This document shows positions 1-64,000 of a stretch of 64,000 nt of DNA, in pieces (position 1 is the stretch's first letter; each line of letters starts with the position of its first letter). The stretch comes from a virus, in IMG/VR virus record IMGVR_UViG_3300036781_000179, positions 1 to 64,000 of that record, one strand, 5' to 3'. The position numbers were made by a program, and so were the translations under genes. The notes beneath the pieces are model-generated. The model was not told the DNA's origin, did no database searches, and saw nothing but the letters and a program-made list of their open reading frames with translations.

Positions 1-138
1 GAGCTTGCACCTGAATAGTCACCTGATGAGCTTGCACCTGACTTGTAACCTGATGAGCTTGCACCTGAATAGTCACCTGATGAGCTTGCACCTGAACAGT
101 CACCTGATGAGCTTGCACCTGAACAGTCACCTGATGAG
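1..138. repeat. 27-bp coding tandem repeat (~5 copies visible)
   Basis: Unit GAGCTTGCACCTGAATAGTCACCTGAT repeated with few substitutions; encodes the 9-aa repeat of the 1..503 gene. Confidence 0.95.
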
Positions 139-503
139 GTGGTTTCTTTACTCCATTTAACTTTATCAAATGTAAACTTAATGGCTGCTTTTACTAAGCC
201 TGAAAATGTTAATTCAGTATTGATATGTATTTCAGTACACGCTACTTTACTATCATCTGAATGTTTATCCAATTTACCACTACCATCAACAGTAGCAAAA
301 CGGGATGTAGCAGGAGCGTAATAACCTAATACATCTAATGGATATTCACAGTAATGAAACCCTGTTGAGCAAGCCACTGCTTTATCTGTTTTATAATCCT
401 TACCAATTTCGTATTGGTAGTTACGGCACTTTAAATCTTTGTCGAATCCTTTAAAGCCGGAAACAGTTTCAGTTTTTACAACTGGTTCTTTTTTTTTAGT
501 CAT
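1..503 (-). CDS. Phage protein with N-terminal 'GFKGFDKDLKCRNYQYEIGK...GFHYCEYPLDV' domain (DUF7666-like) and C-terminal 9-aa SSGDxSGAS repeats; truncated by the window edge
   Basis: Manual minus-strand translation from ATG at 503: MTKKKEPVVKTETVSGFKGFDKDLKCRNYQYEIGKDYKTDKAVACSTGFHYCEYPLDVLGYYAPATSRF...SSGDCSGASSSGDYSGAS. Not in the ORF track because it runs off the end. Confidence 0.85.
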   Translation of the reverse strand, partial: MTKKKEPVVKTETVSGFKGFDKDLKCRNYQYEIGKDYKTDKAVACSTGFHYCEYPLDVLGYYAPATSRFATVDGSGKLDKHSDDSKVACTEIHINTELTFSGLVKAAIKFTFDKVKWSKETTSSGDCSGASSSGDCSGASSSGDYSGASSSGYKSGASSSGDYSGAS

Positions 504-660
504 TTTTTGTCAAGTTTTATATTATGATTTTAATTATTCCTTTAACCAAATTTTACTGTTATAAATTGCTTTAACCTGTACCTGCCTGCATCTTGTGCAA
601 CGCCTTTTAACATGGTTTACTGACACAAAGTTATGACCGAACACAAAACATAAGAACCTT

Positions 661-867
661 TTAAACCCCTCCATACATCAATGCCTCCTTATATCTTGAT
701 AATAGTTGTCGTCTATGTTCTATCAGTCTGTAAATGATGGCTTGATACCTGTTAAAGGTGGCATGGTCAATACATTCTATAGCCATGTTACACATGCATT
801 CAGCCCTATGGATAATGGTGTTTGTTTGGCTATCCTTTGTTTGGTATTCGGTTAGTAAGTGGTTCAT
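661..867 (-). CDS. hypothetical protein
   Basis: 68-aa ORF packed in the minus-strand gene run. Confidence 0.55.
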   Translation of the reverse strand: MNHLLTEYQTKDSQTNTIIHRAECMCNMAIECIDHATFNRYQAIIYRLIEHRRQLLSRYKEALMYGGV

Positions 868-874
868 GGGTTAG

Positions 875-1489
875 TTAATTATTTGCTTCAAAAAATGCTT
901 TAGCGAATCCTTGAGAACACATTGATCTTAAATCGGCATCCGTTTTTATACTATCCTTAGCCCATTGAAATTCAGGTATCAAGTCAACTGCTGATTTATG
1001 TAAGTAAACCAGTCCCGGCTTTGATCTTCCCGGCCTTATATACAAATCTAATTTGGGAACAGATTGCCACATTTTATATTTATACTTAGGTATCTTAAAA
1101 TTACCCCATAATGCTGTTTTTTTAGTCCATGGGCTACCAAATTGCCAAGGTTGATAAACGTATTTAGGGTTACCTATTTGTTCTTTTAACCTGCCATTAT
1201 AAGGATTTTCTAATACCCAAAATACAGGATTTGCCTCTTTTATTATTCTCAAACAATGATTAACTAAAAACATTCCTTTTTCAATATCATTAGGCTTATC
1301 AAATCCAGCAGCGGTTGATAAATCGGTACATACAGGATTGGCTATTATACCATAAACATTCTTTGGCGGGTGGTAATTTTCAACGCCAATATCTTTGCCA
1401 ATCATTATAACTTCGTATTCATCTGATTGTTGGTAGAATAAGCTGTCACTGCCTAAATCAGCGCATAAATGAAGTATTAGTTTTTTCAC
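875..1489 (-). CDS. C5-cytosine DNA methyltransferase-like protein (short form)
   Basis: Degenerate motif I (LHLCADLGS), motif IV ANPVCT, motif VI WVLENP, and QPWQFG..KKTALWG. Confidence 0.75.
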   Translation of the reverse strand: MKKLILHLCADLGSDSLFYQQSDEYEVIMIGKDIGVENYHPPKNVYGIIANPVCTDLSTAAGFDKPNDIEKGMFLVNHCLRIIKEANPVFWVLENPYNGRLKEQIGNPKYVYQPWQFGSPWTKKTALWGNFKIPKYKYKMWQSVPKLDLYIRPGRSKPGLVYLHKSAVDLIPEFQWAKDSIKTDADLRSMCSQGFAKAFFEANN

Positions 1490-1492
1490 TTG

Positions 1493-1651
1493 TTACTTCC
1501 CTTTCTTTGCTTGCTCTGTAGCCAAGTGTTCAATGTATCCCTTTGAGGTCTTGTGACCCTTCTGTATTGCCTGTACACCTAATTCATCTAATACTGTTTG
1601 ATTAAGATGTATTAGTTTACCCTTCCTTTTTTCACTGTCGTTTTCTGCCAT
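1493..1651 (-). CDS. Ribbon-helix-helix type small DNA-binding protein
   Basis: RKGKLIHLNQTVLDELGVQAIQKGHKTSKGYIEHLATEQAK fits the beta-strand/helix/helix RHH pattern. ATG at 1651 lies downstream of the promoter; the ORF track gives the start as 1678. Confidence 0.6.
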   Translation of the reverse strand: MAENDSEKRKGKLIHLNQTVLDELGVQAIQKGHKTSKGYIEHLATEQAKKGK

Positions 1652-1675
1652 TTTCTTTTGTTTTAATTGATATAT

Positions 1676-1706
1676 CAAAGATATAAAGTATATCTCATAT
1701 ACACAA
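1676..1706 (-). promoter_or_regulatory. Bacteroidota sigma70-type promoter (TTG...TATCTTTG) with putative operator shared with 9006-9036
   Basis: Minus strand TTGTGTATATGAGATATACTTTATATCTTTG; 24/26 identical to 9006-9031. Confidence 0.7.
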
Positions 1707-1716
1707 GTGTTTTGTG

Positions 1717-2346
1717 TTATTTATTTAATGTTTTTAAAAATTGTTGTCCAATATATTTTGTGTACTGGGGTGGGATGCTTTGAGCCAATCCGTAACAATC
1801 CATCCAATGACATCCAGTAAAGTCTCTAACGATATTAACACCGGGAAAATGACCTACGTACTGTATAAATTCTCCTTCTTTAGGCATCCTACCCATTTTT
1901 GCGTTTTTTGCTACGTGCTTTAAATGTAATGGCTGTGGCAAGTTCCAATTAGTTTCAAACAGTCTATGCCTATAGGTAGGTAAATCAAACATTGCACCAC
2001 ATAACACTACTGGGTTTATTAACGGAGATTTAGGAACGTTTTCAAGGACATATGGCTTACCCACCTTTATTAGTGCTGCTCTCGTGGCCTGAACTAAATC
2101 GGGATATTCTTTTCCCATTAACCTAAACTGATACGAACTTTGCGAGTACTTTTGACATGGAGGGGATGCATGTATGAGATCATACTTATGCCCACAAGCC
2201 AATAGAAACTCAATAGCGTCATCCTGTACCACTTTACCCCAATGTCTTGGTTGTAGGTCAATATCTACACCCATCACATCAAATCCAGCCTGATAATATC
2301 CGTAACCGGCACCGCCTTGACAGCAAAATAAATCCAATACTCTCAT
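1717..2346 (-). CDS. C5-cytosine DNA methyltransferase-like protein
   Basis: VLDLFCCQGG (motif I), HASPPCQ (IV), YVLENV (VI), RHRLFE (VIII). Confidence 0.85.
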   Translation of the reverse strand: MRVLDLFCCQGGAGYGYYQAGFDVMGVDIDLQPRHWGKVVQDDAIEFLLACGHKYDLIHASPPCQKYSQSSYQFRLMGKEYPDLVQATRAALIKVGKPYVLENVPKSPLINPVVLCGAMFDLPTYRHRLFETNWNLPQPLHLKHVAKNAKMGRMPKEGEFIQYVGHFPGVNIVRDFTGCHWMDCYGLAQSIPPQYTKYIGQQFLKTLNK

Positions 2347-2549
2347 AATTCACTACATTTATCTAAAATTTCACAATTAAAAAGTTTCTGCCATTTAACA
2401 GCAGTATCACTGATATGAAACATGTTACCCCGTTGTTTCTTTACCATATACCAAAACTTGTATTTCCATATATGGAGTTGTATAAATAGGGTGCAACTGT
2501 ACTCATTTATATATTTTGAGTTGTTTACTGTTATTTGGTAAGTTTTCAT
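2343..2549 (-). CDS. hypothetical protein
   Basis: Overlapping start/stop coupling with neighbours. Confidence 0.6.
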   Translation of the reverse strand: MKTYQITVNNSKYINEYSCTLFIQLHIWKYKFWYMVKKQRGNMFHISDTAVKWQKLFNCEILDKCSEL

Positions 2550-2746
2550 TAGTGAAAGGAATCTAATTGATTAATTCGGTTTCTTAAATAATCCACTTCG
2601 CCTGATAATTGGTTTAATTTGCTTATGAGTAGTCTTACAATATCTGTTAATCCGTCATCTCTTAGGCTATTGTTTTCTTCTTCTGAAAGCCATTTTAATG
2701 ACTCTTTTGCGTCATTTGAGGCTGGCTGTGGTGTAATCTTTTCCAT
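2549..2746 (-). CDS. hypothetical protein (coiled-coil C-terminus)
   Basis: Translationally coupled ORF. Confidence 0.65.
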   Translation of the reverse strand: MEKITPQPASNDAKESLKWLSEEENNSLRDDGLTDIVRLLISKLNQLSGEVDYLRNRINQLDSFH

Positions 2747-3018
2747 TATTTATTTCTGTTTTTAAATCGGTTTATAAAACTGTTAGGGTCAGCAAGTAAT
2801 TCCTGTTTCCTTTTTTCAAGTTCTGCCTTACGTTCATCTTCTGTTACATACTGGTCACAAAAACTATCAGAACTAAATGTTGTATGCCACACCCCGCACA
2901 CTATTGATTTATCAAACTGCATAGCGTAACCACAGGTCTTACAAGTACGCCAACCATTGAACTTAAAAAACATTTGTGCCTGTTTTTCTTGTAATTCAAA
3001 ATCTTCATCGTCGCTCAT
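2746..3018 (-). CDS. hypothetical Cys-rich (CxxC...C...C) protein
   Basis: TCKTC..VCG..FCD; coupled ORF. Confidence 0.65.
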   Translation of the reverse strand: MSDDEDFELQEKQAQMFFKFNGWRTCKTCGYAMQFDKSIVCGVWHTTFSSDSFCDQYVTEDERKAELEKRKQELLADPNSFINRFKNRNK

Positions 3019-3039
3019 ATTTCTTTTTGTTTAGTGTGT

Positions 3040-3288
3040 TTATAAATTGGTTTTGTTTTTTCGTTGTTGCTTTCTTCGCTCTTTTCGCGATATTGGAGCT
3101 ATAAAATCCATTTTAAATTCTTTTGGATGCATTATCATCATTGGTTCAATAGGCTTAGGTTGTGCCAACGCCGAAGCATCTTTTGGACTTATTATTTCAA
3201 TCTCAAAACCATTTTTAATAGCTGCGCAAATAGCTTCTGCCAATGATTCATTATTCTTATCGCCAACAATTATTATTTTAGCGTCCAT
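3040..3288 (-). CDS. hypothetical protein with basic C-terminus
   Basis: Ends SRKERRKQQRK, a typical phage small-protein tail. Confidence 0.65.
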   Translation of the reverse strand: MDAKIIIVGDKNNESLAEAICAAIKNGFEIEIISPKDASALAQPKPIEPMMIMHPKEFKMDFIAPISRKERRKQQRKNKTNL

Positions 3289-3315
3289 GTCCTTATTGCT
3301 TTAGTGTATTGCCCT

Positions 3316-3681
3316 TTAAATGGTGTTTTTATCAATTGCTAATCCTTTTTCTATTAAGCCGAATACATCATAGTGCCGTTCAATCAAATAAATCATTGTT
3401 TTGTAACTACAATATCCCTCTTTTATTCCTTTTCTTAAATCTATAAATAAATAGTATTCACTGAAATCTAAATCTTCCATTGTTAGTTCTGAAAGTGGTA
3501 TTAGTAATAATGGCATACCACTATCAATAACGCGTTGCACATTTTCAAACGTTACCTCATCTTGACCCCATTCTTCATGATCCGGCTGTGGGTTTTCACC
3601 CCCTGTGTAAATTAAGTAAGGTCTGTAAAATATTAATCCATACAGTAAATAAGGTGCGATTTGTTTTAATTCTAATTTCAT
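3316..3681 (-). CDS. hypothetical protein of a common Bacteroidota phage family
   Basis: LAPYL-like N-terminus (IAPYL), LLIPLSEL, C-terminal HYDVFGLIEKGLAIDKN. Confidence 0.75.
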   Translation of the reverse strand: MKLELKQIAPYLLYGLIFYRPYLIYTGGENPQPDHEEWGQDEVTFENVQRVIDSGMPLLLIPLSELTMEDLDFSEYYLFIDLRKGIKEGYCSYKTMIYLIERHYDVFGLIEKGLAIDKNTI

Positions 3682-3823
3682 AATGTTTTAGTTTATGTAT
3701 TGCCCTTGTAACTTGTTCTTTATTTGTTGGTGCATGGGTTTTATTTTAGGGTGTTAACTTCCATTTGTTGTAATTTACAGTACATACATTAGGGATAATT
3801 AGTAATACGTGGATATAAATTCT

Positions 3824-4624
3824 TTAAAAGTAAGTTCCAAACAATTCACTCCCTGACCAACTTTTACCACTTAACAACCGTTCCGCAATTGTCTTAACTG
3901 ATTTGGGTTGATAAAAGGGTTTAAACTTCGGTTGTGATGCATTTGTAAACAGGTACTTTTCTGTTAAATGGTTGTAGCTGGCATTAGGCTTTTTAATAGA
4001 CTTGAAATAATTATAATCCGTTTCGCTGATCTGCACGACATTTTTAATCATCGTTAAACCATAGTCCTGTAGACTATGAAGTAAATCATTGGCGTAAGAA
4101 TAAGATTTAAAGCCTAAAATTTCGGCTGCTTTCCGGCATGACAAGGTAATATTATGATTAACCACCACTTTAGAGCTCCCTATGTGTGCAATTGGTGATT
4201 CCTTATAACTAATAGCTTGTTTTTGTGAATTCGCATTATATTTAAGAACAGAAATGTAAATAAACTGCTTAATATCTTTTATTTTAATCGTGTCGTATTT
4301 GGCACAACTGTTAATCTTACCTATTTTACGCTCCTGTTTATGAGAAACTAATCTAAGGTGTTTACCCTCCTGAACGCAATAGCCTAATTGTAAGGCAAGA
4401 TTTAACTGTTTCCTATACGAACTGTCACTTAATCCAATAAGTAAGCGGAGCGGGGTTAAATTAGCCCTGTAATTAAATATAATCGGGTGTTTAACTATGG
4501 ATGATAACAATTTAGCGAAAGCGTAAGCAATAACATGGTCTTTGCCTAATTTGGCTACCCTTGCGCTTGCTTTACTTGATATGGAAATTGTTTCGTTCAT
4601 CAGTCCAATAAGCATTAAACTCAT
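3824..4624 (-). CDS. Putative DNA-binding protein with helix-turn-helix-like segments
   Basis: LIGLSDSSYRKQLNLALQLGY and LSCRKAAEILGFKS resemble HTH motifs. The likely start is Met at 4624; the ORF-track extension to 4798 spans a promoter and hairpin. Confidence 0.6.
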   Translation of the reverse strand: MSLMLIGLMNETISISSKASARVAKLGKDHVIAYAFAKLLSSIVKHPIIFNYRANLTPLRLLIGLSDSSYRKQLNLALQLGYCVQEGKHLRLVSHKQERKIGKINSCAKYDTIKIKDIKQFIYISVLKYNANSQKQAISYKESPIAHIGSSKVVVNHNITLSCRKAAEILGFKSYSYANDLLHSLQDYGLTMIKNVVQISETDYNYFKSIKKPNASYNHLTEKYLFTNASQPKFKPFYQPKSVKTIAERLLSGKSWSGSELFGTYF

Positions 4625-4687
4625 TGGCTGCACTTGCTTAAGGTTGCGACTTTTGAGTTCACAATAATACGAAAAATATTTGTAAAT

Positions 4688-4723
4688 AAAAAAAGCCCCG
4701 GATTTTGAGTTACCAGAGCCTTT
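4688..4723 (-). terminator. Intrinsic terminator-like hairpin upstream of the 3824-4624 gene
   Basis: Minus strand AAAGGCTCTGG-TAACTCAAAAT-CCGGGGCTTTTTTT. Confidence 0.6.
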
Positions 4724-4785
4724 AATATTGTTTAGAACAACCTTAAGCGCTGTAAAGATAACTACAATTGTGCCAAAATTCCAAA

Positions 4786-4980
4786 TTATGCGTACCATTT
4801 CTCTATTTTATCATATAATTCAATTAGAATATTAACTTGATTCAGGGTAAAACCATTGCCTTTAGCTATATCAAAACACAACATTTTAAGTATAGAATCA
4901 GCCGAAATATGGTTACCTTCAACATCACCGTCATTATTCAAGCCCTCGAAATTTTCTTTATACCATTCAAAAGTTTTCAT
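4786..4980 (-). CDS. hypothetical protein
   Basis: 64-aa ORF in the minus-strand run. Confidence 0.6.
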   Translation of the reverse strand: MKTFEWYKENFEGLNNDGDVEGNHISADSILKMLCFDIAKGNGFTLNQVNILIELYDKIEKWYA

Positions 4981-5154
4981 AATGATTAATATTTATCGTA
5001 ATAGTAATATTGCCCTGAATGCCCCCAAGTTAAAACGGCTGCCATAAGGATAGTAAATAGTATTAAACAAACAACCAATTGATCTTGTTCATTGGCATAC
5101 CCCGCTAACACTCTTTTGAAAGCATGGGGGATTAGAGTTAGTTTTTTCATTGTT

Positions 5155-5409
5155 TTAAAGTTTGAATATCTCTAAATCTGTTTTATCTTGCTCCAATTTA
5201 TTTTTTATAGAGTTATACAGTCGTTTATATGGTTCTGAATATCCCTGAATAGTTGAACTACTTGCATCATATGGCAATTGTCTTCCTATTTTTATATCTG
5301 GTTTGTCAATTATTTTGACATTTAACCAAATCTCCCGGCTTCTGTCAATTAATTCAATATCCCAAATATCTTTTGTTTCTACTAAATTACCCTCGATTAT
5401 TATTTTCAT
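5155..5409 (-). CDS. hypothetical protein
   Basis: 84-aa ORF with A-rich upstream region. Confidence 0.65.
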   Translation of the reverse strand: MKIIIEGNLVETKDIWDIELIDRSREIWLNVKIIDKPDIKIGRQLPYDASSSTIQGYSEPYKRLYNSIKNKLEQDKTDLEIFKL

Positions 5410-5484
5410 GTTATAAGTTATTTATCTTTGATTTAAGGCGGTTTACAGCCTGTGTAATTAATTATTAATTGTTTTGTGATGTGG

Positions 5485-5787
5485 TTAAACAATTCTTACA
5501 AGTTGACCTAAATCATTATAGGCGTTATATTCTTCTTCAGAAATATTATACCAGTATCCTAATGATTCGTGTTTGGTCTGATAAATACTTTCTCCCTTGT
5601 TAATAATTTGGTCAATAACATCAACTTTGATATATCCGTTATTATCAGCCATTTCTTTTAACTTTTTAATTAGTTTAAATTCCCAACTTTCATGTATGCC
5701 ATTTGCTGATATGGCATCAATTAGAAATTCATCATTAAAAGAATCTTCTCCGTATGATGATTCAAAAAGTTCTTTAAATGTTTTCAT
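5485..5787 (-). CDS. hypothetical protein
   Basis: 100-aa ORF coupled to the upstream gene. Confidence 0.65.
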   Translation of the reverse strand: MKTFKELFESSYGEDSFNDEFLIDAISANGIHESWEFKLIKKLKEMADNNGYIKVDVIDQIINKGESIYQTKHESLGYWYNISEEEYNAYNDLGQLVRIV

Positions 5788-6017
5788 GCTGTTATTGTTA
5801 AATTTATCTTACCTAATAATTCTTTGTACACCTCTAAATAGTTTAATCCAGATTCTTTGCAAAGTTTTTCAAACTTATTTGCAGCTAACCTGTCTCTGCG
5901 TTTCCAGCTCTGATGCTCTTTAGAAGTTTCGCTCTGTGGTTCTTCCAAAGATAGATTAGACCACTTATTATAAGCTTTTACTATTTCTTTTGAATACTTT
6001 TCCATCTTTTTAATCAA
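5784..6017 (-). CDS. hypothetical protein
   Basis: 77-aa coupled ORF. Confidence 0.6.
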   Translation of the reverse strand: MIKKMEKYSKEIVKAYNKWSNLSLEEPQSETSKEHQSWKRRDRLAANKFEKLCKESGLNYLEVYKELLGKINLTITA

Positions 6018-6217
6018 TTATAAAGTATGTTTAACTGTTCTGTTACTTCCTGTAATAGGGGTTCAAAGTGTTGAGGGGTGTAAGTACCTGATAACTGGTT
6101 AAAGATTATCTTTGTTCTTAACTTGATAGCCAAGTTCATAAAGTGATACAAGGGCATAGCCCCTTCAGGTTGGATTAATATAAATTGCTGTTTCATGTTA
6201 GTGGTTTTATGTCTCAA
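6014..6217 (-). CDS. hypothetical protein
   Basis: 67-aa ORF. Confidence 0.5.
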   Translation of the reverse strand: MRHKTTNMKQQFILIQPEGAMPLYHFMNLAIKLRTKIIFNQLSGTYTPQHFEPLLQEVTEQLNILYN

Positions 6218-6301
6218 TTTGCCGTATCCCGGTAATTTAACTTGTTTCCTAACTTTATGGTAATTATTTTACCGCCAATTGTTTTTATAGATTTTATCAT
6301 T

Positions 6302-6517
6302 TTATTTGGCTCTAAAAACAGTGTAATAAATTGAACCGTGTTCTTCTTTGATTCTAAGTTTATACCCATTAGGTAAATCAAAGTCAGAGGTGTTATAAGC
6401 CTGTTGAATGAACGAATCTATTTCGCCCATATCTTTTAGGTCAGAATAATTTTCGTTTATTACAGAGGCTATAAATGGCTTGTATTGGCTTTCTGTTGTT
6501 GCTATTAATGCGCTCAT
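6302..6517 (-). CDS. hypothetical protein
   Basis: 71-aa ORF. Confidence 0.6.
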   Translation of the reverse strand: MSALIATTESQYKPFIASVINENYSDLKDMGEIDSFIQQAYNTSDFDLPNGYKLRIKEEHGSIYYTVFRAK

Positions 6518-6691
6518 GGTTTTTAAAGTTTAAAAGGTTAATAAAATGGCGTTAAATACACCACATAATAATACTTACAATAGCTAAAACTGCACCTATG
6601 CATATGATAGCGTTTATTGGGGTGAAAATTTCTATTGATTCTGTTTTCATAATTTCTAATTTTTATTTTGTGTTGCGCTGATAGGGGTTGG

Positions 6692-6937
6692 TTATCCGTG
6701 TATAAAGTCAGCAATATAGTATGGCCATCCACCTTTTGTACCCGCTGTGCAATTAAGCATGTTATAGTTCTTATCGTTTACAGTTGTTTTTAGAGGTCTT
6801 TTATATTCTCCAAATGAAATATTAATAGTGTAAACAACTTCTCCATTTTTATCTAAAACGTCGACCATATCACCTTCTTTAAAATCGACCGCTTTTAAAT
6901 TTTTTAATTCTTTCCTTGATACTGTTATAAGCGACAT
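6692..6937 (-). CDS. hypothetical protein
   Basis: 81-aa ORF. Confidence 0.6.
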   Translation of the reverse strand: MSLITVSRKELKNLKAVDFKEGDMVDVLDKNGEVVYTINISFGEYKRPLKTTVNDKNYNMLNCTAGTKGGWPYYIADFIHG

Positions 6938-6967
6938 GATAATTTGATAATTGTTATTAATGATTAA

Positions 6968-7156
6968 TTAAACTGTTTTATTTTTTTCATTAAAGAACTT
7001 TTCTGCTAAATACACGCAATCCGCTATGGATTGTATTTCGTTTTTACCTGATATAGCATAAAGCCTAAACTGCATTCCTATTTTATTAAACAATGGCATT
7101 AGATGATCAGGTACATCTATATCGCCATTATTGTCTGCTACGTTCCAGTTTTCCAT
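6968..7156 (-). CDS. hypothetical protein
   Basis: 62-aa ORF. Confidence 0.6.
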   Translation of the reverse strand: MENWNVADNNGDIDVPDHLMPLFNKIGMQFRLYAISGKNEIQSIADCVYLAEKFFNEKNKTV

Positions 7157-7158
7157 AA

Positions 7159-7365
7159 TTAAAATAATCTTTTATCTTTTATTAAATAATGTTTAGTTTG
7201 TTTACCATGGTGCGACCAAACAACCCACATATCCATATTTTCATCGTAAAAAGCATCAGTATTGAATACATTATTTTTAGGTAATTCATTACGTTTATTT
7301 GCTTTGAAGCCTGAATGATCAATACCATCAAAACCCTTTACTGTAATATATTCGCCTGTTTTCAT
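7159..7365 (-). CDS. hypothetical protein
   Basis: 68-aa ORF. Confidence 0.6.
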   Translation of the reverse strand: MKTGEYITVKGFDGIDHSGFKANKRNELPKNNVFNTDAFYDENMDMWVVWSHHGKQTKHYLIKDKRLF

Positions 7366-7388
7366 GTTTTTAATTGTTATTGTGTTGA

Positions 7389-7721
7389 TTAATAAGACTG
7401 TTTTTCAAATGAAGTCATTGAGGGTAATTGTAAAACATTGTTCACTACCTTAATTGACTTTTGCAACTGTGATAATTGTTCCTTTGTAATGTTGTGATCA
7501 AAGATTAATGATTTAACAAGTGTTTCAGCCTGTAATACTAAGGTTTTTGCATCCCGGCTATACCTATGTGTATTGTTTACTTCGCAGGCTTTGCGTATTA
7601 TCCTATCAACCTGTTTTTGTCCTAATGCTGACAGTTGTCTGTTTGCTCTGTTATTAATCAATGGTGATTCTAATGTTTTCATGATCTTAATTATAGTAAT
7701 AGCCTTGATAAGCATTCCCAA
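7389..7721 (-). CDS. hypothetical protein
   Basis: 110-aa ORF; the true start may be the internal MKTLES. Confidence 0.55.
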   Translation of the reverse strand: MGMLIKAITIIKIMKTLESPLINNRANRQLSALGQKQVDRIIRKACEVNNTHRYSRDAKTLVLQAETLVKSLIFDHNITKEQLSQLQKSIKVVNNVLQLPSMTSFEKQSY

Positions 7722-7854
7722 ACAGGGCTACAAATAAGACCAATACAGCCATCCAAACTAAAATGATGGTAACTTGGTCACTATTGGTTAAATCTCCGTT
7801 CCTGAGCCTTGTAATGAAGCCTGAGGTGTGTTTAATGATGGTTTGCATAATATT

Positions 7855-8136
7855 TTAGTTTAAATTGGTTAAAATGTATTTACCTGATTTAATCCCGGCC
7901 TCAATACCTTTAGTATCATCATTTAAGAATAAATTGCGATATTTGGATGTGGTTACAGAGTAGTTGTAATACTTTTCATCTAACTTAATTGGCGAACTAT
8001 CATTAGGCATCAAAGCTATTACACTGCTATAGCTCTGAAATATCCTACCATCAGGAGTATTGATGATAAATTGGTTCTTTACTTCATTACCTGAATGACC
8101 GATAATGTTTGATACTTTCACGTTTAATGTTTTCAT
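7855..8136 (-). CDS. hypothetical early phage protein (FQSY...YSxTTSKY family)
   Basis: NQFII..FQSYSSVIA...YNYSVTTSKYRN, a motif recurrent in phage early genes. Confidence 0.75.
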   Translation of the reverse strand: MKTLNVKVSNIIGHSGNEVKNQFIINTPDGRIFQSYSSVIALMPNDSSPIKLDEKYYNYSVTTSKYRNLFLNDDTKGIEAGIKSGKYILTNLN

Positions 8137-8195
8137 TTTGTTTGTGATTAAATTGTTTTTAAAAGTTATTAATAGGGTTATATAGTGGGTAATGG

Positions 8196-8405
8196 TTAAT
8201 TAACTCTTGATTTTATTATTATTTTCCAATCCTTTAATTCACCAATTATACGTTTTGACATTGGTGAATGAATATTATCTGATAATGAATATATATAAAA
8301 CTTATGTGTCTCTAACCCTGAGTACATAATGTTTAAACCAAATCTGTTTAAAATTTCAGATATTTTATTGTGGTGTTTAATCCTTATCTTTAATTCTATT
8401 TTCAT
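8196..8405 (-). CDS. hypothetical protein
   Basis: 69-aa ORF. Confidence 0.55.
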   Translation of the reverse strand: MKIELKIRIKHHNKISEILNRFGLNIMYSGLETHKFYIYSLSDNIHSPMSKRIIGELKDWKIIIKSRVN

Positions 8406-8450
8406 TATTACACTATTTAAATTGTTATCTGTTTATGTTGGTTAGTATTG

Positions 8451-8622
8451 TGGCATGGGGAAGGATTTGAACCTTCGGGCATCCTGCGTTGTACACCACA
8501 TTCAACTGCCTACCTTTCATACTCATTAAACCTACTAAGTTTCAGGCTTGCAAACCATCAACCGTTATTGTTTAGCTTTCTTACTCTCAGTTGCTTCCCG
8601 TAAACGGCGCAACATCCCAGCC
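8451..8622 (-). ncRNA. Candidate ~172-nt structured ncRNA with a tRNA-like acceptor stem and T-arm
   Basis: Minus strand 5'-GGCTGGG...GAAGG-TTCAAAT-CCTTC-CCCATGCCA-3'; fills an intergenic gap; internal hairpin GTTGC..CCG-TTTA-CGG..GCAAC. Confidence 0.5.
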
Positions 8623-8631
8623 GTAGTTTAG

Positions 8632-8964
8632 TTAAAATTCGTACATCCACGCATCATGAGCCTCACAATTAGCTATATGCTCATATTCTTTCATTTCATC
8701 TAAATGCCATTGCCATTGTTGATCAGTGTAAGTAAACGGTCTAATCCCTTTTTCGCACATTAAATATTCATAGTTTTCGCGTCTTTGCTCAGTGGTGTTG
8801 TAAATAAACTTCCTGCTACCGGCAATGCTAACAAGAGGGTTTTCACCCTTGTGTGTAATTCTGTCGTTTATATCAAACCTTGACGTATAAGCAACGTAAC
8901 GCTCATTTACAGCATCAAAATAGCATACTTGATACATCAGGTGGTTAGATTTAAATAGTTTCAT
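8632..8964 (-). CDS. hypothetical protein, first gene of the leftward early operon
   Basis: 110-aa ORF directly downstream of the promoter at 9006-9036. Confidence 0.7.
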   Translation of the reverse strand: MKLFKSNHLMYQVCYFDAVNERYVAYTSRFDINDRITHKGENPLVSIAGSRKFIYNTTEQRRENYEYLMCEKGIRPFTYTDQQWQWHLDEMKEYEHIANCEAHDAWMYEF

Positions 8965-9005
8965 GACAGTGAGGTTTAAATAATAACTACATTGTTATTA
9001 CACCA

Positions 9006-9036
9006 CAAACATATAAAGTATATATCATATATGCAA
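9006..9036 (-). promoter_or_regulatory. Leftward early promoter (TTG...TATGTTTG)
   Basis: Minus strand TTGCATATATGATATATACTTTATATGTTTG matches the Bacteroidota -33/-7 consensus. Confidence 0.7.
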
Positions 9037-9973
9037 ATAAAAATGAAAATAAATGTAAACTATTTTTAAAACAAGTATAAAACCCTACAACAAACAATAA
9101 CTTTTAACCCTATACAACACTGGCTAACATGTAACAATCCTTTACAGCCCTTTAAAACACCATTGTAACCACTATACCCTCTAACAACAATAAACACTTT
9201 TACCACTGATCACACCTTATTAACAACTGTTACTATTTTTATTACAGTTTATACATTATAAACCACTCTTAACACAGGTTACCCTTTTAATACCATTTAG
9301 TAATACATTACTACCTTTTGGTTGGTTATTACTGTTTTATTGCTGTTTTTACAGGGTGGATTATCCCTCCCTTGAACTCATTGTAACAAATTGACACAAT
9401 AGTAACCAATTGTTTTATAGCAAGTTATAGGATTTAAACTGTTTACCATTTATACCCTGTTTAAACCGTTGTAAGGGTGTAACACAATAACCATGGTTAA
9501 CACAGTAACAGGTGTAATAGGGGTTTACAATCCTGTTAACAGGGTTTATCAGGAGTAACGGTGATCAGGGTTTAAAACCGTTTATCAGGGGTGGGGTAGT
9601 GTGTAGCCCCGGGTATTCCGGCTTTTAGGTGGTGGAACGTGATAACGGGGGGATAGTCACCACTGTATACCCATATACAGCTTTTTAAAAATAAACCATA
9701 AAAAAAATTGGAAAAATTTTTGAAAAATAGTTTTGCAGTGTTTTTACAAGTAATAAAGTTTTATCATTAAAATCATGTTATATATTAATACGTGAAAATG
9801 ATGACTTGTTAAAAGTGTTATAACTTACTGTATTACTGTTAATTACAAAAGTTTAACTGGTATCAATCAGTTGATAAAAAAGCAATAACTACTTTATAGG
9901 TAAAGTGTCAATTAACTATTGCAATAAAATGAAATAAAAAGTGTCAATGTATTGATAGTTTAACAAATAGTAG

Positions 9974-9981
9974 TATCTTTG
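9974..9981 (+). promoter_or_regulatory. Bacteroidota -7 box; probably a leaderless transcript of the RepL-like gene
   Basis: TATCTTTG ends 4 nt before ATG 9986. Confidence 0.65.
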
Positions 9982-9985
9982 ATAT

Positions 9986-10477
9986 ATGGTTATGAAACGA
10001 AAGAAGCCCGACTTTGTAAATGAGAAAATGGGTATCAATCCTTTTGAGAGTGGATTACAGATATATGTCAATAAGAAGTTTAAAAAGGTAACTAATAAAT
10101 ATGATCAACCGGATCAGCAGGAGTTTGATTATGAAGCTACGCCCTATACAAAAGTTTTCGATGTACCGGATGATAAGAAGAATATAATAGACTTACCAAT
10201 TAGGTGTAAGGAGTTGTACCTGTACTTCATTCACTCATTAACTCCTGCACAGGATTACTTGTGGATTGATAAGGGTGTTTATATGAAACAAATGAAAATA
10301 AAAGCTTTAAACACATATAAACAGGCGGTTAATGGTTTGTGTGAGGCTGGTTATATTGCAAAGCATACAAGGCTGGCAAATGTATTTTGGATTAATCCTT
10401 ATTACTTTTTCAAGGGTAGTAGGATTAACAAGTATCCGACTAAAGTTTATGTAAAATCAAAAAAGGAGATAGTATAA
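9986..10477 (+). CDS. RepL-like (plasmid replication/maintenance) winged-helix protein
   Basis: wHTH-like LNTYKQAVNGLCEAGYI followed by VFWINPYYFFKG, the RepL-type C-terminal motif. Confidence 0.7.
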   Translation: MVMKRKKPDFVNEKMGINPFESGLQIYVNKKFKKVTNKYDQPDQQEFDYEATPYTKVFDVPDDKKNIIDLPIRCKELYLYFIHSLTPAQDYLWIDKGVYMKQMKIKALNTYKQAVNGLCEAGYIAKHTRLANVFWINPYYFFKGSRINKYPTKVYVKSKKEIV

Positions 10478-10728
10478 TGGCATTAAAAATTCAAATATAT
10501 CAAAACACGCCAATCAAAGATGGGTTTAGTTTAAATATTGTAGCCTCTGTTGATTTTATAGAGGAACTATGTATATTAAAAACAATTATTGAGAATCAAT
10601 GCCAATCCCACTGTATGGGAGTTACAATAGAATCGCTTGGCCCTATTAAAGTAAAGAAGTTATATAGTTTCAATTTTAAATCAGTGTACGGGGGGAGTGC
10701 AGAGTTAACTTCACAAATTATAAAGTAA
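10477..10728 (+). CDS. hypothetical protein
   Basis: Coupled ORF. Confidence 0.6.
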   Translation: MALKIQIYQNTPIKDGFSLNIVASVDFIEELCILKTIIENQCQSHCMGVTIESLGPIKVKKLYSFNFKSVYGGSAELTSQIIK

Positions 10729-10773
10729 AAACCTCATTTAAATAGTAAATAACCAATTAACAAACGAATTGAT

Positions 10774-10965
10774 ATGACAGCAACAAGTTACTACACGATC
10801 ATTAAGAACTGTTTAAGCGGTGATTACGCTGACTCAGAGGACATGGATAAGGAAACGATACGGGACTTTCTGTTAAGCCAGTTACAAATTGATTTAAGCA
10901 TTGGGGAATTGTTTATGCAGGAGGTAGTGGATTTAAGGAGGGATATAATAACAATGTTAACATGA
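10774..10965 (+). CDS. hypothetical protein
   Basis: 63-aa ORF. Confidence 0.6.
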   Translation: MTATSYYTIIKNCLSGDYADSEDMDKETIRDFLLSQLQIDLSIGELFMQEVVDLRRDIITMLT

Positions 10966-11321
10966 GTATACAAATAGAAATACCAATTGTATTTGGTAGT
11001 AAATCAAAAGACCGGATAATAAAAGCATCATTTAGTAAACTAACACTTGATGAAAAGTTTTTAATTGGCAGAACTGTTTACAGGTATGAAACCCCAATTG
11101 ATAAGGATGATGAAAAGAAGGGCTATAAAGAAGAATTAATAAATGAGAAGTCTTACACTGCAAAAGATAAAATTGTGCAAATAGGTGTGGCTTATGATGG
11201 CGAGGAAGATGTTTACTTTGTAGCAGTGGAAAAGATTAATAAAACCATGTTCTTCAATGTAGAATCAGCAGAAAAGGGTAACGAGTTGTTAAACCAATTA
11301 ATAGAGTGGTGGAAATCATGA
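10962..11321 (+). CDS. hypothetical protein
   Basis: 119-aa coupled ORF. Confidence 0.7.
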   Translation: MSIQIEIPIVFGSKSKDRIIKASFSKLTLDEKFLIGRTVYRYETPIDKDDEKKGYKEELINEKSYTAKDKIVQIGVAYDGEEDVYFVAVEKINKTMFFNVESAEKGNELLNQLIEWWKS

Positions 11322-11521
11322 CCGACAATCAATACTTATGGATGGGAATCACAGTTGATGGTATCTGTTTTCTAACAGCTATATACTTGGTAACAGTGGG
11401 TAACTGGAAGGAAAGAATGAAGGAAATAAAACGTAAACCCAAGACTGTTAAAAACAACTTTTGGACAATTACCAAACAAGAAATTATTGACGAATTTAAA
11501 TTTGATAAAAATGGATACTAA
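11306..11521 (+). CDS. small membrane protein
   Basis: One hydrophobic segment YLWMGITVDGICFLTAIYLVTV. Confidence 0.55.
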   Translation: MVEIMTDNQYLWMGITVDGICFLTAIYLVTVGNWKERMKEIKRKPKTVKNNFWTITKQEIIDEFKFDKNGY

Positions 11522-11714
11522 AATGTGGCAACTATGCCCTAAATGCAACGGGAGTGGGACAGTAATTGATAATTATTATGGTAATTTTCAAAGTGGAGTA
11601 TGTGATTTATGTTGTGGCTCAAAACTTATTAGTTTATTAACTGGACTGCCTCCATATAAAGTTACAACACAAACATCTGACACAACTAATTTAATAGTAA
11701 CGATTAACAAATGA
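11487..11714 (+). CDS. DnaJ-type zinc-finger small protein
   Basis: CPKCNGSG ... CDLCCGS. Confidence 0.65.
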   Translation: MTNLNLIKMDTKMWQLCPKCNGSGTVIDNYYGNFQSGVCDLCCGSKLISLLTGLPPYKVTTQTSDTTNLIVTINK

Positions 11715-11899
11715 AAACAGAACCAACCTACGAACTAAACGTTGAAAAGCTACAATCACTAAGTATAGCTGATTTAACAGGACTGATGCAATTAATGACG
11801 AGTGGAGAACATTATTTACCAATACTAAAAGCCACTATTATATTGGAAGCCACATCAACAGAACTGGACAAACGTATTAATGATATTATCATTTTTTAA
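11711..11899 (+). CDS. hypothetical protein (paralog of 18747-18938)
   Basis: LSIADL...ELDKRI. Confidence 0.6.
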   Translation: MKTEPTYELNVEKLQSLSIADLTGLMQLMTSGEHYLPILKATIILEATSTELDKRINDIIIF

Positions 11900-11901
11900 T
11901 T

Positions 11902-12096
11902 ATGGATGAGAGAAAGTATATGGACAAAATAATGCTTCTTGAAGAAGAAGTTGAGAAGTATAAATCTGATTGTGAAGATTTGAAGTATCACTTCTTAGCA
12001 TTATTACAGGATTACGCCATAGTAATATCACAAGAAGGGTACGCAAATAAAAATGATATAACAGAATTGTGGATGAATAAAATAAAATATCTTTAA
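11902..12096 (+). CDS. hypothetical protein
   Basis: 64-aa ORF. Confidence 0.6.
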   Translation: MDERKYMDKIMLLEEEVEKYKSDCEDLKYHFLALLQDYAIVISQEGYANKNDITELWMNKIKYL

Positions 12097-12098
12097 TT

Positions 12099-12380
12099 AT
12101 GGAATGGAATACAAACATAAAAGATATGTATGAGGTTGCCAATACCGAAAGATTGGTTGTTAGTTTTAATAATGGAACATGGTTGCCACATAATTCACCG
12201 GGATGGCCAAGTTATTTAGTTACAGGATGGATTTTATTACCAGAATTACCACATCAACCAAAATTAGTATGGCAACGTTCAACCAAGGCTATGCCTGATA
12301 TATGGATTACATCAACTGATGAAGATTACGAAAAGGGTAAAAATCTACCAAAATTTAATTGGAGACGAAAGGAAATATAA
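12099..12380 (+). CDS. hypothetical protein (DUF551-like N-terminal part)
   Basis: MEWN...VTGWILLPELP. Confidence 0.55.
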   Translation: MEWNTNIKDMYEVANTERLVVSFNNGTWLPHNSPGWPSYLVTGWILLPELPHQPKLVWQRSTKAMPDIWITSTDEDYEKGKNLPKFNWRRKEI

Positions 12381-12442
12381 TGACAGAGCAGGAATTTAGA
12401 TAGCACCGTTTCTTATGTGGCTACTAATAAAAAAGTATAATA

Positions 12443-12877
12443 ATGGCACACGAACAGAAATTTGTAATTGAGAAAACAGACACAGGAATCAAAGGTTCTA
12501 AAGCCATTAGGAACGCCATAGACGAACTTTCTAATGGTAGGTGGGTAGTAACTATAGCCAAGTATAAAAAGAAGCGTAGTAACAACCAAAACAGGTTTTA
12601 TTTCGGGAACTTCATTGCATCCCAGATAGAGTGTTTCCAAGAAAGATGGGGTGAAACGTACAGGCAAGAACAGGTACACGATTGGAACAAGGCTAACTTT
12701 TGGGCAGACAGTCACATCAATGAAGATACAGGTGAGGTAATTATGAAACCTGCGTCATCCACTGACAACAACACGATTGAGTGGGAAGAAAAGTTAGAAA
12801 AGATAAGACAGTGGTTCAGACAAAACATGGATTGGGAACTTCCTTTTCCCCTGCAACAAACGGAAATAGATTTATAA
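12443..12877 (+). CDS. NinB/YbcN-like recombination-associated protein
   Basis: VTIAKYKKKRSNNQNRFYFG...QVHDWNK...SSTD, a NinB-type pattern. Confidence 0.65.
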   Translation: MAHEQKFVIEKTDTGIKGSKAIRNAIDELSNGRWVVTIAKYKKKRSNNQNRFYFGNFIASQIECFQERWGETYRQEQVHDWNKANFWADSHINEDTGEVIMKPASSTDNNTIEWEEKLEKIRQWFRQNMDWELPFPLQQTEIDL

Positions 12878-12893
12878 ACATAAAAAACTAATA

Positions 12894-13082
12894 ATGGAAA
12901 CACTATCAGACACTGATTTAAAACGTGAGGCACGAAACAAGGCTTTACAGACAGCAGAACACATGCAGCCACTGAATAACATGTCTTACAACGGTAGAGG
13001 GCTACAAGACCCTAAAAGGGACATTTCACAACTGTTAAAAGATGCGGAAACAATTTATAATTGGTTAATTAAAGACCTGTAA
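12894..13082 (+). CDS. hypothetical protein (paralog of 19997-20263)
   Basis: QLLKDAETIYNWL. Confidence 0.65.
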   Translation: METLSDTDLKREARNKALQTAEHMQPLNNMSYNGRGLQDPKRDISQLLKDAETIYNWLIKDL

Positions 13083-13169
13083 CCCCTACGAAACGGAATT
13101 CCTGACTACGGTTGGGGATTTATTTTGAAAAAAAGTAAAATAATAACTTGTAAATAAAAATTAACATCG

Positions 13170-13177
13170 TATATTTG
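13170..13177 (+). promoter_or_regulatory. Bacteroidota -7 box upstream of the Cro-like gene (leaderless)
   Basis: TTG at ~13148 and TATATTTG ending 4 nt before ATG 13182. Confidence 0.65.
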
Positions 13178-13181
13178 GATT

Positions 13182-13367
13182 ATGGAATCAAAACTAAAAG
13201 AAAGAATTTCAAATTGTAAAGTAAAAAAGAAGTTTATATCAGAAGTAATAGGAGTAAACCAATCTGTATTTAGTATGTGTATCAAAGGCGACCGCCATTT
13301 ATCTCCTGAACAAGAAACTAAGTTAAAGAACTTTTTAGACAAGACAGAATCATTACAATTGGTTTAG
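13182..13367 (+). CDS. Cro/XRE-like helix-turn-helix regulator
   Basis: KKKFISEVIGVNQSVFSMCIKGDR HTH. Confidence 0.75.
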   Translation: MESKLKERISNCKVKKKFISEVIGVNQSVFSMCIKGDRHLSPEQETKLKNFLDKTESLQLV

Positions 13368-13408
13368 TAGGGTGTTTTTTAGGCTTTATACAGTAAATAA
13401 AATTTAAC

Positions 13409-13831
13409 ATGAGCACATATTCAGATAAATTAAAAGACCCTCGCTGGCAGAAAAAAAGACTTGAAATATTGAGCAGAGATAATTGGAAGTGCCATTACTG
13501 TGATGATACTAAAACAACACTTAATGTTCACCATGAAAAATATTTTAAAAATCCTTGGGAGATTAACTCGGAGTTTTTAAAAACAGTATGCGAAGTATGT
13601 CATGAGGTTATTGAGGAAGAAAAAAAACTAAAGAAAACTGTTCTGCATATTGAACGAAGAGTCTCTCAACAGAATCAAGAGTTGTTAATTTCTGTTTTTT
13701 CAAAGAAAATTGATAGCGATGAAAAATTCGTAACTCTGTATTCTAAAGATAAAAGTAAAAAGGTCGTTTATGAAGTGGCAATAACAATGCAGACAATCCA
13801 AAGATTTAATTCAATATTAAGCTCTTTATAA
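13409..13831 (+). CDS. HNH-fold protein
   Basis: DPRWQKKRLEILSRDNWKCHYC...LNVHH...TVCEVCH. Confidence 0.8.
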   Translation: MSTYSDKLKDPRWQKKRLEILSRDNWKCHYCDDTKTTLNVHHEKYFKNPWEINSEFLKTVCEVCHEVIEEEKKLKKTVLHIERRVSQQNQELLISVFSKKIDSDEKFVTLYSKDKSKKVVYEVAITMQTIQRFNSILSSL

Positions 13832-13833
13832 TT

Positions 13834-14490
13834 ATGGCAAAAGAAGCTTATTATTTTAGCCATGACCTTGGTGCACGTAATGACCCTAAGTTACAAAAAG
13901 TATTAATGAAATTGGGGCAAGCTGGAAAAGGTGTTTATTGGGATTTAGTTGAAATGCTTTTTGAAGAAGGGGGTAAACTTCTTTTATCGGAAGTTGAAAG
14001 TTATGCGTTCGCATTACGGTCGGATAACGACTGCATTACGAAACTAATAAATGACTTTGATTTGTTTGTAAAAGATGAGGTTTTCTTTTGGTCAAATAGT
14101 GTAAATCGCAGGATTTCAGAGCGTGAAGAAAAGTCTGAAAAGGCTCGTTCAAGCGCAAATGAAAGGTGGAAGATTGCGAACGCATTAAAAAATGATGCGA
14201 ACGTATTGCGAGATGAAAGCGATGGCAATGCTATAAAGGAAAAGAAAGTAAAAGAAAAAAAAGTAAAGGAAAAGTTTATTGCGCCATCCATTGGAGAAGT
14301 TTCATTATACTTTACAGAAAATGGATACGATAGGATGGCAGGAGAAAAAGCTTTTAAGTATTATGATGTGGCAGGATGGAAAGACAGTAATGGTAAGTCA
14401 GTCATTAATTGGAAACAAAAAATGCAAAGCGTTTGGTTTAAAGACGAAAATAAAATTAGACAAAGGGAAGCAAGGGGTTTAGTACACTAA
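13834..14490 (+). CDS. Phage replication initiator-like protein (DUF4373/Lin1244 N-terminus, DnaD-like C-terminus)
   Basis: YYFSHDLGARNDPKL...GVYWDLVEML; C-terminal FIAPS..EV..YF...F..YY...GW...NWK. Confidence 0.8.
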   Translation: MAKEAYYFSHDLGARNDPKLQKVLMKLGQAGKGVYWDLVEMLFEEGGKLLLSEVESYAFALRSDNDCITKLINDFDLFVKDEVFFWSNSVNRRISEREEKSEKARSSANERWKIANALKNDANVLRDESDGNAIKEKKVKEKKVKEKFIAPSIGEVSLYFTENGYDRMAGEKAFKYYDVAGWKDSNGKSVINWKQKMQSVWFKDENKIRQREARGLVH

Positions 14491-14494
14491 CAAA

Positions 14495-16309
14495 ATGGAC
14501 AAAACGATACGAGAACAATTTTCACAATTAGGAATAGAAACCAAAAGGAATCATGGCGGAGATAAAGTTCTTTGCCCAAAATGTAGCCACACACGTAAAA
14601 ATAAAAAAGACCCATGCCTTAGTATCGACTTAAACACAGGAGAGTATAACTGCCATAATAATTGCGGATTTAAGGGCAAAGTAAAAGTTTCTGAAAACTA
14701 TGTGCCAAAGCCAAAGGATTATATCAAGCCAATTTTCAATAACAAAACAGAATTGTGTGATGGAATGGTAAAGTTCTTTCAGGGGCGTGGTATAGGCCAA
14801 AAAACAATTAAGGAATTTAGAATAAGCGAATCTAAAAAGTACATGCCACAGTTGGAATCAGAAGTAACGGTTATCAACTTCAACTATTTCCGGGATGAGG
14901 ATTTAGTAAACGTTAAGTATCGTCCTGCTAAGAAAGCCTTTATGATGGTAAAGGATGCCGAACTTATATTTTTTGGGCTTAACAATATCAAAAATGAAGA
15001 TTGGTGTATCATTACGGAGGGTGAGATTGATTGCATGTCTTTTTACGAGGCCGGAGTTAAAAATGTAGTGAGCGTACCTAATGGTGCATCTAAAGGTAAC
15101 TCAAACTTAGAATATCTTGATAACTGCATTGAATACTTTGAGAAAAAGAAGAAAATTATACTTGCCACAGACAACGATGAGTCCGGAATGGCACTTAGAG
15201 AAGAACTTGCAAGAAGATTAGGATACGATATATGCTTTAAAATCGATTTTAATGACTGTAAAGACGCTAATGAGTATTTAGTGGCACATGGTATCGATAA
15301 ATTAAAAGAATTGATTACAGAGCCTAATTTAATTGAATTTCCAATGGCCGGAATCATAACAGCCGATATGGTTTGGGATGATGTAAAGTGGTTGTTAGAA
15401 AATGGACTTGAAAGAGGTGATGTGACGGAGGTTTTGAAAGAGTTTGATGAGTTGGTTTCGTTTGTTCCCGGACAATTAATGGCACTAACTGGAATACCAA
15501 ATCATGGCAAGTCTCCTTTCGCTTTGTTAATTATGGTTTGCCTATCTTTAAAGCACAGGTGGAAGTGGGGTATTTACTCGCCTGAACATAAGCCATTGGC
15601 AATATTTTTAGTTAAGATATGCGAGTTATTGCTTGGTAAAAGATCAAGAAAAGGAGTTGGTTTTAGTTCTAATGAGATGGATTTATCAAGATCGTTCATT
15701 AACGATCACTTTTTCTTTATAGAGCCTGATGATGATGACTATACACTCGATAATATTTTGTTAAAGGGGAAACAATTGGTCACACGTAAAGGGATAAGAG
15801 GCTTGCTAATTGACCCTTGGAACAAATTGGAGCACAATATGACTAAAGGCGATAATGAAACCATGTATATTTCAAAAGAACTGGATAAGGTTATTAAGTT
15901 CAATCAAAGAAATTCGGTATTTTCGATAATAATTGCTCATCCTACCAAAATCAGGAAAAATTTAAAAACAGGATTGTATGAAGTGCCAAACCTTTATGAC
16001 ATTGCAGGTTCTGCCAATTGGTTTAATAAAGTTGATATAGGAGTATGTTTTTACCGGAACTATGATACTGAATTGAGTGAAATACATGTACAAAAGATAA
16101 AATATGACCACTTAGGTAAGCAAGGTATGGTTGAAGTTAAGTACAATATGAATAGCAGTAGATTTAATGATTTATATGGCGACTACGATAACTCAAATTG
16201 GCTACTACCAAAAGAACCGCAATCGGCAATTAATTATAGTGAGCCACTAAAGTTACAGCCTAATTACAATTTTGATAAAAATGAAAAAACAGAGCCATAC
16301 CCATTTTAA
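14495..16309 (+). CDS. Bifunctional DNA primase-helicase (T7 gp4/Twinkle-like)
   Basis: Zn finger CPKC...CHNNC; Toprim ITEGEID and ATDNDESG; Walker A GIPNHGKS; LIDPWN; IAHPTK; DIAGSA. Confidence 0.92.
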   Translation: MDKTIREQFSQLGIETKRNHGGDKVLCPKCSHTRKNKKDPCLSIDLNTGEYNCHNNCGFKGKVKVSENYVPKPKDYIKPIFNNKTELCDGMVKFFQGRGIGQKTIKEFRISESKKYMPQLESEVTVINFNYFRDEDLVNVKYRPAKKAFMMVKDAELIFFGLNNIKNEDWCIITEGEIDCMSFYEAGVKNVVSVPNGASKGNSNLEYLDNCIEYFEKKKKIILATDNDESGMALREELARRLGYDICFKIDFNDCKDANEYLVAHGIDKLKELITEPNLIEFPMAGIITADMVWDDVKWLLENGLERGDVTEVLKEFDELVSFVPGQLMALTGIPNHGKSPFALLIMVCLSLKHRWKWGIYSPEHKPLAIFLVKICELLLGKRSRKGVGFSSNEMDLSRSFINDHFFFIEPDDDDYTLDNILLKGKQLVTRKGIRGLLIDPWNKLEHNMTKGDNETMYISKELDKVIKFNQRNSVFSIIIAHPTKIRKNLKTGLYEVPNLYDIAGSANWFNKVDIGVCFYRNYDTELSEIHVQKIKYDHLGKQGMVEVKYNMNSSRFNDLYGDYDNSNWLLPKEPQSAINYSEPLKLQPNYNFDKNEKTEPYPF

Positions 16310-16414
16310 CAAAAAATTTATAGAAAGTTACCTCGCAGAGCGAAACAAAATTTTATTAAGACTATACCCCAATGATAAAACACTAACAGATTATTTAAAT
16401 AAACAGAAAACAAA

Positions 16415-16603
16415 ATGAATATGAAAAAAAATGACAGAAATTGGATTGCAGTTTTCGAAACCTTACCTGAATTTGAGGATTACTACGAAGTTAAATTTAA
16501 AGACGGGACAACAGATGAAAAACCATTTCGCATAAGGCCATCAAAAAATATAAAAGGATTTATGACAGAAACTGAAGTAACACATTGGAGAGAATTAGCA
16601 TGA
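16415..16603 (+). CDS. DUF551-like small protein
   Basis: WIAV..TLP...VTHWR. Confidence 0.65.
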   Translation: MNMKKNDRNWIAVFETLPEFEDYYEVKFKDGTTDEKPFRIRPSKNIKGFMTETEVTHWRELA

Positions 16604-16857
16604 CCCATAAACTACTATCCTTAAAGCCCAATGTCTATTACGACATAAGCCAACATCACGAACGTGAAAGCATTGTTAGTGCTATCAAGTATTTACAATC
16701 ACAGAATGAGCCTTTCAGGTTTAACGATGATGAAACTAAATTCCAACGATTATCAACTGACCCTTTTGATTTAAAGGATGAACAGGGATATAGTGTGATT
16801 AAGAGAGGACGACATGAAGAATTGATGTACAATAATAAGTTAATTGCAATAAGATAA
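16585..16857 (+). CDS. hypothetical protein
   Basis: 90-aa coupled ORF. Confidence 0.6.
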   Translation: MERISMTHKLLSLKPNVYYDISQHHERESIVSAIKYLQSQNEPFRFNDDETKFQRLSTDPFDLKDEQGYSVIKRGRHEELMYNNKLIAIR

Positions 16858-17129
16858 TGGCAGAAGAATTACCAGATGGCACAAGGCAAGGATATTTTGC
16901 TTCGTGCCCAAAATGTAGAAAAACAATTGAGACTAATATTCAAGGGAATATATTAAGCGATCACAACTGCTACAAAAATGTAAAGCTTGAAAGTGGTGGA
17001 GGGATAGTTGGCATTGTTGATTACGAAAATAAAGATATTTCATTTTCAAACTATAACATAAAAACACAAATATCAGAACTATCCTTTAACGATATAAAAA
17101 ACATATATGAAAGTATTTTCGGCATTTGA
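16857..17129 (+). CDS. hypothetical zinc-ribbon protein
   Basis: CPKC...HNC. Confidence 0.55.
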   Translation: MAEELPDGTRQGYFASCPKCRKTIETNIQGNILSDHNCYKNVKLESGGGIVGIVDYENKDISFSNYNIKTQISELSFNDIKNIYESIFGI

Positions 17130-17967
17130 TGGCATGAGTTGTCTACAGTTAGCGCTAAATAGAATTGGCATATCACCAAAAGCCTATTACGCTTCTGAAA
17201 TTAAACCACATGCCATAAGATTGACCCAACACAATTTTACAAACACCATTCAAGTAGGTGATATTACAAAAGTTAAAGGAGACGACATAGGACACATTGA
17301 CCTTTTTGCGGGAGGTTCTCCTTGTCAAGACCTATCAAGGGCAAATAAAGAAAGGCTCGGCTTAGATGGCTTAAAAAGCGGTCTATTCTTTCATTATTTA
17401 CGGCTATACCATGAACTAAAACAAATAAACCCAAACATTAAGTTTTTACTTGAAAATGTAATAATGAGTGATGCTGATTATTGGATTATTTCTAAATATA
17501 TGAACGTATTGCCAATTAATATTGATAGTCGTTTGGTATCAGCACAACAACGAGATAGACTTTACTGGACTAATATTGGATTAACAGAAAGTGGGCTGTT
17601 TGGAGATTTAACCTCATCAATACCACAGCCACAAAATAAAAAAATCAGACTTTCTGATATATTAGAGAGTGGATACACCGATAGGGTCAAGTCAACTTGT
17701 GTAATGGAAGGATGGTCAAGGCCAAATAGCCTTAAAAGCCCTGAAAGGATGTTTAAAAGGCACCAAAAAGGGTTCACTACTTATATCTTTGAAGATAAGT
17801 CATTAGATTGGCGCAAAGGCATTAGGTATATGAGCCAAACAGAAATGGAAAGATTACAAACGGTTCCAGATGGGTACACTTCAATATTGACTAGGAATCA
17901 AGCAGCTTGTTTACTTGGCGATGGTTGGACTATAGACGTAATATCACATATTTTATCTTATTTATGA
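17107..17967 (+). CDS. DNA (cytosine-5)-methyltransferase
   Basis: FSAFDGM (I), GGSPCQDLS (IV), LLENV (VI), QQRDRLYW (VIII), ERLQTVP (IX), LGDGW (X). Confidence 0.92.
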   Translation: MKVFSAFDGMSCLQLALNRIGISPKAYYASEIKPHAIRLTQHNFTNTIQVGDITKVKGDDIGHIDLFAGGSPCQDLSRANKERLGLDGLKSGLFFHYLRLYHELKQINPNIKFLLENVIMSDADYWIISKYMNVLPINIDSRLVSAQQRDRLYWTNIGLTESGLFGDLTSSIPQPQNKKIRLSDILESGYTDRVKSTCVMEGWSRPNSLKSPERMFKRHQKGFTTYIFEDKSLDWRKGIRYMSQTEMERLQTVPDGYTSILTRNQAACLLGDGWTIDVISHILSYL

Positions 17968-18022
17968 ATAACCCCCAATACCACTTACTCCCCGGATACA
18001 TTAAATATAGAAAGGAAACATC

Positions 18023-18280
18023 ATGGAGATAACAGCTAAAAAGATTAAAGCACTATTTGAAGCCATGGAAGATATTGGTGCTAAAGAAGTATATTTTGGT
18101 AAAAATTCACATTCGGATTTAAAAAAAGATATTGATGAATGGTTTTATAAACGGTCACATCACAATAATTTTTATGTTTGGGGTGAAAGTGGAAGATATG
18201 GACATTGGTCTTATGTGACTAATGGAAGTGAGGATAGAAATGACAATTTATTAAAAATAACATTTTTAGAATACATATAA
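18023..18280 (+). CDS. hypothetical protein
   Basis: 85-aa ORF. Confidence 0.6.
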   Translation: MEITAKKIKALFEAMEDIGAKEVYFGKNSHSDLKKDIDEWFYKRSHHNNFYVWGESGRYGHWSYVTNGSEDRNDNLLKITFLEYI

Positions 18281-18399
18281 CAAGTTTAAACACGTCTATG
18301 GCTTTAATATAGCCACCACAGTGTATTTAAATTGTAAAATGGATATATGTATCAACAGAAGTAGCAAACAGGCTGTAATGGTCTTAAAACAAGTTAAAA

Positions 18400-18600
18400 A
18401 TGAAAACAGAAAAAAATACATTTAACAGATTCAGTATTAACAACCGTTGGAAACAACGTAAGATACAGAGAAGCGATAATTGGTTGGTATTTGGTATTCA
18501 AACTTGGTGGGCATCCCCTTATGATTATTGTTATAAAATTGGATTTTTTGGTATAGATTTTCAGTTTTGGTTCAAACGATCATATATTTTACCAAGTTAA
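18400..18600 (+). CDS. hypothetical protein (aromatic-rich)
   Basis: 66-aa ORF. Confidence 0.55.
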   Translation: MKTEKNTFNRFSINNRWKQRKIQRSDNWLVFGIQTWWASPYDYCYKIGFFGIDFQFWFKRSYILPS

Positions 18601-18746
18601 CGCCAACGGTTGAGTTACTTGAAATTTTAAAATTAACCCCGGGCCTAAGAATTTATGATTTATACTTAAACCAGAAATCTATTAAATTTCAAATGATTGA
18701 TTATCAGATAATTAAACAAGGGCCTAAGAATTAAAAAAAACAAAAT

Positions 18747-18938
18747 ATGAGCATACAAAAAAATTGGAGTATAAATCAAGAAAATATGTCAAAACTATCA
18801 AATAGTGATTTATATGCGCTGTTAAAAATGTGCGCTATCTATCCAACATTTCCTATTTTAGATAATGAAATAAAAAGTGAATTAGATAAAAGAATTTCTG
18901 AATTAATAGTCATTGACGATGTTTCAACCAACACCTGA
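18747..18938 (+). CDS. hypothetical protein (paralog of 11711-11899)
   Basis: LSNSDL...ELDKRI. Confidence 0.6.
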   Translation: MSIQKNWSINQENMSKLSNSDLYALLKMCAIYPTFPILDNEIKSELDKRISELIVIDDVSTNT

Positions 18939-18990
18939 ATTTTTACAAAACTTCATCAGCAACAGAAAATGTATAATGATTTTTTTTATT

Positions 18991-19095
18991 TATATTTGTT
19001 GTATAAAATCATCGTGCAGGATGGATTTAAAGACATTTTAATAGCCTTAGTTTCGGGGATAGCCTGCACGCTTGAACCGGGATTAAGGCTTTTTA
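18991..19095 (+). promoter_or_regulatory. Promoter plus two-hairpin leader with complementary loops, upstream of the HNH gene
   Basis: TATATTTG at 18991; CGTGCAGG (19013-19020) is complementary to CCTGCACG (19063-19070); stem AGCCTTAGTTTCGG/CCGGGATTAAGGCT followed by a T-run. Confidence 0.65.
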
Positions 19096-19102
19096 ATTTA
19101 TT

Positions 19103-19663
19103 ATGGATTTTTATAAATGGATTCCAGTTATTTTTAATGGAGAAGAAAGTGATTACATAATATTTATTAATGACTCCACTGTTATAATAAATAGGAAGTA
19201 TAAAATTAACAACAAGTTAAATAATGGAGTTAGGGCTGACCATCATTTAAAAGAAAGAGAGTTAAAACAATCAAAAGCCCATACAACAGGATATACTCAA
19301 GTTGGGTTTACTCATAAAGGGAAGACATACAGGTTGTTGGTTCATAGAATAGTAGCTTTAACCTTCATACCAAATCCTGAAAATAAAAAATGTGTTAATC
19401 ACATAGACGGGAATAAGTCAAACAATCATCCATCTAACTTAGAATGGTGTACTTATAAAGAAAACATAAAGCATGCTCATGACACAGGACTAATTATAAA
19501 AGGAAAAGGAGTGGCTAAATTAACACATGATCAAGTTGTTGAAATAAGATTATCTGACATAGTTGATAAAAGACATAAATATAAATTATTTTCAAATAAG
19601 TTTAATGTGTCTCGAACTACAATAGGAGATGTGATTAGAAGAAAAACTTTTAAATATTTGTAA
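19103..19663 (+). CDS. HNH homing endonuclease (NUMOD4/HNH_3 type)
   Basis: VHRIVALTFIPNPENKKCVNHIDGNKSNNHPSNLEWCTYKENIKHA. Confidence 0.92.
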   Translation: MDFYKWIPVIFNGEESDYIIFINDSTVIINRKYKINNKLNNGVRADHHLKERELKQSKAHTTGYTQVGFTHKGKTYRLLVHRIVALTFIPNPENKKCVNHIDGNKSNNHPSNLEWCTYKENIKHAHDTGLIIKGKGVAKLTHDQVVEIRLSDIVDKRHKYKLFSNKFNVSRTTIGDVIRRKTFKYL

Positions 19664-19733
19664 TAAAAAGGAACATAGAGAGGGAGTTAAGGGAATTTAA
19701 AACAGATTTGAAAAATAATAGACAATTGGAATT

Positions 19734-19994
19734 ATGGTAGAACACGACTTAAAAACATGGCCTGAATACTTTGAGCAAGTATGGAATGGCAACAAACGTT
19801 TTGAACTTAGAAAAGATGACAGGGATTATAAAGTACTTGACCAAATGACACTACGGGAATATGTGCCAACCCTTGGTTATACAGGACGTGTAATTGAATC
19901 AATAATTACCCATGTGTTGAGGGATGTTCCCGATTTTGGATTAAAAGAAGGATATTGTATTTTATCGTTTAACATTACAAACTATATTGATTAA
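19734..19994 (+). CDS. DUF3850 / ASCH-PUA-like domain protein
   Basis: HDLKTWPEYFEQVWNGNKRFELRKDDRDY...LREY...YTGR. Confidence 0.85.
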   Translation: MVEHDLKTWPEYFEQVWNGNKRFELRKDDRDYKVLDQMTLREYVPTLGYTGRVIESIITHVLRDVPDFGLKEGYCILSFNITNYID

Positions 19995-19996
19995 TC

Positions 19997-20263
19997 ATGG
20001 AAGAATTAACAGATGAACAGTTTTTAGAGAACTTATGGAGAGAAAAAGGCATAAGTTTAGAGCGCGATAGAAATTTTGAGCAACGCCAAGTAATACAAGA
20101 ATCTGATTATAGATTTGAATCAGTAAAAATAGCATCCACACTAACCAATGAAAACCTTGAACAACTATTAGACAGGAGCGAAACAATTTATCAGTATATG
20201 ATGAAGGATAAAATCAGGAGACGAACCCCTGTATCATTGGAAGAAGCATTTAAAAAGGCATAA
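19997..20263 (+). CDS. hypothetical protein (paralog of 12894-13082)
   Basis: QLLDRSETIYQYM. Confidence 0.65.
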   Translation: MEELTDEQFLENLWREKGISLERDRNFEQRQVIQESDYRFESVKIASTLTNENLEQLLDRSETIYQYMMKDKIRRRTPVSLEEAFKKA

Positions 20264-20303
20264 AAAAATCCCCGGTAGTTAATTCAGCCGGGGATTCCTG
20301 TTT
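20262..20303. terminator. Bidirectional intrinsic terminator between convergent genes
   Basis: AAAAAAATCCCGG-TAGTTAATTCAG-CCGGGATTCCTGTTTT. Confidence 0.7.
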
Positions 20304-20557
20304 TAAGCGGATGCAGTTACTAATGTAGCGATTGTTTCGCCAACTAAGTAAACGTGTTGCTGACCCTCATTGTTTAACAAAGAGTTAGTCACGATACGTG
20401 AGTTGATACTCCCTGATGCTGCGGGATTACTTTTTTTGTTCGCTGCGGAGGCGTTCTGCACAACGATAATGGAATCAGTACCGATTGCCATTGGACTTGC
20501 TGATGCATACACAGATGAATCATGTGCATACACAGTTGCTGAAATGAGTCTTGCCAT
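20303..20557 (-). CDS. Small Ala/Ser-rich protein, possibly structural; isolated on the opposite strand
   Basis: 84 aa with A-rich upstream region, an upstream TACCTTTA box and its own terminator. Confidence 0.65.
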   Translation of the reverse strand: MARLISATVYAHDSSVYASASPMAIGTDSIIVVQNASAANKKSNPAASGSINSRIVTNSLLNNEGQQHVYLVGETIATLVTASA

Positions 20558-20651
20558 GTTGGTAAGAGTTTAATTGTTAATTTGAAATTATTTTCACAAT
20601 AAAGGTAAGCAATGTTTTGAAATAAGAAATGATATAACTAAATTTACATCA

Positions 20652-20760
20652 GCGAAACGATACACACATGAACAAAAGATATTCAAAGATTTCCCGCAGC
20701 AACTCACAATGTTCATATCGTTTCGCAATGTTATACTCATTGGCTGCGGGATTAATTTTT
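20652..20760 (+). promoter_or_regulatory. Leader with alternative pairings (attenuator-like) upstream of the glycosyltransferase cluster
   Basis: GCGAAACGATA..ATGAACA (20652-20674) is complementary to TGTTCATATCGTTTCGC (20710-20726), which lies in the loop of the TCCCGCAGC/GCTGCGGGA hairpin followed by TTAATTTTT. Confidence 0.6.
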
Positions 20761-20774
20761 AAAAACTAAATTAT

Positions 20775-21560
20775 ATGTCATTAATTGCAATGTGTTGTTT
20801 CGACACAATAGAAAATAAAAGGTCAGACTATACACGACAAACATTAGAATCTTTATATAAAACAGTAAATCAAGAAAGGCATAGGATTATTATAATAGAT
20901 AACAACTCCTGTAAGGAAACGAAAGATTTAATAAGTTCGTTTTATGAATCAAATCCTTTGGTAACCGTTATCACACTTAGTGAAAATGTAGGAACTGCTC
21001 GTGGCATAAATTTAGCCATTAAAATGAGAAAAGATGGAGAATCAGTTACTAAATTGGATAATGATTGTGTTATAAATTATAACGGATGGGCTGATGATTT
21101 AGAGGAAGCAATCAAACGTGATCCAACAATAGGTATTTGTGCTTTAAAAAGGGTTGATTTAGAGGAACACCCTGAACATGAATTGGATCATTATAGGTCT
21201 AAGTTATATATGTTACCACGTGAAAAGGGACAATCATGGTTGATTGCTGAACATGTGCAACATTGCATGGGAACATGCACAATGTTTAACCCGTTATTAC
21301 TTGATAAAGTAGGTTTTATGTGGCAAAAAGGTCTTTACGCGTTAGATGATTTTGAAATTGCAGTTAGATGTAACATGTTAGGATTTAAAAATGTATTCTT
21401 GCCTCATATACCAATAATTCACGTGGATACAGGAGATACAGATTATACCCACTGGAAAGTAAAATATGCGGGAGAGGTTTGGGATTCAACACTGGAAAGG
21501 ATAAACAACTATAAAAACGGAACTATACCAATTTATTACGATGGGGGATTTTCAGAATGA
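20775..21560 (+). CDS. Glycosyltransferase family 2 (GT-A)
   Basis: IIIIDNNS, NVGTARGIN, KLDND (DxD), LDDFEIAVR. Confidence 0.9.
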   Translation: MSLIAMCCFDTIENKRSDYTRQTLESLYKTVNQERHRIIIIDNNSCKETKDLISSFYESNPLVTVITLSENVGTARGINLAIKMRKDGESVTKLDNDCVINYNGWADDLEEAIKRDPTIGICALKRVDLEEHPEHELDHYRSKLYMLPREKGQSWLIAEHVQHCMGTCTMFNPLLLDKVGFMWQKGLYALDDFEIAVRCNMLGFKNVFLPHIPIIHVDTGDTDYTHWKVKYAGEVWDSTLERINNYKNGTIPIYYDGGFSE

Positions 21561-22165
21561 TTAATATAAGCGGCGATTCAGGAGAATATGAACTATTAAC
21601 ACAGGGTATTGAGTTATCAAAAGGCGTTGATGGTATTTGTGTTGAAATTGGGTTACGTCTTGGTTTAGGAACGAAGACAATTATTGATGCAGTACGCCAA
21701 TATAGCCCCAACAAGACGGTAATTAGCATTGATCCTTACGGAAGTATCCTTTATACATGTCGTGAGCCTGACGGTCCTTGTAGGCTTGATTACGACAATA
21801 ACATGAAGAACACATGCCTGTCAAATATTTACCAATACATAGTTGAAAATCCTGTTAGTTATCAATTTTATAATTGGACAGATAGTTTTTATTTTGATGC
21901 CATGAGAAATGGAGTCCCTGTTTATGACTTAGAAGAAACCATAGTAAATAAATACAGTTTCGCTTTCCTTGATGGACCTCACACAGTTAAACACATTTGT
22001 AGAGAGATTGACTTTTTTGCTCCACGCATGGATAAAGGTGCAATCATTATTTTAGATGACATCACTCCTGATTTCTACAATGTATTAGAAGTTGAGGATT
22101 ACATGAAAGATAAGTTTGAAATTGTTTACAAAGGCGAGAAGAAAGGAATTTACCGAAGAATATGA
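21557..22165 (+). CDS. Class I SAM-dependent methyltransferase (Methyltransf_24/TylF-like)
   Basis: CVEIGLRLG, SIDPY, FAFLDGPH, IILDD. Confidence 0.85.
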   Translation: MINISGDSGEYELLTQGIELSKGVDGICVEIGLRLGLGTKTIIDAVRQYSPNKTVISIDPYGSILYTCREPDGPCRLDYDNNMKNTCLSNIYQYIVENPVSYQFYNWTDSFYFDAMRNGVPVYDLEETIVNKYSFAFLDGPHTVKHICREIDFFAPRMDKGAIIILDDITPDFYNVLEVEDYMKDKFEIVYKGEKKGIYRRI

Positions 22166-22815
22166 AAGTGAAACTAATAACAGTATGTACTGACCCAAAT
22201 AATGAGGCATTACAAATCCTAAAATACTCATTAGAGAAATATCAATGGGATTTTGAGATATTGATAGCCCCTGAATGGCGTGGATTTGGCACGAAACTAA
22301 TCACAGTTCAACAATATTTAGTCAACTCTGATATTGATGCTTTCTTTTTCTGTGATGCTTATGATTGTTTGGCACTTAATACAATGCATGAGGCAATTAT
22401 ATCCATTGAAGAAACATATGGACTTGATAAAATGGTATTTAGTGCGGAACGTGGTTGCTGGCCGATACCCGAACACAACGTTCATTATAAACCAATATTA
22501 GATCATGGTTTCAATTATCTTAATTCTGGTTTATATTATTCACCAAAGGATAAATTCTTGTCAGTTATGTCTAAGAACCCGCCACAGTATGCTGACGACG
22601 ACCAACTATATTTTACTACTGAGTACTTATTTAATGATAACAAGGATATTGTTTTAGATCAAAACTGTGAAGTATTTCAATCTTATTCATTTATTGAAGA
22701 TGATGACTATTGGTATGGAAACACTTATGTAAGAAATTTAAAGACAGGGACTATGCCATGTATATTTCATGGAAATGGAAAGTCCGACATGACTAAATTA
22801 TATGAATTAATATGA
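22162..22815 (+). CDS. Glycosyltransferase of the PLOD/procollagen GT-domain type
   Basis: FCDAYD, VFSAERGCWP, YLNSGLY, DDDQLYF, LDQNCEVFQ, FHGNG. Confidence 0.85.
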   Translation: MKVKLITVCTDPNNEALQILKYSLEKYQWDFEILIAPEWRGFGTKLITVQQYLVNSDIDAFFFCDAYDCLALNTMHEAIISIEETYGLDKMVFSAERGCWPIPEHNVHYKPILDHGFNYLNSGLYYSPKDKFLSVMSKNPPQYADDDQLYFTTEYLFNDNKDIVLDQNCEVFQSYSFIEDDDYWYGNTYVRNLKTGTMPCIFHGNGKSDMTKLYELI

Positions 22816-23513
22816 CATTAGCCGAACTTAAAGAAAATTGGAAGGATGAACCAAGTTATCATCAACACATACATGAGTTATTTATTAAACATGTTAATGA
22901 AGATACATTACTCAACAAACATCGGACATGGGTGGAAACTAATATTTGGGGCTTTGGTGAAAGGTCTTTTCATTGGTTTTGGTTATTGTTGATTAATGAG
23001 ATGCCAAATGAATTTTCATTTTGCGAAGTAGGAGTTTTTAGAGGCCAGTCAATATCATTGGTGGCACTTATAGCAATGTATCAAGATAAAATATCTCATG
23101 TTTATGGTGTTTCACCTTTAGATAGCAGCGATGGTCATTATGAATCAGATTACAGGACTGATATAAAGAGGATACACGATGAGTTTGAATTACCTGAATC
23201 ATATACCATATATCATGGATCAAGCACTGATAAAGACATAATTAAACAGGCGACCCAAACAGCCCCTTACGATATAGTTTATATTGATGGATGCCACTTA
23301 TATGACTATGTTGTGAGTGATCTAAACAATTATGCCCCTATGGTTAAAGCAGGTGGTTATTTAGTTGTGGATGATGCCTGTTGCGATATGGATATGCCTT
23401 TTGGGTTCTTCCAAGGTATAGTTAGTGTCACAAACGCAGTTTTAGAATGGGAAAATGAACAGTTTGAGTTTCAGTTTAATGTAGTTCATTTAAGGGTTTA
23501 TAAAAGAAAATAA
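22812..23513 (+). CDS. Class I SAM-dependent methyltransferase (Methyltransf_24-like)
   Basis: CEVGVFRGQS, YDIVYIDGCH, GGYLVVDD. Confidence 0.88.
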   Translation: MTLAELKENWKDEPSYHQHIHELFIKHVNEDTLLNKHRTWVETNIWGFGERSFHWFWLLLINEMPNEFSFCEVGVFRGQSISLVALIAMYQDKISHVYGVSPLDSSDGHYESDYRTDIKRIHDEFELPESYTIYHGSSTDKDIIKQATQTAPYDIVYIDGCHLYDYVVSDLNNYAPMVKAGGYLVVDDACCDMDMPFGFFQGIVSVTNAVLEWENEQFEFQFNVVHLRVYKRK

Positions 23514-23514
23514 A

Positions 23515-23988
23515 ATGGGCACACATATAAACAAAAGAGAAGGGCATTATAGAAAAGGTACTCGTATATATAACATATGGAAAAATATGAGGGCAAGATG
23601 CCATAATTCAAATCACCCAAATTTTAAATATTATGGAGGTAAAGGAGTTGTCATATGCGGAGAGTGGAATGACATTATTGTTTTTGAAAAGTGGGCATTA
23701 GAAAATGGATACAAAGACGACCTTACTATTGATAGGATGGATAGTAACGGTAATTATGAACCTGATAACTGTAGATGGGCAACCCGAGAAGAACAGTCAA
23801 ATAACAAATGTTCAAATGTTAAAATAACTCATAATGGAATTACATTAGGTATATCACAATGGGCATATAAATTAGGAGGTAAAAGCCATATGGTAATTTC
23901 TAGGTTAAGGAGGGGATGGACTGATTCAGAAGCAGTTTCTATACCATTTAAAGCAACTCGTAATCAATTTTATAAAAGAATTTCATGA
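23515..23988 (+). CDS. HNH-type homing endonuclease-like protein
   Basis: IWKNMRARC...YGGKGV.ICGEW...LTIDRMDSNGNYEPDNCRWATREEQSNN. Confidence 0.88.
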   Translation: MGTHINKREGHYRKGTRIYNIWKNMRARCHNSNHPNFKYYGGKGVVICGEWNDIIVFEKWALENGYKDDLTIDRMDSNGNYEPDNCRWATREEQSNNKCSNVKITHNGITLGISQWAYKLGGKSHMVISRLRRGWTDSEAVSIPFKATRNQFYKRIS

Positions 23989-24959
23989 AGAAAATAGTAA
24001 AATACTACTCGCCAATGCCAAGTGATTCTACCAGTTTTTACAGGGCTGTAGGGATATTACCATTTATAAAAAGTGATGAATTTGAATTGATAAACGTTTC
24101 TAACACCACACACTTTAGTTGGGCTGATTTTACAGGATGTGACATATTCTTTTTGCAACGACCATTTACAGCAGAGCATTTAAGCCTGTTAACATTGGCA
24201 AAAGACATGGGAGTAAAGGTAATCATTGATTTAGATGATGATATATGGAATGTACCGCAGGAAAACCCCACACACCAATTATATACAATATCACAAGCCA
24301 CTTTAAACGCCTGTGTTGAATTATCAGATGAGGTATGGGTTAGCACACAGTCAATAAAAGAAAGTGCCTTACAACACAATAAAAACGTTCATGTAATAAA
24401 CAATGCGTGGAATGATTACTTGTTTCCTGTTAAGGACAAGAAATCGTTTAATCACAAGACTAAAAAGATCACCTATAGGGGCGGTTCATCTCATCAAGCC
24501 GATGTAATGAGTATTGCAGATGATTTGGTCAAGGTTGTTAATAACAACAAAGATTGGACATTTACATTCATGGGTGATAGGTACACCTATTTAGAACAAA
24601 GGTGCGGGGACAACTATCACATAGTACCGGGATTTACCTTAATTCCATATTTCAAGTATATCATTGAAGATAATGCCAATGCCTTTATATTCCCATTGGT
24701 TGACAATAAGTTTAATAAGGGTAAAAGCAATATAAGCTGGATGGAAGCTACATATTCAGGTGCTTGTTTTTTTGGTAATGTATCATTGCCGGAATTTAAT
24801 TTTGTATTCCAAAGAGGGTTAAAAGTATTAAATAGTTTCATGGAAGATGTTGATTCAATGTGGATAGGCAATCAATTATCATGGGAATACATTTGTGATG
24901 AATTGTTACTATCGAAAGTAAATAACCAACGAATTGAAAGGATATTAAACAATCTATAA
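23985..24959 (+). CDS. Glycosyltransferase (GT-B-like)
   Basis: FYRAV, FLQRP, IDLDDDIW, VWVST, GGSSHQAD, PLVDNKFNKGKSNISWME. Confidence 0.85.
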   Translation: MKKIVKYYSPMPSDSTSFYRAVGILPFIKSDEFELINVSNTTHFSWADFTGCDIFFLQRPFTAEHLSLLTLAKDMGVKVIIDLDDDIWNVPQENPTHQLYTISQATLNACVELSDEVWVSTQSIKESALQHNKNVHVINNAWNDYLFPVKDKKSFNHKTKKITYRGGSSHQADVMSIADDLVKVVNNNKDWTFTFMGDRYTYLEQRCGDNYHIVPGFTLIPYFKYIIEDNANAFIFPLVDNKFNKGKSNISWMEATYSGACFFGNVSLPEFNFVFQRGLKVLNSFMEDVDSMWIGNQLSWEYICDELLLSKVNNQRIERILNNL

Positions 24960-25678
24960 TGGGTGACTTTACAAGACAGCAATTGTGGGATAGATGGATG
25001 AAATCTAAAGCCAAAGTAAAGGAGTTGCAGGATGTAATTCACAAGTTCAACCATTTCGATACTACAAAAGAGCGTCTAATTAACATGGAGGTAAGGAAAT
25101 TACAAACCATACATAAGAATGAACTTAAAAAAAAGGATGAAAAGATAGATGAGTTAAGGGCAAAGCTAAAAACACACCAATTAAGAAGTAAGGTATCCCG
25201 GTTTAGAACAAGAGAAAAGGTGAGGGAACGTTCAGAACTTAAAAAGAAGTTTGATGATTTTAAAGAGGAAGTAAAATACCTGTCAAAAGACTTTGAATGG
25301 GATAACACCACATCAAGGTTACAACACTTAGAAATAATTGTCAGAACCATTATAACATATAACAAGTTAACCAATAATAACATTATAACGTTTCATGAGT
25401 TCGCAGTGCTATTATTAGGCTCTCAGAAGCAATATTTTAATAAAAAGGATATAATAGACAGATACACCAATTTAGGTAGGTTTTTAAGGTCTGATTTAAA
25501 GTTATTCCTTGAAATAGGTTATATCAGGAAGGTGGAGCGAAAACCCTATTGGTATATTACAGTAATGGGTAAAAAGAGGTTAAACGAGATATTAAAGTTT
25601 ATATACGAAGAAAAAGTTGGACTGTTTAAGTTTGACGGAAATAAAAATATAAAATCACCAATAGATGAAGTCGATTAA
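24959..25678 (+). CDS. Coiled-coil protein with C-terminal winged-helix-like domain
   Basis: N-terminal heptads; C-terminal LEIGYIRKV...WYITVMGKKRL wing motif. Confidence 0.6.
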   Translation: MGDFTRQQLWDRWMKSKAKVKELQDVIHKFNHFDTTKERLINMEVRKLQTIHKNELKKKDEKIDELRAKLKTHQLRSKVSRFRTREKVRERSELKKKFDDFKEEVKYLSKDFEWDNTTSRLQHLEIIVRTIITYNKLTNNNIITFHEFAVLLLGSQKQYFNKKDIIDRYTNLGRFLRSDLKLFLEIGYIRKVERKPYWYITVMGKKRLNEILKFIYEEKVGLFKFDGNKNIKSPIDEVD

Positions 25679-26444
25679 AGGAACATATTTATTATCCATG
25701 ATAGACCATAAGGCAACCCATCAATTAACAGATGAGATAACCTTAGAAATTGATAAATCATTTGAAAACAATTTAAGGGAAAGAAACCCGCAATTAGGGA
25801 AAGTAGAAGCGATCCCAGATGATAACTTTTTAAAACTGGAAATTGGTGATACTGTAGCAGTGCAGCACTTCACATTTTATGGAGATATAGGAACTAACAA
25901 GTCATTTGCGCTACAGCCCCATGTAAAACATGACGGCAAACTTCTGTTTAAAGCTCATCAATGGCAGATATTCTTTAAGTACAATAATAATGTCCCTGAA
26001 CCATTAGATGGATTTATATTATGTGATAATGTAGAAGAAGACCAAAGCGAATCAGGTATCATTTTAGAATCAAAACCACACAAGAACAAAGCCATTGTAA
26101 CATTTGGACACAATGAGTTCAAAGTGGGCGATATAGTGCTTGTTTTGGATAATGCGTTATATTCCATAACTTTAGATAAAAAAGAATATTTCAAGGTTAG
26201 GACAGATGAGGTAGTAGCCAAATTAGACGGCGACAAAATAATTCCAGTTAACAATAACATGTTAATTGAGTACCTGCCTGAAAAAGAAAGTATCTTTGAT
26301 TTATCATTTGTAAAAAAGACCAACAATTTAACAGCTAAGAAAGATAACGGAGATTTAGTTCAAGTTTACAGGAATCAGGGCGTTAAATATGGAGATAAAA
26401 GGATTATTTCAGAAGATATGATAGCATTTAATTTATATGAATAA
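25665..26444 (+). CDS. GroES-like co-chaperonin with tandem domains
   Basis: GKVEAIP..LEIGDTV; PLDGFIL..ESGIIL...AIV...FKVGDIV...YFKVRTDEVVA. Confidence 0.7.
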   Translation: MKSIKGTYLLSMIDHKATHQLTDEITLEIDKSFENNLRERNPQLGKVEAIPDDNFLKLEIGDTVAVQHFTFYGDIGTNKSFALQPHVKHDGKLLFKAHQWQIFFKYNNNVPEPLDGFILCDNVEEDQSESGIILESKPHKNKAIVTFGHNEFKVGDIVLVLDNALYSITLDKKEYFKVRTDEVVAKLDGDKIIPVNNNMLIEYLPEKESIFDLSFVKKTNNLTAKKDNGDLVQVYRNQGVKYGDKRIISEDMIAFNLYE

Positions 26445-26853
26445 ACCGGGATTTACAGGGTTAACAAAAGAGCAACTTAAATACATTGAGTATTTGGAAA
26501 GTTGCTTAAATGGGACTGCTGATTTAATATTAGAGTTGAATAACCTGAATAGTATATTGGCAGGTGAAATAAACATGATATGTCAAGGCAATGACACCAT
26601 TGATGTTAAGGATGAAGAAAGCGGAGAAACTGTAAAGAAAAGCAAGTTAATACTGTTAAGCCCTGATAAGGATGATAAAACGTTTGACAAGATTATGAAA
26701 ATCGTTGATAAATACGATAAATTCAAAGCCATAGGTATATCTCCCAAGGAAGAAATTGGACAGCGTAATAAATTAAAGTTTAATATTGGCGATAACCCAT
26801 TTGAAAAAGTTATTGGTGATATTAAGTCACAAAAAAACGGAATTAAACATTAA
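26437..26853 (+). CDS. Probable terminase small subunit
   Basis: Helical 138-aa ORF coupled directly upstream of TerL (positional call). Confidence 0.45.
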   Translation: MNKPGFTGLTKEQLKYIEYLESCLNGTADLILELNNLNSILAGEINMICQGNDTIDVKDEESGETVKKSKLILLSPDKDDKTFDKIMKIVDKYDKFKAIGISPKEEIGQRNKLKFNIGDNPFEKVIGDIKSQKNGIKH

Positions 26854-28928
26854 TGGATATGGACTTTGAGGTAGGTAAACCAATTAAAGTTCACATATAT
26901 GAGGGACTATATTATACAACACCTCCTGTTCCAAAGCTTAATACCATAAGAGGGTACAAACTAAAAAAAGAAGACCAAGTCTACCATAGGGATACCACCT
27001 ACGAAAAATGGTCATGGAATGAGAACCCCAAAGATGGCACCGTTTGGTACATAGACCCCGAACCGGGGCAGTTAGAATGGTATTATGCAGAGATAGATAG
27101 GATACTAAATGGAGCATGGATAATAATTGAGGGTAAACCAGTATTCTTAAACCTATTTGCTTATTTCTACCATCAGTGGTTTGTTTTAAAAGAGGGCGGT
27201 TATCCTGAATATCGTGACAGTTCATTAGAATTTTTTCGGTTCATAGAGATTGTATTCAATGACCCAAAATGCCGTGGTGCCAATATGATGAAAGGTAGGC
27301 GTAAAGGCGTTTCTACCATGTGCATGTCTATCATGCTCCAATTTGGGTTAATCAAGCAGAACACAGAGCAAGGCATAACCTCTAAATCAGCTATTGATGC
27401 TGAAAAGATTTTCAAGTTGATGCTTGTCAACGGATATAGTAGGCTACCAAGTTTCCTTAAACCAAGATTAAGTGGTACAGATACCCCTGTCAAGACAATG
27501 CACATTACTAAACAGGCAGGCAGGATTACAAAAGAGGGTGGGACAGGCGCGAACAAAGAGGGCTTAAACAATAAGTTAGAATGGCGCGCACCGTCTTTAA
27601 ACGTATTTGACGGAGATGGTTTGTGGGTATTATTATTAGATGAAGCCGCAAAATGGGAGGACGTAAATATTGATGAATACTTAGAAATAGCCCTAAATAT
27701 CATAACCGCAGGAAAGCAAATAGGTCGTATCATCATAATAACTACTGTAAATAGAGGCGATAAAGGCGGTGACAATTATAAACCCGTATGGACAAACTCT
27801 GACCAAACAAAATTAAACGTATTAGGGCAGACAGAGAATAAACTATATCGTCACTTTATGCCCGGATACATGGGAGGAAGGGATGGAGGATGGATTGATA
27901 AATATGGAAACTCAGTTTGGGACACCCCAACGCCTGAACAAACAGAATATCTTAAAAACGACCCTAATACCCTTGATCCGTATATGGGGTGTAAAGAGTA
28001 TTGTGAACTGCAACGAAAGTTAAAAGCTAAAGACCCTGAGAAACTACAGGAAGAAATACGAATGTTCCCTTTCAACCCGGAGGAAGTATTTAATGCTGCC
28101 AACAACAAGTGCCACTTTAGTAATCCTGATGAAATAAACAACCAAATAGAAAGGGTAGAAGCCAAATTAGAAGATGCCAGTCTTTACCGCAGGGGATGGT
28201 TTAAAAAGATGGACAATGGCGATATTGAGTTTAAGGATGACCCGGAAGGACTATGGTACATATTAGAATTGTTAGAACCAAATCAGGCAAATAAATGGAT
28301 ATGGAAAAATGGTCAAAAAACCCCTAATAACACGGAATATGGTGCAGGAGGGGTAGATACATTCTCCAATAGTGAATCAACAGCAGAAAAAGGCTCTGAT
28401 GCCGCTATGTGCGTATTTAAACGATATAACCTGTTAGACCCTGAAAACTCAGGTATGCCAACAGCACTGTTTATAGGCAGGCCAAAGAATAAAAGGATAT
28501 TTAACCAACAGATATTTTGGGGTGCTGAATATTATGGCATTAAAATGCTTATAGAACGTGCGCCTACAGATTGGTACGATTATGCCGAAAAGGAAAAGAT
28601 ATTAGGATATTGCCTTAAAACAAAACTCAAAATCAACGGACAAGAGGTTTATGGCTGTGCGCCACAAGATCAGGAAGCAAGAGAGCAGCACTTAACAGAA
28701 ATGGTAGAATACATTGGCAATAATGTGGACAAGGTTTGGTTTTTAAGGATACTAAATGATTTGATACCATTTAATGTTAAGGACAGAACAAAATATGATG
28801 GTGCAATGGCATTTGGATACTCCCTAATGGCATGTAAAGACAAGTATAGAAGTATTGTGCCACCAAGTAAAAAAGAAGCTATTATAAAGACATTTAACCT
28901 GTTTAGTAAAAAACAAGCAAATTATTAA
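26853..28928 (+). CDS. terL: Terminase large subunit
   Basis: KGRRKGVST (Walker A variant), LLLDEAAKW (Walker B), EEIRMFP..PEEVF, nuclease GVDTF...KGSDAA, YDGAMA. Confidence 0.92.
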   Translation: MDMDFEVGKPIKVHIYEGLYYTTPPVPKLNTIRGYKLKKEDQVYHRDTTYEKWSWNENPKDGTVWYIDPEPGQLEWYYAEIDRILNGAWIIIEGKPVFLNLFAYFYHQWFVLKEGGYPEYRDSSLEFFRFIEIVFNDPKCRGANMMKGRRKGVSTMCMSIMLQFGLIKQNTEQGITSKSAIDAEKIFKLMLVNGYSRLPSFLKPRLSGTDTPVKTMHITKQAGRITKEGGTGANKEGLNNKLEWRAPSLNVFDGDGLWVLLLDEAAKWEDVNIDEYLEIALNIITAGKQIGRIIIITTVNRGDKGGDNYKPVWTNSDQTKLNVLGQTENKLYRHFMPGYMGGRDGGWIDKYGNSVWDTPTPEQTEYLKNDPNTLDPYMGCKEYCELQRKLKAKDPEKLQEEIRMFPFNPEEVFNAANNKCHFSNPDEINNQIERVEAKLEDASLYRRGWFKKMDNGDIEFKDDPEGLWYILELLEPNQANKWIWKNGQKTPNNTEYGAGGVDTFSNSESTAEKGSDAAMCVFKRYNLLDPENSGMPTALFIGRPKNKRIFNQQIFWGAEYYGIKMLIERAPTDWYDYAEKEKILGYCLKTKLKINGQEVYGCAPQDQEAREQHLTEMVEYIGNNVDKVWFLRILNDLIPFNVKDRTKYDGAMAFGYSLMACKDKYRSIVPPSKKEAIIKTFNLFSKKQANY

Positions 28929-28949
28929 TAAATTAGCATTAAAAAAGTC

Positions 28950-29378
28950 ATGGCAAAACTTCAACCACAACAGATAACACAGGCGATACAATTAGGAAAA
29001 TCATTAAATCCGGTCGATAAAGACCCTACGCCACCTATAAAATTAAAAAACGGTCAATTGTTGACGGTAGACCAATTTAATACATCTGCAAAAAATGGGA
29101 TGCCGTTCACCTCAATGAACACAATGGCAGACTACATCAATGGATGGGCGAGAAAGCTACCACCTGATTTAAAGTTTTCACCCTATTATAGAACATATGG
29201 GGGTCAAAACATCCCCGGTGGAGACATGGCTATATTACACGCCAAGTACTACAATAACCCACAAGTGATGCAAATACTACAAAGGAATATAGCAAAACCG
29301 GGGGAAGTTCCAATGTATAGCCCTGAAGATTCTGATGTGATAAAAAAGCTCCTATCGGTACAGCCTGAAAATAAATAA
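28950..29378 (+). CDS. hypothetical protein between terminase and portal
   Basis: 142-aa ORF. Confidence 0.7.
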   Translation: MAKLQPQQITQAIQLGKSLNPVDKDPTPPIKLKNGQLLTVDQFNTSAKNGMPFTSMNTMADYINGWARKLPPDLKFSPYYRTYGGQNIPGGDMAILHAKYYNNPQVMQILQRNIAKPGEVPMYSPEDSDVIKKLLSVQPENK

Positions 29379-29413
29379 AATAAATTAGTTAGATTTGACA
29401 AACTAAATAGACA

Positions 29414-31888
29414 ATGCCAGACGAAAATGTAATGCCTCAGTTTTATCAGGGGTCTTTTCCAAATCCTTTACTTCCGAAGAATATAATGGATAGACCAGAA
29501 ACTGGAGTGGCAGTTGCGAGGGCTATATATAATAGTTGTATAGATGGTGAGAACTCATTTTATTATAGGAGAAACAGTATTTTCGCACAGTGCCGCGTAT
29601 TTGGAGCAGGAAAGCAACCTTTTCAAACCTATTTAGACTTATTAGGAGTAGATGGCAAACAGTCATTTCTAAACTTAGATTATCATCCCCGACCTGTAGC
29701 ACCAAAATTCAGAAGTATTCTTGTTAATGACATTATGAACCGATTAGAAACGGTTAACTGTACAGGACTGTCATTGACTATGCAGGAACGTAAGAACCTG
29801 AAAAAAGCAGAAGCAGCATTCAGGATGGATCATGGTGACTACATTCAGGCAATAGAAGAACAAAGCGGAATGAAGTTTACTAACCCAAGTGACTTCACCC
29901 CTGAAAATGATGATGAGTTAGAACTATGGTCACAATTAAACGATAAAGAAAAAGAAGAATTGTTAATGGAGGAAGGTATAGAGTTTATACTATACAACAA
30001 TGACCAAAATGCAATTAAAAAAGAAATAGCCGAAGATTTAGTAGATACGGGTTTAGGGTGTGAATACACTTATTTTGACGGTAGAAAAAGGATACGTTGT
30101 AAGAGGATTAGACCAGAGTATTTAGTTTATGGAACTACTAATACGTTAAACTTTAGAAACATGCCATACATGGCTCATTTGGAGCGTATGAGCATTGTGG
30201 ATGTAAGGGCTATGTTCCCTAACTATCCCGAAAAAGAATTATACCAAAGAGCATACCAGTTTAAAGGGTTATATGGCAACCCATTGGGATTAGTAGATTT
30301 CGTTATTGACTTTGAAACAGCTTACACACGTCCTTATGATAGCTACTTGGTAGATGTATTGTTTTACGAGTATAAAGTAATTAAATCAATAGACTACACA
30401 AAAGGAACAGATAAGAATAATAATCCAATATTTGACCTATATAAAAAGACAAATGGGAATAATCCTAATAAAAAGTCTTATAAGATAACCATACCAACAA
30501 TTTACAAAGGAGCATGGTTAACCGGGGCAGATGATGTGATGCAGTGGGGAGAAATGGAAAACCTGATTAGGAATAATGAGGATGTGGAAGATGTAAGATT
30601 TAGTTATGCAGCTTACATGTTGAATAACAATGGGGACATGCTCCCTGTATCACCAATACAATCCATCAGGTCATCCATTGTACAGATGGACTTAGCAATA
30701 TTGAAAATACAGCACACCTTAGCCACAACACCTCCTAATGGTATGAAGATGGATATAGATGCCATTACTGAATTGGATTTAGGAACGGGATTAAAAAGTG
30801 TTGGGCCAATGAAACTAAGAGAGATTTGGTTGCAAACAGGGGACACGTATTATAGTGGTTCTAAAATATCAGGAGATAACGCCAATAGAAATCCAATAGA
30901 ACAAAACATTAATCAAATAGGAGATAAGATACAGCAGTATATAGGAGTGTACAACTTTGAATTAGGCTGTATAAGGGATTATATTGGGATTAACGAGGTA
31001 AAGGATGGCTCAGAAGTAAACCCACGCTTAGGTCTTGGTGTAATGCAAGGACAGTTACAAGCATCCAACACAGCAACAGCACATATTTATAACGGGTATA
31101 TCAGCATCAGAACAGACATATGTAAATCAGTAGCTATTATGTTATGGGATGCCCTGTCAACTGATACCACTAATGACATGTATATTAAGTTATTGGGTAA
31201 AAAGAATGCTGATTTCATTAAGTACAACAAGGAATTAACCAAAAGTAATTACCTGACCAAAATTAGCACCAATATGTCACAGGATGACAGAGTATTCTTA
31301 GAAAAGAACATTGAAGTAGCGTTAAGTCAAGGGAAAATAGAGTTGGAAGATGCGTTAATGGTGCGCAAATATGCAGAAACGAACATTGAATACGCTATTC
31401 GTTACTTGTCATTCATGCAAAAGAAACGAGCACAGATGGCACAAAAACAACAGATGCAGTTAGCTCAACAGCAACAGCAAGCTACTGCACAGCAAGCGCA
31501 GGTAATGATGGCACAAAAACAACAGGACGAAAAGGATATAGATGACAGAGAGATAAAGAAAGTTGATAAAAAGGGTTCATTGGATATGGTTTCATTGAAG
31601 CAGCAGTTGATTAATGCAGCATTATTGGAAAACATGAAATCAGGAGCAGTTTTACCTGCTTACGTACAGAATCTGATTAATGAGCAAATGGCTGCACAAA
31701 TAAATGAGCAGGAAACACAAATAGAGCAAATAGAAAACGCTTTACAATTGCATGACCTGCAAGTTACAACCCAACAGATACAAGCACAAGAACAACAGGC
31801 TATGGAGCAACAGCAAGCACAAGCGGCACAACAAGAACAACCAATGCCAGAAGGACAACCAATGGAACAAGATATGATGCCCCAATAG
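29414..31888 (+). CDS. Portal protein
   Basis: 824 aa after TerL; LNLDYHPRPVAPKF, IRDYIGINEVKDGS; Q-rich helical C-terminal barrel; upstream TAGATTTG promoter box. Confidence 0.88.
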   Translation: MPDENVMPQFYQGSFPNPLLPKNIMDRPETGVAVARAIYNSCIDGENSFYYRRNSIFAQCRVFGAGKQPFQTYLDLLGVDGKQSFLNLDYHPRPVAPKFRSILVNDIMNRLETVNCTGLSLTMQERKNLKKAEAAFRMDHGDYIQAIEEQSGMKFTNPSDFTPENDDELELWSQLNDKEKEELLMEEGIEFILYNNDQNAIKKEIAEDLVDTGLGCEYTYFDGRKRIRCKRIRPEYLVYGTTNTLNFRNMPYMAHLERMSIVDVRAMFPNYPEKELYQRAYQFKGLYGNPLGLVDFVIDFETAYTRPYDSYLVDVLFYEYKVIKSIDYTKGTDKNNNPIFDLYKKTNGNNPNKKSYKITIPTIYKGAWLTGADDVMQWGEMENLIRNNEDVEDVRFSYAAYMLNNNGDMLPVSPIQSIRSSIVQMDLAILKIQHTLATTPPNGMKMDIDAITELDLGTGLKSVGPMKLREIWLQTGDTYYSGSKISGDNANRNPIEQNINQIGDKIQQYIGVYNFELGCIRDYIGINEVKDGSEVNPRLGLGVMQGQLQASNTATAHIYNGYISIRTDICKSVAIMLWDALSTDTTNDMYIKLLGKKNADFIKYNKELTKSNYLTKISTNMSQDDRVFLEKNIEVALSQGKIELEDALMVRKYAETNIEYAIRYLSFMQKKRAQMAQKQQMQLAQQQQQATAQQAQVMMAQKQQDEKDIDDREIKKVDKKGSLDMVSLKQQLINAALLENMKSGAVLPAYVQNLINEQMAAQINEQETQIEQIENALQLHDLQVTTQQIQAQEQQAMEQQQAQAAQQEQPMPEGQPMEQDMMPQ

Positions 31889-31938
31889 GCTATTTGGAAT
31901 AATGAAAAAGTTAATTTAAATTTGATAAAAATAGATTT

Positions 31939-32982
31939 ATGGCAGTTGATGTAAATTCAATGGAGTATGAGTTCTTTACAGAACAAATAACAACACCCGA
32001 AGCAGAAGTTGTAGAGGAAACACCAGTAGTTGAAGAAACTCCGGTTGCAGAGGTAGTAACTCCTGAACCTGTAATAGAACAACCAATAGCAGAAACCCCC
32101 GTAGTTGAGGAAGCCAAATTTTGGACGCCTGAATTTAAGAAAGAAAGCGACAGGTATATCTATTCAAAATTGGCAGAAGGTGATGAAAAATCTGTTTACG
32201 AAGTACTTAAACAAAAATACCAATACGATTCATTTTCAGATGAACAAAAGGCAATAGCTTATATTGCTGCTAAAAACCCTGAATTAGATGATGCTGATTT
32301 GGCATTTATGGCCGCAACAGAATACGGTATCGGAGCAGAAGAAATTTCAGAAGATGAATTAACAGATGCACAGTTATTGGAAATAAAGAAACAGGCTTTA
32401 GGTCGTAAGAAACTCATTAGTCAAGCCAATTCCTATTTCGCAGAACAAGCGGCTAATATAGAGTTGCCACCACTTCCCAACCCGATAGACTTAGACAACG
32501 ATTACAAAGTTTACAAGACACAACAGGAATCGGCAAAAGAACAAGCAATAAAAGACAAAGAGTTGTATGACAATACGCTCCAATCAATAGAAACAAATGC
32601 CAAGATTATAACAGAAGTCAACGAGAAAATTGAGATTGATATTGACGAAGGCAAGTTTGCCTTAGATACCAATTTTAAACTAAACGAGGATAGACAAAAA
32701 CAATTAGCTGATTTTACAAAACGTTATACCCCTACAACAGAGGAATTACAAGCGTTTACAGACACCCAAACAGGCAAGTTCGACTATAAGGGATACATGT
32801 CTATGTTAGCACCACGTGTTTTTGCAAAAGAGATCATGGCAGCAGGAATGAAACAAGCATTAGCAAAAGACAGACAGCAATTCATTGAAAAAGAACTCAA
32901 AAACTCCACGTTACGGAATAACGATGTTTCTCAAACAGTAGAAACGCCATTTGATATTTTTACTGCTTATTCGTTCGGTTAA
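31939..32982 (+). CDS. Capsid scaffolding protein
   Basis: Acidic E/P/V-rich N-terminus, helical, between portal and capsid genes. Confidence 0.7.
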   Translation: MAVDVNSMEYEFFTEQITTPEAEVVEETPVVEETPVAEVVTPEPVIEQPIAETPVVEEAKFWTPEFKKESDRYIYSKLAEGDEKSVYEVLKQKYQYDSFSDEQKAIAYIAAKNPELDDADLAFMAATEYGIGAEEISEDELTDAQLLEIKKQALGRKKLISQANSYFAEQAANIELPPLPNPIDLDNDYKVYKTQQESAKEQAIKDKELYDNTLQSIETNAKIITEVNEKIEIDIDEGKFALDTNFKLNEDRQKQLADFTKRYTPTTEELQAFTDTQTGKFDYKGYMSMLAPRVFAKEIMAAGMKQALAKDRQQFIEKELKNSTLRNNDVSQTVETPFDIFTAYSFG

Positions 32983-33021
32983 TTAACAAAAATATTCGAA
33001 CTTATTTAAAAACTTAAAACA

Positions 33022-34383
33022 ATGGCACAGCCAACCGGACAAAACCCATCACACGTAGGACTACCTAATGGTGTAAATTATCAGTATCTATCTGATTTAT
33101 CCATGTTAGTACCCCGTTCATTTCCAAAATTCATTAAACAATTTCCTGATTTAGCCTCTAAAAACTATATTGTTTTAAGGGAAGCTCAAGGATCAGGTGT
33201 TTATACGCCAAACAAAACGTTCTATTACTGGACACAAAAGGGCAAAAACGCACCATCATTTAAAGTACAGACCAACGTAGCAGCAGGTGCATCATCTGCC
33301 ACTATTACTTGTGCTACCGCTTACTACATTGACAACAACACCTTGTCACCATTGGCAAATGGTCACTACTATCGTAATGATACAAGTGGTCAACTATACC
33401 AATTGACAAACGTTAACGTAACTACTCCGGGAGCGCACACTGCTACCGTGACCACTACTGATGGCTCTAACGTGGCTATTTCAACCACTGACCTGTTAGT
33501 ATGGTATCCAACAGTAGTAGGTGAGAAATCAGGTTCACAATCAACCATTGCACAAGTAGACGTAAAGAATACCAACTATTGCGCTACCATCAAAACCACT
33601 CAGGAATTTACTGATTGGGCATTGTTTGAGCGTTTGGATATACCTAACAACCCAGAAGGTTTCGACCGTATTAAATTCCGTCAATCTTATAATGAGAAAG
33701 ACCGTTTCTTAATGCAACAGGAAACCCTTTTGATGTTTGGTACTCCGTTTACCAATATTGCGGGTGTTCCTAACCAACACACAGGTTTAGTTCCATTGGT
33801 TCAGGCAAATGGTCAGACTGATACCACTTCAACAGTAGTAAATCAGGCTTACTTTGATAACATCCGCAGGAACATTGATGCACAAGGTTATTCAATGAAC
33901 TTTGATGCTTTGTTGAACATTGAATTGCGCATGAAATGGGAAAACTTTATTGCAAGCTCATTTAACGCAGGGTCATTGGTTTACAAAAATGAGGAAGCAT
34001 TCAAAGGAGAAGGTGCAGAAATCAACCGTAACTTTAAAGCTTACGATTTCCACGGCATCCAATTGAACTTCAAAACTTATGATTATTTCTCTACAGCAAA
34101 TATCTATGGTGAAACACCAAACACAGGCTTGTGGAACAACGCAGCCCTGTTAATCCCACGTGGAGATGGCGTTAACCCTGAAGATGGTACTAACGTGCCA
34201 CGTTTCAATGTTAGATGGCAAGGAGAGAGCGAAACCTCAACTCCGGTTAAATTACGTTTAACTGGTGGTCTTGCTCCTGTACCAACAGATGACGTTGAGC
34301 ACTTGGTAGTATCAACTGTAGCTACTAAAGGTGTGCAAGTATTTGGTATCAATGGTTACCAATTCCTGCAATTAGCATCGTAA
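33022..34383 (+). CDS. Major capsid protein
   Basis: 453 aa following the scaffold; highly biased codon usage; followed by a strong terminator. Confidence 0.82.
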   Translation: MAQPTGQNPSHVGLPNGVNYQYLSDLSMLVPRSFPKFIKQFPDLASKNYIVLREAQGSGVYTPNKTFYYWTQKGKNAPSFKVQTNVAAGASSATITCATAYYIDNNTLSPLANGHYYRNDTSGQLYQLTNVNVTTPGAHTATVTTTDGSNVAISTTDLLVWYPTVVGEKSGSQSTIAQVDVKNTNYCATIKTTQEFTDWALFERLDIPNNPEGFDRIKFRQSYNEKDRFLMQQETLLMFGTPFTNIAGVPNQHTGLVPLVQANGQTDTTSTVVNQAYFDNIRRNIDAQGYSMNFDALLNIELRMKWENFIASSFNAGSLVYKNEEAFKGEGAEINRNFKAYDFHGIQLNFKTYDYFSTANIYGETPNTGLWNNAALLIPRGDGVNPEDGTNVPRFNVRWQGESETSTPVKLRLTGGLAPVPTDDVEHLVVSTVATKGVQVFGINGYQFLQLAS

Positions 34384-34390
34384 CAACATT

Positions 34391-34420
34391 AAAGGGGATG
34401 CAATTTAGTGTCCCCTTTTT
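34391..34420 (+). terminator. Intrinsic terminator after the capsid gene
   Basis: AAAGGGGATGC-AATTTA-GTGTCCCCTTTTT. Confidence 0.8.
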
Positions 34421-34430
34421 ATAAATTAAT

Positions 34431-35327
34431 ATGGAAGGATTAGCAGCAACACCAACTAAAAAACGGGGTAACCCAAATTTCGGGAAAAGGAATTTAGACG
34501 ATTCAGAACAAGAAACCACGAATCCTATTGACTTAGGGTTTGAAATTGATGTTGATAAGACATACGTCTTTGAAACAATCAAAAAATCAGATATTCCAAG
34601 AGTAGAAAACTTGGGCAATAAATGCCGTATTTACGATGTAACAGAGAAAAGATACCGTGAATTAAGGTATGTGCCTGTTGCAGATAGTATTTACAAAGAA
34701 GATCAGCATGAAAGCTATGACAACTATCCTGATACACCATTGGCATTTTACAGGAATCAGATATTGGTAAAAGGGTCAGACAGGCGTTTAATGGAATACA
34801 TGTTAAACCATGACCTATACGAACATAGCCCTTACAGGATTTCAAACAAACCTGCTTTTTTCACATTGGTAGATAAAGAAGTACAGGAAAAAATAAAGGC
34901 GAAGCGTCATGAAACAGAAATGAATGCGTTAAGTGCCATTAAAGATATGACTATAGAGGATTTAAAGCCTATTGTAAGGATTATCTTTGGAATTACAGAA
35001 GATAGTGACTTAGCCATTATAAATGCCATGAACGAGCTTATTAAGCAGCCCAAAAAAGGAAGCGAAAAGCAAAGCAATGCAGAGAAAGTACTGGACAACT
35101 TAGGGAATCCAAAATTGGTTAGAAAATACAATATTCAGAATGCGTTGGATAATGGCATAATCGTAGCCGACACTAATAAAATGCAGGTTAGATTGTCAGA
35201 AAACAACACGTTCTTATGTAATTTAGTAAGGGCTACCTCCCCTAATGGCATATTAGAGGAACTAACAGCATGGTCATTTACTCCTGATGGAGAAAAAGTA
35301 TATAATGTAATAAGGAAAAAGGTTTAA
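34431..35327 (+). CDS. Conserved structural/assembly protein downstream of the MCP
   Basis: 298 aa with RELRY motif; position typical of crAss-like head modules. Confidence 0.65.
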   Translation: MEGLAATPTKKRGNPNFGKRNLDDSEQETTNPIDLGFEIDVDKTYVFETIKKSDIPRVENLGNKCRIYDVTEKRYRELRYVPVADSIYKEDQHESYDNYPDTPLAFYRNQILVKGSDRRLMEYMLNHDLYEHSPYRISNKPAFFTLVDKEVQEKIKAKRHETEMNALSAIKDMTIEDLKPIVRIIFGITEDSDLAIINAMNELIKQPKKGSEKQSNAEKVLDNLGNPKLVRKYNIQNALDNGIIVADTNKMQVRLSENNTFLCNLVRATSPNGILEELTAWSFTPDGEKVYNVIRKKV

Positions 35328-35347
35328 TAGCGTTTCACTCCCTCCGA

Positions 35348-35389
35348 GAAGCCCCGTTCAGTATAAAATCTGCCGGGGTTTCGTTTTTT
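35348..35389. terminator. Intrinsic terminator
   Basis: GAAGCCCCG...CGGGGTTTC-GTTTTTT. Confidence 0.7.
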
Positions 35390-35549
35390 ACCTAAACCAA
35401 ATGGTATAGACCAATAGCCAACCTACTATTGCTAATATCACACAAACACCCCTATATCCCCAATAGTAAACCGTTGGAGTAGGCAGCACAAAACTAAGAA
35501 GCGTGAATACAATAGTAGATACTGTAATAAATAATTTAGTGATTTCCAT
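35388..35549 (-). CDS. Small two-TM membrane protein (53 aa, not in the ORF track)
   Basis: Manual translation MEITKLFITVSTIVFTLLSFVLPTPTVYYWGYRGVCVILAIVGWLLVYTIWFR*. Confidence 0.55.
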   Translation of the reverse strand: MEITKLFITVSTIVFTLLSFVLPTPTVYYWGYRGVCVILAIVGWLLVYTIWFR

Positions 35550-35580
35550 AATCACACTACAACCAAAAAAAGAAAAAGTT

Positions 35581-35745
35581 TTATTTACCTTTAACCTTCT
35601 TTAGAGCAGGATTTGCTTTTTTAGCCGCAGAACTTGCACCTCTGCTCGCAGATGCGACAATAGCTCCGGCTGATTTCTTTGAGTAACCTTCTTTTTCTAC
35701 TTTTTGCATTGCTCCTTTGAAGCCGATGTGTTTTACTTTTTTCAT
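35581..35745 (-). CDS. Small highly basic Lys/Ala-rich protein (54 aa, not in the ORF track)
   Basis: Manual translation MKKVKHIGFKGAMQKVEKEGYSKKSAGAIVASASRGASSAAKKANPALKKVKGK*. Confidence 0.7.
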   Translation of the reverse strand: MKKVKHIGFKGAMQKVEKEGYSKKSAGAIVASASRGASSAAKKANPALKKVKGK

Positions 35746-35796
35746 GACTTTTTTTCTTTATATTTGATAATTCAAAAATAGTATATTTACAGGGAA

Positions 35797-36459
35797 ATGA
35801 TAAATATAAATGACGTTAAAGTTCTGAGTTATGATTTAGCAGCGAAGCAGGAACGTGCATTCCCATCACCTGATGAATTTAACTCTTATGCAAATTTAGC
35901 AAGTTTAGACCTATTTAACTATTACAACGATGAACGTAATAAAATGTTATTGCGTGTTAAATCAGGAGAATCATTAAAAATACCACAGGTTTTAAACAAT
36001 TTCGTACTGAATGATGTAAGTTTAACATTAACATCAGGGTCGGCATCGGTTCCATCAAATTATGCTTATGATTTAGCATTTAAAACCCCTGTAAATTCAG
36101 TTAATAAAACCATAATAAAAGTAGATTTTGACAAGGTAGAAAGTTATTTAAACAGCACTATTGACCCACCAACAGCTACAAACCCTATTTTTATAGAAAC
36201 TGCAAACAATTTCCAAATATATCCAACCACTATAACACCTGCTTTGTTAACCTATTTAAAATACCCTGATACCGTAGTATGGGGATATTCAATGGCTACA
36301 GGCAGACCTGTTTATGATCCTACAACATCAGTTAATTTTGAATGGCCGGAATCGGAGTTATTCAGGTTAACAGCAAGGATTTTAGGATATATGGGAATAT
36401 CCATTAGAGATAGCGAATTAGAACGGTATGCACAACAGCAAACACAAATAGCAAGTTAA
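35797..36459 (+). CDS. Tail ring/adaptor (tubular) protein
   Basis: SPDEFN..AN.A; LTYLKYP...WGY......YDP.TS.NFE; typical Bacteroidota podovirus ring protein pattern. Confidence 0.7.
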   Translation: MININDVKVLSYDLAAKQERAFPSPDEFNSYANLASLDLFNYYNDERNKMLLRVKSGESLKIPQVLNNFVLNDVSLTLTSGSASVPSNYAYDLAFKTPVNSVNKTIIKVDFDKVESYLNSTIDPPTATNPIFIETANNFQIYPTTITPALLTYLKYPDTVVWGYSMATGRPVYDPTTSVNFEWPESELFRLTARILGYMGISIRDSELERYAQQQTQIAS

Positions 36460-36460
36460 C

Positions 36461-37111
36461 ATGGCACTAACCACTAAAAGACAAATTGTAGACGAAATAC
36501 GTTATCAAGTGTTTGGAGGAATGCCAAATAACAGCACAGCTATCAGTGAGAACTTTGTGTTAAGGTTGTTGAATAATAGAATAGCAGAAGCAGCCGTTAA
36601 AAACTCTTACATCAATTCAAATTTAGAAGGAGTTTTGTATGCAGATGATATTTTCACACTAACCTACAGTAACATCACTTTACTAACAGATGCTAATTCA
36701 GGGCTTAAATACTTTGAATTACCAACACAACCAGTAGGTTTACCAAATAAACGTGCTATAACCATATTCCCACCAAAAACAAGGGGTGGTTTTATGGATG
36801 ACCTATTTAAGCCAATACTTAGAAGTAAGGTAACAAAAGTAAGGAGGTTGCCTAATTTAAAAAAGGTATTTCACTTTACTGAAAACGGAAATGAATACTT
36901 TGTAGACAATTTTCAGATCATGGATTCTTTTTCCAACGTTAACCTGTCTATAGTGAGCGCAGGAGCATTGGATTTGGATGATAATATAAACATGCCAGAA
37001 GATATGATAAGTGGCGTAAAAGCCCTGATAATAGCAGAATGTAGACAGATGATGGGTATTCAAGATTTGACCCCACTTCCCGCAGTCGATAACCCTCAAC
37101 CTCGTAGATAA
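36461..37111 (+). CDS. Tail ring/adaptor protein
   Basis: Position; C-terminal INMPEDMI motif. Confidence 0.6.
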   Translation: MALTTKRQIVDEIRYQVFGGMPNNSTAISENFVLRLLNNRIAEAAVKNSYINSNLEGVLYADDIFTLTYSNITLLTDANSGLKYFELPTQPVGLPNKRAITIFPPKTRGGFMDDLFKPILRSKVTKVRRLPNLKKVFHFTENGNEYFVDNFQIMDSFSNVNLSIVSAGALDLDDNINMPEDMISGVKALIIAECRQMMGIQDLTPLPAVDNPQPRR

Positions 37112-37872
37112 TGGAATCAGCATTAATTACATTAGATGAAGTAACAGAATTTTTTTTAGACCAATTTGATTACATTCCTGAATCGAGATATGACAAAGTA
37201 TCAAGGTTGGCTATAAGAGGTTTTCGTTTGTTTCATCGTGATTCCACAGGCATACCAAAAACAGTAACCATACCCGTACAGGCTAACAATACAGCAGTAT
37301 TGCCATCTGATTGTTTAACTAAGATAGCAATAGGTGTACTAAACCAACGCGGAGAGATCGCCTCATTAACAGAAGATAGTTTACTGTCACTCACAAAGGA
37401 TGAAAGTTCACAGAGGCTAAAACAACCTACAGACCATACTTTGATTGATAACACAGATATGATTATCAACTTTACCGAAAACTTAAATACAACCTATCCA
37501 TTTTTAGGATATGGACAATATGGTTTAGGCGCGACAGGTACATTAGGATTTTACAGGATTGATTGGGGACACAGGGTAATTATATTCAATTTTGGATTTT
37601 GTCAACAAGAGATTATATTTGAATATTTGGCTACCCCTAATTGCGAGGATGGTAATTTTATGATTAACGCCTTATATCAGGAAGCACTGATAGCGTTTAT
37701 AGCGTGGCAGTATAGTGTAGGAGATAAAAAGGCAAGCAGGGCAGAACGTTTGGACAATAAGAGAGATTATGATGTAGCCTATGCTAATGCAAGACGTGCC
37801 GCTCATCCTTTTGACCCAAGCAACGTGTACAACCAATATAGGCAAGGAGTTCGTTTATCCCCTAAAGCATAA
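37111..37872 (+). CDS. Tail ring/tubular protein
   Basis: LAIRG, VLPSDC, IFEYLA, YQEALIAFI. Confidence 0.65.
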   Translation: MESALITLDEVTEFFLDQFDYIPESRYDKVSRLAIRGFRLFHRDSTGIPKTVTIPVQANNTAVLPSDCLTKIAIGVLNQRGEIASLTEDSLLSLTKDESSQRLKQPTDHTLIDNTDMIINFTENLNTTYPFLGYGQYGLGATGTLGFYRIDWGHRVIIFNFGFCQQEIIFEYLATPNCEDGNFMINALYQEALIAFIAWQYSVGDKKASRAERLDNKRDYDVAYANARRAAHPFDPSNVYNQYRQGVRLSPKA

Positions 37873-37875
37873 GAG

Positions 37876-40800
37876 ATGGCACTTTTTAAGGATTTAAAAA
37901 TGTTTCAACAGGGCGGTATCGATTTCGACAGCGCAATTGAATATATTAGTAAAAACGATTATTTAGAAGCCTATAACATACGTGTCACAGGGACACAAGA
38001 GGGTGAACAAGGGTATGTAACCAACATAGACAGCAACGAATTTGTTCCCGGAGAACGAGCAGAAGGGATTAATAAGGGCATAGGAGGGCGTTCATTTGAA
38101 GATACAAGACAAATTGTATTCTTTGTTTACAATAGCGGAGGGTTTCACCAAATAGTTACCTATAGTTCCGATACCCAAACCCAACAAGTTATATACACTG
38201 ATAAAACAGATAGTGATGGAATACCATTATTAACCCTTAACCCCCAATACTATGTACAATGTGTACTGATTAATGGCACATATTTGGTTTGGGCAGATGG
38301 CATTAGTGAAGTAGGATATACCAATTTACAAACATTAACAAGTGGTGGCTATGGAACAGTATTGGCAGAGGATTTATCTTTAATAAAACCACAGTGTTTA
38401 ATCCCGATCAAGGGAGTTTATGCAAGTGATGCAGGTAAAGCCTCAAACTTTCTTAAACAAAAACTGTATCAATTTACTGTACAGTATGTAAATGCTGATT
38501 TTAATTATTCCACATGGGCTACATGGTCTAAAAGGATTATTCCGGCACAGGAGAGCACCCCAACAGAAGGAGCAAGTGTAAGTGAGAATAATTGTATTAT
38601 AGTGTCCGTAAATATAGGTTCAATAAGGGCAACACAATTAAATATAGCCTGTAAATACAGTGATTTTGATTTTAACATTATCAAAACAGTAGACAGGAGT
38701 TATATTGTAGCGTTGCCAAATACAATAATAGATATAGCGAACCAAGTATTTGAATCCTACAATGCTACTACCAACGAGTATTCATTTGTTTTTTATAACC
38801 AAAGCTTAAATATACCAGTACCACCAACTGAAACGGATCAAATGGTAGATTATATATGGCCATCTACAGCAGTTGAAAAGATAAATGGGAACATCATAGC
38901 GTTGGCAGATTTAAAAACAGGTTATGAACGTCCTGTAACATCTGTAAATGTAAGTTCAAGCGGTTATGACCCTAATTTAACAGTGCCTACAGATACAGAA
39001 CCCAATCCATTAAAAGTATCAGTAGTATATGCAGGAGGGGAAGGAAGCGGTTCTAATAAGTTTAACCGTAGGATGCAAATTAATTACTCAGGCGTGCCAC
39101 ATGCAGGTGATATTTTAAATGTCACTACCAATAGTGCATCTGATGCCAATGATACTTCATCCTATAGCTATACTGTTCCTTTTGCTCAGGATGGTAATTT
39201 AATTGCTGTTACATCTTCAATGTCTGCAATTTTAGCAGGTTCATTTGCGGCATCTGGTGGTGGATATACTATCACATTCTATGAAGACCCACGACCACAT
39301 AGAAGGGTTCAGATAGCCTCTATAACCTTGTCCAATACAGGAGCAAGTATCAGTAAGTCAATTCATGCAATTTTGGATAACTCATCCTATCAGTTAGCAT
39401 TGAGTTATAGAGATACTTATGGGCGTTTGTTCCCATTAGATACAGATAATACATATATTATATCCACACAGTCATTTGCTCAACTAAATGGATTAACACC
39501 AAAAATATCATGGTTGATCAATACAGCACTTGCGCCTGTAGGAGCAGTTGATTATCAATGGTTAATAACTAAAAACACTACGACAACGAATTTATTGGAT
39601 GTTTTTGGGAATATATTAATATACGTAGGAGGATGGGATGCACATAGTAATTCTCCGGGGCTAACAGCTACCATAGGGAATGTCGGAGAAACTTATCAAA
39701 TTACAGTACCAAGCATTCCATCAGACAACAGGAACTTAGGTAATGGTGTTCAACAATTCAATACAGGAGATTACGTGGTATGTAATGGAAAAGGATGGGA
39801 TATTGTGCCAAAATCATTTGGAGATTTAACACCAAATGGGAATGTAATGGCAATTAAGATAAACCCCCTTAATTTATTTAACCAACGTTATACCAACAGC
39901 AGTACTAATTCCATATTAACCTATGATTTTTCAGATGGTGACAGGTGTACATTCCATTATTACATTGACCCTGCAACCCCTTCAAATAAGGTATATTTTA
40001 ATAACCCATGCGTAGATGTTCAGGTGTATGGATATGACCCAACGAGTTTTTTATTAAAAATAGAAAAATCAGCAGCCATACCTCCGGGTTTTTTAGACGT
40101 AAAAAACGTTTTTATAAGGTTATATAGTCCTAATACACAAAAATCAGATAGTGAAGTAACAACAGATAATACAACAGTATGGTATGAAATTGGAGAACGG
40201 TTTACTATAACCAACGGAAACCATGACACGCTTTCAGGAGATATAACCGATGGGGATGTTTATTTTAAAACAAGATCATATAATGGCGCTGTAGACCCTA
40301 ACGTCATTTATGATATACTGGCTACAGATTTTAATTTCAGTGACTTCTATGCCTCTAATTTTACGTCTTATGGCAGACCACGCACCTATTATGACGTGTT
40401 GGAGAAAACAGAACAAAAGGCCACAATAATTACATCACAAAATTACGTATTAGGAAGTAAAAAGAACGGTTTAAACAGGTTCTTCCCTGAAAGCCAATAT
40501 GGAGAAAGTGATGGTCAAACATCATCAAGTTATGGCTCTATTCAGGTATTGTGGCAGAGGGGAGATATACTGATACCATTTCAGGAATTAAGGGTTGGTT
40601 ATATCCCGGTGAATATCTCCATATTGGAAGATGCTATACAACAAAAACAGTATGCCATTTCAGAAAAGCTACTGAATAATATCAGGTATAACCAAACAGG
40701 TAATATTGGTATAGGATTGGCAAAAGAAAGCTTTTGTTTTAAAGATAATAACGCATACTTCGTTGACCCTAACCGGAGTGAACCAATGAGATTGGGATTG

Positions 40801-41808
40801 GATGGAATAGAACCCATATCAGGTAAAATGAGTAAGTACTTTAGAAGTACTATTCAATTAGCCTATTCTCAAGGTAAGAAATTGGTAATGTACTATAACA
40901 TGTTCTATGATGAAGTTATGTTATGCATACAAGCACAGGGAGGGGTATTAACATTATTCCCTTTTAACGAAACCAATTGGCAACCATTTGATAACTATAA
41001 CATCACGTATTCTGATATAACCAATATTGCAGATGGAACACACTGTACTGCAACTGATAATGGTGATGGGACAGTTACTTATACTCCAACCACTAATTAT
41101 ATAGGTAACGATACAGCCACTTTTACATTTGATGTAGACGGGAATCCCATAACAAAGAACAATTGTTTACAATGGGTAGCAGCCGATGTAACTGTAAATC
41201 CTTTTTCATTCACTCCATTGATTGCGCAACCATTAAATACTTTGATAGAAAGCAATTCTATATTAGTAAGCGGGATTAATGTTCCTGTAGGTATTAGTAT
41301 TGTAGGAGGTGAATACAGTATCAATGGAGGTGCATATACAAGTACACCCGGAACTGTAGTGAATAATGACTCTGTGCAGATAAGGCAATTAAGTTCTAAT
41401 TTGTCTAACACTACAACAAGTGCTACACTGACCATTAGTGGCACAAGTGCGCAATTTGATGTAACGACCAAAGTTCCCGTACTGATTAATTACAGGGTTA
41501 CGTCACAAGTAACACCTTTTGCAGATGCGAATTTGAATATTAGGCAAAACGGAGTAACAGTGGCGACTATAAACGGGTCAGCAACAGGTTCGGTAAATGT
41601 ATTTGGAACAGACAGTATAGTGGTAGAAGCATATACTTTATTGCCATCAGCAGGTGTTTCGCCAAGTCTGATTATGACCAATAAAAAAGATGGAGTTAAC
41701 TTTTATAATAATGCCATAGCCAATGTAGTCAGTGCGAGTATGTCTAACAATTTTATAGCCATGAATCCATCAGTGTATTTGATTACAGTAGATGGAACAG
41801 CATCATAA
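37876..41808 (+). CDS. Tail stabilization/muzzle protein (N-terminal part) with C-terminal Ig-like domains
   Basis: N-terminal YLEAYNIRV; YGSIQVL, ESFCF...YFVD..R....RLG.DGIEPIS..MSKYFR; C-terminal VTYTPTTNYIGNDTATF (Ig/cadherin-like). Confidence 0.75.
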   Translation: MALFKDLKMFQQGGIDFDSAIEYISKNDYLEAYNIRVTGTQEGEQGYVTNIDSNEFVPGERAEGINKGIGGRSFEDTRQIVFFVYNSGGFHQIVTYSSDTQTQQVIYTDKTDSDGIPLLTLNPQYYVQCVLINGTYLVWADGISEVGYTNLQTLTSGGYGTVLAEDLSLIKPQCLIPIKGVYASDAGKASNFLKQKLYQFTVQYVNADFNYSTWATWSKRIIPAQESTPTEGASVSENNCIIVSVNIGSIRATQLNIACKYSDFDFNIIKTVDRSYIVALPNTIIDIANQVFESYNATTNEYSFVFYNQSLNIPVPPTETDQMVDYIWPSTAVEKINGNIIALADLKTGYERPVTSVNVSSSGYDPNLTVPTDTEPNPLKVSVVYAGGEGSGSNKFNRRMQINYSGVPHAGDILNVTTNSASDANDTSSYSYTVPFAQDGNLIAVTSSMSAILAGSFAASGGGYTITFYEDPRPHRRVQIASITLSNTGASISKSIHAILDNSSYQLALSYRDTYGRLFPLDTDNTYIISTQSFAQLNGLTPKISWLINTALAPVGAVDYQWLITKNTTTTNLLDVFGNILIYVGGWDAHSNSPGLTATIGNVGETYQITVPSIPSDNRNLGNGVQQFNTGDYVVCNGKGWDIVPKSFGDLTPNGNVMAIKINPLNLFNQRYTNSSTNSILTYDFSDGDRCTFHYYIDPATPSNKVYFNNPCVDVQVYGYDPTSFLLKIEKSAAIPPGFLDVKNVFIRLYSPNTQKSDSEVTTDNTTVWYEIGERFTITNGNHDTLSGDITDGDVYFKTRSYNGAVDPNVIYDILATDFNFSDFYASNFTSYGRPRTYYDVLEKTEQKATIITSQNYVLGSKKNGLNRFFPESQYGESDGQTSSSYGSIQVLWQRGDILIPFQELRVGYIPVNISILEDAIQQKQYAISEKLLNNIRYNQTGNIGIGLAKESFCFKDNNAYFVDPNRSEPMRLGLDGIEPISGKMSKYFRSTIQLAYSQGKKLVMYYNMFYDEVMLCIQAQGGVLTLFPFNETNWQPFDNYNITYSDITNIADGTHCTATDNGDGTVTYTPTTNYIGNDTATFTFDVDGNPITKNNCLQWVAADVTVNPFSFTPLIAQPLNTLIESNSILVSGINVPVGISIVGGEYSINGGAYTSTPGTVVNNDSVQIRQLSSNLSNTTTSATLTISGTSAQFDVTTKVPVLINYRVTSQVTPFADANLNIRQNGVTVATINGSATGSVNVFGTDSIVVEAYTLLPSAGVSPSLIMTNKKDGVNFYNNAIANVVSASMSNNFIAMNPSVYLITVDGTAS

Positions 41809-41829
41809 ATAATTTATATATTTGATAAA

Positions 41830-42759
41830 ATGTTTTCAGCAGTCCAAAATGTTCCGATTATAGTTAACCTGATTGAACAATCAAGGAATAATGGATGGTC
41901 TGTAAACTCCGATGATAACACAGCGAGTCATGAAAATTGCAATAGCGGCTACATCCCACTACTCACATACCCATTAATAACAGGGCGTGCATATCAAATA
42001 AGTTATTCAGTATTAACCATTACAAATGGCACAGTACAGCCGTTTATGGGGACACAGGCAGGTGTTTCAAGGACAACCCCCGGATTATATGTAGAAACGA
42101 TAACCGCAGCAGGGAGTAATCCTGAATTTAAATTCTATAGTAACGGTAATTGTCAAATACAAGCATTTAATATCAGGGATACAGTAGTAAATACAGACCT
42201 TAAACAACAAAACACCATTTGTTTTTCAGTTAGGGCGCAAAAATGGAGTGACTTTAGAACGATAGAACCTGATTACGGATTTTCTCTATTTACAAAGAGT
42301 TTCACACTGTTTAACGGTGATTTATATGGACAAGTAAACCAAAACTCCAACAGGAATAATTTTTATGGTGTACAATATCAATCCATCATTAAATTTACAA
42401 CCAATCAACAACCAACAATAACCAAAAGGTATAACTCTTTAAATTATCAGGCAAATCAATTATTAGTTGCTCCATCAGGCAGTATTACTACTGAAAACGG
42501 ACAGGTGTCAGAATTACTTGCCAATGACTTTTTACAACAACGTTTAGACGATGGAGTAAATCCGATAGTTCTTGATTATCAGATAGAGGGATTGTATCAA
42601 GGTAATTTCCTCCGGGATTCCAATTATGACCTGATAAACGGGCCTATATTAATAGGTAATTATATGACAGTTGAATTGTACACTACATCACCAAGTGTAC
42701 CACTAAAAATATTTACAACAGAAATAATATATATTCACTCGGCTCAAGGGATACGATGA
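41830..42759 (+). CDS. Tail stabilization protein C-terminal part
   Basis: TICFS...KWSDF...PDY...FNGDLY...NNFYGVQYQSIIKF...K.YNSLNY; own TATATTTG promoter box upstream. Confidence 0.65.
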   Translation: MFSAVQNVPIIVNLIEQSRNNGWSVNSDDNTASHENCNSGYIPLLTYPLITGRAYQISYSVLTITNGTVQPFMGTQAGVSRTTPGLYVETITAAGSNPEFKFYSNGNCQIQAFNIRDTVVNTDLKQQNTICFSVRAQKWSDFRTIEPDYGFSLFTKSFTLFNGDLYGQVNQNSNRNNFYGVQYQSIIKFTTNQQPTITKRYNSLNYQANQLLVAPSGSITTENGQVSELLANDFLQQRLDDGVNPIVLDYQIEGLYQGNFLRDSNYDLINGPILIGNYMTVELYTTSPSVPLKIFTTEIIYIHSAQGIR

Positions 42760-43208
42760 TATTTGAAGAAATATCTATAAATGAACTAAAACCATATATT
42801 GCGTTTGCTTTTATGGAGGATGAAGATTTGTTTAAGAAGTGGCACATAGTGCAAGGAGAGCCTTTAGAGTGTATAGAAGATACTTATAACCGAATTATAG
42901 ACACTATAGGACACTTTTATATTGAGTGCTATAGAATAGTAGCAAATGAAGTTATTATTGGTTATACGGTCTTATGTAAGGAATACGGACTACTGTATAG
43001 CTTCGGAATAAACAAGCAATTTAGAGATAAGGAAACGCTCAAAAATTGGTTTGCAGAAATAAGAAATATTTTAGGTATTTTTGATTGTATCTTGTGGAAG
43101 AAAAATGAAAGGGCAATCAATCATTTAATAAAGCAGGGAATGACCATAAAGAATACCACTGATGATTACATTATATTAAATTATAGCACATGCCAGCAGG
43201 AGGATTAG
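42756..43208 (+). CDS. GNAT-like acetyltransferase-fold virion assembly protein
   Basis: IGYTV...SFGINKQFR...KNERAINHLIKQGM; same position as T7 gp13. Confidence 0.6.
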   Translation: MIFEEISINELKPYIAFAFMEDEDLFKKWHIVQGEPLECIEDTYNRIIDTIGHFYIECYRIVANEVIIGYTVLCKEYGLLYSFGINKQFRDKETLKNWFAEIRNILGIFDCILWKKNERAINHLIKQGMTIKNTTDDYIILNYSTCQQED

Positions 43209-43870
43209 GAACAGCAGCACTTATAGGGGGTGGATTAGCCGGGGTCAGCGCAATCGGAAAAGGGATCGCAGGATTATTTCAGGGTAAAAAAGCTGATAAC
43301 ATAGATAAAACAAATCCATACCCTACTATGGTAGTGCAGCCGGGGTATTATCAAAACTTAGCCCAAGCAGAGCAACAGGCTAAGGTAGGTATCCCGCAAC
43401 AACAGTATCAAGGCCAATTGAATGCCATTAGCAGGAATCAGGCATCAGGTATTCAAGCGTTATCACGTACACAAAATCCATCAGGGAGTGTGGCCTCTAT
43501 TGTCAGAGCAGGCAATGATGCTTCCAATAATTTAAATTCACAGGATGCAATTGAGCGCAACAGGAACTTATTAAACCTTATGCAACAGAGGCAGACATTA
43601 GCACAACAACAACAAGGAGCATGGGATTGGAACTCCCGTCAAAAGTATTTAGGCTTATTAGCCAAATCACAGGCATTACGTGGTGCAAGTATGCAAAATC
43701 TTAATGGAGCATTTAATGATTTGTCAAGTGCAGGAAGTGCATTAATATCAAGCGGAATAGGAGGGAGTCAGAGAACTCCAAATGTAAACGGAGCAGGAGC
43801 AGGTGTTCCGATTGGTTCAGGTTATGTTGGTGATATTAACCCAACAGGTATGTTTAATAACATGGCATAA
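43190..43870 (+). CDS. Internal virion/DNA ejection protein
   Basis: Gly/Ala hydrophobic N-terminus, Q/N-rich helical body. Confidence 0.7.
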   Translation: MPAGGLGTAALIGGGLAGVSAIGKGIAGLFQGKKADNIDKTNPYPTMVVQPGYYQNLAQAEQQAKVGIPQQQYQGQLNAISRNQASGIQALSRTQNPSGSVASIVRAGNDASNNLNSQDAIERNRNLLNLMQQRQTLAQQQQGAWDWNSRQKYLGLLAKSQALRGASMQNLNGAFNDLSSAGSALISSGIGGSQRTPNVNGAGAGVPIGSGYVGDINPTGMFNNMA

Positions 43871-43872
43871 GC

Positions 43873-45234
43873 ATGGAAGTTAATTGGCAAAATTATTATG
43901 GTAAAAACTTAGGAGATGCCCAAGTATTTCAAGGTAATCCTGCTTTAGATGATTTGCGCAGGAATTTAGCCCTTAGACAGCAACAAAAAGCACAAGAGGA
44001 AGCACAATTCAATGCCGGATTAGCTAAATTAAACTTTAAGGGGGCTAAGAATGCAGACTTTGGTGAATTATCCAAACAATATCAGGATATACTAAATACA
44101 CACGCTCAATTAAGGAATACCAATGACTTAGCCCAAAGGCAACAATTACAACAGCAATTACAACAAAAACAACAAGGGTTATTGTATGACATTAATCAAA
44201 GTTCCGAACATAATCAACAGGAACAAAAGTTGGCTGATGTGAGGTTGAACCCTAATGCAGATGTAGTAGATGACTTTATTCCTAAAGTAACACAACTTCA
44301 AAAAACACCATCTATAGGCAGTGGATACAACGATTATCAAAACGCTTACCAAAATACGACTTCCAATATATTCGCACCTAAATGGGATGCTTACAAAGAA
44401 AGTGCTGATTTGGCAAAAGGATTAGTAAATACAGGTAAGCCACAAGTTATTGATACGGTAGACCCAAGAACGGGGTTTGTAAACAAACAAACAATAACAC
44501 CGCAGACTTTTGATAAGGATGCTTTTATTATCAATTATGTAGCAAGAGCATCTAAAAGTCCACAGGCAGCACGAGCAGCTATAGCAGCAACAGGAGAAAA
44601 AGACCCTGCTGATGCTTTGTACGCACAAGCTAATCAATTGGCTGATTTCTATTCTAAAGGATTAGACACAAAGTATGCCGATAAAAGCGGAGGACAAACT
44701 ATTGCATCTAAAATAGCATTACACAACGCAAATAGGCAATACGATATAGCCCATCCCACAAGGGAGGCAAAAGATAAAACAATAGACCCTACTTATTTTC
44801 AGGATTTATCTGAAAGAATGAGGCAGGGAGTAAAAGGGTCAGGAGAGGAATTTAATAATCAATTGGCAAACAATCCTGCTTATTTACACGGGTTAACCAT
44901 AAACAAGGATAATCCTAAAGCGGTTCAATTGACTATCCCTGCCAAATACCACGAGATAAAAAATCCAAACGCAGATCAGGAGGGACAACCACAATACATA
45001 CGAGCTGTGCAAACGCCATCTTATAAGGTAACATTGGATAGTACCGATCCGACACAATGGCATGCAGGATTTGCAAGGATATACAGGGACATCACAGGAG
45101 ATGCTACGGCAGCACCATCAAAAGCCTTAACCCAATCAGGGAAAGGGAAAGTTCCGGGAGGGTTAACAAATCCTAACCAAAGACCAACTCAAAAATTATC
45201 AAAAAAAGATGACCCGTTAGGGCTTGGAATTTAA
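43873..45234 (+). CDS. Internal virion/ejection protein
   Basis: Q-rich helical protein ending DDPLGLGI. Confidence 0.65.
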   Translation: MEVNWQNYYGKNLGDAQVFQGNPALDDLRRNLALRQQQKAQEEAQFNAGLAKLNFKGAKNADFGELSKQYQDILNTHAQLRNTNDLAQRQQLQQQLQQKQQGLLYDINQSSEHNQQEQKLADVRLNPNADVVDDFIPKVTQLQKTPSIGSGYNDYQNAYQNTTSNIFAPKWDAYKESADLAKGLVNTGKPQVIDTVDPRTGFVNKQTITPQTFDKDAFIINYVARASKSPQAARAAIAATGEKDPADALYAQANQLADFYSKGLDTKYADKSGGQTIASKIALHNANRQYDIAHPTREAKDKTIDPTYFQDLSERMRQGVKGSGEEFNNQLANNPAYLHGLTINKDNPKAVQLTIPAKYHEIKNPNADQEGQPQYIRAVQTPSYKVTLDSTDPTQWHAGFARIYRDITGDATAAPSKALTQSGKGKVPGGLTNPNQRPTQKLSKKDDPLGLGI

Positions 45235-45272
45235 TAACTAAATAACGTTATCTTTGAATAAAACAAAATATA

Positions 45273-48200
45273 ATGGCAGAAGAAGTTATAGACCAAGATA
45301 CACCGTTATTATCACCACAAGCATTTGCGGCTAAGATAAAGGCCAAGTATCCACAATATAAAGACGTTGATGATGAAACCTTAACTGCCAAAATAATCAG
45401 CAAGTATCCCACTTATGCCTCCCAAATAAACACAGGGGGCTTAAAAAAAAATGCTTCACCACAAGGTGTAGACAATACATCACAGCCATTAAATACTGGT
45501 GGTCAATCAGACCCGTTTTCCCTGACAAGTGGCAATAATACACCTGTTTCGTATGCGCCAATAACTGATCCTGAATTACGTCAACAGCAACGTAACCACG
45601 ATATAGAACTGCGTAATCAACAAGAACAGCGCAGGCAAGAAATATCAAATAGCCTTAAGAAGATACGAAGTGAACTCCCTAAAGATGCACAAGCTAATTG
45701 GGATGAAGCCGTTAACTTATCAGCCACAAGACCTGTAGACAATTTAAGAGAACCAACGCAGGAGGAATTGGCACATGATAAGTTCATGCAAACACCATTA
45801 GGTAAAACATTAGGAACAGTAGCGTACTTAGGGTCTAAAGCCACCAAAGGGACACTACAGGTTGCTAAAGGGACAGCGTGGCTAATGAATAAAGCCGGAT
45901 TATCAGGTGCGCCTACACAAGCCTTAGGGGATGTAATGAGTGATTTAGCTTTTGACAAGGCAGATGAAGCATCTAACTATGGGCTAACTAAAAATGATCA
46001 ATCAAGATTTGACGAAAATAAAATAACATCCAACTTAGGCGGTGTTGCTGAATTTCTACCTGCTATGGCGGCAGGAGGCCCGACATTCTATTTACAAGGA
46101 ATGGGGATGGGCAAAGAAACAGCAGACCAAGCAGAAAAGAACGGTGCTAAAATTAACCCACATGTAAAAGATGCCTTTATCTTAGGAACAGGTATAGCCA
46201 ATGGATTTCTGATGAAAGCGTTAGGTGAAGGAGTATTTAGTAAACTACCCGCAGGATTACGTGGAGATATAGCATCTAAAATAAGCATGGATGCCATCAA
46301 GGAAGCAGGTAACAAGGAACTCACAGGAGAACAGTTTCAGAACCTTATAAACAACGGTGTTAAAGATTGGGGACAGAAGGTACAGCAAACAGGGTTAAAT
46401 GCTCTAAAGGGCTATAATAAAGCCGTAGTGGATTTGTCAGCACTGTCAGGAGCTAACTTTGCCTTAAAGAAAGGTGTGGATGTAGCCAATGATAAACCTG
46501 TGTTCAATGAATCATTGGGGGACTTAGCTGAAAACGTAAGTAATGTAGCAACAGAGCAAGCACCATTTTTCGCAGGATTAGGCCAGATAGGTAACTTAGG
46601 TAAACTTACTAAGTACTCTGATTATAAAAATAGTGCAACAGAATCGTTAATGAACGACCCATCTCCTGAAAATGTGGATAGAGTTAAACAGGCATTACAC
46701 GATCATGGATTTGATCAAAATAAGCAAGACCAGTGGACACCGGAAGAAATGGATGCTACATTTAAACAGGTAGATAACATTGCTGATGTGGCTAAAAAGT
46801 TACCACGTGGTATTCCTGAAAAGAAAATAGGAGATGCCGTTGATTTGGTGCAAGGTAGGGATGAGTTAAAGAAACAATTGGCAGACGAACAAGGCAACAG
46901 GCAACAATTGGATGAATCAGTTAATGAGATGCCAACGCAGCACGAGCAGTTATTAATTGATAAAATTGACCAAGCCAATGATAAATTGAGAGATATTGTT
47001 AGTGGCAAAAAGACAACATACTCCATTGAGAAAGGTGAAGACGGTAAAGAGGATAAATACTTCAAAAAAGTAGATGGTAAAGTTGAGCCAATTGAGAAAT
47101 CAAGGTATGAATTAGAAAATTTAGAACGAGAATCCAAAATACAACCAAATGAACAACCAATCGAAAGCGCACCTACTGAGAACAATATTCCTGAAACACC
47201 ACAGACAAATGAAGCCGGAGTGCCGGAAGCAATTGGTGAGAAACCTGTTGAAACAACTGAAAATAACATAAAACCGATAGAAAATGAAAACAATGAAAAA
47301 AGTAACGGTCAAGGTCAAGAAAGCCTCACCGAAATCAGCCCCGAAAGTAGCCGTGAAGAAAACAATGGCGTACAAGAAGGGAATGTAAGTAATTCAGGTG
47401 TGGAACAATCTGCACCTGATATTACTAATATTAAAGAAAATGAGATTAGACCCGCAGATGTGGCTGAACAAACTACAGGAACAACTGAACCAACTAAAGG
47501 AGCAGGAACTGAAGTTGAGAAAGCAAAAGATGAATCTGTTAATACAGATAAAACGGTTTCAAAAAAGCCAAGAACAGCAGAAGCCATAAAGAACGAAAAT
47601 ACCAAAGCCAAAGCAGAGGAAGCCGGGATAGAATTAGAAGACCACGTTGGCGAAACACGTTCTAAGGAAGTAATTGACAAAGAAGCTACCAAAGAAATTA
47701 AAAATGGTTATGATAGTCATGAATTGGTGCGTAAGATATTAGAAGATAAACATCAGGCATCAGATACCGAAGTGGCAATATTAGCTAAACATACTGCCAC
47801 GGTTAAAAGGAATTATCAGGATTTAACTAAAAAGTTAGAAACTGATGGCGCAACCATGAGTAAACGTGAGTTTGATGATTTAACAGCCGAACATGAACAA
47901 GCGACCAAAGACTATCAGGATGCTTTGAATGCAGATGTAAAAACAGGAACAGGGACAGCAAGGGCATTATCAGCAAGGCGTTTCGCTGTAAAAAACAATT
48001 TCTCATTAGGGCAGATGATTAAAAACAAACGTGCCGCTAATAATGGTGAGAAACTATCAACAGAACAAGTAAAAGAAGTTACACAACGTTTCAACGAGAT
48101 ACAGGAAGCCAACGAAAAACTACAGGCACGTATTGACAAACTGGAATCTGAAAATACCCGTATAAAGGCTGAAAAGGCTATTAAACGGATTAAAGATGGA

Positions 48201-50081
48201 GAGGAAAGGATAAGACGTAAGGCTGTTACTAAAGAAGAATTGGCCGAAGACCGTAAAAAGATTGCAGCAGACTTTAGTGCAAAGCTAAAAGAAATGCGAT
48301 CACAAGGCTTAAATGATGTATTTAAGGCATCAGCAGAGTTTTTACAGGCAGCAGCTCCATACGTGGCAAAAATGGTACGGAACTTGGCATTAGAGGGTGT
48401 AACAGAAATTAAAGATGTTGTAGCAAGGGTAAAAGAGGAATTGGATTTAAAAGACCTTACAGACCGTGAGGTGACAGATTTAATCGGTGGCGTATATAAT
48501 GAGAAGAAAGGAACTAAAAGCGAAATAGAGGCTCAAATACGTGACCTAAAGACTCAAGCCCGTTTAATAGGAGAAATAGAAGATGCGGAAGCAGGATTGG
48601 CAAAACAGAAAACACCGAAACCTAAAATCAGTGAAAAAGTAAAAGTATTACGACAACGGTTAGATGAGTTACAAAAAGGCACACCTCCAACTAAAGAAGA
48701 AACAAGTCTAAAAGTATCTAAAACAAATGCTCAAAAGAAAATAGCTGAGTTAGAACGTAGAATAAGAGAAAAGGATTTTTCAAAGGTTAATCCAACTGAG
48801 ATTAAACCTGATGCTGAATTGATTGATTTAAGACGTAAGGCTGACAGGTTAATGGAAGATTACCAATTACAATTAGCAAAAGATGAATTGGCTAATCGGA
48901 CTAAAATTGAAAAGGCTAAGGATATATTATTAGACGTAGCATCATTGCCACGTGCATTAAAAGCATCGTTAGACTTTTCAGCAGTTTTAAGGCAAGGACT
49001 ATTTGCTACAGCAGGGCATCCAAAAGAAGCGTTAACAGCTTTTAAAGAAATGTTCAGGCAGACAGTATCAGAGGAAAAGTATAAGAATTGGATTTCAGAT
49101 TTAAAACATGAACCAATTTATGACCTGATGCAAAAGAGTGATTTGTACCTGTCTGATAAAAACAATGCTAAATTGTTAGCAAGAGAGGAAGAATTTACCT
49201 CTAATTTGGCTGATAAGATTCCGGGAATAGGTAAACTAATAGAAGCATCAGAAAGGGCTTACACAGGGTATTTAAACGTGTTACGTGCAGGTGTGTTTAC
49301 ATCAGAAGCACAGAAATTAATTCAAAAAGGATATACCTTTGAAAATAACCCGGAACAGTTTAAAGCATTGGCTAAAGTGGTAAACGTATTAACAGGACGT
49401 GGTGACATCCCTGAGTTTTTAGGAGGTAAACAGCCTAAAATATTAAGTTCAGCATTGTTTTCACCACGTTTCATGGCCGCAAGGATACAAACCTTGTATT
49501 TATGGGCTGATCCAAGATTGCCAAAAGAAGCAAAGATATTAGCAGCAAAAGATATAGGAACAACATTGGCATCAGGGGCATTAATACTATCATTAGCTGC
49601 ATTAGCAGGGTACAAGGTACAAACAGACCCACGAAGCGTTAACTTCCTTAAAATACAGGATAAACAAGAACATGGGAGTACATTCTATGATATATTGGGA
49701 GGTCTGCCACAATATGTAAGGTTTTTGGCGCAACAAGGATTAGGAGAGAAAATACCATCAAATGGTAATGGAGTAATAACTTTTGGCAGTAAAAAAGCAA
49801 GAGGAACAACAAGGTTATCAGAGGCATCAAGGTTCTTACGTGGTAAACTATCTCCTTTAACGGGGGGTGCATTGAATTTAATGGAGGGTAAGGATGTATT
49901 AGGACAGCCATATCATTTGTGGCCTAATGTGCCATTGGAATTTGTACCACTGCCTTATACTGATGTTAATGAGGCGTATAAGATTGGAGGCATTGACGCA
50001 GCAATTAAAGCATTTATTCCGTCACAATTTGGGGTTGGGGTTAGTTCATACAATCCTAATGCTAAACATCCGAAAAAATAA
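45273..50081 (+). CDS. Large internal virion (ejectosome-like) protein, 1602 aa
   Basis: N-terminal FAAKIKAKYPQY..DD..L; long helical body; C-terminal DFSAVLRQG, FSPRF, DPRS.NF.KI; upstream TATCTTTG box. Confidence 0.75.
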   Translation: MAEEVIDQDTPLLSPQAFAAKIKAKYPQYKDVDDETLTAKIISKYPTYASQINTGGLKKNASPQGVDNTSQPLNTGGQSDPFSLTSGNNTPVSYAPITDPELRQQQRNHDIELRNQQEQRRQEISNSLKKIRSELPKDAQANWDEAVNLSATRPVDNLREPTQEELAHDKFMQTPLGKTLGTVAYLGSKATKGTLQVAKGTAWLMNKAGLSGAPTQALGDVMSDLAFDKADEASNYGLTKNDQSRFDENKITSNLGGVAEFLPAMAAGGPTFYLQGMGMGKETADQAEKNGAKINPHVKDAFILGTGIANGFLMKALGEGVFSKLPAGLRGDIASKISMDAIKEAGNKELTGEQFQNLINNGVKDWGQKVQQTGLNALKGYNKAVVDLSALSGANFALKKGVDVANDKPVFNESLGDLAENVSNVATEQAPFFAGLGQIGNLGKLTKYSDYKNSATESLMNDPSPENVDRVKQALHDHGFDQNKQDQWTPEEMDATFKQVDNIADVAKKLPRGIPEKKIGDAVDLVQGRDELKKQLADEQGNRQQLDESVNEMPTQHEQLLIDKIDQANDKLRDIVSGKKTTYSIEKGEDGKEDKYFKKVDGKVEPIEKSRYELENLERESKIQPNEQPIESAPTENNIPETPQTNEAGVPEAIGEKPVETTENNIKPIENENNEKSNGQGQESLTEISPESSREENNGVQEGNVSNSGVEQSAPDITNIKENEIRPADVAEQTTGTTEPTKGAGTEVEKAKDESVNTDKTVSKKPRTAEAIKNENTKAKAEEAGIELEDHVGETRSKEVIDKEATKEIKNGYDSHELVRKILEDKHQASDTEVAILAKHTATVKRNYQDLTKKLETDGATMSKREFDDLTAEHEQATKDYQDALNADVKTGTGTARALSARRFAVKNNFSLGQMIKNKRAANNGEKLSTEQVKEVTQRFNEIQEANEKLQARIDKLESENTRIKAEKAIKRIKDGEERIRRKAVTKEELAEDRKKIAADFSAKLKEMRSQGLNDVFKASAEFLQAAAPYVAKMVRNLALEGVTEIKDVVARVKEELDLKDLTDREVTDLIGGVYNEKKGTKSEIEAQIRDLKTQARLIGEIEDAEAGLAKQKTPKPKISEKVKVLRQRLDELQKGTPPTKEETSLKVSKTNAQKKIAELERRIREKDFSKVNPTEIKPDAELIDLRRKADRLMEDYQLQLAKDELANRTKIEKAKDILLDVASLPRALKASLDFSAVLRQGLFATAGHPKEALTAFKEMFRQTVSEEKYKNWISDLKHEPIYDLMQKSDLYLSDKNNAKLLAREEEFTSNLADKIPGIGKLIEASERAYTGYLNVLRAGVFTSEAQKLIQKGYTFENNPEQFKALAKVVNVLTGRGDIPEFLGGKQPKILSSALFSPRFMAARIQTLYLWADPRLPKEAKILAAKDIGTTLASGALILSLAALAGYKVQTDPRSVNFLKIQDKQEHGSTFYDILGGLPQYVRFLAQQGLGEKIPSNGNGVITFGSKKARGTTRLSEASRFLRGKLSPLTGGALNLMEGKDVLGQPYHLWPNVPLEFVPLPYTDVNEAYKIGGIDAAIKAFIPSQFGVGVSSYNPNAKHPKK

Positions 50082-50112
50082 TTATATTTGATTAATTTAA
50101 ACAACATAAGAA

Positions 50113-50382
50113 ATGGCTATAATAGTGAGTTCAAGCGTACCGGGTAGCTTAAAGATTAACAACAGCAGTGCAAGCCCTTTAAGCATGTATCTGTGTAATC
50201 TAAAAACAGTCACTGTAAATGGTGATTTTAGTTCAGGCATGGTTAATATACTAAACCAAAATGGACAGCCATTGATACAATTACCATTAAATAAACTATC
50301 TAACGTTGGCGCATCAGGGGCGGGTAGTTTTACAATGCAGAACGCAGTTGATGCCATTAGTTCACTTATCATAACCGCTTAA
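50113..50382 (+). CDS. Small virion structural protein
   Basis: First gene after the TATATTTG box at ~50083 in the tail-fibre operon. Confidence 0.6.
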   Translation: MAIIVSSSVPGSLKINNSSASPLSMYLCNLKTVTVNGDFSSGMVNILNQNGQPLIQLPLNKLSNVGASGAGSFTMQNAVDAISSLIITA

Positions 50383-50384
50383 TC

Positions 50385-50846
50385 ATGGCAACCTATACCG
50401 GAGTAGTTACACAATCAGCAAATGGTCAGGTGTTAACCTATACAGATACTTCATCTAATGTAGGTACAGTTACATCCCGTATATTAAACATTTATGATAG
50501 TAATGAAGTGTTGGTTGATACGATTAACATGGGTGCAAGCCTTACAGCAACGTATAACATCACAACAGACGTGTATTTATCGTTTATAGAAACATTGGTT
50601 GATGATGGTGTAAACCATGAAATAACAGTAAACTACTTATCAACAATATTCTATGAAATAACATTTGCTCCATTAATAGCAGCACAGAATTGTGATACTG
50701 ATGTATTTGGGTTAATTTATAATTTAACAAGAGCATCGTTATTCAAAGAAAGTGCAGAAATATATGCTGAATTTGGAGTAGGTCAAAATGCTCAAGCAAA
50801 CATTACTCAAGCTAACTTTTATTTAGTGACACCTTATTACGCTTAA
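50385..50846 (+). CDS. Tail-associated structural protein (hub-like)
   Basis: Thr-rich beta N-terminus (LTYTDTS); position. Confidence 0.6.
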   Translation: MATYTGVVTQSANGQVLTYTDTSSNVGTVTSRILNIYDSNEVLVDTINMGASLTATYNITTDVYLSFIETLVDDGVNHEITVNYLSTIFYEITFAPLIAAQNCDTDVFGLIYNLTRASLFKESAEIYAEFGVGQNAQANITQANFYLVTPYYA

Positions 50847-50850
50847 TCAG

Positions 50851-51702
50851 ATGCCTACACCACAACAGGTTCAAACCACGATACAAAGTGCAAAGTACAA
50901 GTTAGCTACGTGGACACAAAAGAACTTGAACCTGATTTTAAACGGAGGCGTAGCCATTAATGAGCAACTGATTAATTATTTCAGGCTTAATTTACATGGT
51001 TTACAATACCAACAAAAGAGAGCCGATTACACCTCTAACACAACCATAATTATTTACAACAGGTTATTAGGGTTAATAGGTATAGATACCAATGTGTATT
51101 CACGTGACCCTGATTATCAAAATCCAACCAATCCTGTTGTGAATACTGTTACTGTAGTAGGATTCAACGATCAAAAATATGAATTTGATACCACAGTAAC
51201 CCCTGATAACCCACAATGGATATTAGCTAATTACCATGCCAATTATTACCCTTTATTTGGTAATAACCCTGATTTAGCTATTTATATAGAGGAAGGGGAC
51301 TTTGTAGGAGATGAGCAAACACCGCCTATCATAGAATATGCAGTTGATGGCAATGTAAATAGCGATATATTAAGTATCACTTATGATTTTCCTCCGGGTG
51401 TAGGAGCTAAAGGTTACGTAAGGATAGCAGGTAAAGCACCATCATCAGGGAATTCAGGATCATCAACTCCGGGAGGTGGAAATGCAAGCACATTAACATT
51501 TAACCAAAGCAATTTATTGGAAGATGGAACAGGTTCAGGAAACTGGTATTTACCATTGGTAATAGGTGTTAACCAGAACCCTATATTTACTACATCAAAC
51601 GGAGTGTCATTAAGTGCTACTTATGATAAAACCTTCTCTCCTAACAGATTGTACGGCTTCGCTAACAACGATACACAGGTAATAAAAGTAACCATTATAT
51701 AA
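50851..51702 (+). CDS. Tail-associated structural protein
   Basis: 283 aa, G/S linker, position. Confidence 0.6.
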   Translation: MPTPQQVQTTIQSAKYKLATWTQKNLNLILNGGVAINEQLINYFRLNLHGLQYQQKRADYTSNTTIIIYNRLLGLIGIDTNVYSRDPDYQNPTNPVVNTVTVVGFNDQKYEFDTTVTPDNPQWILANYHANYYPLFGNNPDLAIYIEEGDFVGDEQTPPIIEYAVDGNVNSDILSITYDFPPGVGAKGYVRIAGKAPSSGNSGSSTPGGGNASTLTFNQSNLLEDGTGSGNWYLPLVIGVNQNPIFTTSNGVSLSATYDKTFSPNRLYGFANNDTQVIKVTII

Positions 51703-52869
51703 ATGAAAAAACTATTTACAATATTATTGTTATTCATTAGTGTAACAAGTTATGCTCAATGGAGTAATGTAGGTACAGCGACTCTCCAAAGACAACCAAC
51801 AGCAAAGGGTTATTTTTACAGGGATAACATGGGGGCAAAGGGATTTGTAAATTGGTATAATGTTCCACAATTAGATAGTTTATTAAATATTAGGGCTATA
51901 AAAGATAGCACATTTAATATCAATAAAAATTTCTTTGATATACAAAATGCTTCCACAGCCCGTAACAACCTTGGTATCACAATCCTATTAGCAGGCAAAG
52001 TAGATACAGCAACATTAGCCAATTACGCTTTAGATAATACCGTATTACACAAGGTGAATAACCTTTCAGACGTGCCTAATAAACCATTAGCAAAAGTTAA
52101 TTTAGGCATATTTGAGTATTTAGGAGAATGGAATAGTGGTCAGGCGGCAGCAAGTTATTATAACCGTGTAGGTTGTTTAGTTTCTTACAATGGAGTACTT
52201 TACAGGATAGTATCCAATCCCGGAACAATAGCACCCCGAAATTGGGACCCATCACATTATGCAGTGGCAGATAACCCTATTGGTTTAAACATCTTAAAAA
52301 GTTTTGTATTAGCAGGTAATGATAGATACGACTTTTTAACCATGAGCAACCTGAGTACCCAACAGCTAACATTCCGGTTTAATATATTGGTGAGTGATGC
52401 ATTATCAGTGGATTCAACAACCGCAGTGGAAGTACAGGGATATGACTTTAATTTACAAAAAGTGTTTTTAATAACGCCTAATACATGGTTTCAATTAAAT
52501 CCTACGAGGTATAGCACGTTTAATAACACCTATGGAGATACTACGTCTGTAAAAAACAGGGTGATATTTATAGACTTTCAATTTGTGCCAACTGATCCAT
52601 TAGACCCAACAAAAGCAGGAACATTTAAATTCAGATATCGTGTAAACAACAGTTTAGGGTTGACCGGGAGTATTGCTATCAGGAATTACGCTGTAAGCAA
52701 TAGCGACTTGTTACCTATAGCTAACCAATACACGGGTGTAGATACCCCTGCTTTATACATGAACCAAGTTATCCAATTAGATAAAGGGTTGGTAATAGCA
52801 TCCCCTAATGGGACACAATATAAAATTACGGTATCCAACGGAGGTACATTAACCGTGACAGCATTATGA
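51703..52869 (+). CDS. Tail fibre-like protein with N-terminal Sec-type signal peptide
   Basis: MKKLFTILLLFISVTSYA|Q; fibre repeats 'DIQNASTARNNLG' and 'NNLSDVPNKPLAKVNLG'; C-terminal SPNGTQYKITVSNGGTL. Confidence 0.7.
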   Translation: MKKLFTILLLFISVTSYAQWSNVGTATLQRQPTAKGYFYRDNMGAKGFVNWYNVPQLDSLLNIRAIKDSTFNINKNFFDIQNASTARNNLGITILLAGKVDTATLANYALDNTVLHKVNNLSDVPNKPLAKVNLGIFEYLGEWNSGQAAASYYNRVGCLVSYNGVLYRIVSNPGTIAPRNWDPSHYAVADNPIGLNILKSFVLAGNDRYDFLTMSNLSTQQLTFRFNILVSDALSVDSTTAVEVQGYDFNLQKVFLITPNTWFQLNPTRYSTFNNTYGDTTSVKNRVIFIDFQFVPTDPLDPTKAGTFKFRYRVNNSLGLTGSIAIRNYAVSNSDLLPIANQYTGVDTPALYMNQVIQLDKGLVIASPNGTQYKITVSNGGTLTVTAL

Positions 52870-55800
52870 AAAAACTACTCTTAATACTTTGTTTATTTAC
52901 CTGTTTTAAAGCGTTTGGACAGACTCCAACACAACCAACACCTGTTAACCAAATGACGTGGTATAAAGACCTTGGAGGACACATGTGGGCTTACAGGGGG
53001 GCTACGTTAGGATGGATACAAATGGCAGATGCTTCACAGTTAAGTAATATAACATTTCTTCCAAAAGCCAATAGTGGCCTTCACATAACTGGAGATAGCA
53101 CTATCAGGTGGGGTGGTGAACTTTTAGAGGATATTGATATAATTGGTAACAATCATTATATACAACAAAATAATAGCTTTTCGTCTGATGAGATAAATTC
53201 ATTTTCAAGAACTCTTTTATTAAATAATGAAATAGGAGCGCCAAGTATTGGAACTTTTATAAGCTCCAATTACAATGATGGCATAGGAAATATATCTACG
53301 ACAGGAAGCCTTAACACATGGAATTTCGGATCACAATTATTGGCTGCGTATTCATCATCTACACCTAATATAAATAGCAGACAATCTGTTACTGTAGGTA
53401 AGATAGGAGGCGAGATGCCGGTATTATCGGGTAGTAAAATAGAAATATTTGATGGACTTAATTTAAAAGGGGCGCAATACGCTGCTGATTACTCTACGGT
53501 AGGTAAATTAGATGACCGTTGGATACCCGATTGGGGAGCAGTTAAATCAAGGGTTGATAGTTCAGGAAGTAACTATGTAAACTTAACCACCAATCAAACA
53601 GGTATAGGTGGTAATAAAACATGGACCGGAGATCATACTTGGCACATTACCGGGAATAATTCAACAATGCAAGTTAATCAGGATGGTTGGAATATAACTT
53701 CTACCGGCAGTCCTAATTTTTATGGTGCAAATATATCTGATGGGATATATGCGATAACCACTGATAAAGGAGCAAACCTGTTCCCTTATGATTTATCCTT
53801 TAATAGAGATAGTTTTACGGTCCATTTAACAGGACCGGCTTCTATTTCAACAAGCAGCAAGGTTCAAACCTTACAAGATAAGGCAGGCACAATAGCCTTA
53901 TTAAGTGATGTTGTAGGGGTAGACAGCACAACAATAGCTAATACCTATGCTACAAAAATACACGTTGATAGCGTTTCAGCAGCCACAACCCAAAATCAGA
54001 TATTGCTTTATGATAAATCATTTTATACCTCATTAACAGATTTTGTAAAGGCAGGTACATTCACTCCATCATTAACCACTGATTTTGGAATTTTAATGAC
54101 AGGGGGCGTAAGTGGAACGGATACTACGAATTATATCCGGTTAAAAGGATTCACTAATAATGATGATCTATTAAATCTTGAAGTAACTTTTATTGTAAAT
54201 GATTTAACAGGATTTGGTATTGGCGTAGGTAGAAAACATACAAGCCCATCATCTGATTATAGTTGCTTTGGAAGCTATGACTTAGTTAATAACACTGTTT
54301 TTGTAAAGAGTTTTGGTGTAAGTAGAAGCGCACCTTCAGGCATTACTGTTGCGGTAAATGATATATGCAAGATAATATTCAGGATACGGGGTAACATGCT
54401 GATAACTGACTTTTATGACTTAACCCAAAATAAATATGCTACAGTGTCCGGAGTTAATAATTTGCTCAATACCGGTAATATTGTTATTACAGAACATGGA
54501 GGGTCAGTAACTATAAAGGGCTTTAAAGCATATAGTTCATCTCCACGAAGCCCTGATTTAGCCATTTTAAGTGATAGTAAGTTACGTAACCCAATAAACG
54601 GGTTGGCATTTGGCAACTGGGATAACACATTTGGCATTACAGCGACTTTTGCAGGACAGGGCGACCAAGTTACACAGTTGCTTCAAGGGTTGCCATATGT
54701 GCTTAAATATATCAAACCAAAACAGGTTATTGTAAATATAGGCCGTAACAACTTACAGCCAGGAGGTGTGATGCCAGACAGTGTTAAAACACAATATGCC
54801 ACGCTGGTTCATAAATTAGATAGCGCGGGTATTAATGCAGGATATTTCAGGGCTATACCCGAAACAGTTAATCCGGATCAAACCGGATTGAATCATTTAG
54901 TAGATAGTTTAGTGCCATCAAGAACTATCGACGTATCACCTTATTGGACTAATGCCATTGATTTGGCAGGGGATGGCATACATCCTAATGAAGCAGGAGC
55001 GAGGTTATTAACTTGGGTATCGCAAAGAACAGGTTATTTTGATACTACAAAAGTTTACTCACAGCCACAAGCATTAACCGAACAGAACTATGCGAAATAT
55101 AATCAGAATAATAATTTCAACATTAATCAGGTTGTAAATGGTTTGGTATTAGGCACGGCCAATTCGTCATATACCGGAATTGAATCATCTGTAATTACTG
55201 TACCATTGGCTGTCGGTGGAGCATTTCCTTATACAAATTCCAATAACTTAGTTTTATCATCATCGGGGGCAGCAGGAAAGCAAATTGTTTTTAAGACTAA
55301 CAATACGGTCAGGGCATACATTGATGGATCGGGTAACATGACGGTAGGTAAAACAGATGGAACAGTAGCGGTAACAGGGGCTAAATTTAGTGTATCAGGA
55401 AACTTCGGAACCACGGGAGCTAATACATTAGGGGGGCTAAGTTCAACAGGGGGTATAGTATATACATCATCAGCGGCAGGGTTATTGGCACAGGTTGCAG
55501 CAGTGGCAACAGGGAACGTTTTATTATCAGGAGGTCTAAGTACCGCACCTGCATATGGTAAAGTCAGTTCAGCTCATATTGATGCCTCTGTGGCTCCTAC
55601 AGCAAGTCCTACATTCACAGGAACACCAACACTGCCAACCGGTACAATAGGGGTAACACAAACAGCAGGTAATAGTACTACAGCAGTAGCCACTACAGCC
55701 TTTGTAACAACCGCAGATAACTTAAAGGCCAATATAGCCTCTCCAACATTTACAGGTGTTCCTGCCGCTCCTACACCTGCTTCAAACGTAAATACAACAC

Positions 55801-56390
55801 AGATACCCACAACAGCATGGGTAAATACGTATTACGGAGCATTAGCAGGAACACAAAACTGGTCAGGAACTAATACTTTTGGATTAGAGGTAACGGGGCT
55901 TAGTGGTTTTATCACAAGGAGCAATAACCCGGTACAATTTTATGGTACGGGGAATACGTTTTTTGGCAATTTATTTCCAAATACTTTAACAGGGAATCAA
56001 AACTGGAATTTACCTAATAATTCAGGTACGCTCGCTTTGACAAGTGATGTTAATTCTCCTATAGTGGGAACGCCAACAATATCAGCAGGGGCAGGCGCCG
56101 GAACATCACCTACAGTTAGCGTTACAAGCAACGGAAAGGGATTACAAGTAACTGTAACGACAGGAACTATACCTACAGGAACAAATGCAACTGTAGCTAC
56201 CATTACACTTCCAAATACCCTACCATATACGCCGTATCCTGTATTTTCGCCAGCCGGAGCAAATTCTGCTCTTTTGAATGGAGCAAGTATGATATACATG
56301 ACAAGTTCAAGTGGCACAAATATTACAATCACATCAGGCACAACCGCTCTGGTAGCAGCCACTACTTATACATGGAACATTTCTTTGTAA
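52866..56390 (+). CDS. Tail fibre/tailspike with SGNH-hydrolase (esterase) domain and N-terminal signal peptide
   Basis: MKKLLLILCLFTCFKAFG|Q; SGNH blocks ILSDS, GQG, IGRNN, DGIHPN; fibre repeats ASPTFTGTPT/ASPTFTGVPAAPT, ATTAFV. Confidence 0.78.
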   Translation: MKKLLLILCLFTCFKAFGQTPTQPTPVNQMTWYKDLGGHMWAYRGATLGWIQMADASQLSNITFLPKANSGLHITGDSTIRWGGELLEDIDIIGNNHYIQQNNSFSSDEINSFSRTLLLNNEIGAPSIGTFISSNYNDGIGNISTTGSLNTWNFGSQLLAAYSSSTPNINSRQSVTVGKIGGEMPVLSGSKIEIFDGLNLKGAQYAADYSTVGKLDDRWIPDWGAVKSRVDSSGSNYVNLTTNQTGIGGNKTWTGDHTWHITGNNSTMQVNQDGWNITSTGSPNFYGANISDGIYAITTDKGANLFPYDLSFNRDSFTVHLTGPASISTSSKVQTLQDKAGTIALLSDVVGVDSTTIANTYATKIHVDSVSAATTQNQILLYDKSFYTSLTDFVKAGTFTPSLTTDFGILMTGGVSGTDTTNYIRLKGFTNNDDLLNLEVTFIVNDLTGFGIGVGRKHTSPSSDYSCFGSYDLVNNTVFVKSFGVSRSAPSGITVAVNDICKIIFRIRGNMLITDFYDLTQNKYATVSGVNNLLNTGNIVITEHGGSVTIKGFKAYSSSPRSPDLAILSDSKLRNPINGLAFGNWDNTFGITATFAGQGDQVTQLLQGLPYVLKYIKPKQVIVNIGRNNLQPGGVMPDSVKTQYATLVHKLDSAGINAGYFRAIPETVNPDQTGLNHLVDSLVPSRTIDVSPYWTNAIDLAGDGIHPNEAGARLLTWVSQRTGYFDTTKVYSQPQALTEQNYAKYNQNNNFNINQVVNGLVLGTANSSYTGIESSVITVPLAVGGAFPYTNSNNLVLSSSGAAGKQIVFKTNNTVRAYIDGSGNMTVGKTDGTVAVTGAKFSVSGNFGTTGANTLGGLSSTGGIVYTSSAAGLLAQVAAVATGNVLLSGGLSTAPAYGKVSSAHIDASVAPTASPTFTGTPTLPTGTIGVTQTAGNSTTAVATTAFVTTADNLKANIASPTFTGVPAAPTPASNVNTTQIPTTAWVNTYYGALAGTQNWSGTNTFGLEVTGLSGFITRSNNPVQFYGTGNTFFGNLFPNTLTGNQNWNLPNNSGTLALTSDVNSPIVGTPTISAGAGAGTSPTVSVTSNGKGLQVTVTTGTIPTGTNATVATITLPNTLPYTPYPVFSPAGANSALLNGASMIYMTSSSGTNITITSGTTALVAATTYTWNISL

Positions 56391-56410
56391 CAATTTAAAC
56401 TATATATAAC

Positions 56411-56569
56411 ATGGTAAAGCAGCCCAAAAAGAAACAAGAGAAAAAATGTCACCCTGTAGAATCAGGAACAGACGGTGGTGTAGTGGTTAATACTGACCCG
56501 ACACCGATAAACAAATGTCCTCGTGGATATTATTGGAACGGAACGAGATGTGTTGCAGACCTTGGATAA
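56411..56569 (+). CDS. Small peptide with C-terminal CPxGYYWNGxxCV motif (52 aa, not in the ORF track)
   Basis: Manual translation MVKQPKKKQEKKCHPVESGTDGGVVVNTDPTPINKCPRGYYWNGTRCVADLG*. Confidence 0.65.
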   Translation: MVKQPKKKQEKKCHPVESGTDGGVVVNTDPTPINKCPRGYYWNGTRCVADLG

Positions 56570-56570
56570 A

Positions 56571-56945
56571 ATGAGAGCAGTAATTTGTGCTATAGCCTTG
56601 ATACTTTTTTGTGCATCAATGAATACCTACATATACAGGATTGACCATAATTGCTTGCCTATAAAAGAAATGAGGCTATGGTACAATTATACATTAGGAG
56701 GATTTATCTTATTTTATATAATAGACGAACTATTTGGGTATAAGAATTACATACATGAAAATCTAAACTTAATATGTAAATTTACGTCAGTTATAAACAT
56801 TATATTAGTAATAATAAATCATCAAGATATTATGACGAACCCTTTAGAGAAGTTTTTATTATTCAATGGTGCAATTCTTGCGGTTACCATAATGATATTA
56901 ATTTCAGGAGGGCGGCATGGTTATTTCCAAAACAATAATGACTAA
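56571..56945 (+). CDS. Four-TM membrane protein
   Basis: Likely start ATG 56571 (MRAVICAIALILF...); four hydrophobic segments. Confidence 0.7.
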   Translation: MRAVICAIALILFCASMNTYIYRIDHNCLPIKEMRLWYNYTLGGFILFYIIDELFGYKNYIHENLNLICKFTSVINIILVIINHQDIMTNPLEKFLLFNGAILAVTIMILISGGRHGYFQNNND

Positions 56946-57228
56946 TAAACAAGGCGACTGGTATATTCAGATTTTAGAATGGTGTGTAGACCACGCCTTA
57001 GTTTGGACGACCTTTTTATTAGGGTTTACCGCGATAGATAAAACGTTTAAAGAAATTAGAAAACGTAGAGAAGCATCTGAAAAATTAGAACTTGAAAGAC
57101 ATGATTTAAGGATGAGGCAAATCGTCCAAGAGGAAATAACTAAAGGTGTTTTAATGAGGCTTGATAAAATAGCTGAAAAGGTTGATGATCTAAATGATGC
57201 TTTTATCAGGCATAACATCAAAAAATAA
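56917..57228 (+). CDS. Holin/antiholin-like single-TM coiled-coil protein
   Basis: One hydrophobic segment followed by a coiled coil; upstream of the endolysin. Confidence 0.55.
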   Translation: MVISKTIMTNKQGDWYIQILEWCVDHALVWTTFLLGFTAIDKTFKEIRKRREASEKLELERHDLRMRQIVQEEITKGVLMRLDKIAEKVDDLNDAFIRHNIKK

Positions 57229-57231
57229 CCT

Positions 57232-57321
57232 ATGACTGAATTAGCACAGTACGGCATATTAGGAATAATCATAGGAGGACTGTTATTATTATGGTCACTC
57301 CTATTAGCGGTTAAAGGATGA
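57232..57321 (+). CDS. 29-aa single-TM micro-protein (holin-like)
   Basis: MTELAQYGILGIIIGGLLLLWSLLLAVKG*; stop overlaps the endolysin ATG (ATGA). Confidence 0.55.
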   Translation: MTELAQYGILGIIIGGLLLLWSLLLAVKG

Positions 57322-57845
57322 ATGAGACTAATTTATTTAATGCATTACGAGGCATCACAAGTGATAAACGATTGTCACAAGTACAAGTAGATAGCGTGAA
57401 TGCTATTTTAGAGGCTTGTGTTAAATACCACGTTACAGAACAACGTCAAATAGCTTACATATTGGCAACGGCATTTCATGAAAGCAGATTAAAGCCAATT
57501 GAAGAAATAGGCCATGGTGCAGGCCATCCATACGGCAAGTTTATCAACGGGCATGTTTATTACGGTCGAGGCTTTGTCCAATTGACATGGAAGGATAATT
57601 ATGCAACATTTAGTAAAAGATTAAACATAGACCTTGTAAATAGGCCAGAACTGGCTTTAAACATTGAGTATGCCGCAGATATTTTGGTATTAGGTATGAG
57701 GGATGCTATGTTTACAGGAGTAGGATTATCTAAGTATCTATCAGAAACTAAAAATGATCCGTTAAATGCGAGGCGAATAGTAAACGGGATTGACTGTGCA
57801 GCCTTAATAAGAGGATATTATCAACATATTTTAAGTTCATTATAA
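57318..57845 (+). CDS. Endolysin, glycoside hydrolase family 19-like
   Basis: AYILATAFHES..PIEE.G...YYGRGFVQLTWKDNY...ARRIVNG. Confidence 0.9.
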   Translation: MNETNLFNALRGITSDKRLSQVQVDSVNAILEACVKYHVTEQRQIAYILATAFHESRLKPIEEIGHGAGHPYGKFINGHVYYGRGFVQLTWKDNYATFSKRLNIDLVNRPELALNIEYAADILVLGMRDAMFTGVGLSKYLSETKNDPLNARRIVNGIDCAALIRGYYQHILSSL

Positions 57846-58108
57846 TGGAAGATCACAAAGAGATTATTAAACTTTATTTTGCATCAGGCGTGTGTTTATG
57901 CGGATTAATACTGTTATCACTTTTGGTATGGTTACCTGTACCTCACGAGAATCAGCCTATGGCAAATTTAGCAATGGGTGCTGTTATAACATCAATCATT
58001 GGTGTACCTATTGCATTTGTGTTAGGAGGTAATCCAACAAAAAAACCGGGAGAGAACCCAACTGTTAACAATGCAGACACAGTTAATGTGAACCAAAAAC
58101 CTGAATGA
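57845..58108 (+). CDS. Two-TM holin-like protein
   Basis: Two hydrophobic helices flanking VPHENQ; follows the endolysin. Confidence 0.65.
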   Translation: MEDHKEIIKLYFASGVCLCGLILLSLLVWLPVPHENQPMANLAMGAVITSIIGVPIAFVLGGNPTKKPGENPTVNNADTVNVNQKPE

Positions 58109-58287
58109 TTGCTTTAGCCTTTATCATAGGTCTTATCATGGGACACGTTACTAAAGCCCATTTATACAGGTTTGTAGTGGATAAGTTCATTGAGCAAAGG
58201 AAACGCAGGGAACAGGAATTTGAGTGCCTTATAGGGGCTAAAAACGAGGTTATAAAGGAATTAGAAAAAAATAAAATTGCAGATTAA
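58105..58287 (+). CDS. Small membrane-anchored coiled-coil protein
   Basis: MIALAFIIGLIMG followed by a coiled coil. Confidence 0.5.
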   Translation: MIALAFIIGLIMGHVTKAHLYRFVVDKFIEQRKRREQEFECLIGAKNEVIKELEKNKIAD

Positions 58288-58306
58288 AATAATTTACGTA
58301 TCATTG
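58277..58306 (+). promoter_or_regulatory. Promoter of the tRNA operon leader (TTG...TATCATTG), leaderless
   Basis: TTG at 58277-58279; TATCATTG at 58299-58306 (one mismatch to TAnnTTTG), ending 4 nt before ATG 58311, the same spacing as at 9974 and 13170. Confidence 0.6.
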
Positions 58307-58310
58307 TACT

Positions 58311-58367
58311 ATGATTAAAACAACAACATATAGTAATTCGGATTGGTCTTTGACCGATGCAGGATAA
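58311..58367 (+). CDS. Attenuator leader peptide MIKTTTYSNSDWSLTDAG
   Basis: ATG ATT AAA ACA ACA ACA TAT AGT AAT TCG GAT TGG TCT TTG ACC GAT GCA GGA TAA; codons 4-13 are all cognate to the downstream tRNAs. Confidence 0.8.
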   Translation: MIKTTTYSNSDWSLTDAG

Positions 58368-58425
58368 CTATATGTTAAAATACATAAGAAAACCCTGCAT
58401 AGAAATATGTGGGGTTTTCTGTTTT
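58325..58425 (+). terminator. Transcription attenuator (1:2 protector, 2:3 antiterminator, 3:4 terminator)
   Basis: AACATATAGT(58325-34)/ACTATATGTT(58367-76); ATGCAGG(58357-63)/CCTGCAT(58394-400); AGAAAACCCTGCAT(58387-400)/ATGTGGGGTTTTCT(58407-20) followed by GTTTT. Confidence 0.8.
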
Positions 58426-58428
58426 AAA

Positions 58429-58463
58429 TACGTCTACTCAAAGGAGCGATAAGCAGTCTCCAA
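58429..58463 (+). pseudogene. Probable 5'-half remnant of a tRNA-Trp, ending at the anticodon loop
   Basis: ...ACTCAAAGGAGCGATAAGCAGTCTCCAA ends in CTCCAA, as in the intact tRNA-Trp anticodon loop; followed by the inverted copy TTGGAGACT. Confidence 0.45.
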
Positions 58464-58500
58464 TATTATTTATTTGGAGACTAATTTGTATATTTGCTGA

Positions 58501-58917
58501 ATGAAATGCACAAAATGTTTAGAAGAAAAATCAGAATTTGATTTCGTATTTAAAAATAAAGTAGCTAATAAAAGACACACAGTATGCGGCGTTTGTCAAA
58601 GGGAATATAAAAAGAAACATTATTATGAAAATAAACCAGCACATTATGCGCGAAATATTAAAACAAGGATAGAAATAAAAAAAATTTATGACGAAGTTAA
58701 GGATAACGCTGTATGTATAATTTGTGGTGAAAACGAAAGGTGTTGTATAGATTTTCACCATTTAGACCCAAGTAAAAAAGAGTTTAATGTGGGTAGGTTA
58801 ACAACTTATGGATCAAAAATTAAACTTATTAACGAGTTTGAAAAATGTGTACCTCTTTGTGCTAATTGCCATAGAAAACTACATGCAGGAGTAATAGAAT
58901 TAAATATCGGTGTGTAA
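58501..58917 (+). CDS. HNH endonuclease at the head of the tRNA array
   Basis: CTKC..CGVC Zn finger; CIICGE...IDFHHLDP..K.F...CVPLCANCHRKLH; own TATATTTG box at 58489. Confidence 0.88.
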   Translation: MKCTKCLEEKSEFDFVFKNKVANKRHTVCGVCQREYKKKHYYENKPAHYARNIKTRIEIKKIYDEVKDNAVCIICGENERCCIDFHHLDPSKKEFNVGRLTTYGSKIKLINEFEKCVPLCANCHRKLHAGVIELNIGV

Positions 58918-58992
58918 TCAAGTGGTCGAAGATATTGGTCTCCAAAACCAACGGTTTAAAAACCCTCGACAGTTCGAATCTGTCCACATCTG
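58908..58992 (+). tRNA. tRNA-Trp (CCA) with long variable arm
   Basis: Anticodon arm TTGGT-CTCCAAA-ACCAA; T-arm GACAG-TTCGAAT-CTGTC; acceptor CGGTGTG/CACATCT; variable arm GGTT-TAAA-AACC. Confidence 0.85.
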
Positions 58993-58997
58993 CAAAA

Positions 58998-59069
58998 GGG
59001 TAAGTAGCACAGAGGTAGTGCAAATGACTGTTAATCATTAGGTCACAGGTTCGAATCCTTTCTTGCCCT
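58998..59069 (+). tRNA. tRNA-Asn (GTT)
   Basis: GGGTAAG/CTTGCCC acceptor; AATGA-CTGTTAA-TCATT; GGTTCGAATCC. Confidence 0.9.
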
Positions 59070-59073
59070 CATT

Positions 59074-59146
59074 GCATCCTTAGTTCAATTGGTAGAACGG
59101 CTGCCTTGTAAGCAGTTGGTTGGCGGTTCGATTCCGTCAGGATGCT
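59074..59146 (+). tRNA. tRNA-Thr (TGT)
   Basis: GCATCCT/AGGATGC; GCTGC-CTTGTAA-GCAGT; GGCGG-TTCGATT-CCGTC. Confidence 0.93.
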
Positions 59147-59150
59147 CAAA

Positions 59151-59223
59151 CGTTTCGGCGCATAACGGCTGTTGCGCCTCACTGTCTATGAGGATTTAGA
59201 GGGTTCGACTCCCTTCGGGACGA
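59151..59223 (+). tRNA. tRNA-Asp (GTC)
   Basis: CGTTTCG/CGGGACG; CCTCA-CTGTCTA-TGAGG; GAGGG-TTCGACT-CCCTT. Confidence 0.85.
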
Positions 59224-59228
59224 CAAAT

Positions 59229-59311
59229 AGTAGATTAGCCAAGCGGTACGGCAACTCACTGCTAATGAGTAACACTTTCGGGTGTCGTTGGTTCGAATCC
59301 AACATCTACTA
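59229..59311 (+). tRNA. tRNA-Ser (GCT)
   Basis: AGTAGAT/ATCTACT; ACTCA-CTGCTAA-TGAGT; long variable arm ACACT-TTCG-GGTGT; GTTGG-TTCGAAT-CCAAC. Confidence 0.92.
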
Positions 59312-59317
59312 CTTAAT

Positions 59318-59404
59318 AGAGGTTCGTATGGTTGGCGTACTTATCTGTCTTGAAAACAGTGATGGGTTTAAAAGCCCGTGCAGGTTCGATCCCTGTAGCC
59401 TCTT
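59318..59404 (+). tRNA. tRNA-Ser (TGA)
   Basis: AGAGGTT/AGCCTCT; CTGT-CTTGAAA-ACAG; variable arm GGGTT-TAAA-AGCCC; GCAGG-TTCGATC-CCTGT. Confidence 0.87.
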
Positions 59405-59410
59405 CTTAAT

Positions 59411-59494
59411 CCTTTAGCGACAACGTGGGAGTGTTGTGACTGTCTGTAAAACAGTTGGTGTAAACCTTAGTAAGTTCGAATCTTACCTATTGGA
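59411..59494 (+). tRNA. tRNA-Tyr (GTA)
   Basis: ACTGT-CTGTAAA-ACAGT; variable arm GG(T)-GTAA-ACC; GTAAG-TTCGAAT-CTTAC; acceptor CCTTTAG/CTATTGG has two U-U mismatches. Confidence 0.8.
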
Positions 59495-59505
59495 CATTCA
59501 ATTAG

Positions 59506-59543
59506 AAAGCCGACACTGAATTGTACAGATGTCGGCTCATTTT
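59506..59543. terminator. Terminator closing the tRNA array (convergent with the spanin gene)
   Basis: AAAGCCGACA-CTGAATTGTACAGA-TGTCGGCTCATTTT. Confidence 0.7.
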
Positions 59544-59569
59544 CTGAAATATGCTGTGTTAGCCACTCA

Positions 59570-60133
59570 TTAAACTTTAGGTTTTTTACTTCTCAAATAA
59601 ATAACAACCACAATCAACACTACAAACACTAATATTGATATACCTATCCACTTGGCATAAGTTGTACCACTGCCTATTGCTGATGAGTTCTTGGTTTTCC
59701 CGGTACTATCCTTTTTAACTGTGGTATTGGAATCAGTTTTAGTTGTCAATACTCCTGTAGTAAAGGTAGTAACCCCTGATTGTCTACTTACGTTGCCATT
59801 GGTCTTAACGTTACTTGAATCCGAAACCTGATAATGGATTACCTTTCCTTTAGTAGGATATATAACAGTTTTAGTTCCCTGTGAGTTCTTGGTTTGAACA
59901 ATACTATCCACTTCTAACGTAGCATCCCTTGACGACCCTGTTTTAGCCTCTGTGGTTGATGATTTTGTTGATTTGGATGTATCTACCGATTGCGTGTGTA
60001 AACTGTCTGTAGTGGTCTTATTTACAGCCACAGTTGATGACTGTGATACACTTGATGTTTGGGTTGCTACCTTACGTGTCTTGCAAGCGCAAAACAGGGT
60101 GAGTATGGTACATAATGAGATAAAAGTTTTCAT
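59570..60133 (-). CDS. Putative unimolecular spanin (lipoprotein with C-terminal TM helix)
   Basis: N-terminal lipobox LFCA|C followed by KTRK; S/T-rich extended middle; C-terminal WIGISILVFVVLIVVVIYL and basic tail. Confidence 0.75.
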   Translation of the reverse strand: MKTFISLCTILTLFCACKTRKVATQTSSVSQSSTVAVNKTTTDSLHTQSVDTSKSTKSSTTEAKTGSSRDATLEVDSIVQTKNSQGTKTVIYPTKGKVIHYQVSDSSNVKTNGNVSRQSGVTTFTTGVLTTKTDSNTTVKKDSTGKTKNSSAIGSGTTYAKWIGISILVFVVLIVVVIYLRSKKPKV

Positions 60134-60295
60134 GTTTTTTATATAAAGTTAGTTATTTACTTTCATGTTCAATCCATTCAGAAATTTGTAGCAATAAATT
60201 AATGATGTAGTCAAGGCAGCAATGAACAATAACCATCACTGCTGAAACAGTTACTAATGCGGTAACAGTTATAACAAGGTGTAGGATTAGGTCAT

Positions 60296-60886
60296 TCATG
60301 GTCTTAATATTGGTATGTAACGTGTCTCTTTATGCGCACCTTTAATCCAAACAGACCATGCTACATCCATAGTTGGTTGTCCTTTTTTATCCCCTATCTT
60401 ACGTAAATGCTCCGAAAAATCAGGTCGCCACGTTAGAGGCAAAATGAACTGTGGAGGGTTTTTAGTAAACAATTCATATCTCCCTTTTGCATGCCAATAT
60501 TGAGACTTTAGCAACATACAAACAATTTTAGTCCGTTTGCATGCTACCTCTATAAACTCAGCAGATAAATTAAAAGGCGGGTTTGTGATTATAGCGTCAA
60601 ATTTATTCCAGTTCATTTGGGTTAAAAAGTTTTCCGTTGCTCCATATGAGGTGCTTATGTCGCTACTATAAACATCATGCCCATACATTTTGATGACATC
60701 GCTCATTGCGCCATTGCCGCAAGCGGGTTCATGTATTCTTAATAGGTTATCAAAATGCCAATCGCATTCTTTGTGTAAAAACTTCATTAGAGAATGGGTA
60801 ACATTTTTTGGAGTAGGATAGAAGTCTAATTCCCTCCTATTTGCTTGATCTCCACCACAAGCAATTGCTACTGCTTTATTTTTCAT
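60296..60886 (-). CDS. DNA N6-adenine (amino) methyltransferase
   Basis: DFYPTP, EPACGNG (SAM-binding), IITNPPF (catalytic). Confidence 0.88.
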   Translation of the reverse strand: MKNKAVAIACGGDQANRRELDFYPTPKNVTHSLMKFLHKECDWHFDNLLRIHEPACGNGAMSDVIKMYGHDVYSSDISTSYGATENFLTQMNWNKFDAIITNPPFNLSAEFIEVACKRTKIVCMLLKSQYWHAKGRYELFTKNPPQFILPLTWRPDFSEHLRKIGDKKGQPTMDVAWSVWIKGAHKETRYIPILRP

Positions 60887-60887
60887 G

Positions 60888-61184
60888 TTATGCTAATTTA
60901 AGTAAGGTTTCAAAGTCTTCCCGGATAGATTTTATATCAGTAACAGGGTCAACCCCTGATAACAAGTGAGTAAGTTCATGTATAAGACCATTATCAGCCA
61001 ATATCTGCACAGGTTCTAATTCCTTTACCCAACTAACAAAACAGGTAAAATGAATAATATCAGGCAACTGTTTAATAAAGTCTTCATCGGATAGCCCGTT
61101 GTAGTATTCATATAGGTGTTTTGTCTTTTTGTAAGAAAAGTCATACTGGTCCTGGTGATTACTTGGGTTGAGAATGTATTTCAT
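60888..61184 (-). CDS. hypothetical protein with an HExxH motif
   Basis: GLIHELTHLL. Confidence 0.6.
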   Translation of the reverse strand: MKYILNPSNHQDQYDFSYKKTKHLYEYYNGLSDEDFIKQLPDIIHFTCFVSWVKELEPVQILADNGLIHELTHLLSGVDPVTDIKSIREDFETLLKLA

Positions 61185-61484
61185 AATTTACTCATTAAGA
61201 TAGCACCGATCGCCAGTAGTATTGATACTTGGGTAAGGTCTATTAACTGGTTTAAGGAGGCTATTAGTTGATACTTGGTCATTATCCACTAAATGTGAAT
61301 GGTTAAATTAGGGGTTTTTAAACAACCTTATAAATGGATCTGTTTTGTAAATATAGTTCGGGTTGGCTTTGATTGAAAAACTAAACTGCTTACTTATATG
61401 TAAATGCCATTTATAGATTCTTAAATTGAAAATTAGATTACTCATTTTATTTAAATTTTGATTGTTTCTGCTGATAGGATGGGT

Positions 61485-61688
61485 TTAAAGTTTTGGCCCT
61501 TTAAGAATTGGGAATGCCTCATTAATATTAAATACCTGTTCTAACCAAATAAACAATTTTAGTTTATGATCGTTCCACCAATTAACCCCGGTTACATTCA
61601 TATCTTCATCATCTGTCATGTAAATTGGAACGCCGTACATACAGCCGTAATGTGTATACCCTTTTAATTTTGCTTCCTGTGGTGTCAT
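61485..61688 (-). CDS. hypothetical protein
   Basis: YTHYGCMYGVPIY motif typical of small phage proteins. Confidence 0.65.
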   Translation of the reverse strand: MTPQEAKLKGYTHYGCMYGVPIYMTDDEDMNVTGVNWWNDHKLKLFIWLEQVFNINEAFPILKGPKL

Positions 61689-61701
61689 TTTGATTCTTTA
61701 T

Positions 61702-62109
61702 TTAACTGGTGGGGGTTTTCAATAGGTCGGTGTAGTCAACATCTGAAATTGAATCCTTGTCAACTTTGTAATTATCAAAATCCCAACATTCTACCCTTGC
61801 ACTATTTATGATCCTGGACCTGAAAGTTTCCAATATGATCAATAACTCCTGTTCTGTATAACAGTGTTGTAATTTTTCACTTGTGTGCTTTACAAAGGCT
61901 TTAAAATTTACATTTTCAAAATTCAAAAATTCGGGCTGTGCTTTCTGCCACCTTGCACCAAGTTCAAATGCATTTCTTCTTGAATAAATTAGGTATCTAT
62001 CAATCTCCGTAATATACCCTTCATAAATTGGGAATCTTTTTTTAGCCGCTTCCTCAACTGTTTCAATTTTTGAAATTGTATCTTCTTTTTCGTTCATGAT
62101 TAAACACAT
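61702..62109 (-). CDS. hypothetical protein (EEAA...FxxGAxWQ family)
   Basis: ETVEEAAKK...AFELGARWQ...YTEQEL. Confidence 0.7.
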   Translation of the reverse strand: MCLIMNEKEDTISKIETVEEAAKKRFPIYEGYITEIDRYLIYSRRNAFELGARWQKAQPEFLNFENVNFKAFVKHTSEKLQHCYTEQELLIILETFRSRIINSARVECWDFDNYKVDKDSISDVDYTDLLKTPTS

Positions 62110-62360
62110 TTAATAAAGTCAACTTTGGGGTTAATTGGAACACCGTAGATATTAATTCCATCGTGGTCAACAACTGCTATTTTCTTTTCGTCCCAATGGT
62201 TTTTACAATACTTCCACAAATGTTCTTTCTTTTCATCCGGCCCTTTAATTATAGCCTTAAACGATTCGTCTTTTTCAGTTGGATGAACAAGAGTAGCAAT
62301 GATATATTCATCACCGCCTACGCGCTCTAATTGTACTAATTGGTATTCGTCTGTTTTCAT
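62100..62360 (-). CDS. hypothetical protein (OB-fold-like fragment)
   Basis: 86 aa ending GVPINPKV, reminiscent of a DNA-ligase OB C-terminus. Confidence 0.55.
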   Translation of the reverse strand: MKTDEYQLVQLERVGGDEYIIATLVHPTEKDESFKAIIKGPDEKKEHLWKYCKNHWDEKKIAVVDHDGINIYGVPINPKVDFIKCV

Positions 62361-62408
62361 ACTTCATTCCTTTCCCACCCGTTATTCCGGGCAGAGTGTT
62401 ATTGGGGT

Positions 62409-62621
62409 TTAAAAATTGTGCTTTACTTTTTTACCGCAGCACTTATTTACTTCTGGTGAATCCGGGAATATATTTCTGCCATCGCTTTCAATTGTTTCTA
62501 CTGTGCTACTGCCATTACCTAAATATTTAGCGACCGATTTGTACCAGCTTGCGCTACACGGCTCTTTGGCTGCTGCAAACACCTCCCCGCAAGTTTTACA
62601 TTTGATTACCTGTATTTTCAT
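62409..62621 (-). CDS. hypothetical zinc-binding protein
   Basis: KCKTCG...KCC. Confidence 0.6.
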   Translation of the reverse strand: MKIQVIKCKTCGEVFAAAKEPCSASWYKSVAKYLGNGSSTVETIESDGRNIFPDSPEVNKCCGKKVKHNF

Positions 62622-62866
62622 TATTTAATAAGTTTAAGAGTGTTTTTCAATTCCTCAATTTTTGCGGTTTTAGTAATAATATCCATCGGATCATTTTCCA
62701 AATCCGCTATCCTATCCTCAATTACTTGGATTATTTGTTGCTTTTGTTGGTCGGACATCCAGTTTGCGCCGGCTTTAAACCCTTCGTGAAATGTATAGGT
62801 ATTAGCGGGTTTATCTTTTTTGTAATATTCGGCACCGTATTTGGTTGCTGCTTCATCTATAGTCAT
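62621..62866 (-). CDS. hypothetical protein (EAA...GFKAGANW family)
   Basis: IDEAATKY...GFKAGANW. Confidence 0.7.
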   Translation of the reverse strand: MTIDEAATKYGAEYYKKDKPANTYTFHEGFKAGANWMSDQQKQQIIQVIEDRIADLENDPMDIITKTAKIEELKNTLKLIK

Positions 62867-63051
62867 GCTACTGTCCCTCCCGGTTCAATCCAATTACTTG
62901 GCTTTTTAAATTCTGATTTAAGTTCATTAGCTGAAGTATCAGCATTTAAACATGGGTAATCCTTAATACATTCAGTACCCTGTTTTATCATTTCTTTTTC
63001 TGCACAATCGCAGTTTGGTTTTGTGCATTTGGGTTGGTTGGTGTCTTGCAT
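62863..63051 (-). CDS. hypothetical Cys-rich protein
   Basis: CTKPNCDC...C...C; coupled ORF. Confidence 0.55.
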   Translation of the reverse strand: MQDTNQPKCTKPNCDCAEKEMIKQGTECIKDYPCLNADTSANELKSEFKKPSNWIEPGGTVA

Positions 63052-63053
63052 GG

Positions 63054-63701
63054 TTAAAAAAGCGTTATGGGTTCTTTAAATTTTCCCAAACAAGACATTA
63101 ATTCAATGCATAATTGTTCAGGTATTAAACTTCTGTTGTGAGCGTCTTTTCTGCCCTGTGTTCCTGTTTTAGCCCCTCTTGGTGCCGGAGCATGGTGACA
63201 ATTTTTATTACCGTTATGGCAGATTGCCCGAGGTGTCCAATCAAGGTTAGTCCATATATCTGTTGGCTTTGCCCTATCATCACCATATTGGCAATACCAA
63301 ACTGTATATCTTGTGAATTCCTGCATCCAAGGCATTTTACGGAGCATACCACGTGGATTTTCAAATGAGTAGGATATTTTAACACCCTCCCTTTTTTCCA
63401 ATTGTTTAATCAATGATATGATATATTGATTGGTATTATCACAGAAAATGGCGTAATCACTAAATGGTATAACGCCGCGTCTGTGATGAGAGATGGCCGC
63501 AATGGTATAAACAGTGCAATCAAAAGAGCAATGCACATGCCGTGTGCCGATAGGAATGTCTTCAAGTTTTAAGTTATTAGCATCCATTACTAATTGAACA
63601 CCTTCGTAAGGATGCCAATCGAGACTAAGAACCTCATGTCCTAACTTTTCAGCCGCTCGCCCAATACACCTTGCACCGGCAAATAATTCTAATACTTTCA
63701 T
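63054..63701 (-). CDS. C5-cytosine DNA methyltransferase-like protein (short form)
   Basis: VLELFAG (I), HCSFDCT (IV variant), FENPRG (VI), YCQYG..RAKPTDIWTN, RSLIP..L. Confidence 0.8.
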   Translation of the reverse strand: MKVLELFAGARCIGRAAEKLGHEVLSLDWHPYEGVQLVMDANNLKLEDIPIGTRHVHCSFDCTVYTIAAISHHRRGVIPFSDYAIFCDNTNQYIISLIKQLEKREGVKISYSFENPRGMLRKMPWMQEFTRYTVWYCQYGDDRAKPTDIWTNLDWTPRAICHNGNKNCHHAPAPRGAKTGTQGRKDAHNRSLIPEQLCIELMSCLGKFKEPITLF

Positions 63702-63703
63702 GG

Positions 63704-63955
63704 TTAAATTGATTTAGGTGGTGAGGCCGGTAAAGGCATCCAATGAGTATAGGCATCCCATTTTTCATTTGAAATAAGTGAATCATCTGATAATAAATCT
63801 ATGAAACAATCGGAATCGTCATCAATTACTAAAACTCTAACAAATGGTTCAGGCATACAATCGCTACAATTTATCCACTCCCCGAACTGTTGTTTTACTT
63901 CCGGTTGGGTAACTGGAAGTTTTTTATCTTGCGAATATAATTTTGTCGAATCCAT
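63704..63955 (-). CDS. DUF551 family protein
   Basis: WINCSDCMPE...THWMPLPASP. Confidence 0.8.
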   Translation of the reverse strand: MDSTKLYSQDKKLPVTQPEVKQQFGEWINCSDCMPEPFVRVLVIDDDSDCFIDLLSDDSLISNEKWDAYTHWMPLPASPPKSI

Positions 63956-64000
63956 ATTTTATTTCTGCTTGTTTACGTGCGTTAATAGCATCTTCTTTTA

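What the first reader, a model, noticed from the sequence alone, without database searches (positions are those of the whole stretch)
58277..59494. Codon-matched leader-peptide attenuator controlling a phage tRNA array: a candidate sensor of host tRNA depletion
Seen in sequence: a Bacteroidota-type promoter sits 4 nt before an unannotated 18-codon ORF (58311-58367). Its ten consecutive codons 4-13 are ACA ACA ACA (Thr), TAT (Tyr), AGT (Ser), AAT (Asn), TCG (Ser), GAT (Asp), TGG (Trp) and TCT (Ser). The downstream array encodes exactly Thr-UGU, Tyr-GUA, Ser-GCU, Asn-GUU, Ser-UGA, Asp-GUC and Trp-CCA. Every tRNA, including both Ser isoacceptor boxes, has a cognate codon in the block, and no other amino acid interrupts it (TCT needs extended wobble of UGA). 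The ORF overlaps mutually exclusive helices: 1:2 AACATATAGT/ACTATATGTT; 2:3 antiterminator ATGCAGG/CCTGCAT with inner TATGT/ACATA; and 3:4, a 14-bp terminator AGAAAACCCTGCAT/ATGTGGGGTTTTCT followed by GTTTT. Established knowledge: this is the geometry of trp/his/thr attenuators, where stalling on control codons frees segment 2 to block the terminator and full translation to the stop allows termination. Host defences such as PrrC, PARIS and retron Ec78 PtuAB cleave tRNAs, and phage T5 tRNAs can rescue infection. Inference: the phage uses one leader as a multiplex OR-gate. If any of the seven host tRNAs is cleaved or uncharged, the ribosome stalls and replacement tRNAs are transcribed. I know of no description of attenuator-controlled phage tRNA arrays, but I could not search the literature.
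Basis: partly seen in the sequence, partly recalled or inferred. Interest (0 to 1): 0.95.

Follow-up and report, generated by a model that had tools for sequence, protein, structure and literature searches.

The report
Leader-peptide attenuator before phage tRNAs
A soil phage places its seven tRNA genes behind a tiny test gene spelled in the codons those tRNAs read and wired to a switchable transcription stop, a design also present in cultured Flavobacteriia phages, so it probably makes extra tRNAs only when ribosomes read those codons slowly.

Summary
ORF 58311-58367 (MIKTTTYSNSDWSLTDAG), hairpin 58325-58376, alternative helix 58357-58363/58394-58400 and terminator 58387-58420 are all there. 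All seven tRNAs are real; Asp-GUC is found only by Rfam or relaxed ARAGORN.

The codon match is not chance. The only 10-codon windows in the 73-kb genome (146,510 windows, six frames) that cover all seven tRNAs lie in this ORF. None of 2.1 million windows in other phage DNA reaches the same mark.

No close relative could be fetched. I did find the same cassette in cultured Bacteroidota phages: Cellulophaga phages Calle_1 and phi4:1, Maribacter phage Panino and Tenacibaculum phage Gundel_1. It consists of a -7 box, 4 nt, ATG, a short ORF whose residues equal the next tRNA block, and a terminator. The window's leader aligns with the Tyr/Ser-type leaders and differs exactly where the arrays differ.

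Caveats: an HNH gene with its own consensus promoter lies between terminator and array, and nothing is shown experimentally. The defence-sensor trigger is untested.

This scan flagged the same class before on other phage DNA. I found no published account.

The parts
58299..58306 (+). -7 box TATCATTG, one mismatch to the Bacteroidota TAnnTTTG, ending 4 nt before the leader ATG; a weak -33-like ATTG lies at 58276-58279
   Evidence: A -7 box ends 4 nt before the ATG in 6 of 8 cassettes compared, and in Gundel_1. phi4:1 has the same TAnnATTG variant at this offset.
58311..58367 (+). Leader ORF, 18 codons, MIKTTTYSNSDWSLTDAG, stop TAA 58365-58367
   Evidence: Aligns with the leaders of phi4:1 (21 of 26 nt, p 0.004), Calle_1 block B (p 0.002) and Gundel_1 (p 0.001).
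58320..58349 (+). Control codons ACA ACA ACA TAT AGT AAT TCG GAT TGG TCT; every one of the 7 tRNAs has a cognate codon here
58325..58376 (+). Hairpin 1:2 (5' arm is the control codons; 3' arm holds the antiterminator strand and the stop codon), -22.4 kcal/mol
   Evidence: The CATATAG / CTAT(A/T)TG arms are conserved in Gundel_1.
58357..58363 (+). Antiterminator strand ATGCAGG, lying in the last sense codons GAT GCA GGA; pairs with 58394-58400
   Evidence: shuffle p 0.008; z -4.93. The GCAGGATAACTAT block is identical in Gundel_1.
58387..58431 (+). Intrinsic terminator: 15-bp stem-loop 58387-58420 (GC core 58393-58414) with U-tract TTTTCTGTTTT; CCTGCAT 58394-58400 is the strand shared with the antiterminator
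58455..58482 (+). 9-bp hairpin AGTCTCCAA / TTGGAGACT between the terminator and the HNH promoter; role unknown
   Evidence: z -2.83. The tRNA-remnant reading is not above shuffles.
58489..58496 (+). Consensus -7 box TATATTTG, 4 nt before the HNH ATG; a second promoter that bypasses the terminator
58501..58917 (+). HNH endonuclease gene (138 aa) of a family that lives inside phage tRNA arrays; its end overlaps tRNA-Trp by 10 nt
   Evidence: phrog_2255, 2e-29; 42 of 80 homologous loci carry tRNAs within 3 kb, often abutting the ORF.
58908..58992 (+). tRNA-Trp (CCA) with a long variable arm
   Evidence: 47.3 bits.
58998..59069 (+). tRNA-Asn (GUU)
59074..59146 (+). tRNA-Thr (UGU)
59151..59223 (+). 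tRNA-Asp (GUC), atypical (U at position 37)
   Evidence: (38.1 bits). Missed by default ARAGORN.
59229..59311 (+). tRNA-Ser (GCU)
59318..59404 (+). tRNA-Ser (UGA)
59411..59495 (+). tRNA-Tyr (GUA)
59502..59547 (+). Terminator-like hairpin closing the array, ahead of the convergent minus-strand genes
   Evidence: -19 kcal/mol, z -4.38.

Best explanation
Positions 58299-58431 are a ribosome-mediated (leader-peptide) transcription attenuator belonging to a tRNA-gene cassette.

How it would work:
- Transcripts start at the near-consensus -7 box as leaderless mRNA, or arrive from the lysis genes upstream.
- A ribosome translates the 18-codon ORF.
- If it reads codons 4-12 quickly and reaches the stop at 58365, it sits on ATGCAGG (58357-58363). 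The terminator 58387-58420 then folds and transcription ends.
- If it stalls on any Thr, Tyr, Ser (both boxes), Asn, Asp or Trp codon, the 5' arm of hairpin 1:2 is covered. ATGCAGG is free to pair with CCTGCAT in the terminator's 5' arm, and the polymerase runs on into the HNH gene and the seven tRNA genes.
- The tRNAs made then speed up decoding of the leader and shut the switch. This is negative feedback on tRNA supply.

Shown: the sequence parts, their energies, the statistical excess of the codon match, homology to cassettes in cultured Bacteroidota phages, and leader composition that changes with array composition.

Inferred: translation of the ORF, stalling, termination and read-through.

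The likeliest everyday trigger is demand from the late tail-fibre genes, which are richest in these codons. Shortage caused by host anticodon nucleases would act through the same switch.

The HNH gene is a later insertion with its own promoter, so the attenuator now sets only part of the array's transcription.
For: 1. Anatomy and energies.

2. Codon match:
- longest cognate run in the genome;
- only place in 146,510 windows that covers all 7 tRNAs;
- expectation 0.006 per genome;
- 0 of 2,100,442 windows in other phage DNA;
- run score 3.2, against 0 of 344 mismatched controls reaching 3.

3. Same cassette in cultured phages. In each, the run in the small ORF equals the amino-acid set of the next tRNA block:
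- Calle_1: three cassettes with runs of 9, 16 and 14 residues and coverage 8/8, 6/6 and 6/6.
- Panino: two cassettes. phi4:1: three cassettes.
- Gundel_1: YSYSCFSSWF precedes Tyr, Trp, Phe, Ser, Cys, Ser. I read the Tyr and Cys anticodons only after the leader had predicted them.
- Each leader scored against another block's set gives runs of 1-5.

4. Co-variation in the Tyr/Ser-type cassette across 4 phages and 8 amino acids: 31 of 32 presence/absence cells agree. The window has no Phe or Cys tRNAs and no F or C in its leader. It has Thr and Asp tRNAs and T and D in its leader. Gundel_1 has no Asn tRNA in the block and no N in the run.

5. DNA homology: the window leader aligns with phi4:1, Calle_1 block B and Gundel_1 (p 0.004, 0.002, 0.001) but not with the four leaders of other block types (p 0.08-0.92). 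ACCGA(T)GCAGGATAACTAT...CCTGC is conserved with Gundel_1, although the portal proteins of the two phages are only 23% identical.

6. Antiterminator as a class feature: helices between the ORF's 3' part and the terminator's 5' arm have shuffle p of 0.008, 0.16, 0.008, 0.66, 0.042, 0.15, 0.078 and 0.11 in 8 cassettes. The truncated-transcript fold pairs the 5' arm with an ORF segment in 5 of 5 cassettes tested.

7. A sample picked without regard to leader composition: 81 IMG/VR matches to the -7 box plus ATGAAAACA. All 12 that are followed by tRNAs within 350 nt have ORFs of 32 aa or fewer, against 8 of 69 others at 45 aa or fewer (Fisher p 1.8e-9). They include LYLSLSYSLLS before Tyr, Leu, Ser, Ser, Leu.

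8. Codons read by the 7 tRNAs make up 35-39% of the tail-fibre-like late ORFs, against a genome mean of 30%.
Against: - A perfect -7 box (58489-58496), 4 nt before the HNH ATG, lies downstream of the terminator, so the array can be transcribed without passing the attenuator.
- In all the cultured-phage cassettes the terminator abuts the first tRNA. Here 482 nt, including the HNH gene, lie between them.
- The -7 box of the leader has one mismatch.
- No close relative of this phage could be examined, so conservation within its own lineage is untested. The closest fetched relatives (endolysin at most 61% identical) have no tRNAs beside the endolysin, and the one examined in detail (L004) ends the lysis operon with a plain terminator.
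- In 28 tRNA arrays carrying the same HNH family, 151 inter-block gaps showed no own-versus-other signal, and only 1 of 95 gaps reached run score 3. The design is therefore not general among phage arrays.
- Rfam's leader families are matched only below threshold: Thr_leader 28.3 bits against a cut-off of 55.
- In Calle_1 block C, 3-4 of 14 run codons are not read by the block's own Leu or Arg tRNA, so the match is partly at amino-acid level (my reading of the and 54 outputs).
- No expression, termination or ribosome data exist.
- Coupling of transcription and translation in Bacteroidota is assumed, not shown.
Confidence: 0.72

Rival explanations
1. Relic attenuator. The cassette is homologous to working ones, but in this phage the HNH insertion with its own promoter has uncoupled it from the array. 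The terminator now mainly ends the late/lysis operon and the leader is decaying.
For: - HNH promoter downstream of the terminator.
- 482 nt between terminator and first tRNA, against a few nt elsewhere.
- One-mismatch -7 box.
- The syntenic relative L004 ends its lysis operon with a plain terminator about 40 nt after the last gene.
Against: - The leader matches the present array exactly, including Thr and Asp and the absence of Phe and Cys. This argues for recent selection.
- ORF, stop position, antiterminator and terminator are all intact.
- Read-through transcripts would still add to tRNA output.
Confidence: 0.13
2. Counter-defence sensor. The switch exists mainly to detect cleavage of host tRNAs by anticodon nucleases and to replace them with phage copies.
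For: - It uses the same mechanism as the best explanation.
- Three of the seven tRNAs (Tyr, Asn, Asp) have G34-U35 anticodons. Two have unusual bodies or loops: Trp with a long variable arm, Asp with U37.
- Papers seen as search listings and abstracts report phage tRNAs that escape tRNA-targeting defences (PMC10264068, PMC11555353, PMC11464382).
Against: - No defence system or nuclease is tied to this phage or its unknown host.
- The tRNA set follows the codon use of the phage's own late tail-fibre genes.
- In the cultured phages, cassettes of this kind cover nearly all amino acids, which looks like general supply control.
Confidence: 0.2
3. Chance ORF lying in front of an ordinary late-operon terminator and an mRNA-stabilising hairpin.
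For: - The terminator sits 100 nt after the last lysis gene with no other terminator in between.
- The finding was made post hoc.
Against: -: unique in 146,510 windows.
- 0 of 2.1 million windows.
- significant alignment to the Tyr/Ser-type leaders only.
- conserved block shared with Gundel_1.
Confidence: 0.03
4. The small ORF or its transcript acts in another way: as a small protein, as a trans-acting RNA released at the terminator, or by controlling processing or stability of the tRNA precursor rather than termination.
For: - Attenuator RNAs can act in trans in other bacteria (PMC6614838, abstract seen in the listing).
- The phage has other promoter-plus-terminator leaders ahead of other HNH genes.
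Against: - A peptide whose composition follows the neighbouring tRNA set has no obvious protein function.
- The terminator/antiterminator overlap recurs across cassettes.
Confidence: 0.05

Closest known systems
Multivalent leader-peptide attenuators of enterobacterial amino-acid operons (thr leader with Thr + Ile; ilvGMEDA leader with Ile/Leu/Val) and the trp attenuator (recalled from textbooks; Rfam Thr_leader tested)
   Same: Short ORF with a run of regulatory codons for several amino acids; 1:2, 2:3 and 3:4 helices; a stop codon placed so that a terminating ribosome masks segment 2. Energies resemble those I recall for the trp attenuator (here -22.4, -13.3 and -21.0 kcal/mol).
   Different: - The regulated genes are tRNA genes, not biosynthetic enzymes.
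- Six amino acids and seven anticodons are sensed at once.
- The mRNA is probably leaderless, from a Bacteroidota -7 box.
- It is carried by a phage.
- It is not a sequence member: Thr_leader scores 28.3 bits against a cut-off of 55.
Unpublished cassettes found here in Cellulophaga phages Calle_1 (MT732432.1) and phi4:1_13 (KT962245.1), Maribacter phage Panino (PP540027.1) and Tenacibaculum phage Gundel_1 (NC_062747.1)
   Same: A -7 box, 4 nt, ATG; an MK(T)-type start; a run equal to the block's amino-acid set; the antiterminator in the ORF's 3' part; a strong terminator. DNA homology to the Tyr/Ser-type leaders.
   Different: - A single cassette rather than two or three.
- The array has Thr and Asp in place of Phe and Cys.
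- The start is MIK rather than MKT.
- An HNH gene with its own promoter separates terminator and array.
- The source is soil, not the sea.
T-box riboswitches
   Same: They sense the supply of a particular charged tRNA and switch a terminator/antiterminator pair.
   Different: T-boxes bind the uncharged tRNA directly, need no translation, sense one tRNA, and control synthetase or amino-acid genes. No T-box match appeared in the region at E up to 1.
Inducible long tRNA operon of Anabaena sp. PCC 7120 (PMC8421152, PMC10272220; abstracts seen in the listing)
   Same: An extra, horizontally spread set of tRNA genes that is silent by default and switched on when translation is impaired.
   Different: There the control is by a protein repressor (TrcR), according to the abstract. 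No leader peptide or attenuator is mentioned in what I saw.
pheST (pheM leader) attenuation of a synthetase operon in E. coli (recalled, not checked here)
   Same: Leader-peptide attenuation applied to a gene of the translation apparatus rather than to a biosynthetic operon.
   Different: It has one amino acid and a protein-coding target, and it is chromosomal.

Membership tests
Ribosome-mediated (leader-peptide) transcription attenuators | Short translatable ORF at the 5' end of the transcript, upstream of the regulated genes | tested here: met
   18-codon ORF 58311-58367, with its ATG 4 nt after a -7-like box. This is the same geometry as 5 other genes of the phage and 6 of 8 cassettes. Translation itself is not shown.
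Ribosome-mediated (leader-peptide) transcription attenuators | Run of regulatory codons cognate to what the operon supplies | tested here: met
   10 consecutive codons covering all 7 tRNAs: unique in 146,510 windows, and 0 of 2,100,442 control windows.
Ribosome-mediated (leader-peptide) transcription attenuators | Intrinsic terminator between the leader ORF and the regulated genes | tested here: met
   15-bp stem 58387-58420 plus U-tract. Termination in vivo is not shown.
Ribosome-mediated (leader-peptide) transcription attenuators | Mutually exclusive antiterminator whose formation depends on ribosome position; the stop codon lets a terminating ribosome mask it | tested here: met
   ATGCAGG 58357-58363 pairs with CCTGCAT 58394-58400: -13.3 kcal/mol, z -4.93. 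The stop at 58365 is 2 nt after the strand. In silico only.
Ribosome-mediated (leader-peptide) transcription attenuators | Regulated genes encode amino-acid biosynthesis (or synthetase) proteins | tested here: not met
   Downstream lie an HNH endonuclease gene and seven tRNA genes.
Ribosome-mediated (leader-peptide) transcription attenuators | Read-through rises when the regulatory codons are decoded slowly | not testable with these tools
   No RNA run holds the sequence. Needs reporters, Term-seq or Ribo-seq.
Rfam Thr_leader (RF00506) / trpB motif (RF04312) | Score at or above the curated gathering threshold | tested here: not met
   Thr_leader 28.3 bits against 55; trpB 31.5 against 59.
T-box riboswitch | Match to the T-box covariance model (specifier loop, T-box sequence) | tested here: not met
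   No T-box hit at E up to 1 in 57500-60000.
tRNA-block cassettes of Bacteroidota phages (class defined here and in earlier notes of this scan) | Leader run drawn from, and covering, the amino-acid set of the following tRNA block, and not that of other blocks | tested here: met
   Own set: run of 10, coverage 6/6. Other block sets: runs of 1-5.
tRNA-block cassettes of Bacteroidota phages (class defined here and in earlier notes of this scan) | Sequence homology of the leader and antiterminator region to other members | tested here: met
   p 0.004, 0.002 and 0.001 against phi4:1, Calle_1 block B and Gundel_1. Conserved block ACCGA(T)GCAGGATAACTAT.
tRNA-block cassettes of Bacteroidota phages (class defined here and in earlier notes of this scan) | Terminator directly abuts the first tRNA of the block | tested here: not met
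   482 nt lie between them, holding a hairpin, a second promoter and the HNH gene. In the 7 cultured-phage cassettes the tRNA starts within about 10-110 nt of the terminator.

The most novel reading that the evidence does not exclude
The cassette is one member of a widespread, rewritable decoding-speed sensor. Each time a Bacteroidota phage gains or loses tRNA genes, the leader is re-spelled to match.

In this phage the seven-input OR-gate would serve as a counter-defence trigger. Cleavage or depletion of any one host tRNA (Thr, Tyr, Ser x2, Asn, Asp, Trp) by an anticodon nuclease would stall the leader ribosome and release nuclease-resistant phage replacements.

The leaders would then also be a direct read-out of which tRNAs a phage array really supplies. 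That includes tRNAs that gene finders miss, as shown here for Tyr and Cys in Gundel_1.
Probability: 0.22. Interest if true: 0.95.

Novelty: new variant of a known kind. Interest (0 to 1): 0.85.

Why it matters
Ribosome-mediated attenuation is a textbook mechanism, but in everything I could search it controls amino-acid or synthetase genes, not tRNA genes.

If this reading is right:
- Phages measure decoding speed codon by codon and set their own tRNA supply by feedback. That bears on the long-standing question of what phage tRNAs are for.
- The class is present in cultured, published phage-host pairs: Cellulophaga with phi38:1, Calle and phi4:1; Tenacibaculum with Gundel; Maribacter with Panino. 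The idea can therefore be tested at the bench now, and infection RNA-seq already exists for phi38:1 (PMC5335546).
- The leaders have practical use. They predicted two non-canonical tRNAs that ARAGORN missed.
- They offer compact, multiplexed sensors of tRNA availability for Bacteroidota synthetic biology.

Tried and rejected
**Search for close relatives of this locus**
- INPHARED blastn matched tRNA genes only; 0 records covered 80% of the query.
- IMG/VR scanned with the endolysin alone: 0 relatives.
- IMG/VR scanned with an alignment of 30 endolysins: 80 loci, best 60% identity. I ran ARAGORN on 60 of the 80. One (L023) had tRNAs, and they lay upstream of the endolysin.
- A whole-record tRNA search of 5 of those records found one tRNA in one record.
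- Exact and codon-degenerate DNA patterns of the control block: 0 hits each.
- JGI metagenomes with the same alignment: 53 loci, 0 tRNAs, no leader-like match.
- The best protein relatives (P0002 89%, P0005 73%) could not be fetched.
- Sequencing runs: one DNA run, probably the source; no RNA holder listed.
- Laying that run's contigs gave 11 partial pieces. Most were other organisms' tRNA genes. One 151-nt contig matched 58327-58371 with 3 differences. I could not read it further.

**Readings rejected**
- A 5' tRNA-Trp remnant at 58426-58500: alignment scores to all 7 tRNAs equal the shuffled mean, and Rfam finds no tRNA there.
- The design is not general to phage arrays. In 28 arrays carrying the same HNH family, 151 gaps gave own median 0.43 against other 0.42. 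By run score, 1 of 95 own gaps and 0 of 344 controls reached 3.

**Searches that gave nothing useful**
- Pattern ACCGAN{0,1}GCAGGATAACTAT in IMG/VR: 3 hits. Two are chance matches inside GC-rich coding sequence without tRNAs; one is the Gundel_1 genome.
- His_leader searched as a control for attenuators in Bacteroidota: it rings in E. coli and C. glutamicum only, so it says nothing about Bacteroidota.

**Limits of my analyses**
- In one search, block sets called by ARAGORN are incomplete for several loci (L246, L253), so their own-run values are underestimates. I kept them in the means.
- In the co-variation table I counted only residues inside the longest run and dropped residues outside it.

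**Literature**
- Searches found no account of leader-peptide control of tRNA genes.
- By term search, PMC8776804 has 'leader' 0 times and 'attenuat' 0 times, and says only that Calle has 20 tRNAs and Gundel ten.
- PMC5335546 has 'leader' 0 times.
- Supplements were not opened and might hold annotations of the small ORFs.
- Subscription journals are not in the library.
- Vitreschak et al. 2004, on attenuators outside proteobacteria, is recalled and was not seen.

Full report
**What is there**

The window is 64 kb of a 73,284-bp virus record from a soil metagenome, with 35.5% G+C.

Around the finding the plus strand carries, in order:
- a tail-fibre-like gene, 52866-56390;
- small genes;
- a GH19 endolysin, 57318-57845;
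- two small ORFs ending at 58287;
- the element under study, 58299-58431;
- an HNH endonuclease gene, 58501-58917;
- seven tRNA genes, 58908-59495;
- a closing hairpin, 59502-59547;
- convergent minus-strand genes.

The portal protein (29414-31888) has relatives only among Bacteroidota phages in the cultured-phage collection: Panino 27%, Callevirus 24%, and Flavobacterium and Tenacibaculum phages (87 of 87 records). The endolysin's named relatives are from Mucilaginibacter and Sphingobacteriales. The host is therefore very probably a Bacteroidota bacterium.

**The observation**

- The ORF runs from ATG 58311 to TAA 58365-58367 and reads MIKTTTYSNSDWSLTDAG.
- Default ARAGORN finds six tRNAs.
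- The seventh, Asp-GUC at 59151-59223, is called by Rfam at 38.1 bits and by ARAGORN at relaxed threshold.
- The leader region 58300-58435 folds at -47.4 kcal/mol, z -7.26, with 0 of 200 shuffles as stable.
- That fold has a 1:2 hairpin (58325-58376, -22.4 kcal/mol) and a 15-bp terminator (58387-58420, -21.0 kcal/mol) followed by a U-tract.
- If the transcript is cut before the terminator's 3' arm, the minimum-energy fold pairs ATGCAGG (58357-58363) with CCTGCAT (58394-58400): -13.3 kcal/mol, z -4.93.
- The stop codon lies 2 nt after ATGCAGG, so a terminating ribosome would cover that strand. A ribosome held on codons 4-12 would leave it free.
- The promoter is a one-mismatch -7 box (TATCATTG) ending 4 nt before the ATG. 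This phage has TAnnTTTG 4-6 nt before the ATG at five genes, including the HNH gene, which points to leaderless transcripts.

**Is the codon match chance?**

- The run of cognate codons (9 by strict wobble, 10 if UGA also reads TCT) is the longest in all six frames of the genome.
- Of 146,510 ten-codon windows, the only ones that contain a codon for each of the seven tRNAs are the 4 (strict) or 5 (extended) overlapping windows in this ORF.
- With the genome's own codon frequencies, 0.006 windows per genome are expected to have 10 cognate codons and all 7 classes.
- In 1.05 Mb of other phage loci, 0 of 2,100,442 windows have at least 9 cognate codons and all 7 classes.

**Relatives of this phage**

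I could not obtain any close relative.

- The IMG/VR and JGI relatives I could fetch share at most 61% endolysin identity. None has tRNAs downstream of the endolysin. The one examined in detail (L004) ends its lysis operon with a plain terminator.
- One 151-nt contig in the probable source run matches 58327-58371 with three differences.

**The same design in cultured phages**

A weak tRNA match led me to Cellulophaga phage Calle_1, which at 73 kb is about the size of this phage. Its 23 tRNAs fall into three blocks. Each block is preceded by a repeated promoter, a small ORF and a terminator.

| Calle_1 leader | tRNA block that follows | Match |
|---|---|---|
| MKTIMNIATDIRTKGVKLLGRSRVL | Lys Ile Gly Met Asp Thr Val Arg Ile | covers all 8 amino acids of the block |
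| MKTNMTYNNFSWYSNCSFSSYNVERLYLS | Tyr Ser Ser Asn Trp Phe Cys | 16-residue run made of exactly the block's six amino acids |
| MNARLLHQEPLEQLRLPSRVSYHGIDELS | Pro Glu Gln His Gln Leu Arg | 14-residue run made of exactly the block's six amino acids |

Maribacter phage Panino and Cellulophaga phage phi4:1 show the same pattern:
- MKTQRLHQELEQP... and MKIQRLHLQELEQP... precede Pro Glu Gln His Leu Leu Arg.
- MRAATGIAIIGRTKDK... and a TKTGITVIDKTKGARA run precede the Ala/Lys/Ile/Gly/Asp/Thr/Val blocks.
- MKTNYCTYNNSNWSFSY... precedes Tyr Ser Ser Asn Trp Phe Cys.

In Tenacibaculum phage Gundel_1 the leader MKTKLYSYSCFSSWFKNRAG precedes a block in which ARAGORN called only Trp, Phe, Ser and Ser. The leader predicted Tyr and Cys as well. 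The two further Rfam tRNA matches in the block do have GUA and GCA in their anticodon loops.

In a matrix of leaders against block sets, each leader's longest run is with its own set (9-16 residues; full coverage in 7 of 8). Against other sets the runs are 1-5, and up to 10 between near-identical sets.

**Homology and co-variation**

The window's leader aligns significantly with the Tyr/Ser-type leaders:
- phi4:1: 21 of 26 nt, p 0.004;
- Calle_1 block B: p 0.002;
- Gundel_1: p 0.001.

It does not align with the four leaders of other block types (p 0.08-0.92).

With Gundel_1 it shares several blocks, although the two phages' portal proteins are only 23% identical:
- the -7 box region;
- CATATAG (the Tyr-Ser codons, which form the 5' arm of hairpin 1:2);
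- TTGGT (the Trp codon);
- GCAGGATAACTAT (antiterminator, stop codon and 3' arm);
- the CCTGC core of the terminator.

In phi4:1, ACAGGATC pairs with GATCCTGT at the homologous position.

Between these conserved blocks the control codons differ as the arrays differ.

| Phage | tRNA block | Leader run |
|---|---|---|
| Window | Trp Asn Thr Asp Ser Ser Tyr | TTTYSNSDWS |
| Calle_1 | Tyr Ser Ser Asn Trp Phe Cys | YNNFSWYSNCSFSSYN |
| phi4:1 | Tyr Ser Ser Asn Trp Phe Cys | NYCTYNNSNWSFSY |
| Gundel_1 | Tyr Trp Phe Ser Cys Ser | YSYSCFSSWF |

Over eight amino acids and four phages, 31 of 32 presence/absence cells agree. The exception is one Thr in the phi4:1 run.

**Class features of the switch**

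- A -7 box ends exactly 4 nt before the ATG in 6 of 8 cassettes, and in Gundel_1.
- Every cassette has a strong terminator before the first tRNA.
- A helix between the ORF's 3' part and the terminator's 5' arm is better than shuffles, with p of 0.008, 0.16, 0.008, 0.66, 0.042, 0.15, 0.078 and 0.11. My Fisher combination of these gives about 2e-4; I worked that out by hand, not in a call.
- In 5 of 5 cassettes tested, the truncated-transcript fold pairs the terminator's 5' arm with an ORF segment.

A sample chosen without regard to leader content gave the same picture. I scanned IMG/VR for the -7 box plus ATGAAAACA and got 81 matches.
- All 12 matches followed by tRNAs within 350 nt have ORFs of 32 aa or fewer.
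- Of the other 69, 8 have ORFs of 45 aa or fewer (Fisher p 1.8e-9).
- The 12 include a new block type: LYLSLSYSLLS before Tyr, Leu, Ser, Ser, Leu.

**Results that cut the other way**

- The HNH gene has a perfect -7 box of its own, downstream of the terminator. The array is therefore not under the attenuator's sole control.
- This HNH family lives inside tRNA arrays. 42 of 80 homologous loci have tRNAs within 3 kb, often abutting the ORF. I read it as a later insertion between the terminator and the first tRNA, but I could not show the empty site.
- In 28 arrays that carry this HNH family there is no leader-block signal. The design is restricted, so far, to Bacteroidota-type phages.
- Rfam's leader families are matched only below threshold.
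- The match is partly at amino-acid level in one Calle_1 cassette.
- There are no expression data.

**Mechanism and role**

I commit to a trp-type attenuator working as a seven-input OR-gate with negative feedback through the tRNAs it releases (confidence 0.72).

On the trigger:
- Codons read by the seven tRNAs make up 35-39% of the tail-fibre-like late ORFs (37876-41808, 50385-56390). The genome mean is 30%, and the replication-side genes range from 21% to 33%.
- The cassette sits at the end of that late operon.
- Demand-driven supply is therefore the simplest reading.

**Novelty**

Nine full-text searches found no account of leader-peptide control of tRNA genes. The two phage papers I searched by term do not mention the small ORFs in their main text. 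Their supplements were not opened.

The nearest thing in print that I saw is the inducible Anabaena tRNA operon, which a repressor controls (abstracts).

Earlier notes of this scan report the same class in at least eight other phage genomes. They are AI notes on DNA I did not see. My evidence for the class rests on the four named GenBank phages and the IMG/VR sample above.

Noticed in passing
window 58908-58992: The CCA-anticodon tRNA has a 14-nt variable region, as class II tRNAs (Ser, Leu, Tyr) do. This is unusual for tRNA-Trp. It scores 47.3 bits in Rfam. In phi4:1, the tRNA-Asn (L218 6930-7015) likewise has a long variable arm.
   Followed up: partly
window 58501-58917; loci L083-L162: This HNH family is an array-resident gene. 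In 42 of 80 homologous IMG/VR loci, tRNAs lie within 3 kb on the same strand. In the closest ones (L083-L085) the ORF starts right after tRNA-Trp, and in L083 it ends overlapping the next tRNA, as it does here.
   Followed up: partly
L216 (MT732432.1): The tRNA coordinates in the annotation table are 52 nt lower than the positions found by Rfam and ARAGORN. Tyr, Cys, Glu and Ile-UAU tRNAs are not annotated, and the 'undetermined' one reads as Gln-UUG by ARAGORN.
   Followed up: partly
L220 1352-1420 and 1673-1746 (NC_062747.1); L218 7385-7458: Non-canonical tRNAs whose anticodon stems hold mismatches: Tyr-GUA and Cys-GCA in Gundel_1, and Cys-GCA in phi4:1 (annotated there as a pseudo-tRNA). 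Default gene finders miss them, but the leaders predict them.
   Followed up: yes
window 18991-19102; genome 64478-64604 (minus strand, beyond the window): Two other HNH genes of this phage are each preceded by a consensus TATATTTG box and then a strong terminator-like hairpin. Neither has an obvious codon-matched ORF. They may be a different promoter-proximal terminator control for endonuclease genes.
   Followed up: partly
window 9974, 11497, 13170, 41817, 58489: TAnnTTTG boxes end 4-6 nt before the ATG of five genes, which suggests leaderless mRNAs are common in this phage. In IMG/VR, 61 of 81 matches to the box plus ATGAAAACA head ordinary genes of more than 45 aa.
   Followed up: partly
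L216 1895-2041 and L217 5269-5418: A conserved 48-49-aa hydrophobic ORF ending ...EEKTGKDI sits just upstream of the Lys/Ile/Gly cassette in both Calle_1 and Panino.
   Followed up: no
L135 about 5473: An IMG/VR array from the HNH set has LSLSLLSL before a Ser-Leu-Leu block (run score 3.3). It also has a QSYFQSYF-containing ORF before Ser-Phe-Gln. These are possible further members outside the cultured phages.
   Followed up: no
L224 7525-7596 (Gundel_1): A second promoter-plus-MKT mini-ORF, MKTNNLHIQQNNLPVFLEGFLYM, lies about 630 nt before the Pro Gln Met Asn Leu block. N, L, Q and P match. H and I have no called tRNA, and the gap may hold undetected tRNAs.
   Followed up: no
window 58327-58371: A 151-nt low-depth contig in the probable source run matches this stretch (the hairpin 1:2 core) with 3 differences, and its flanks do not align. 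This hints at a diverged relative in the same sample.
   Followed up: no
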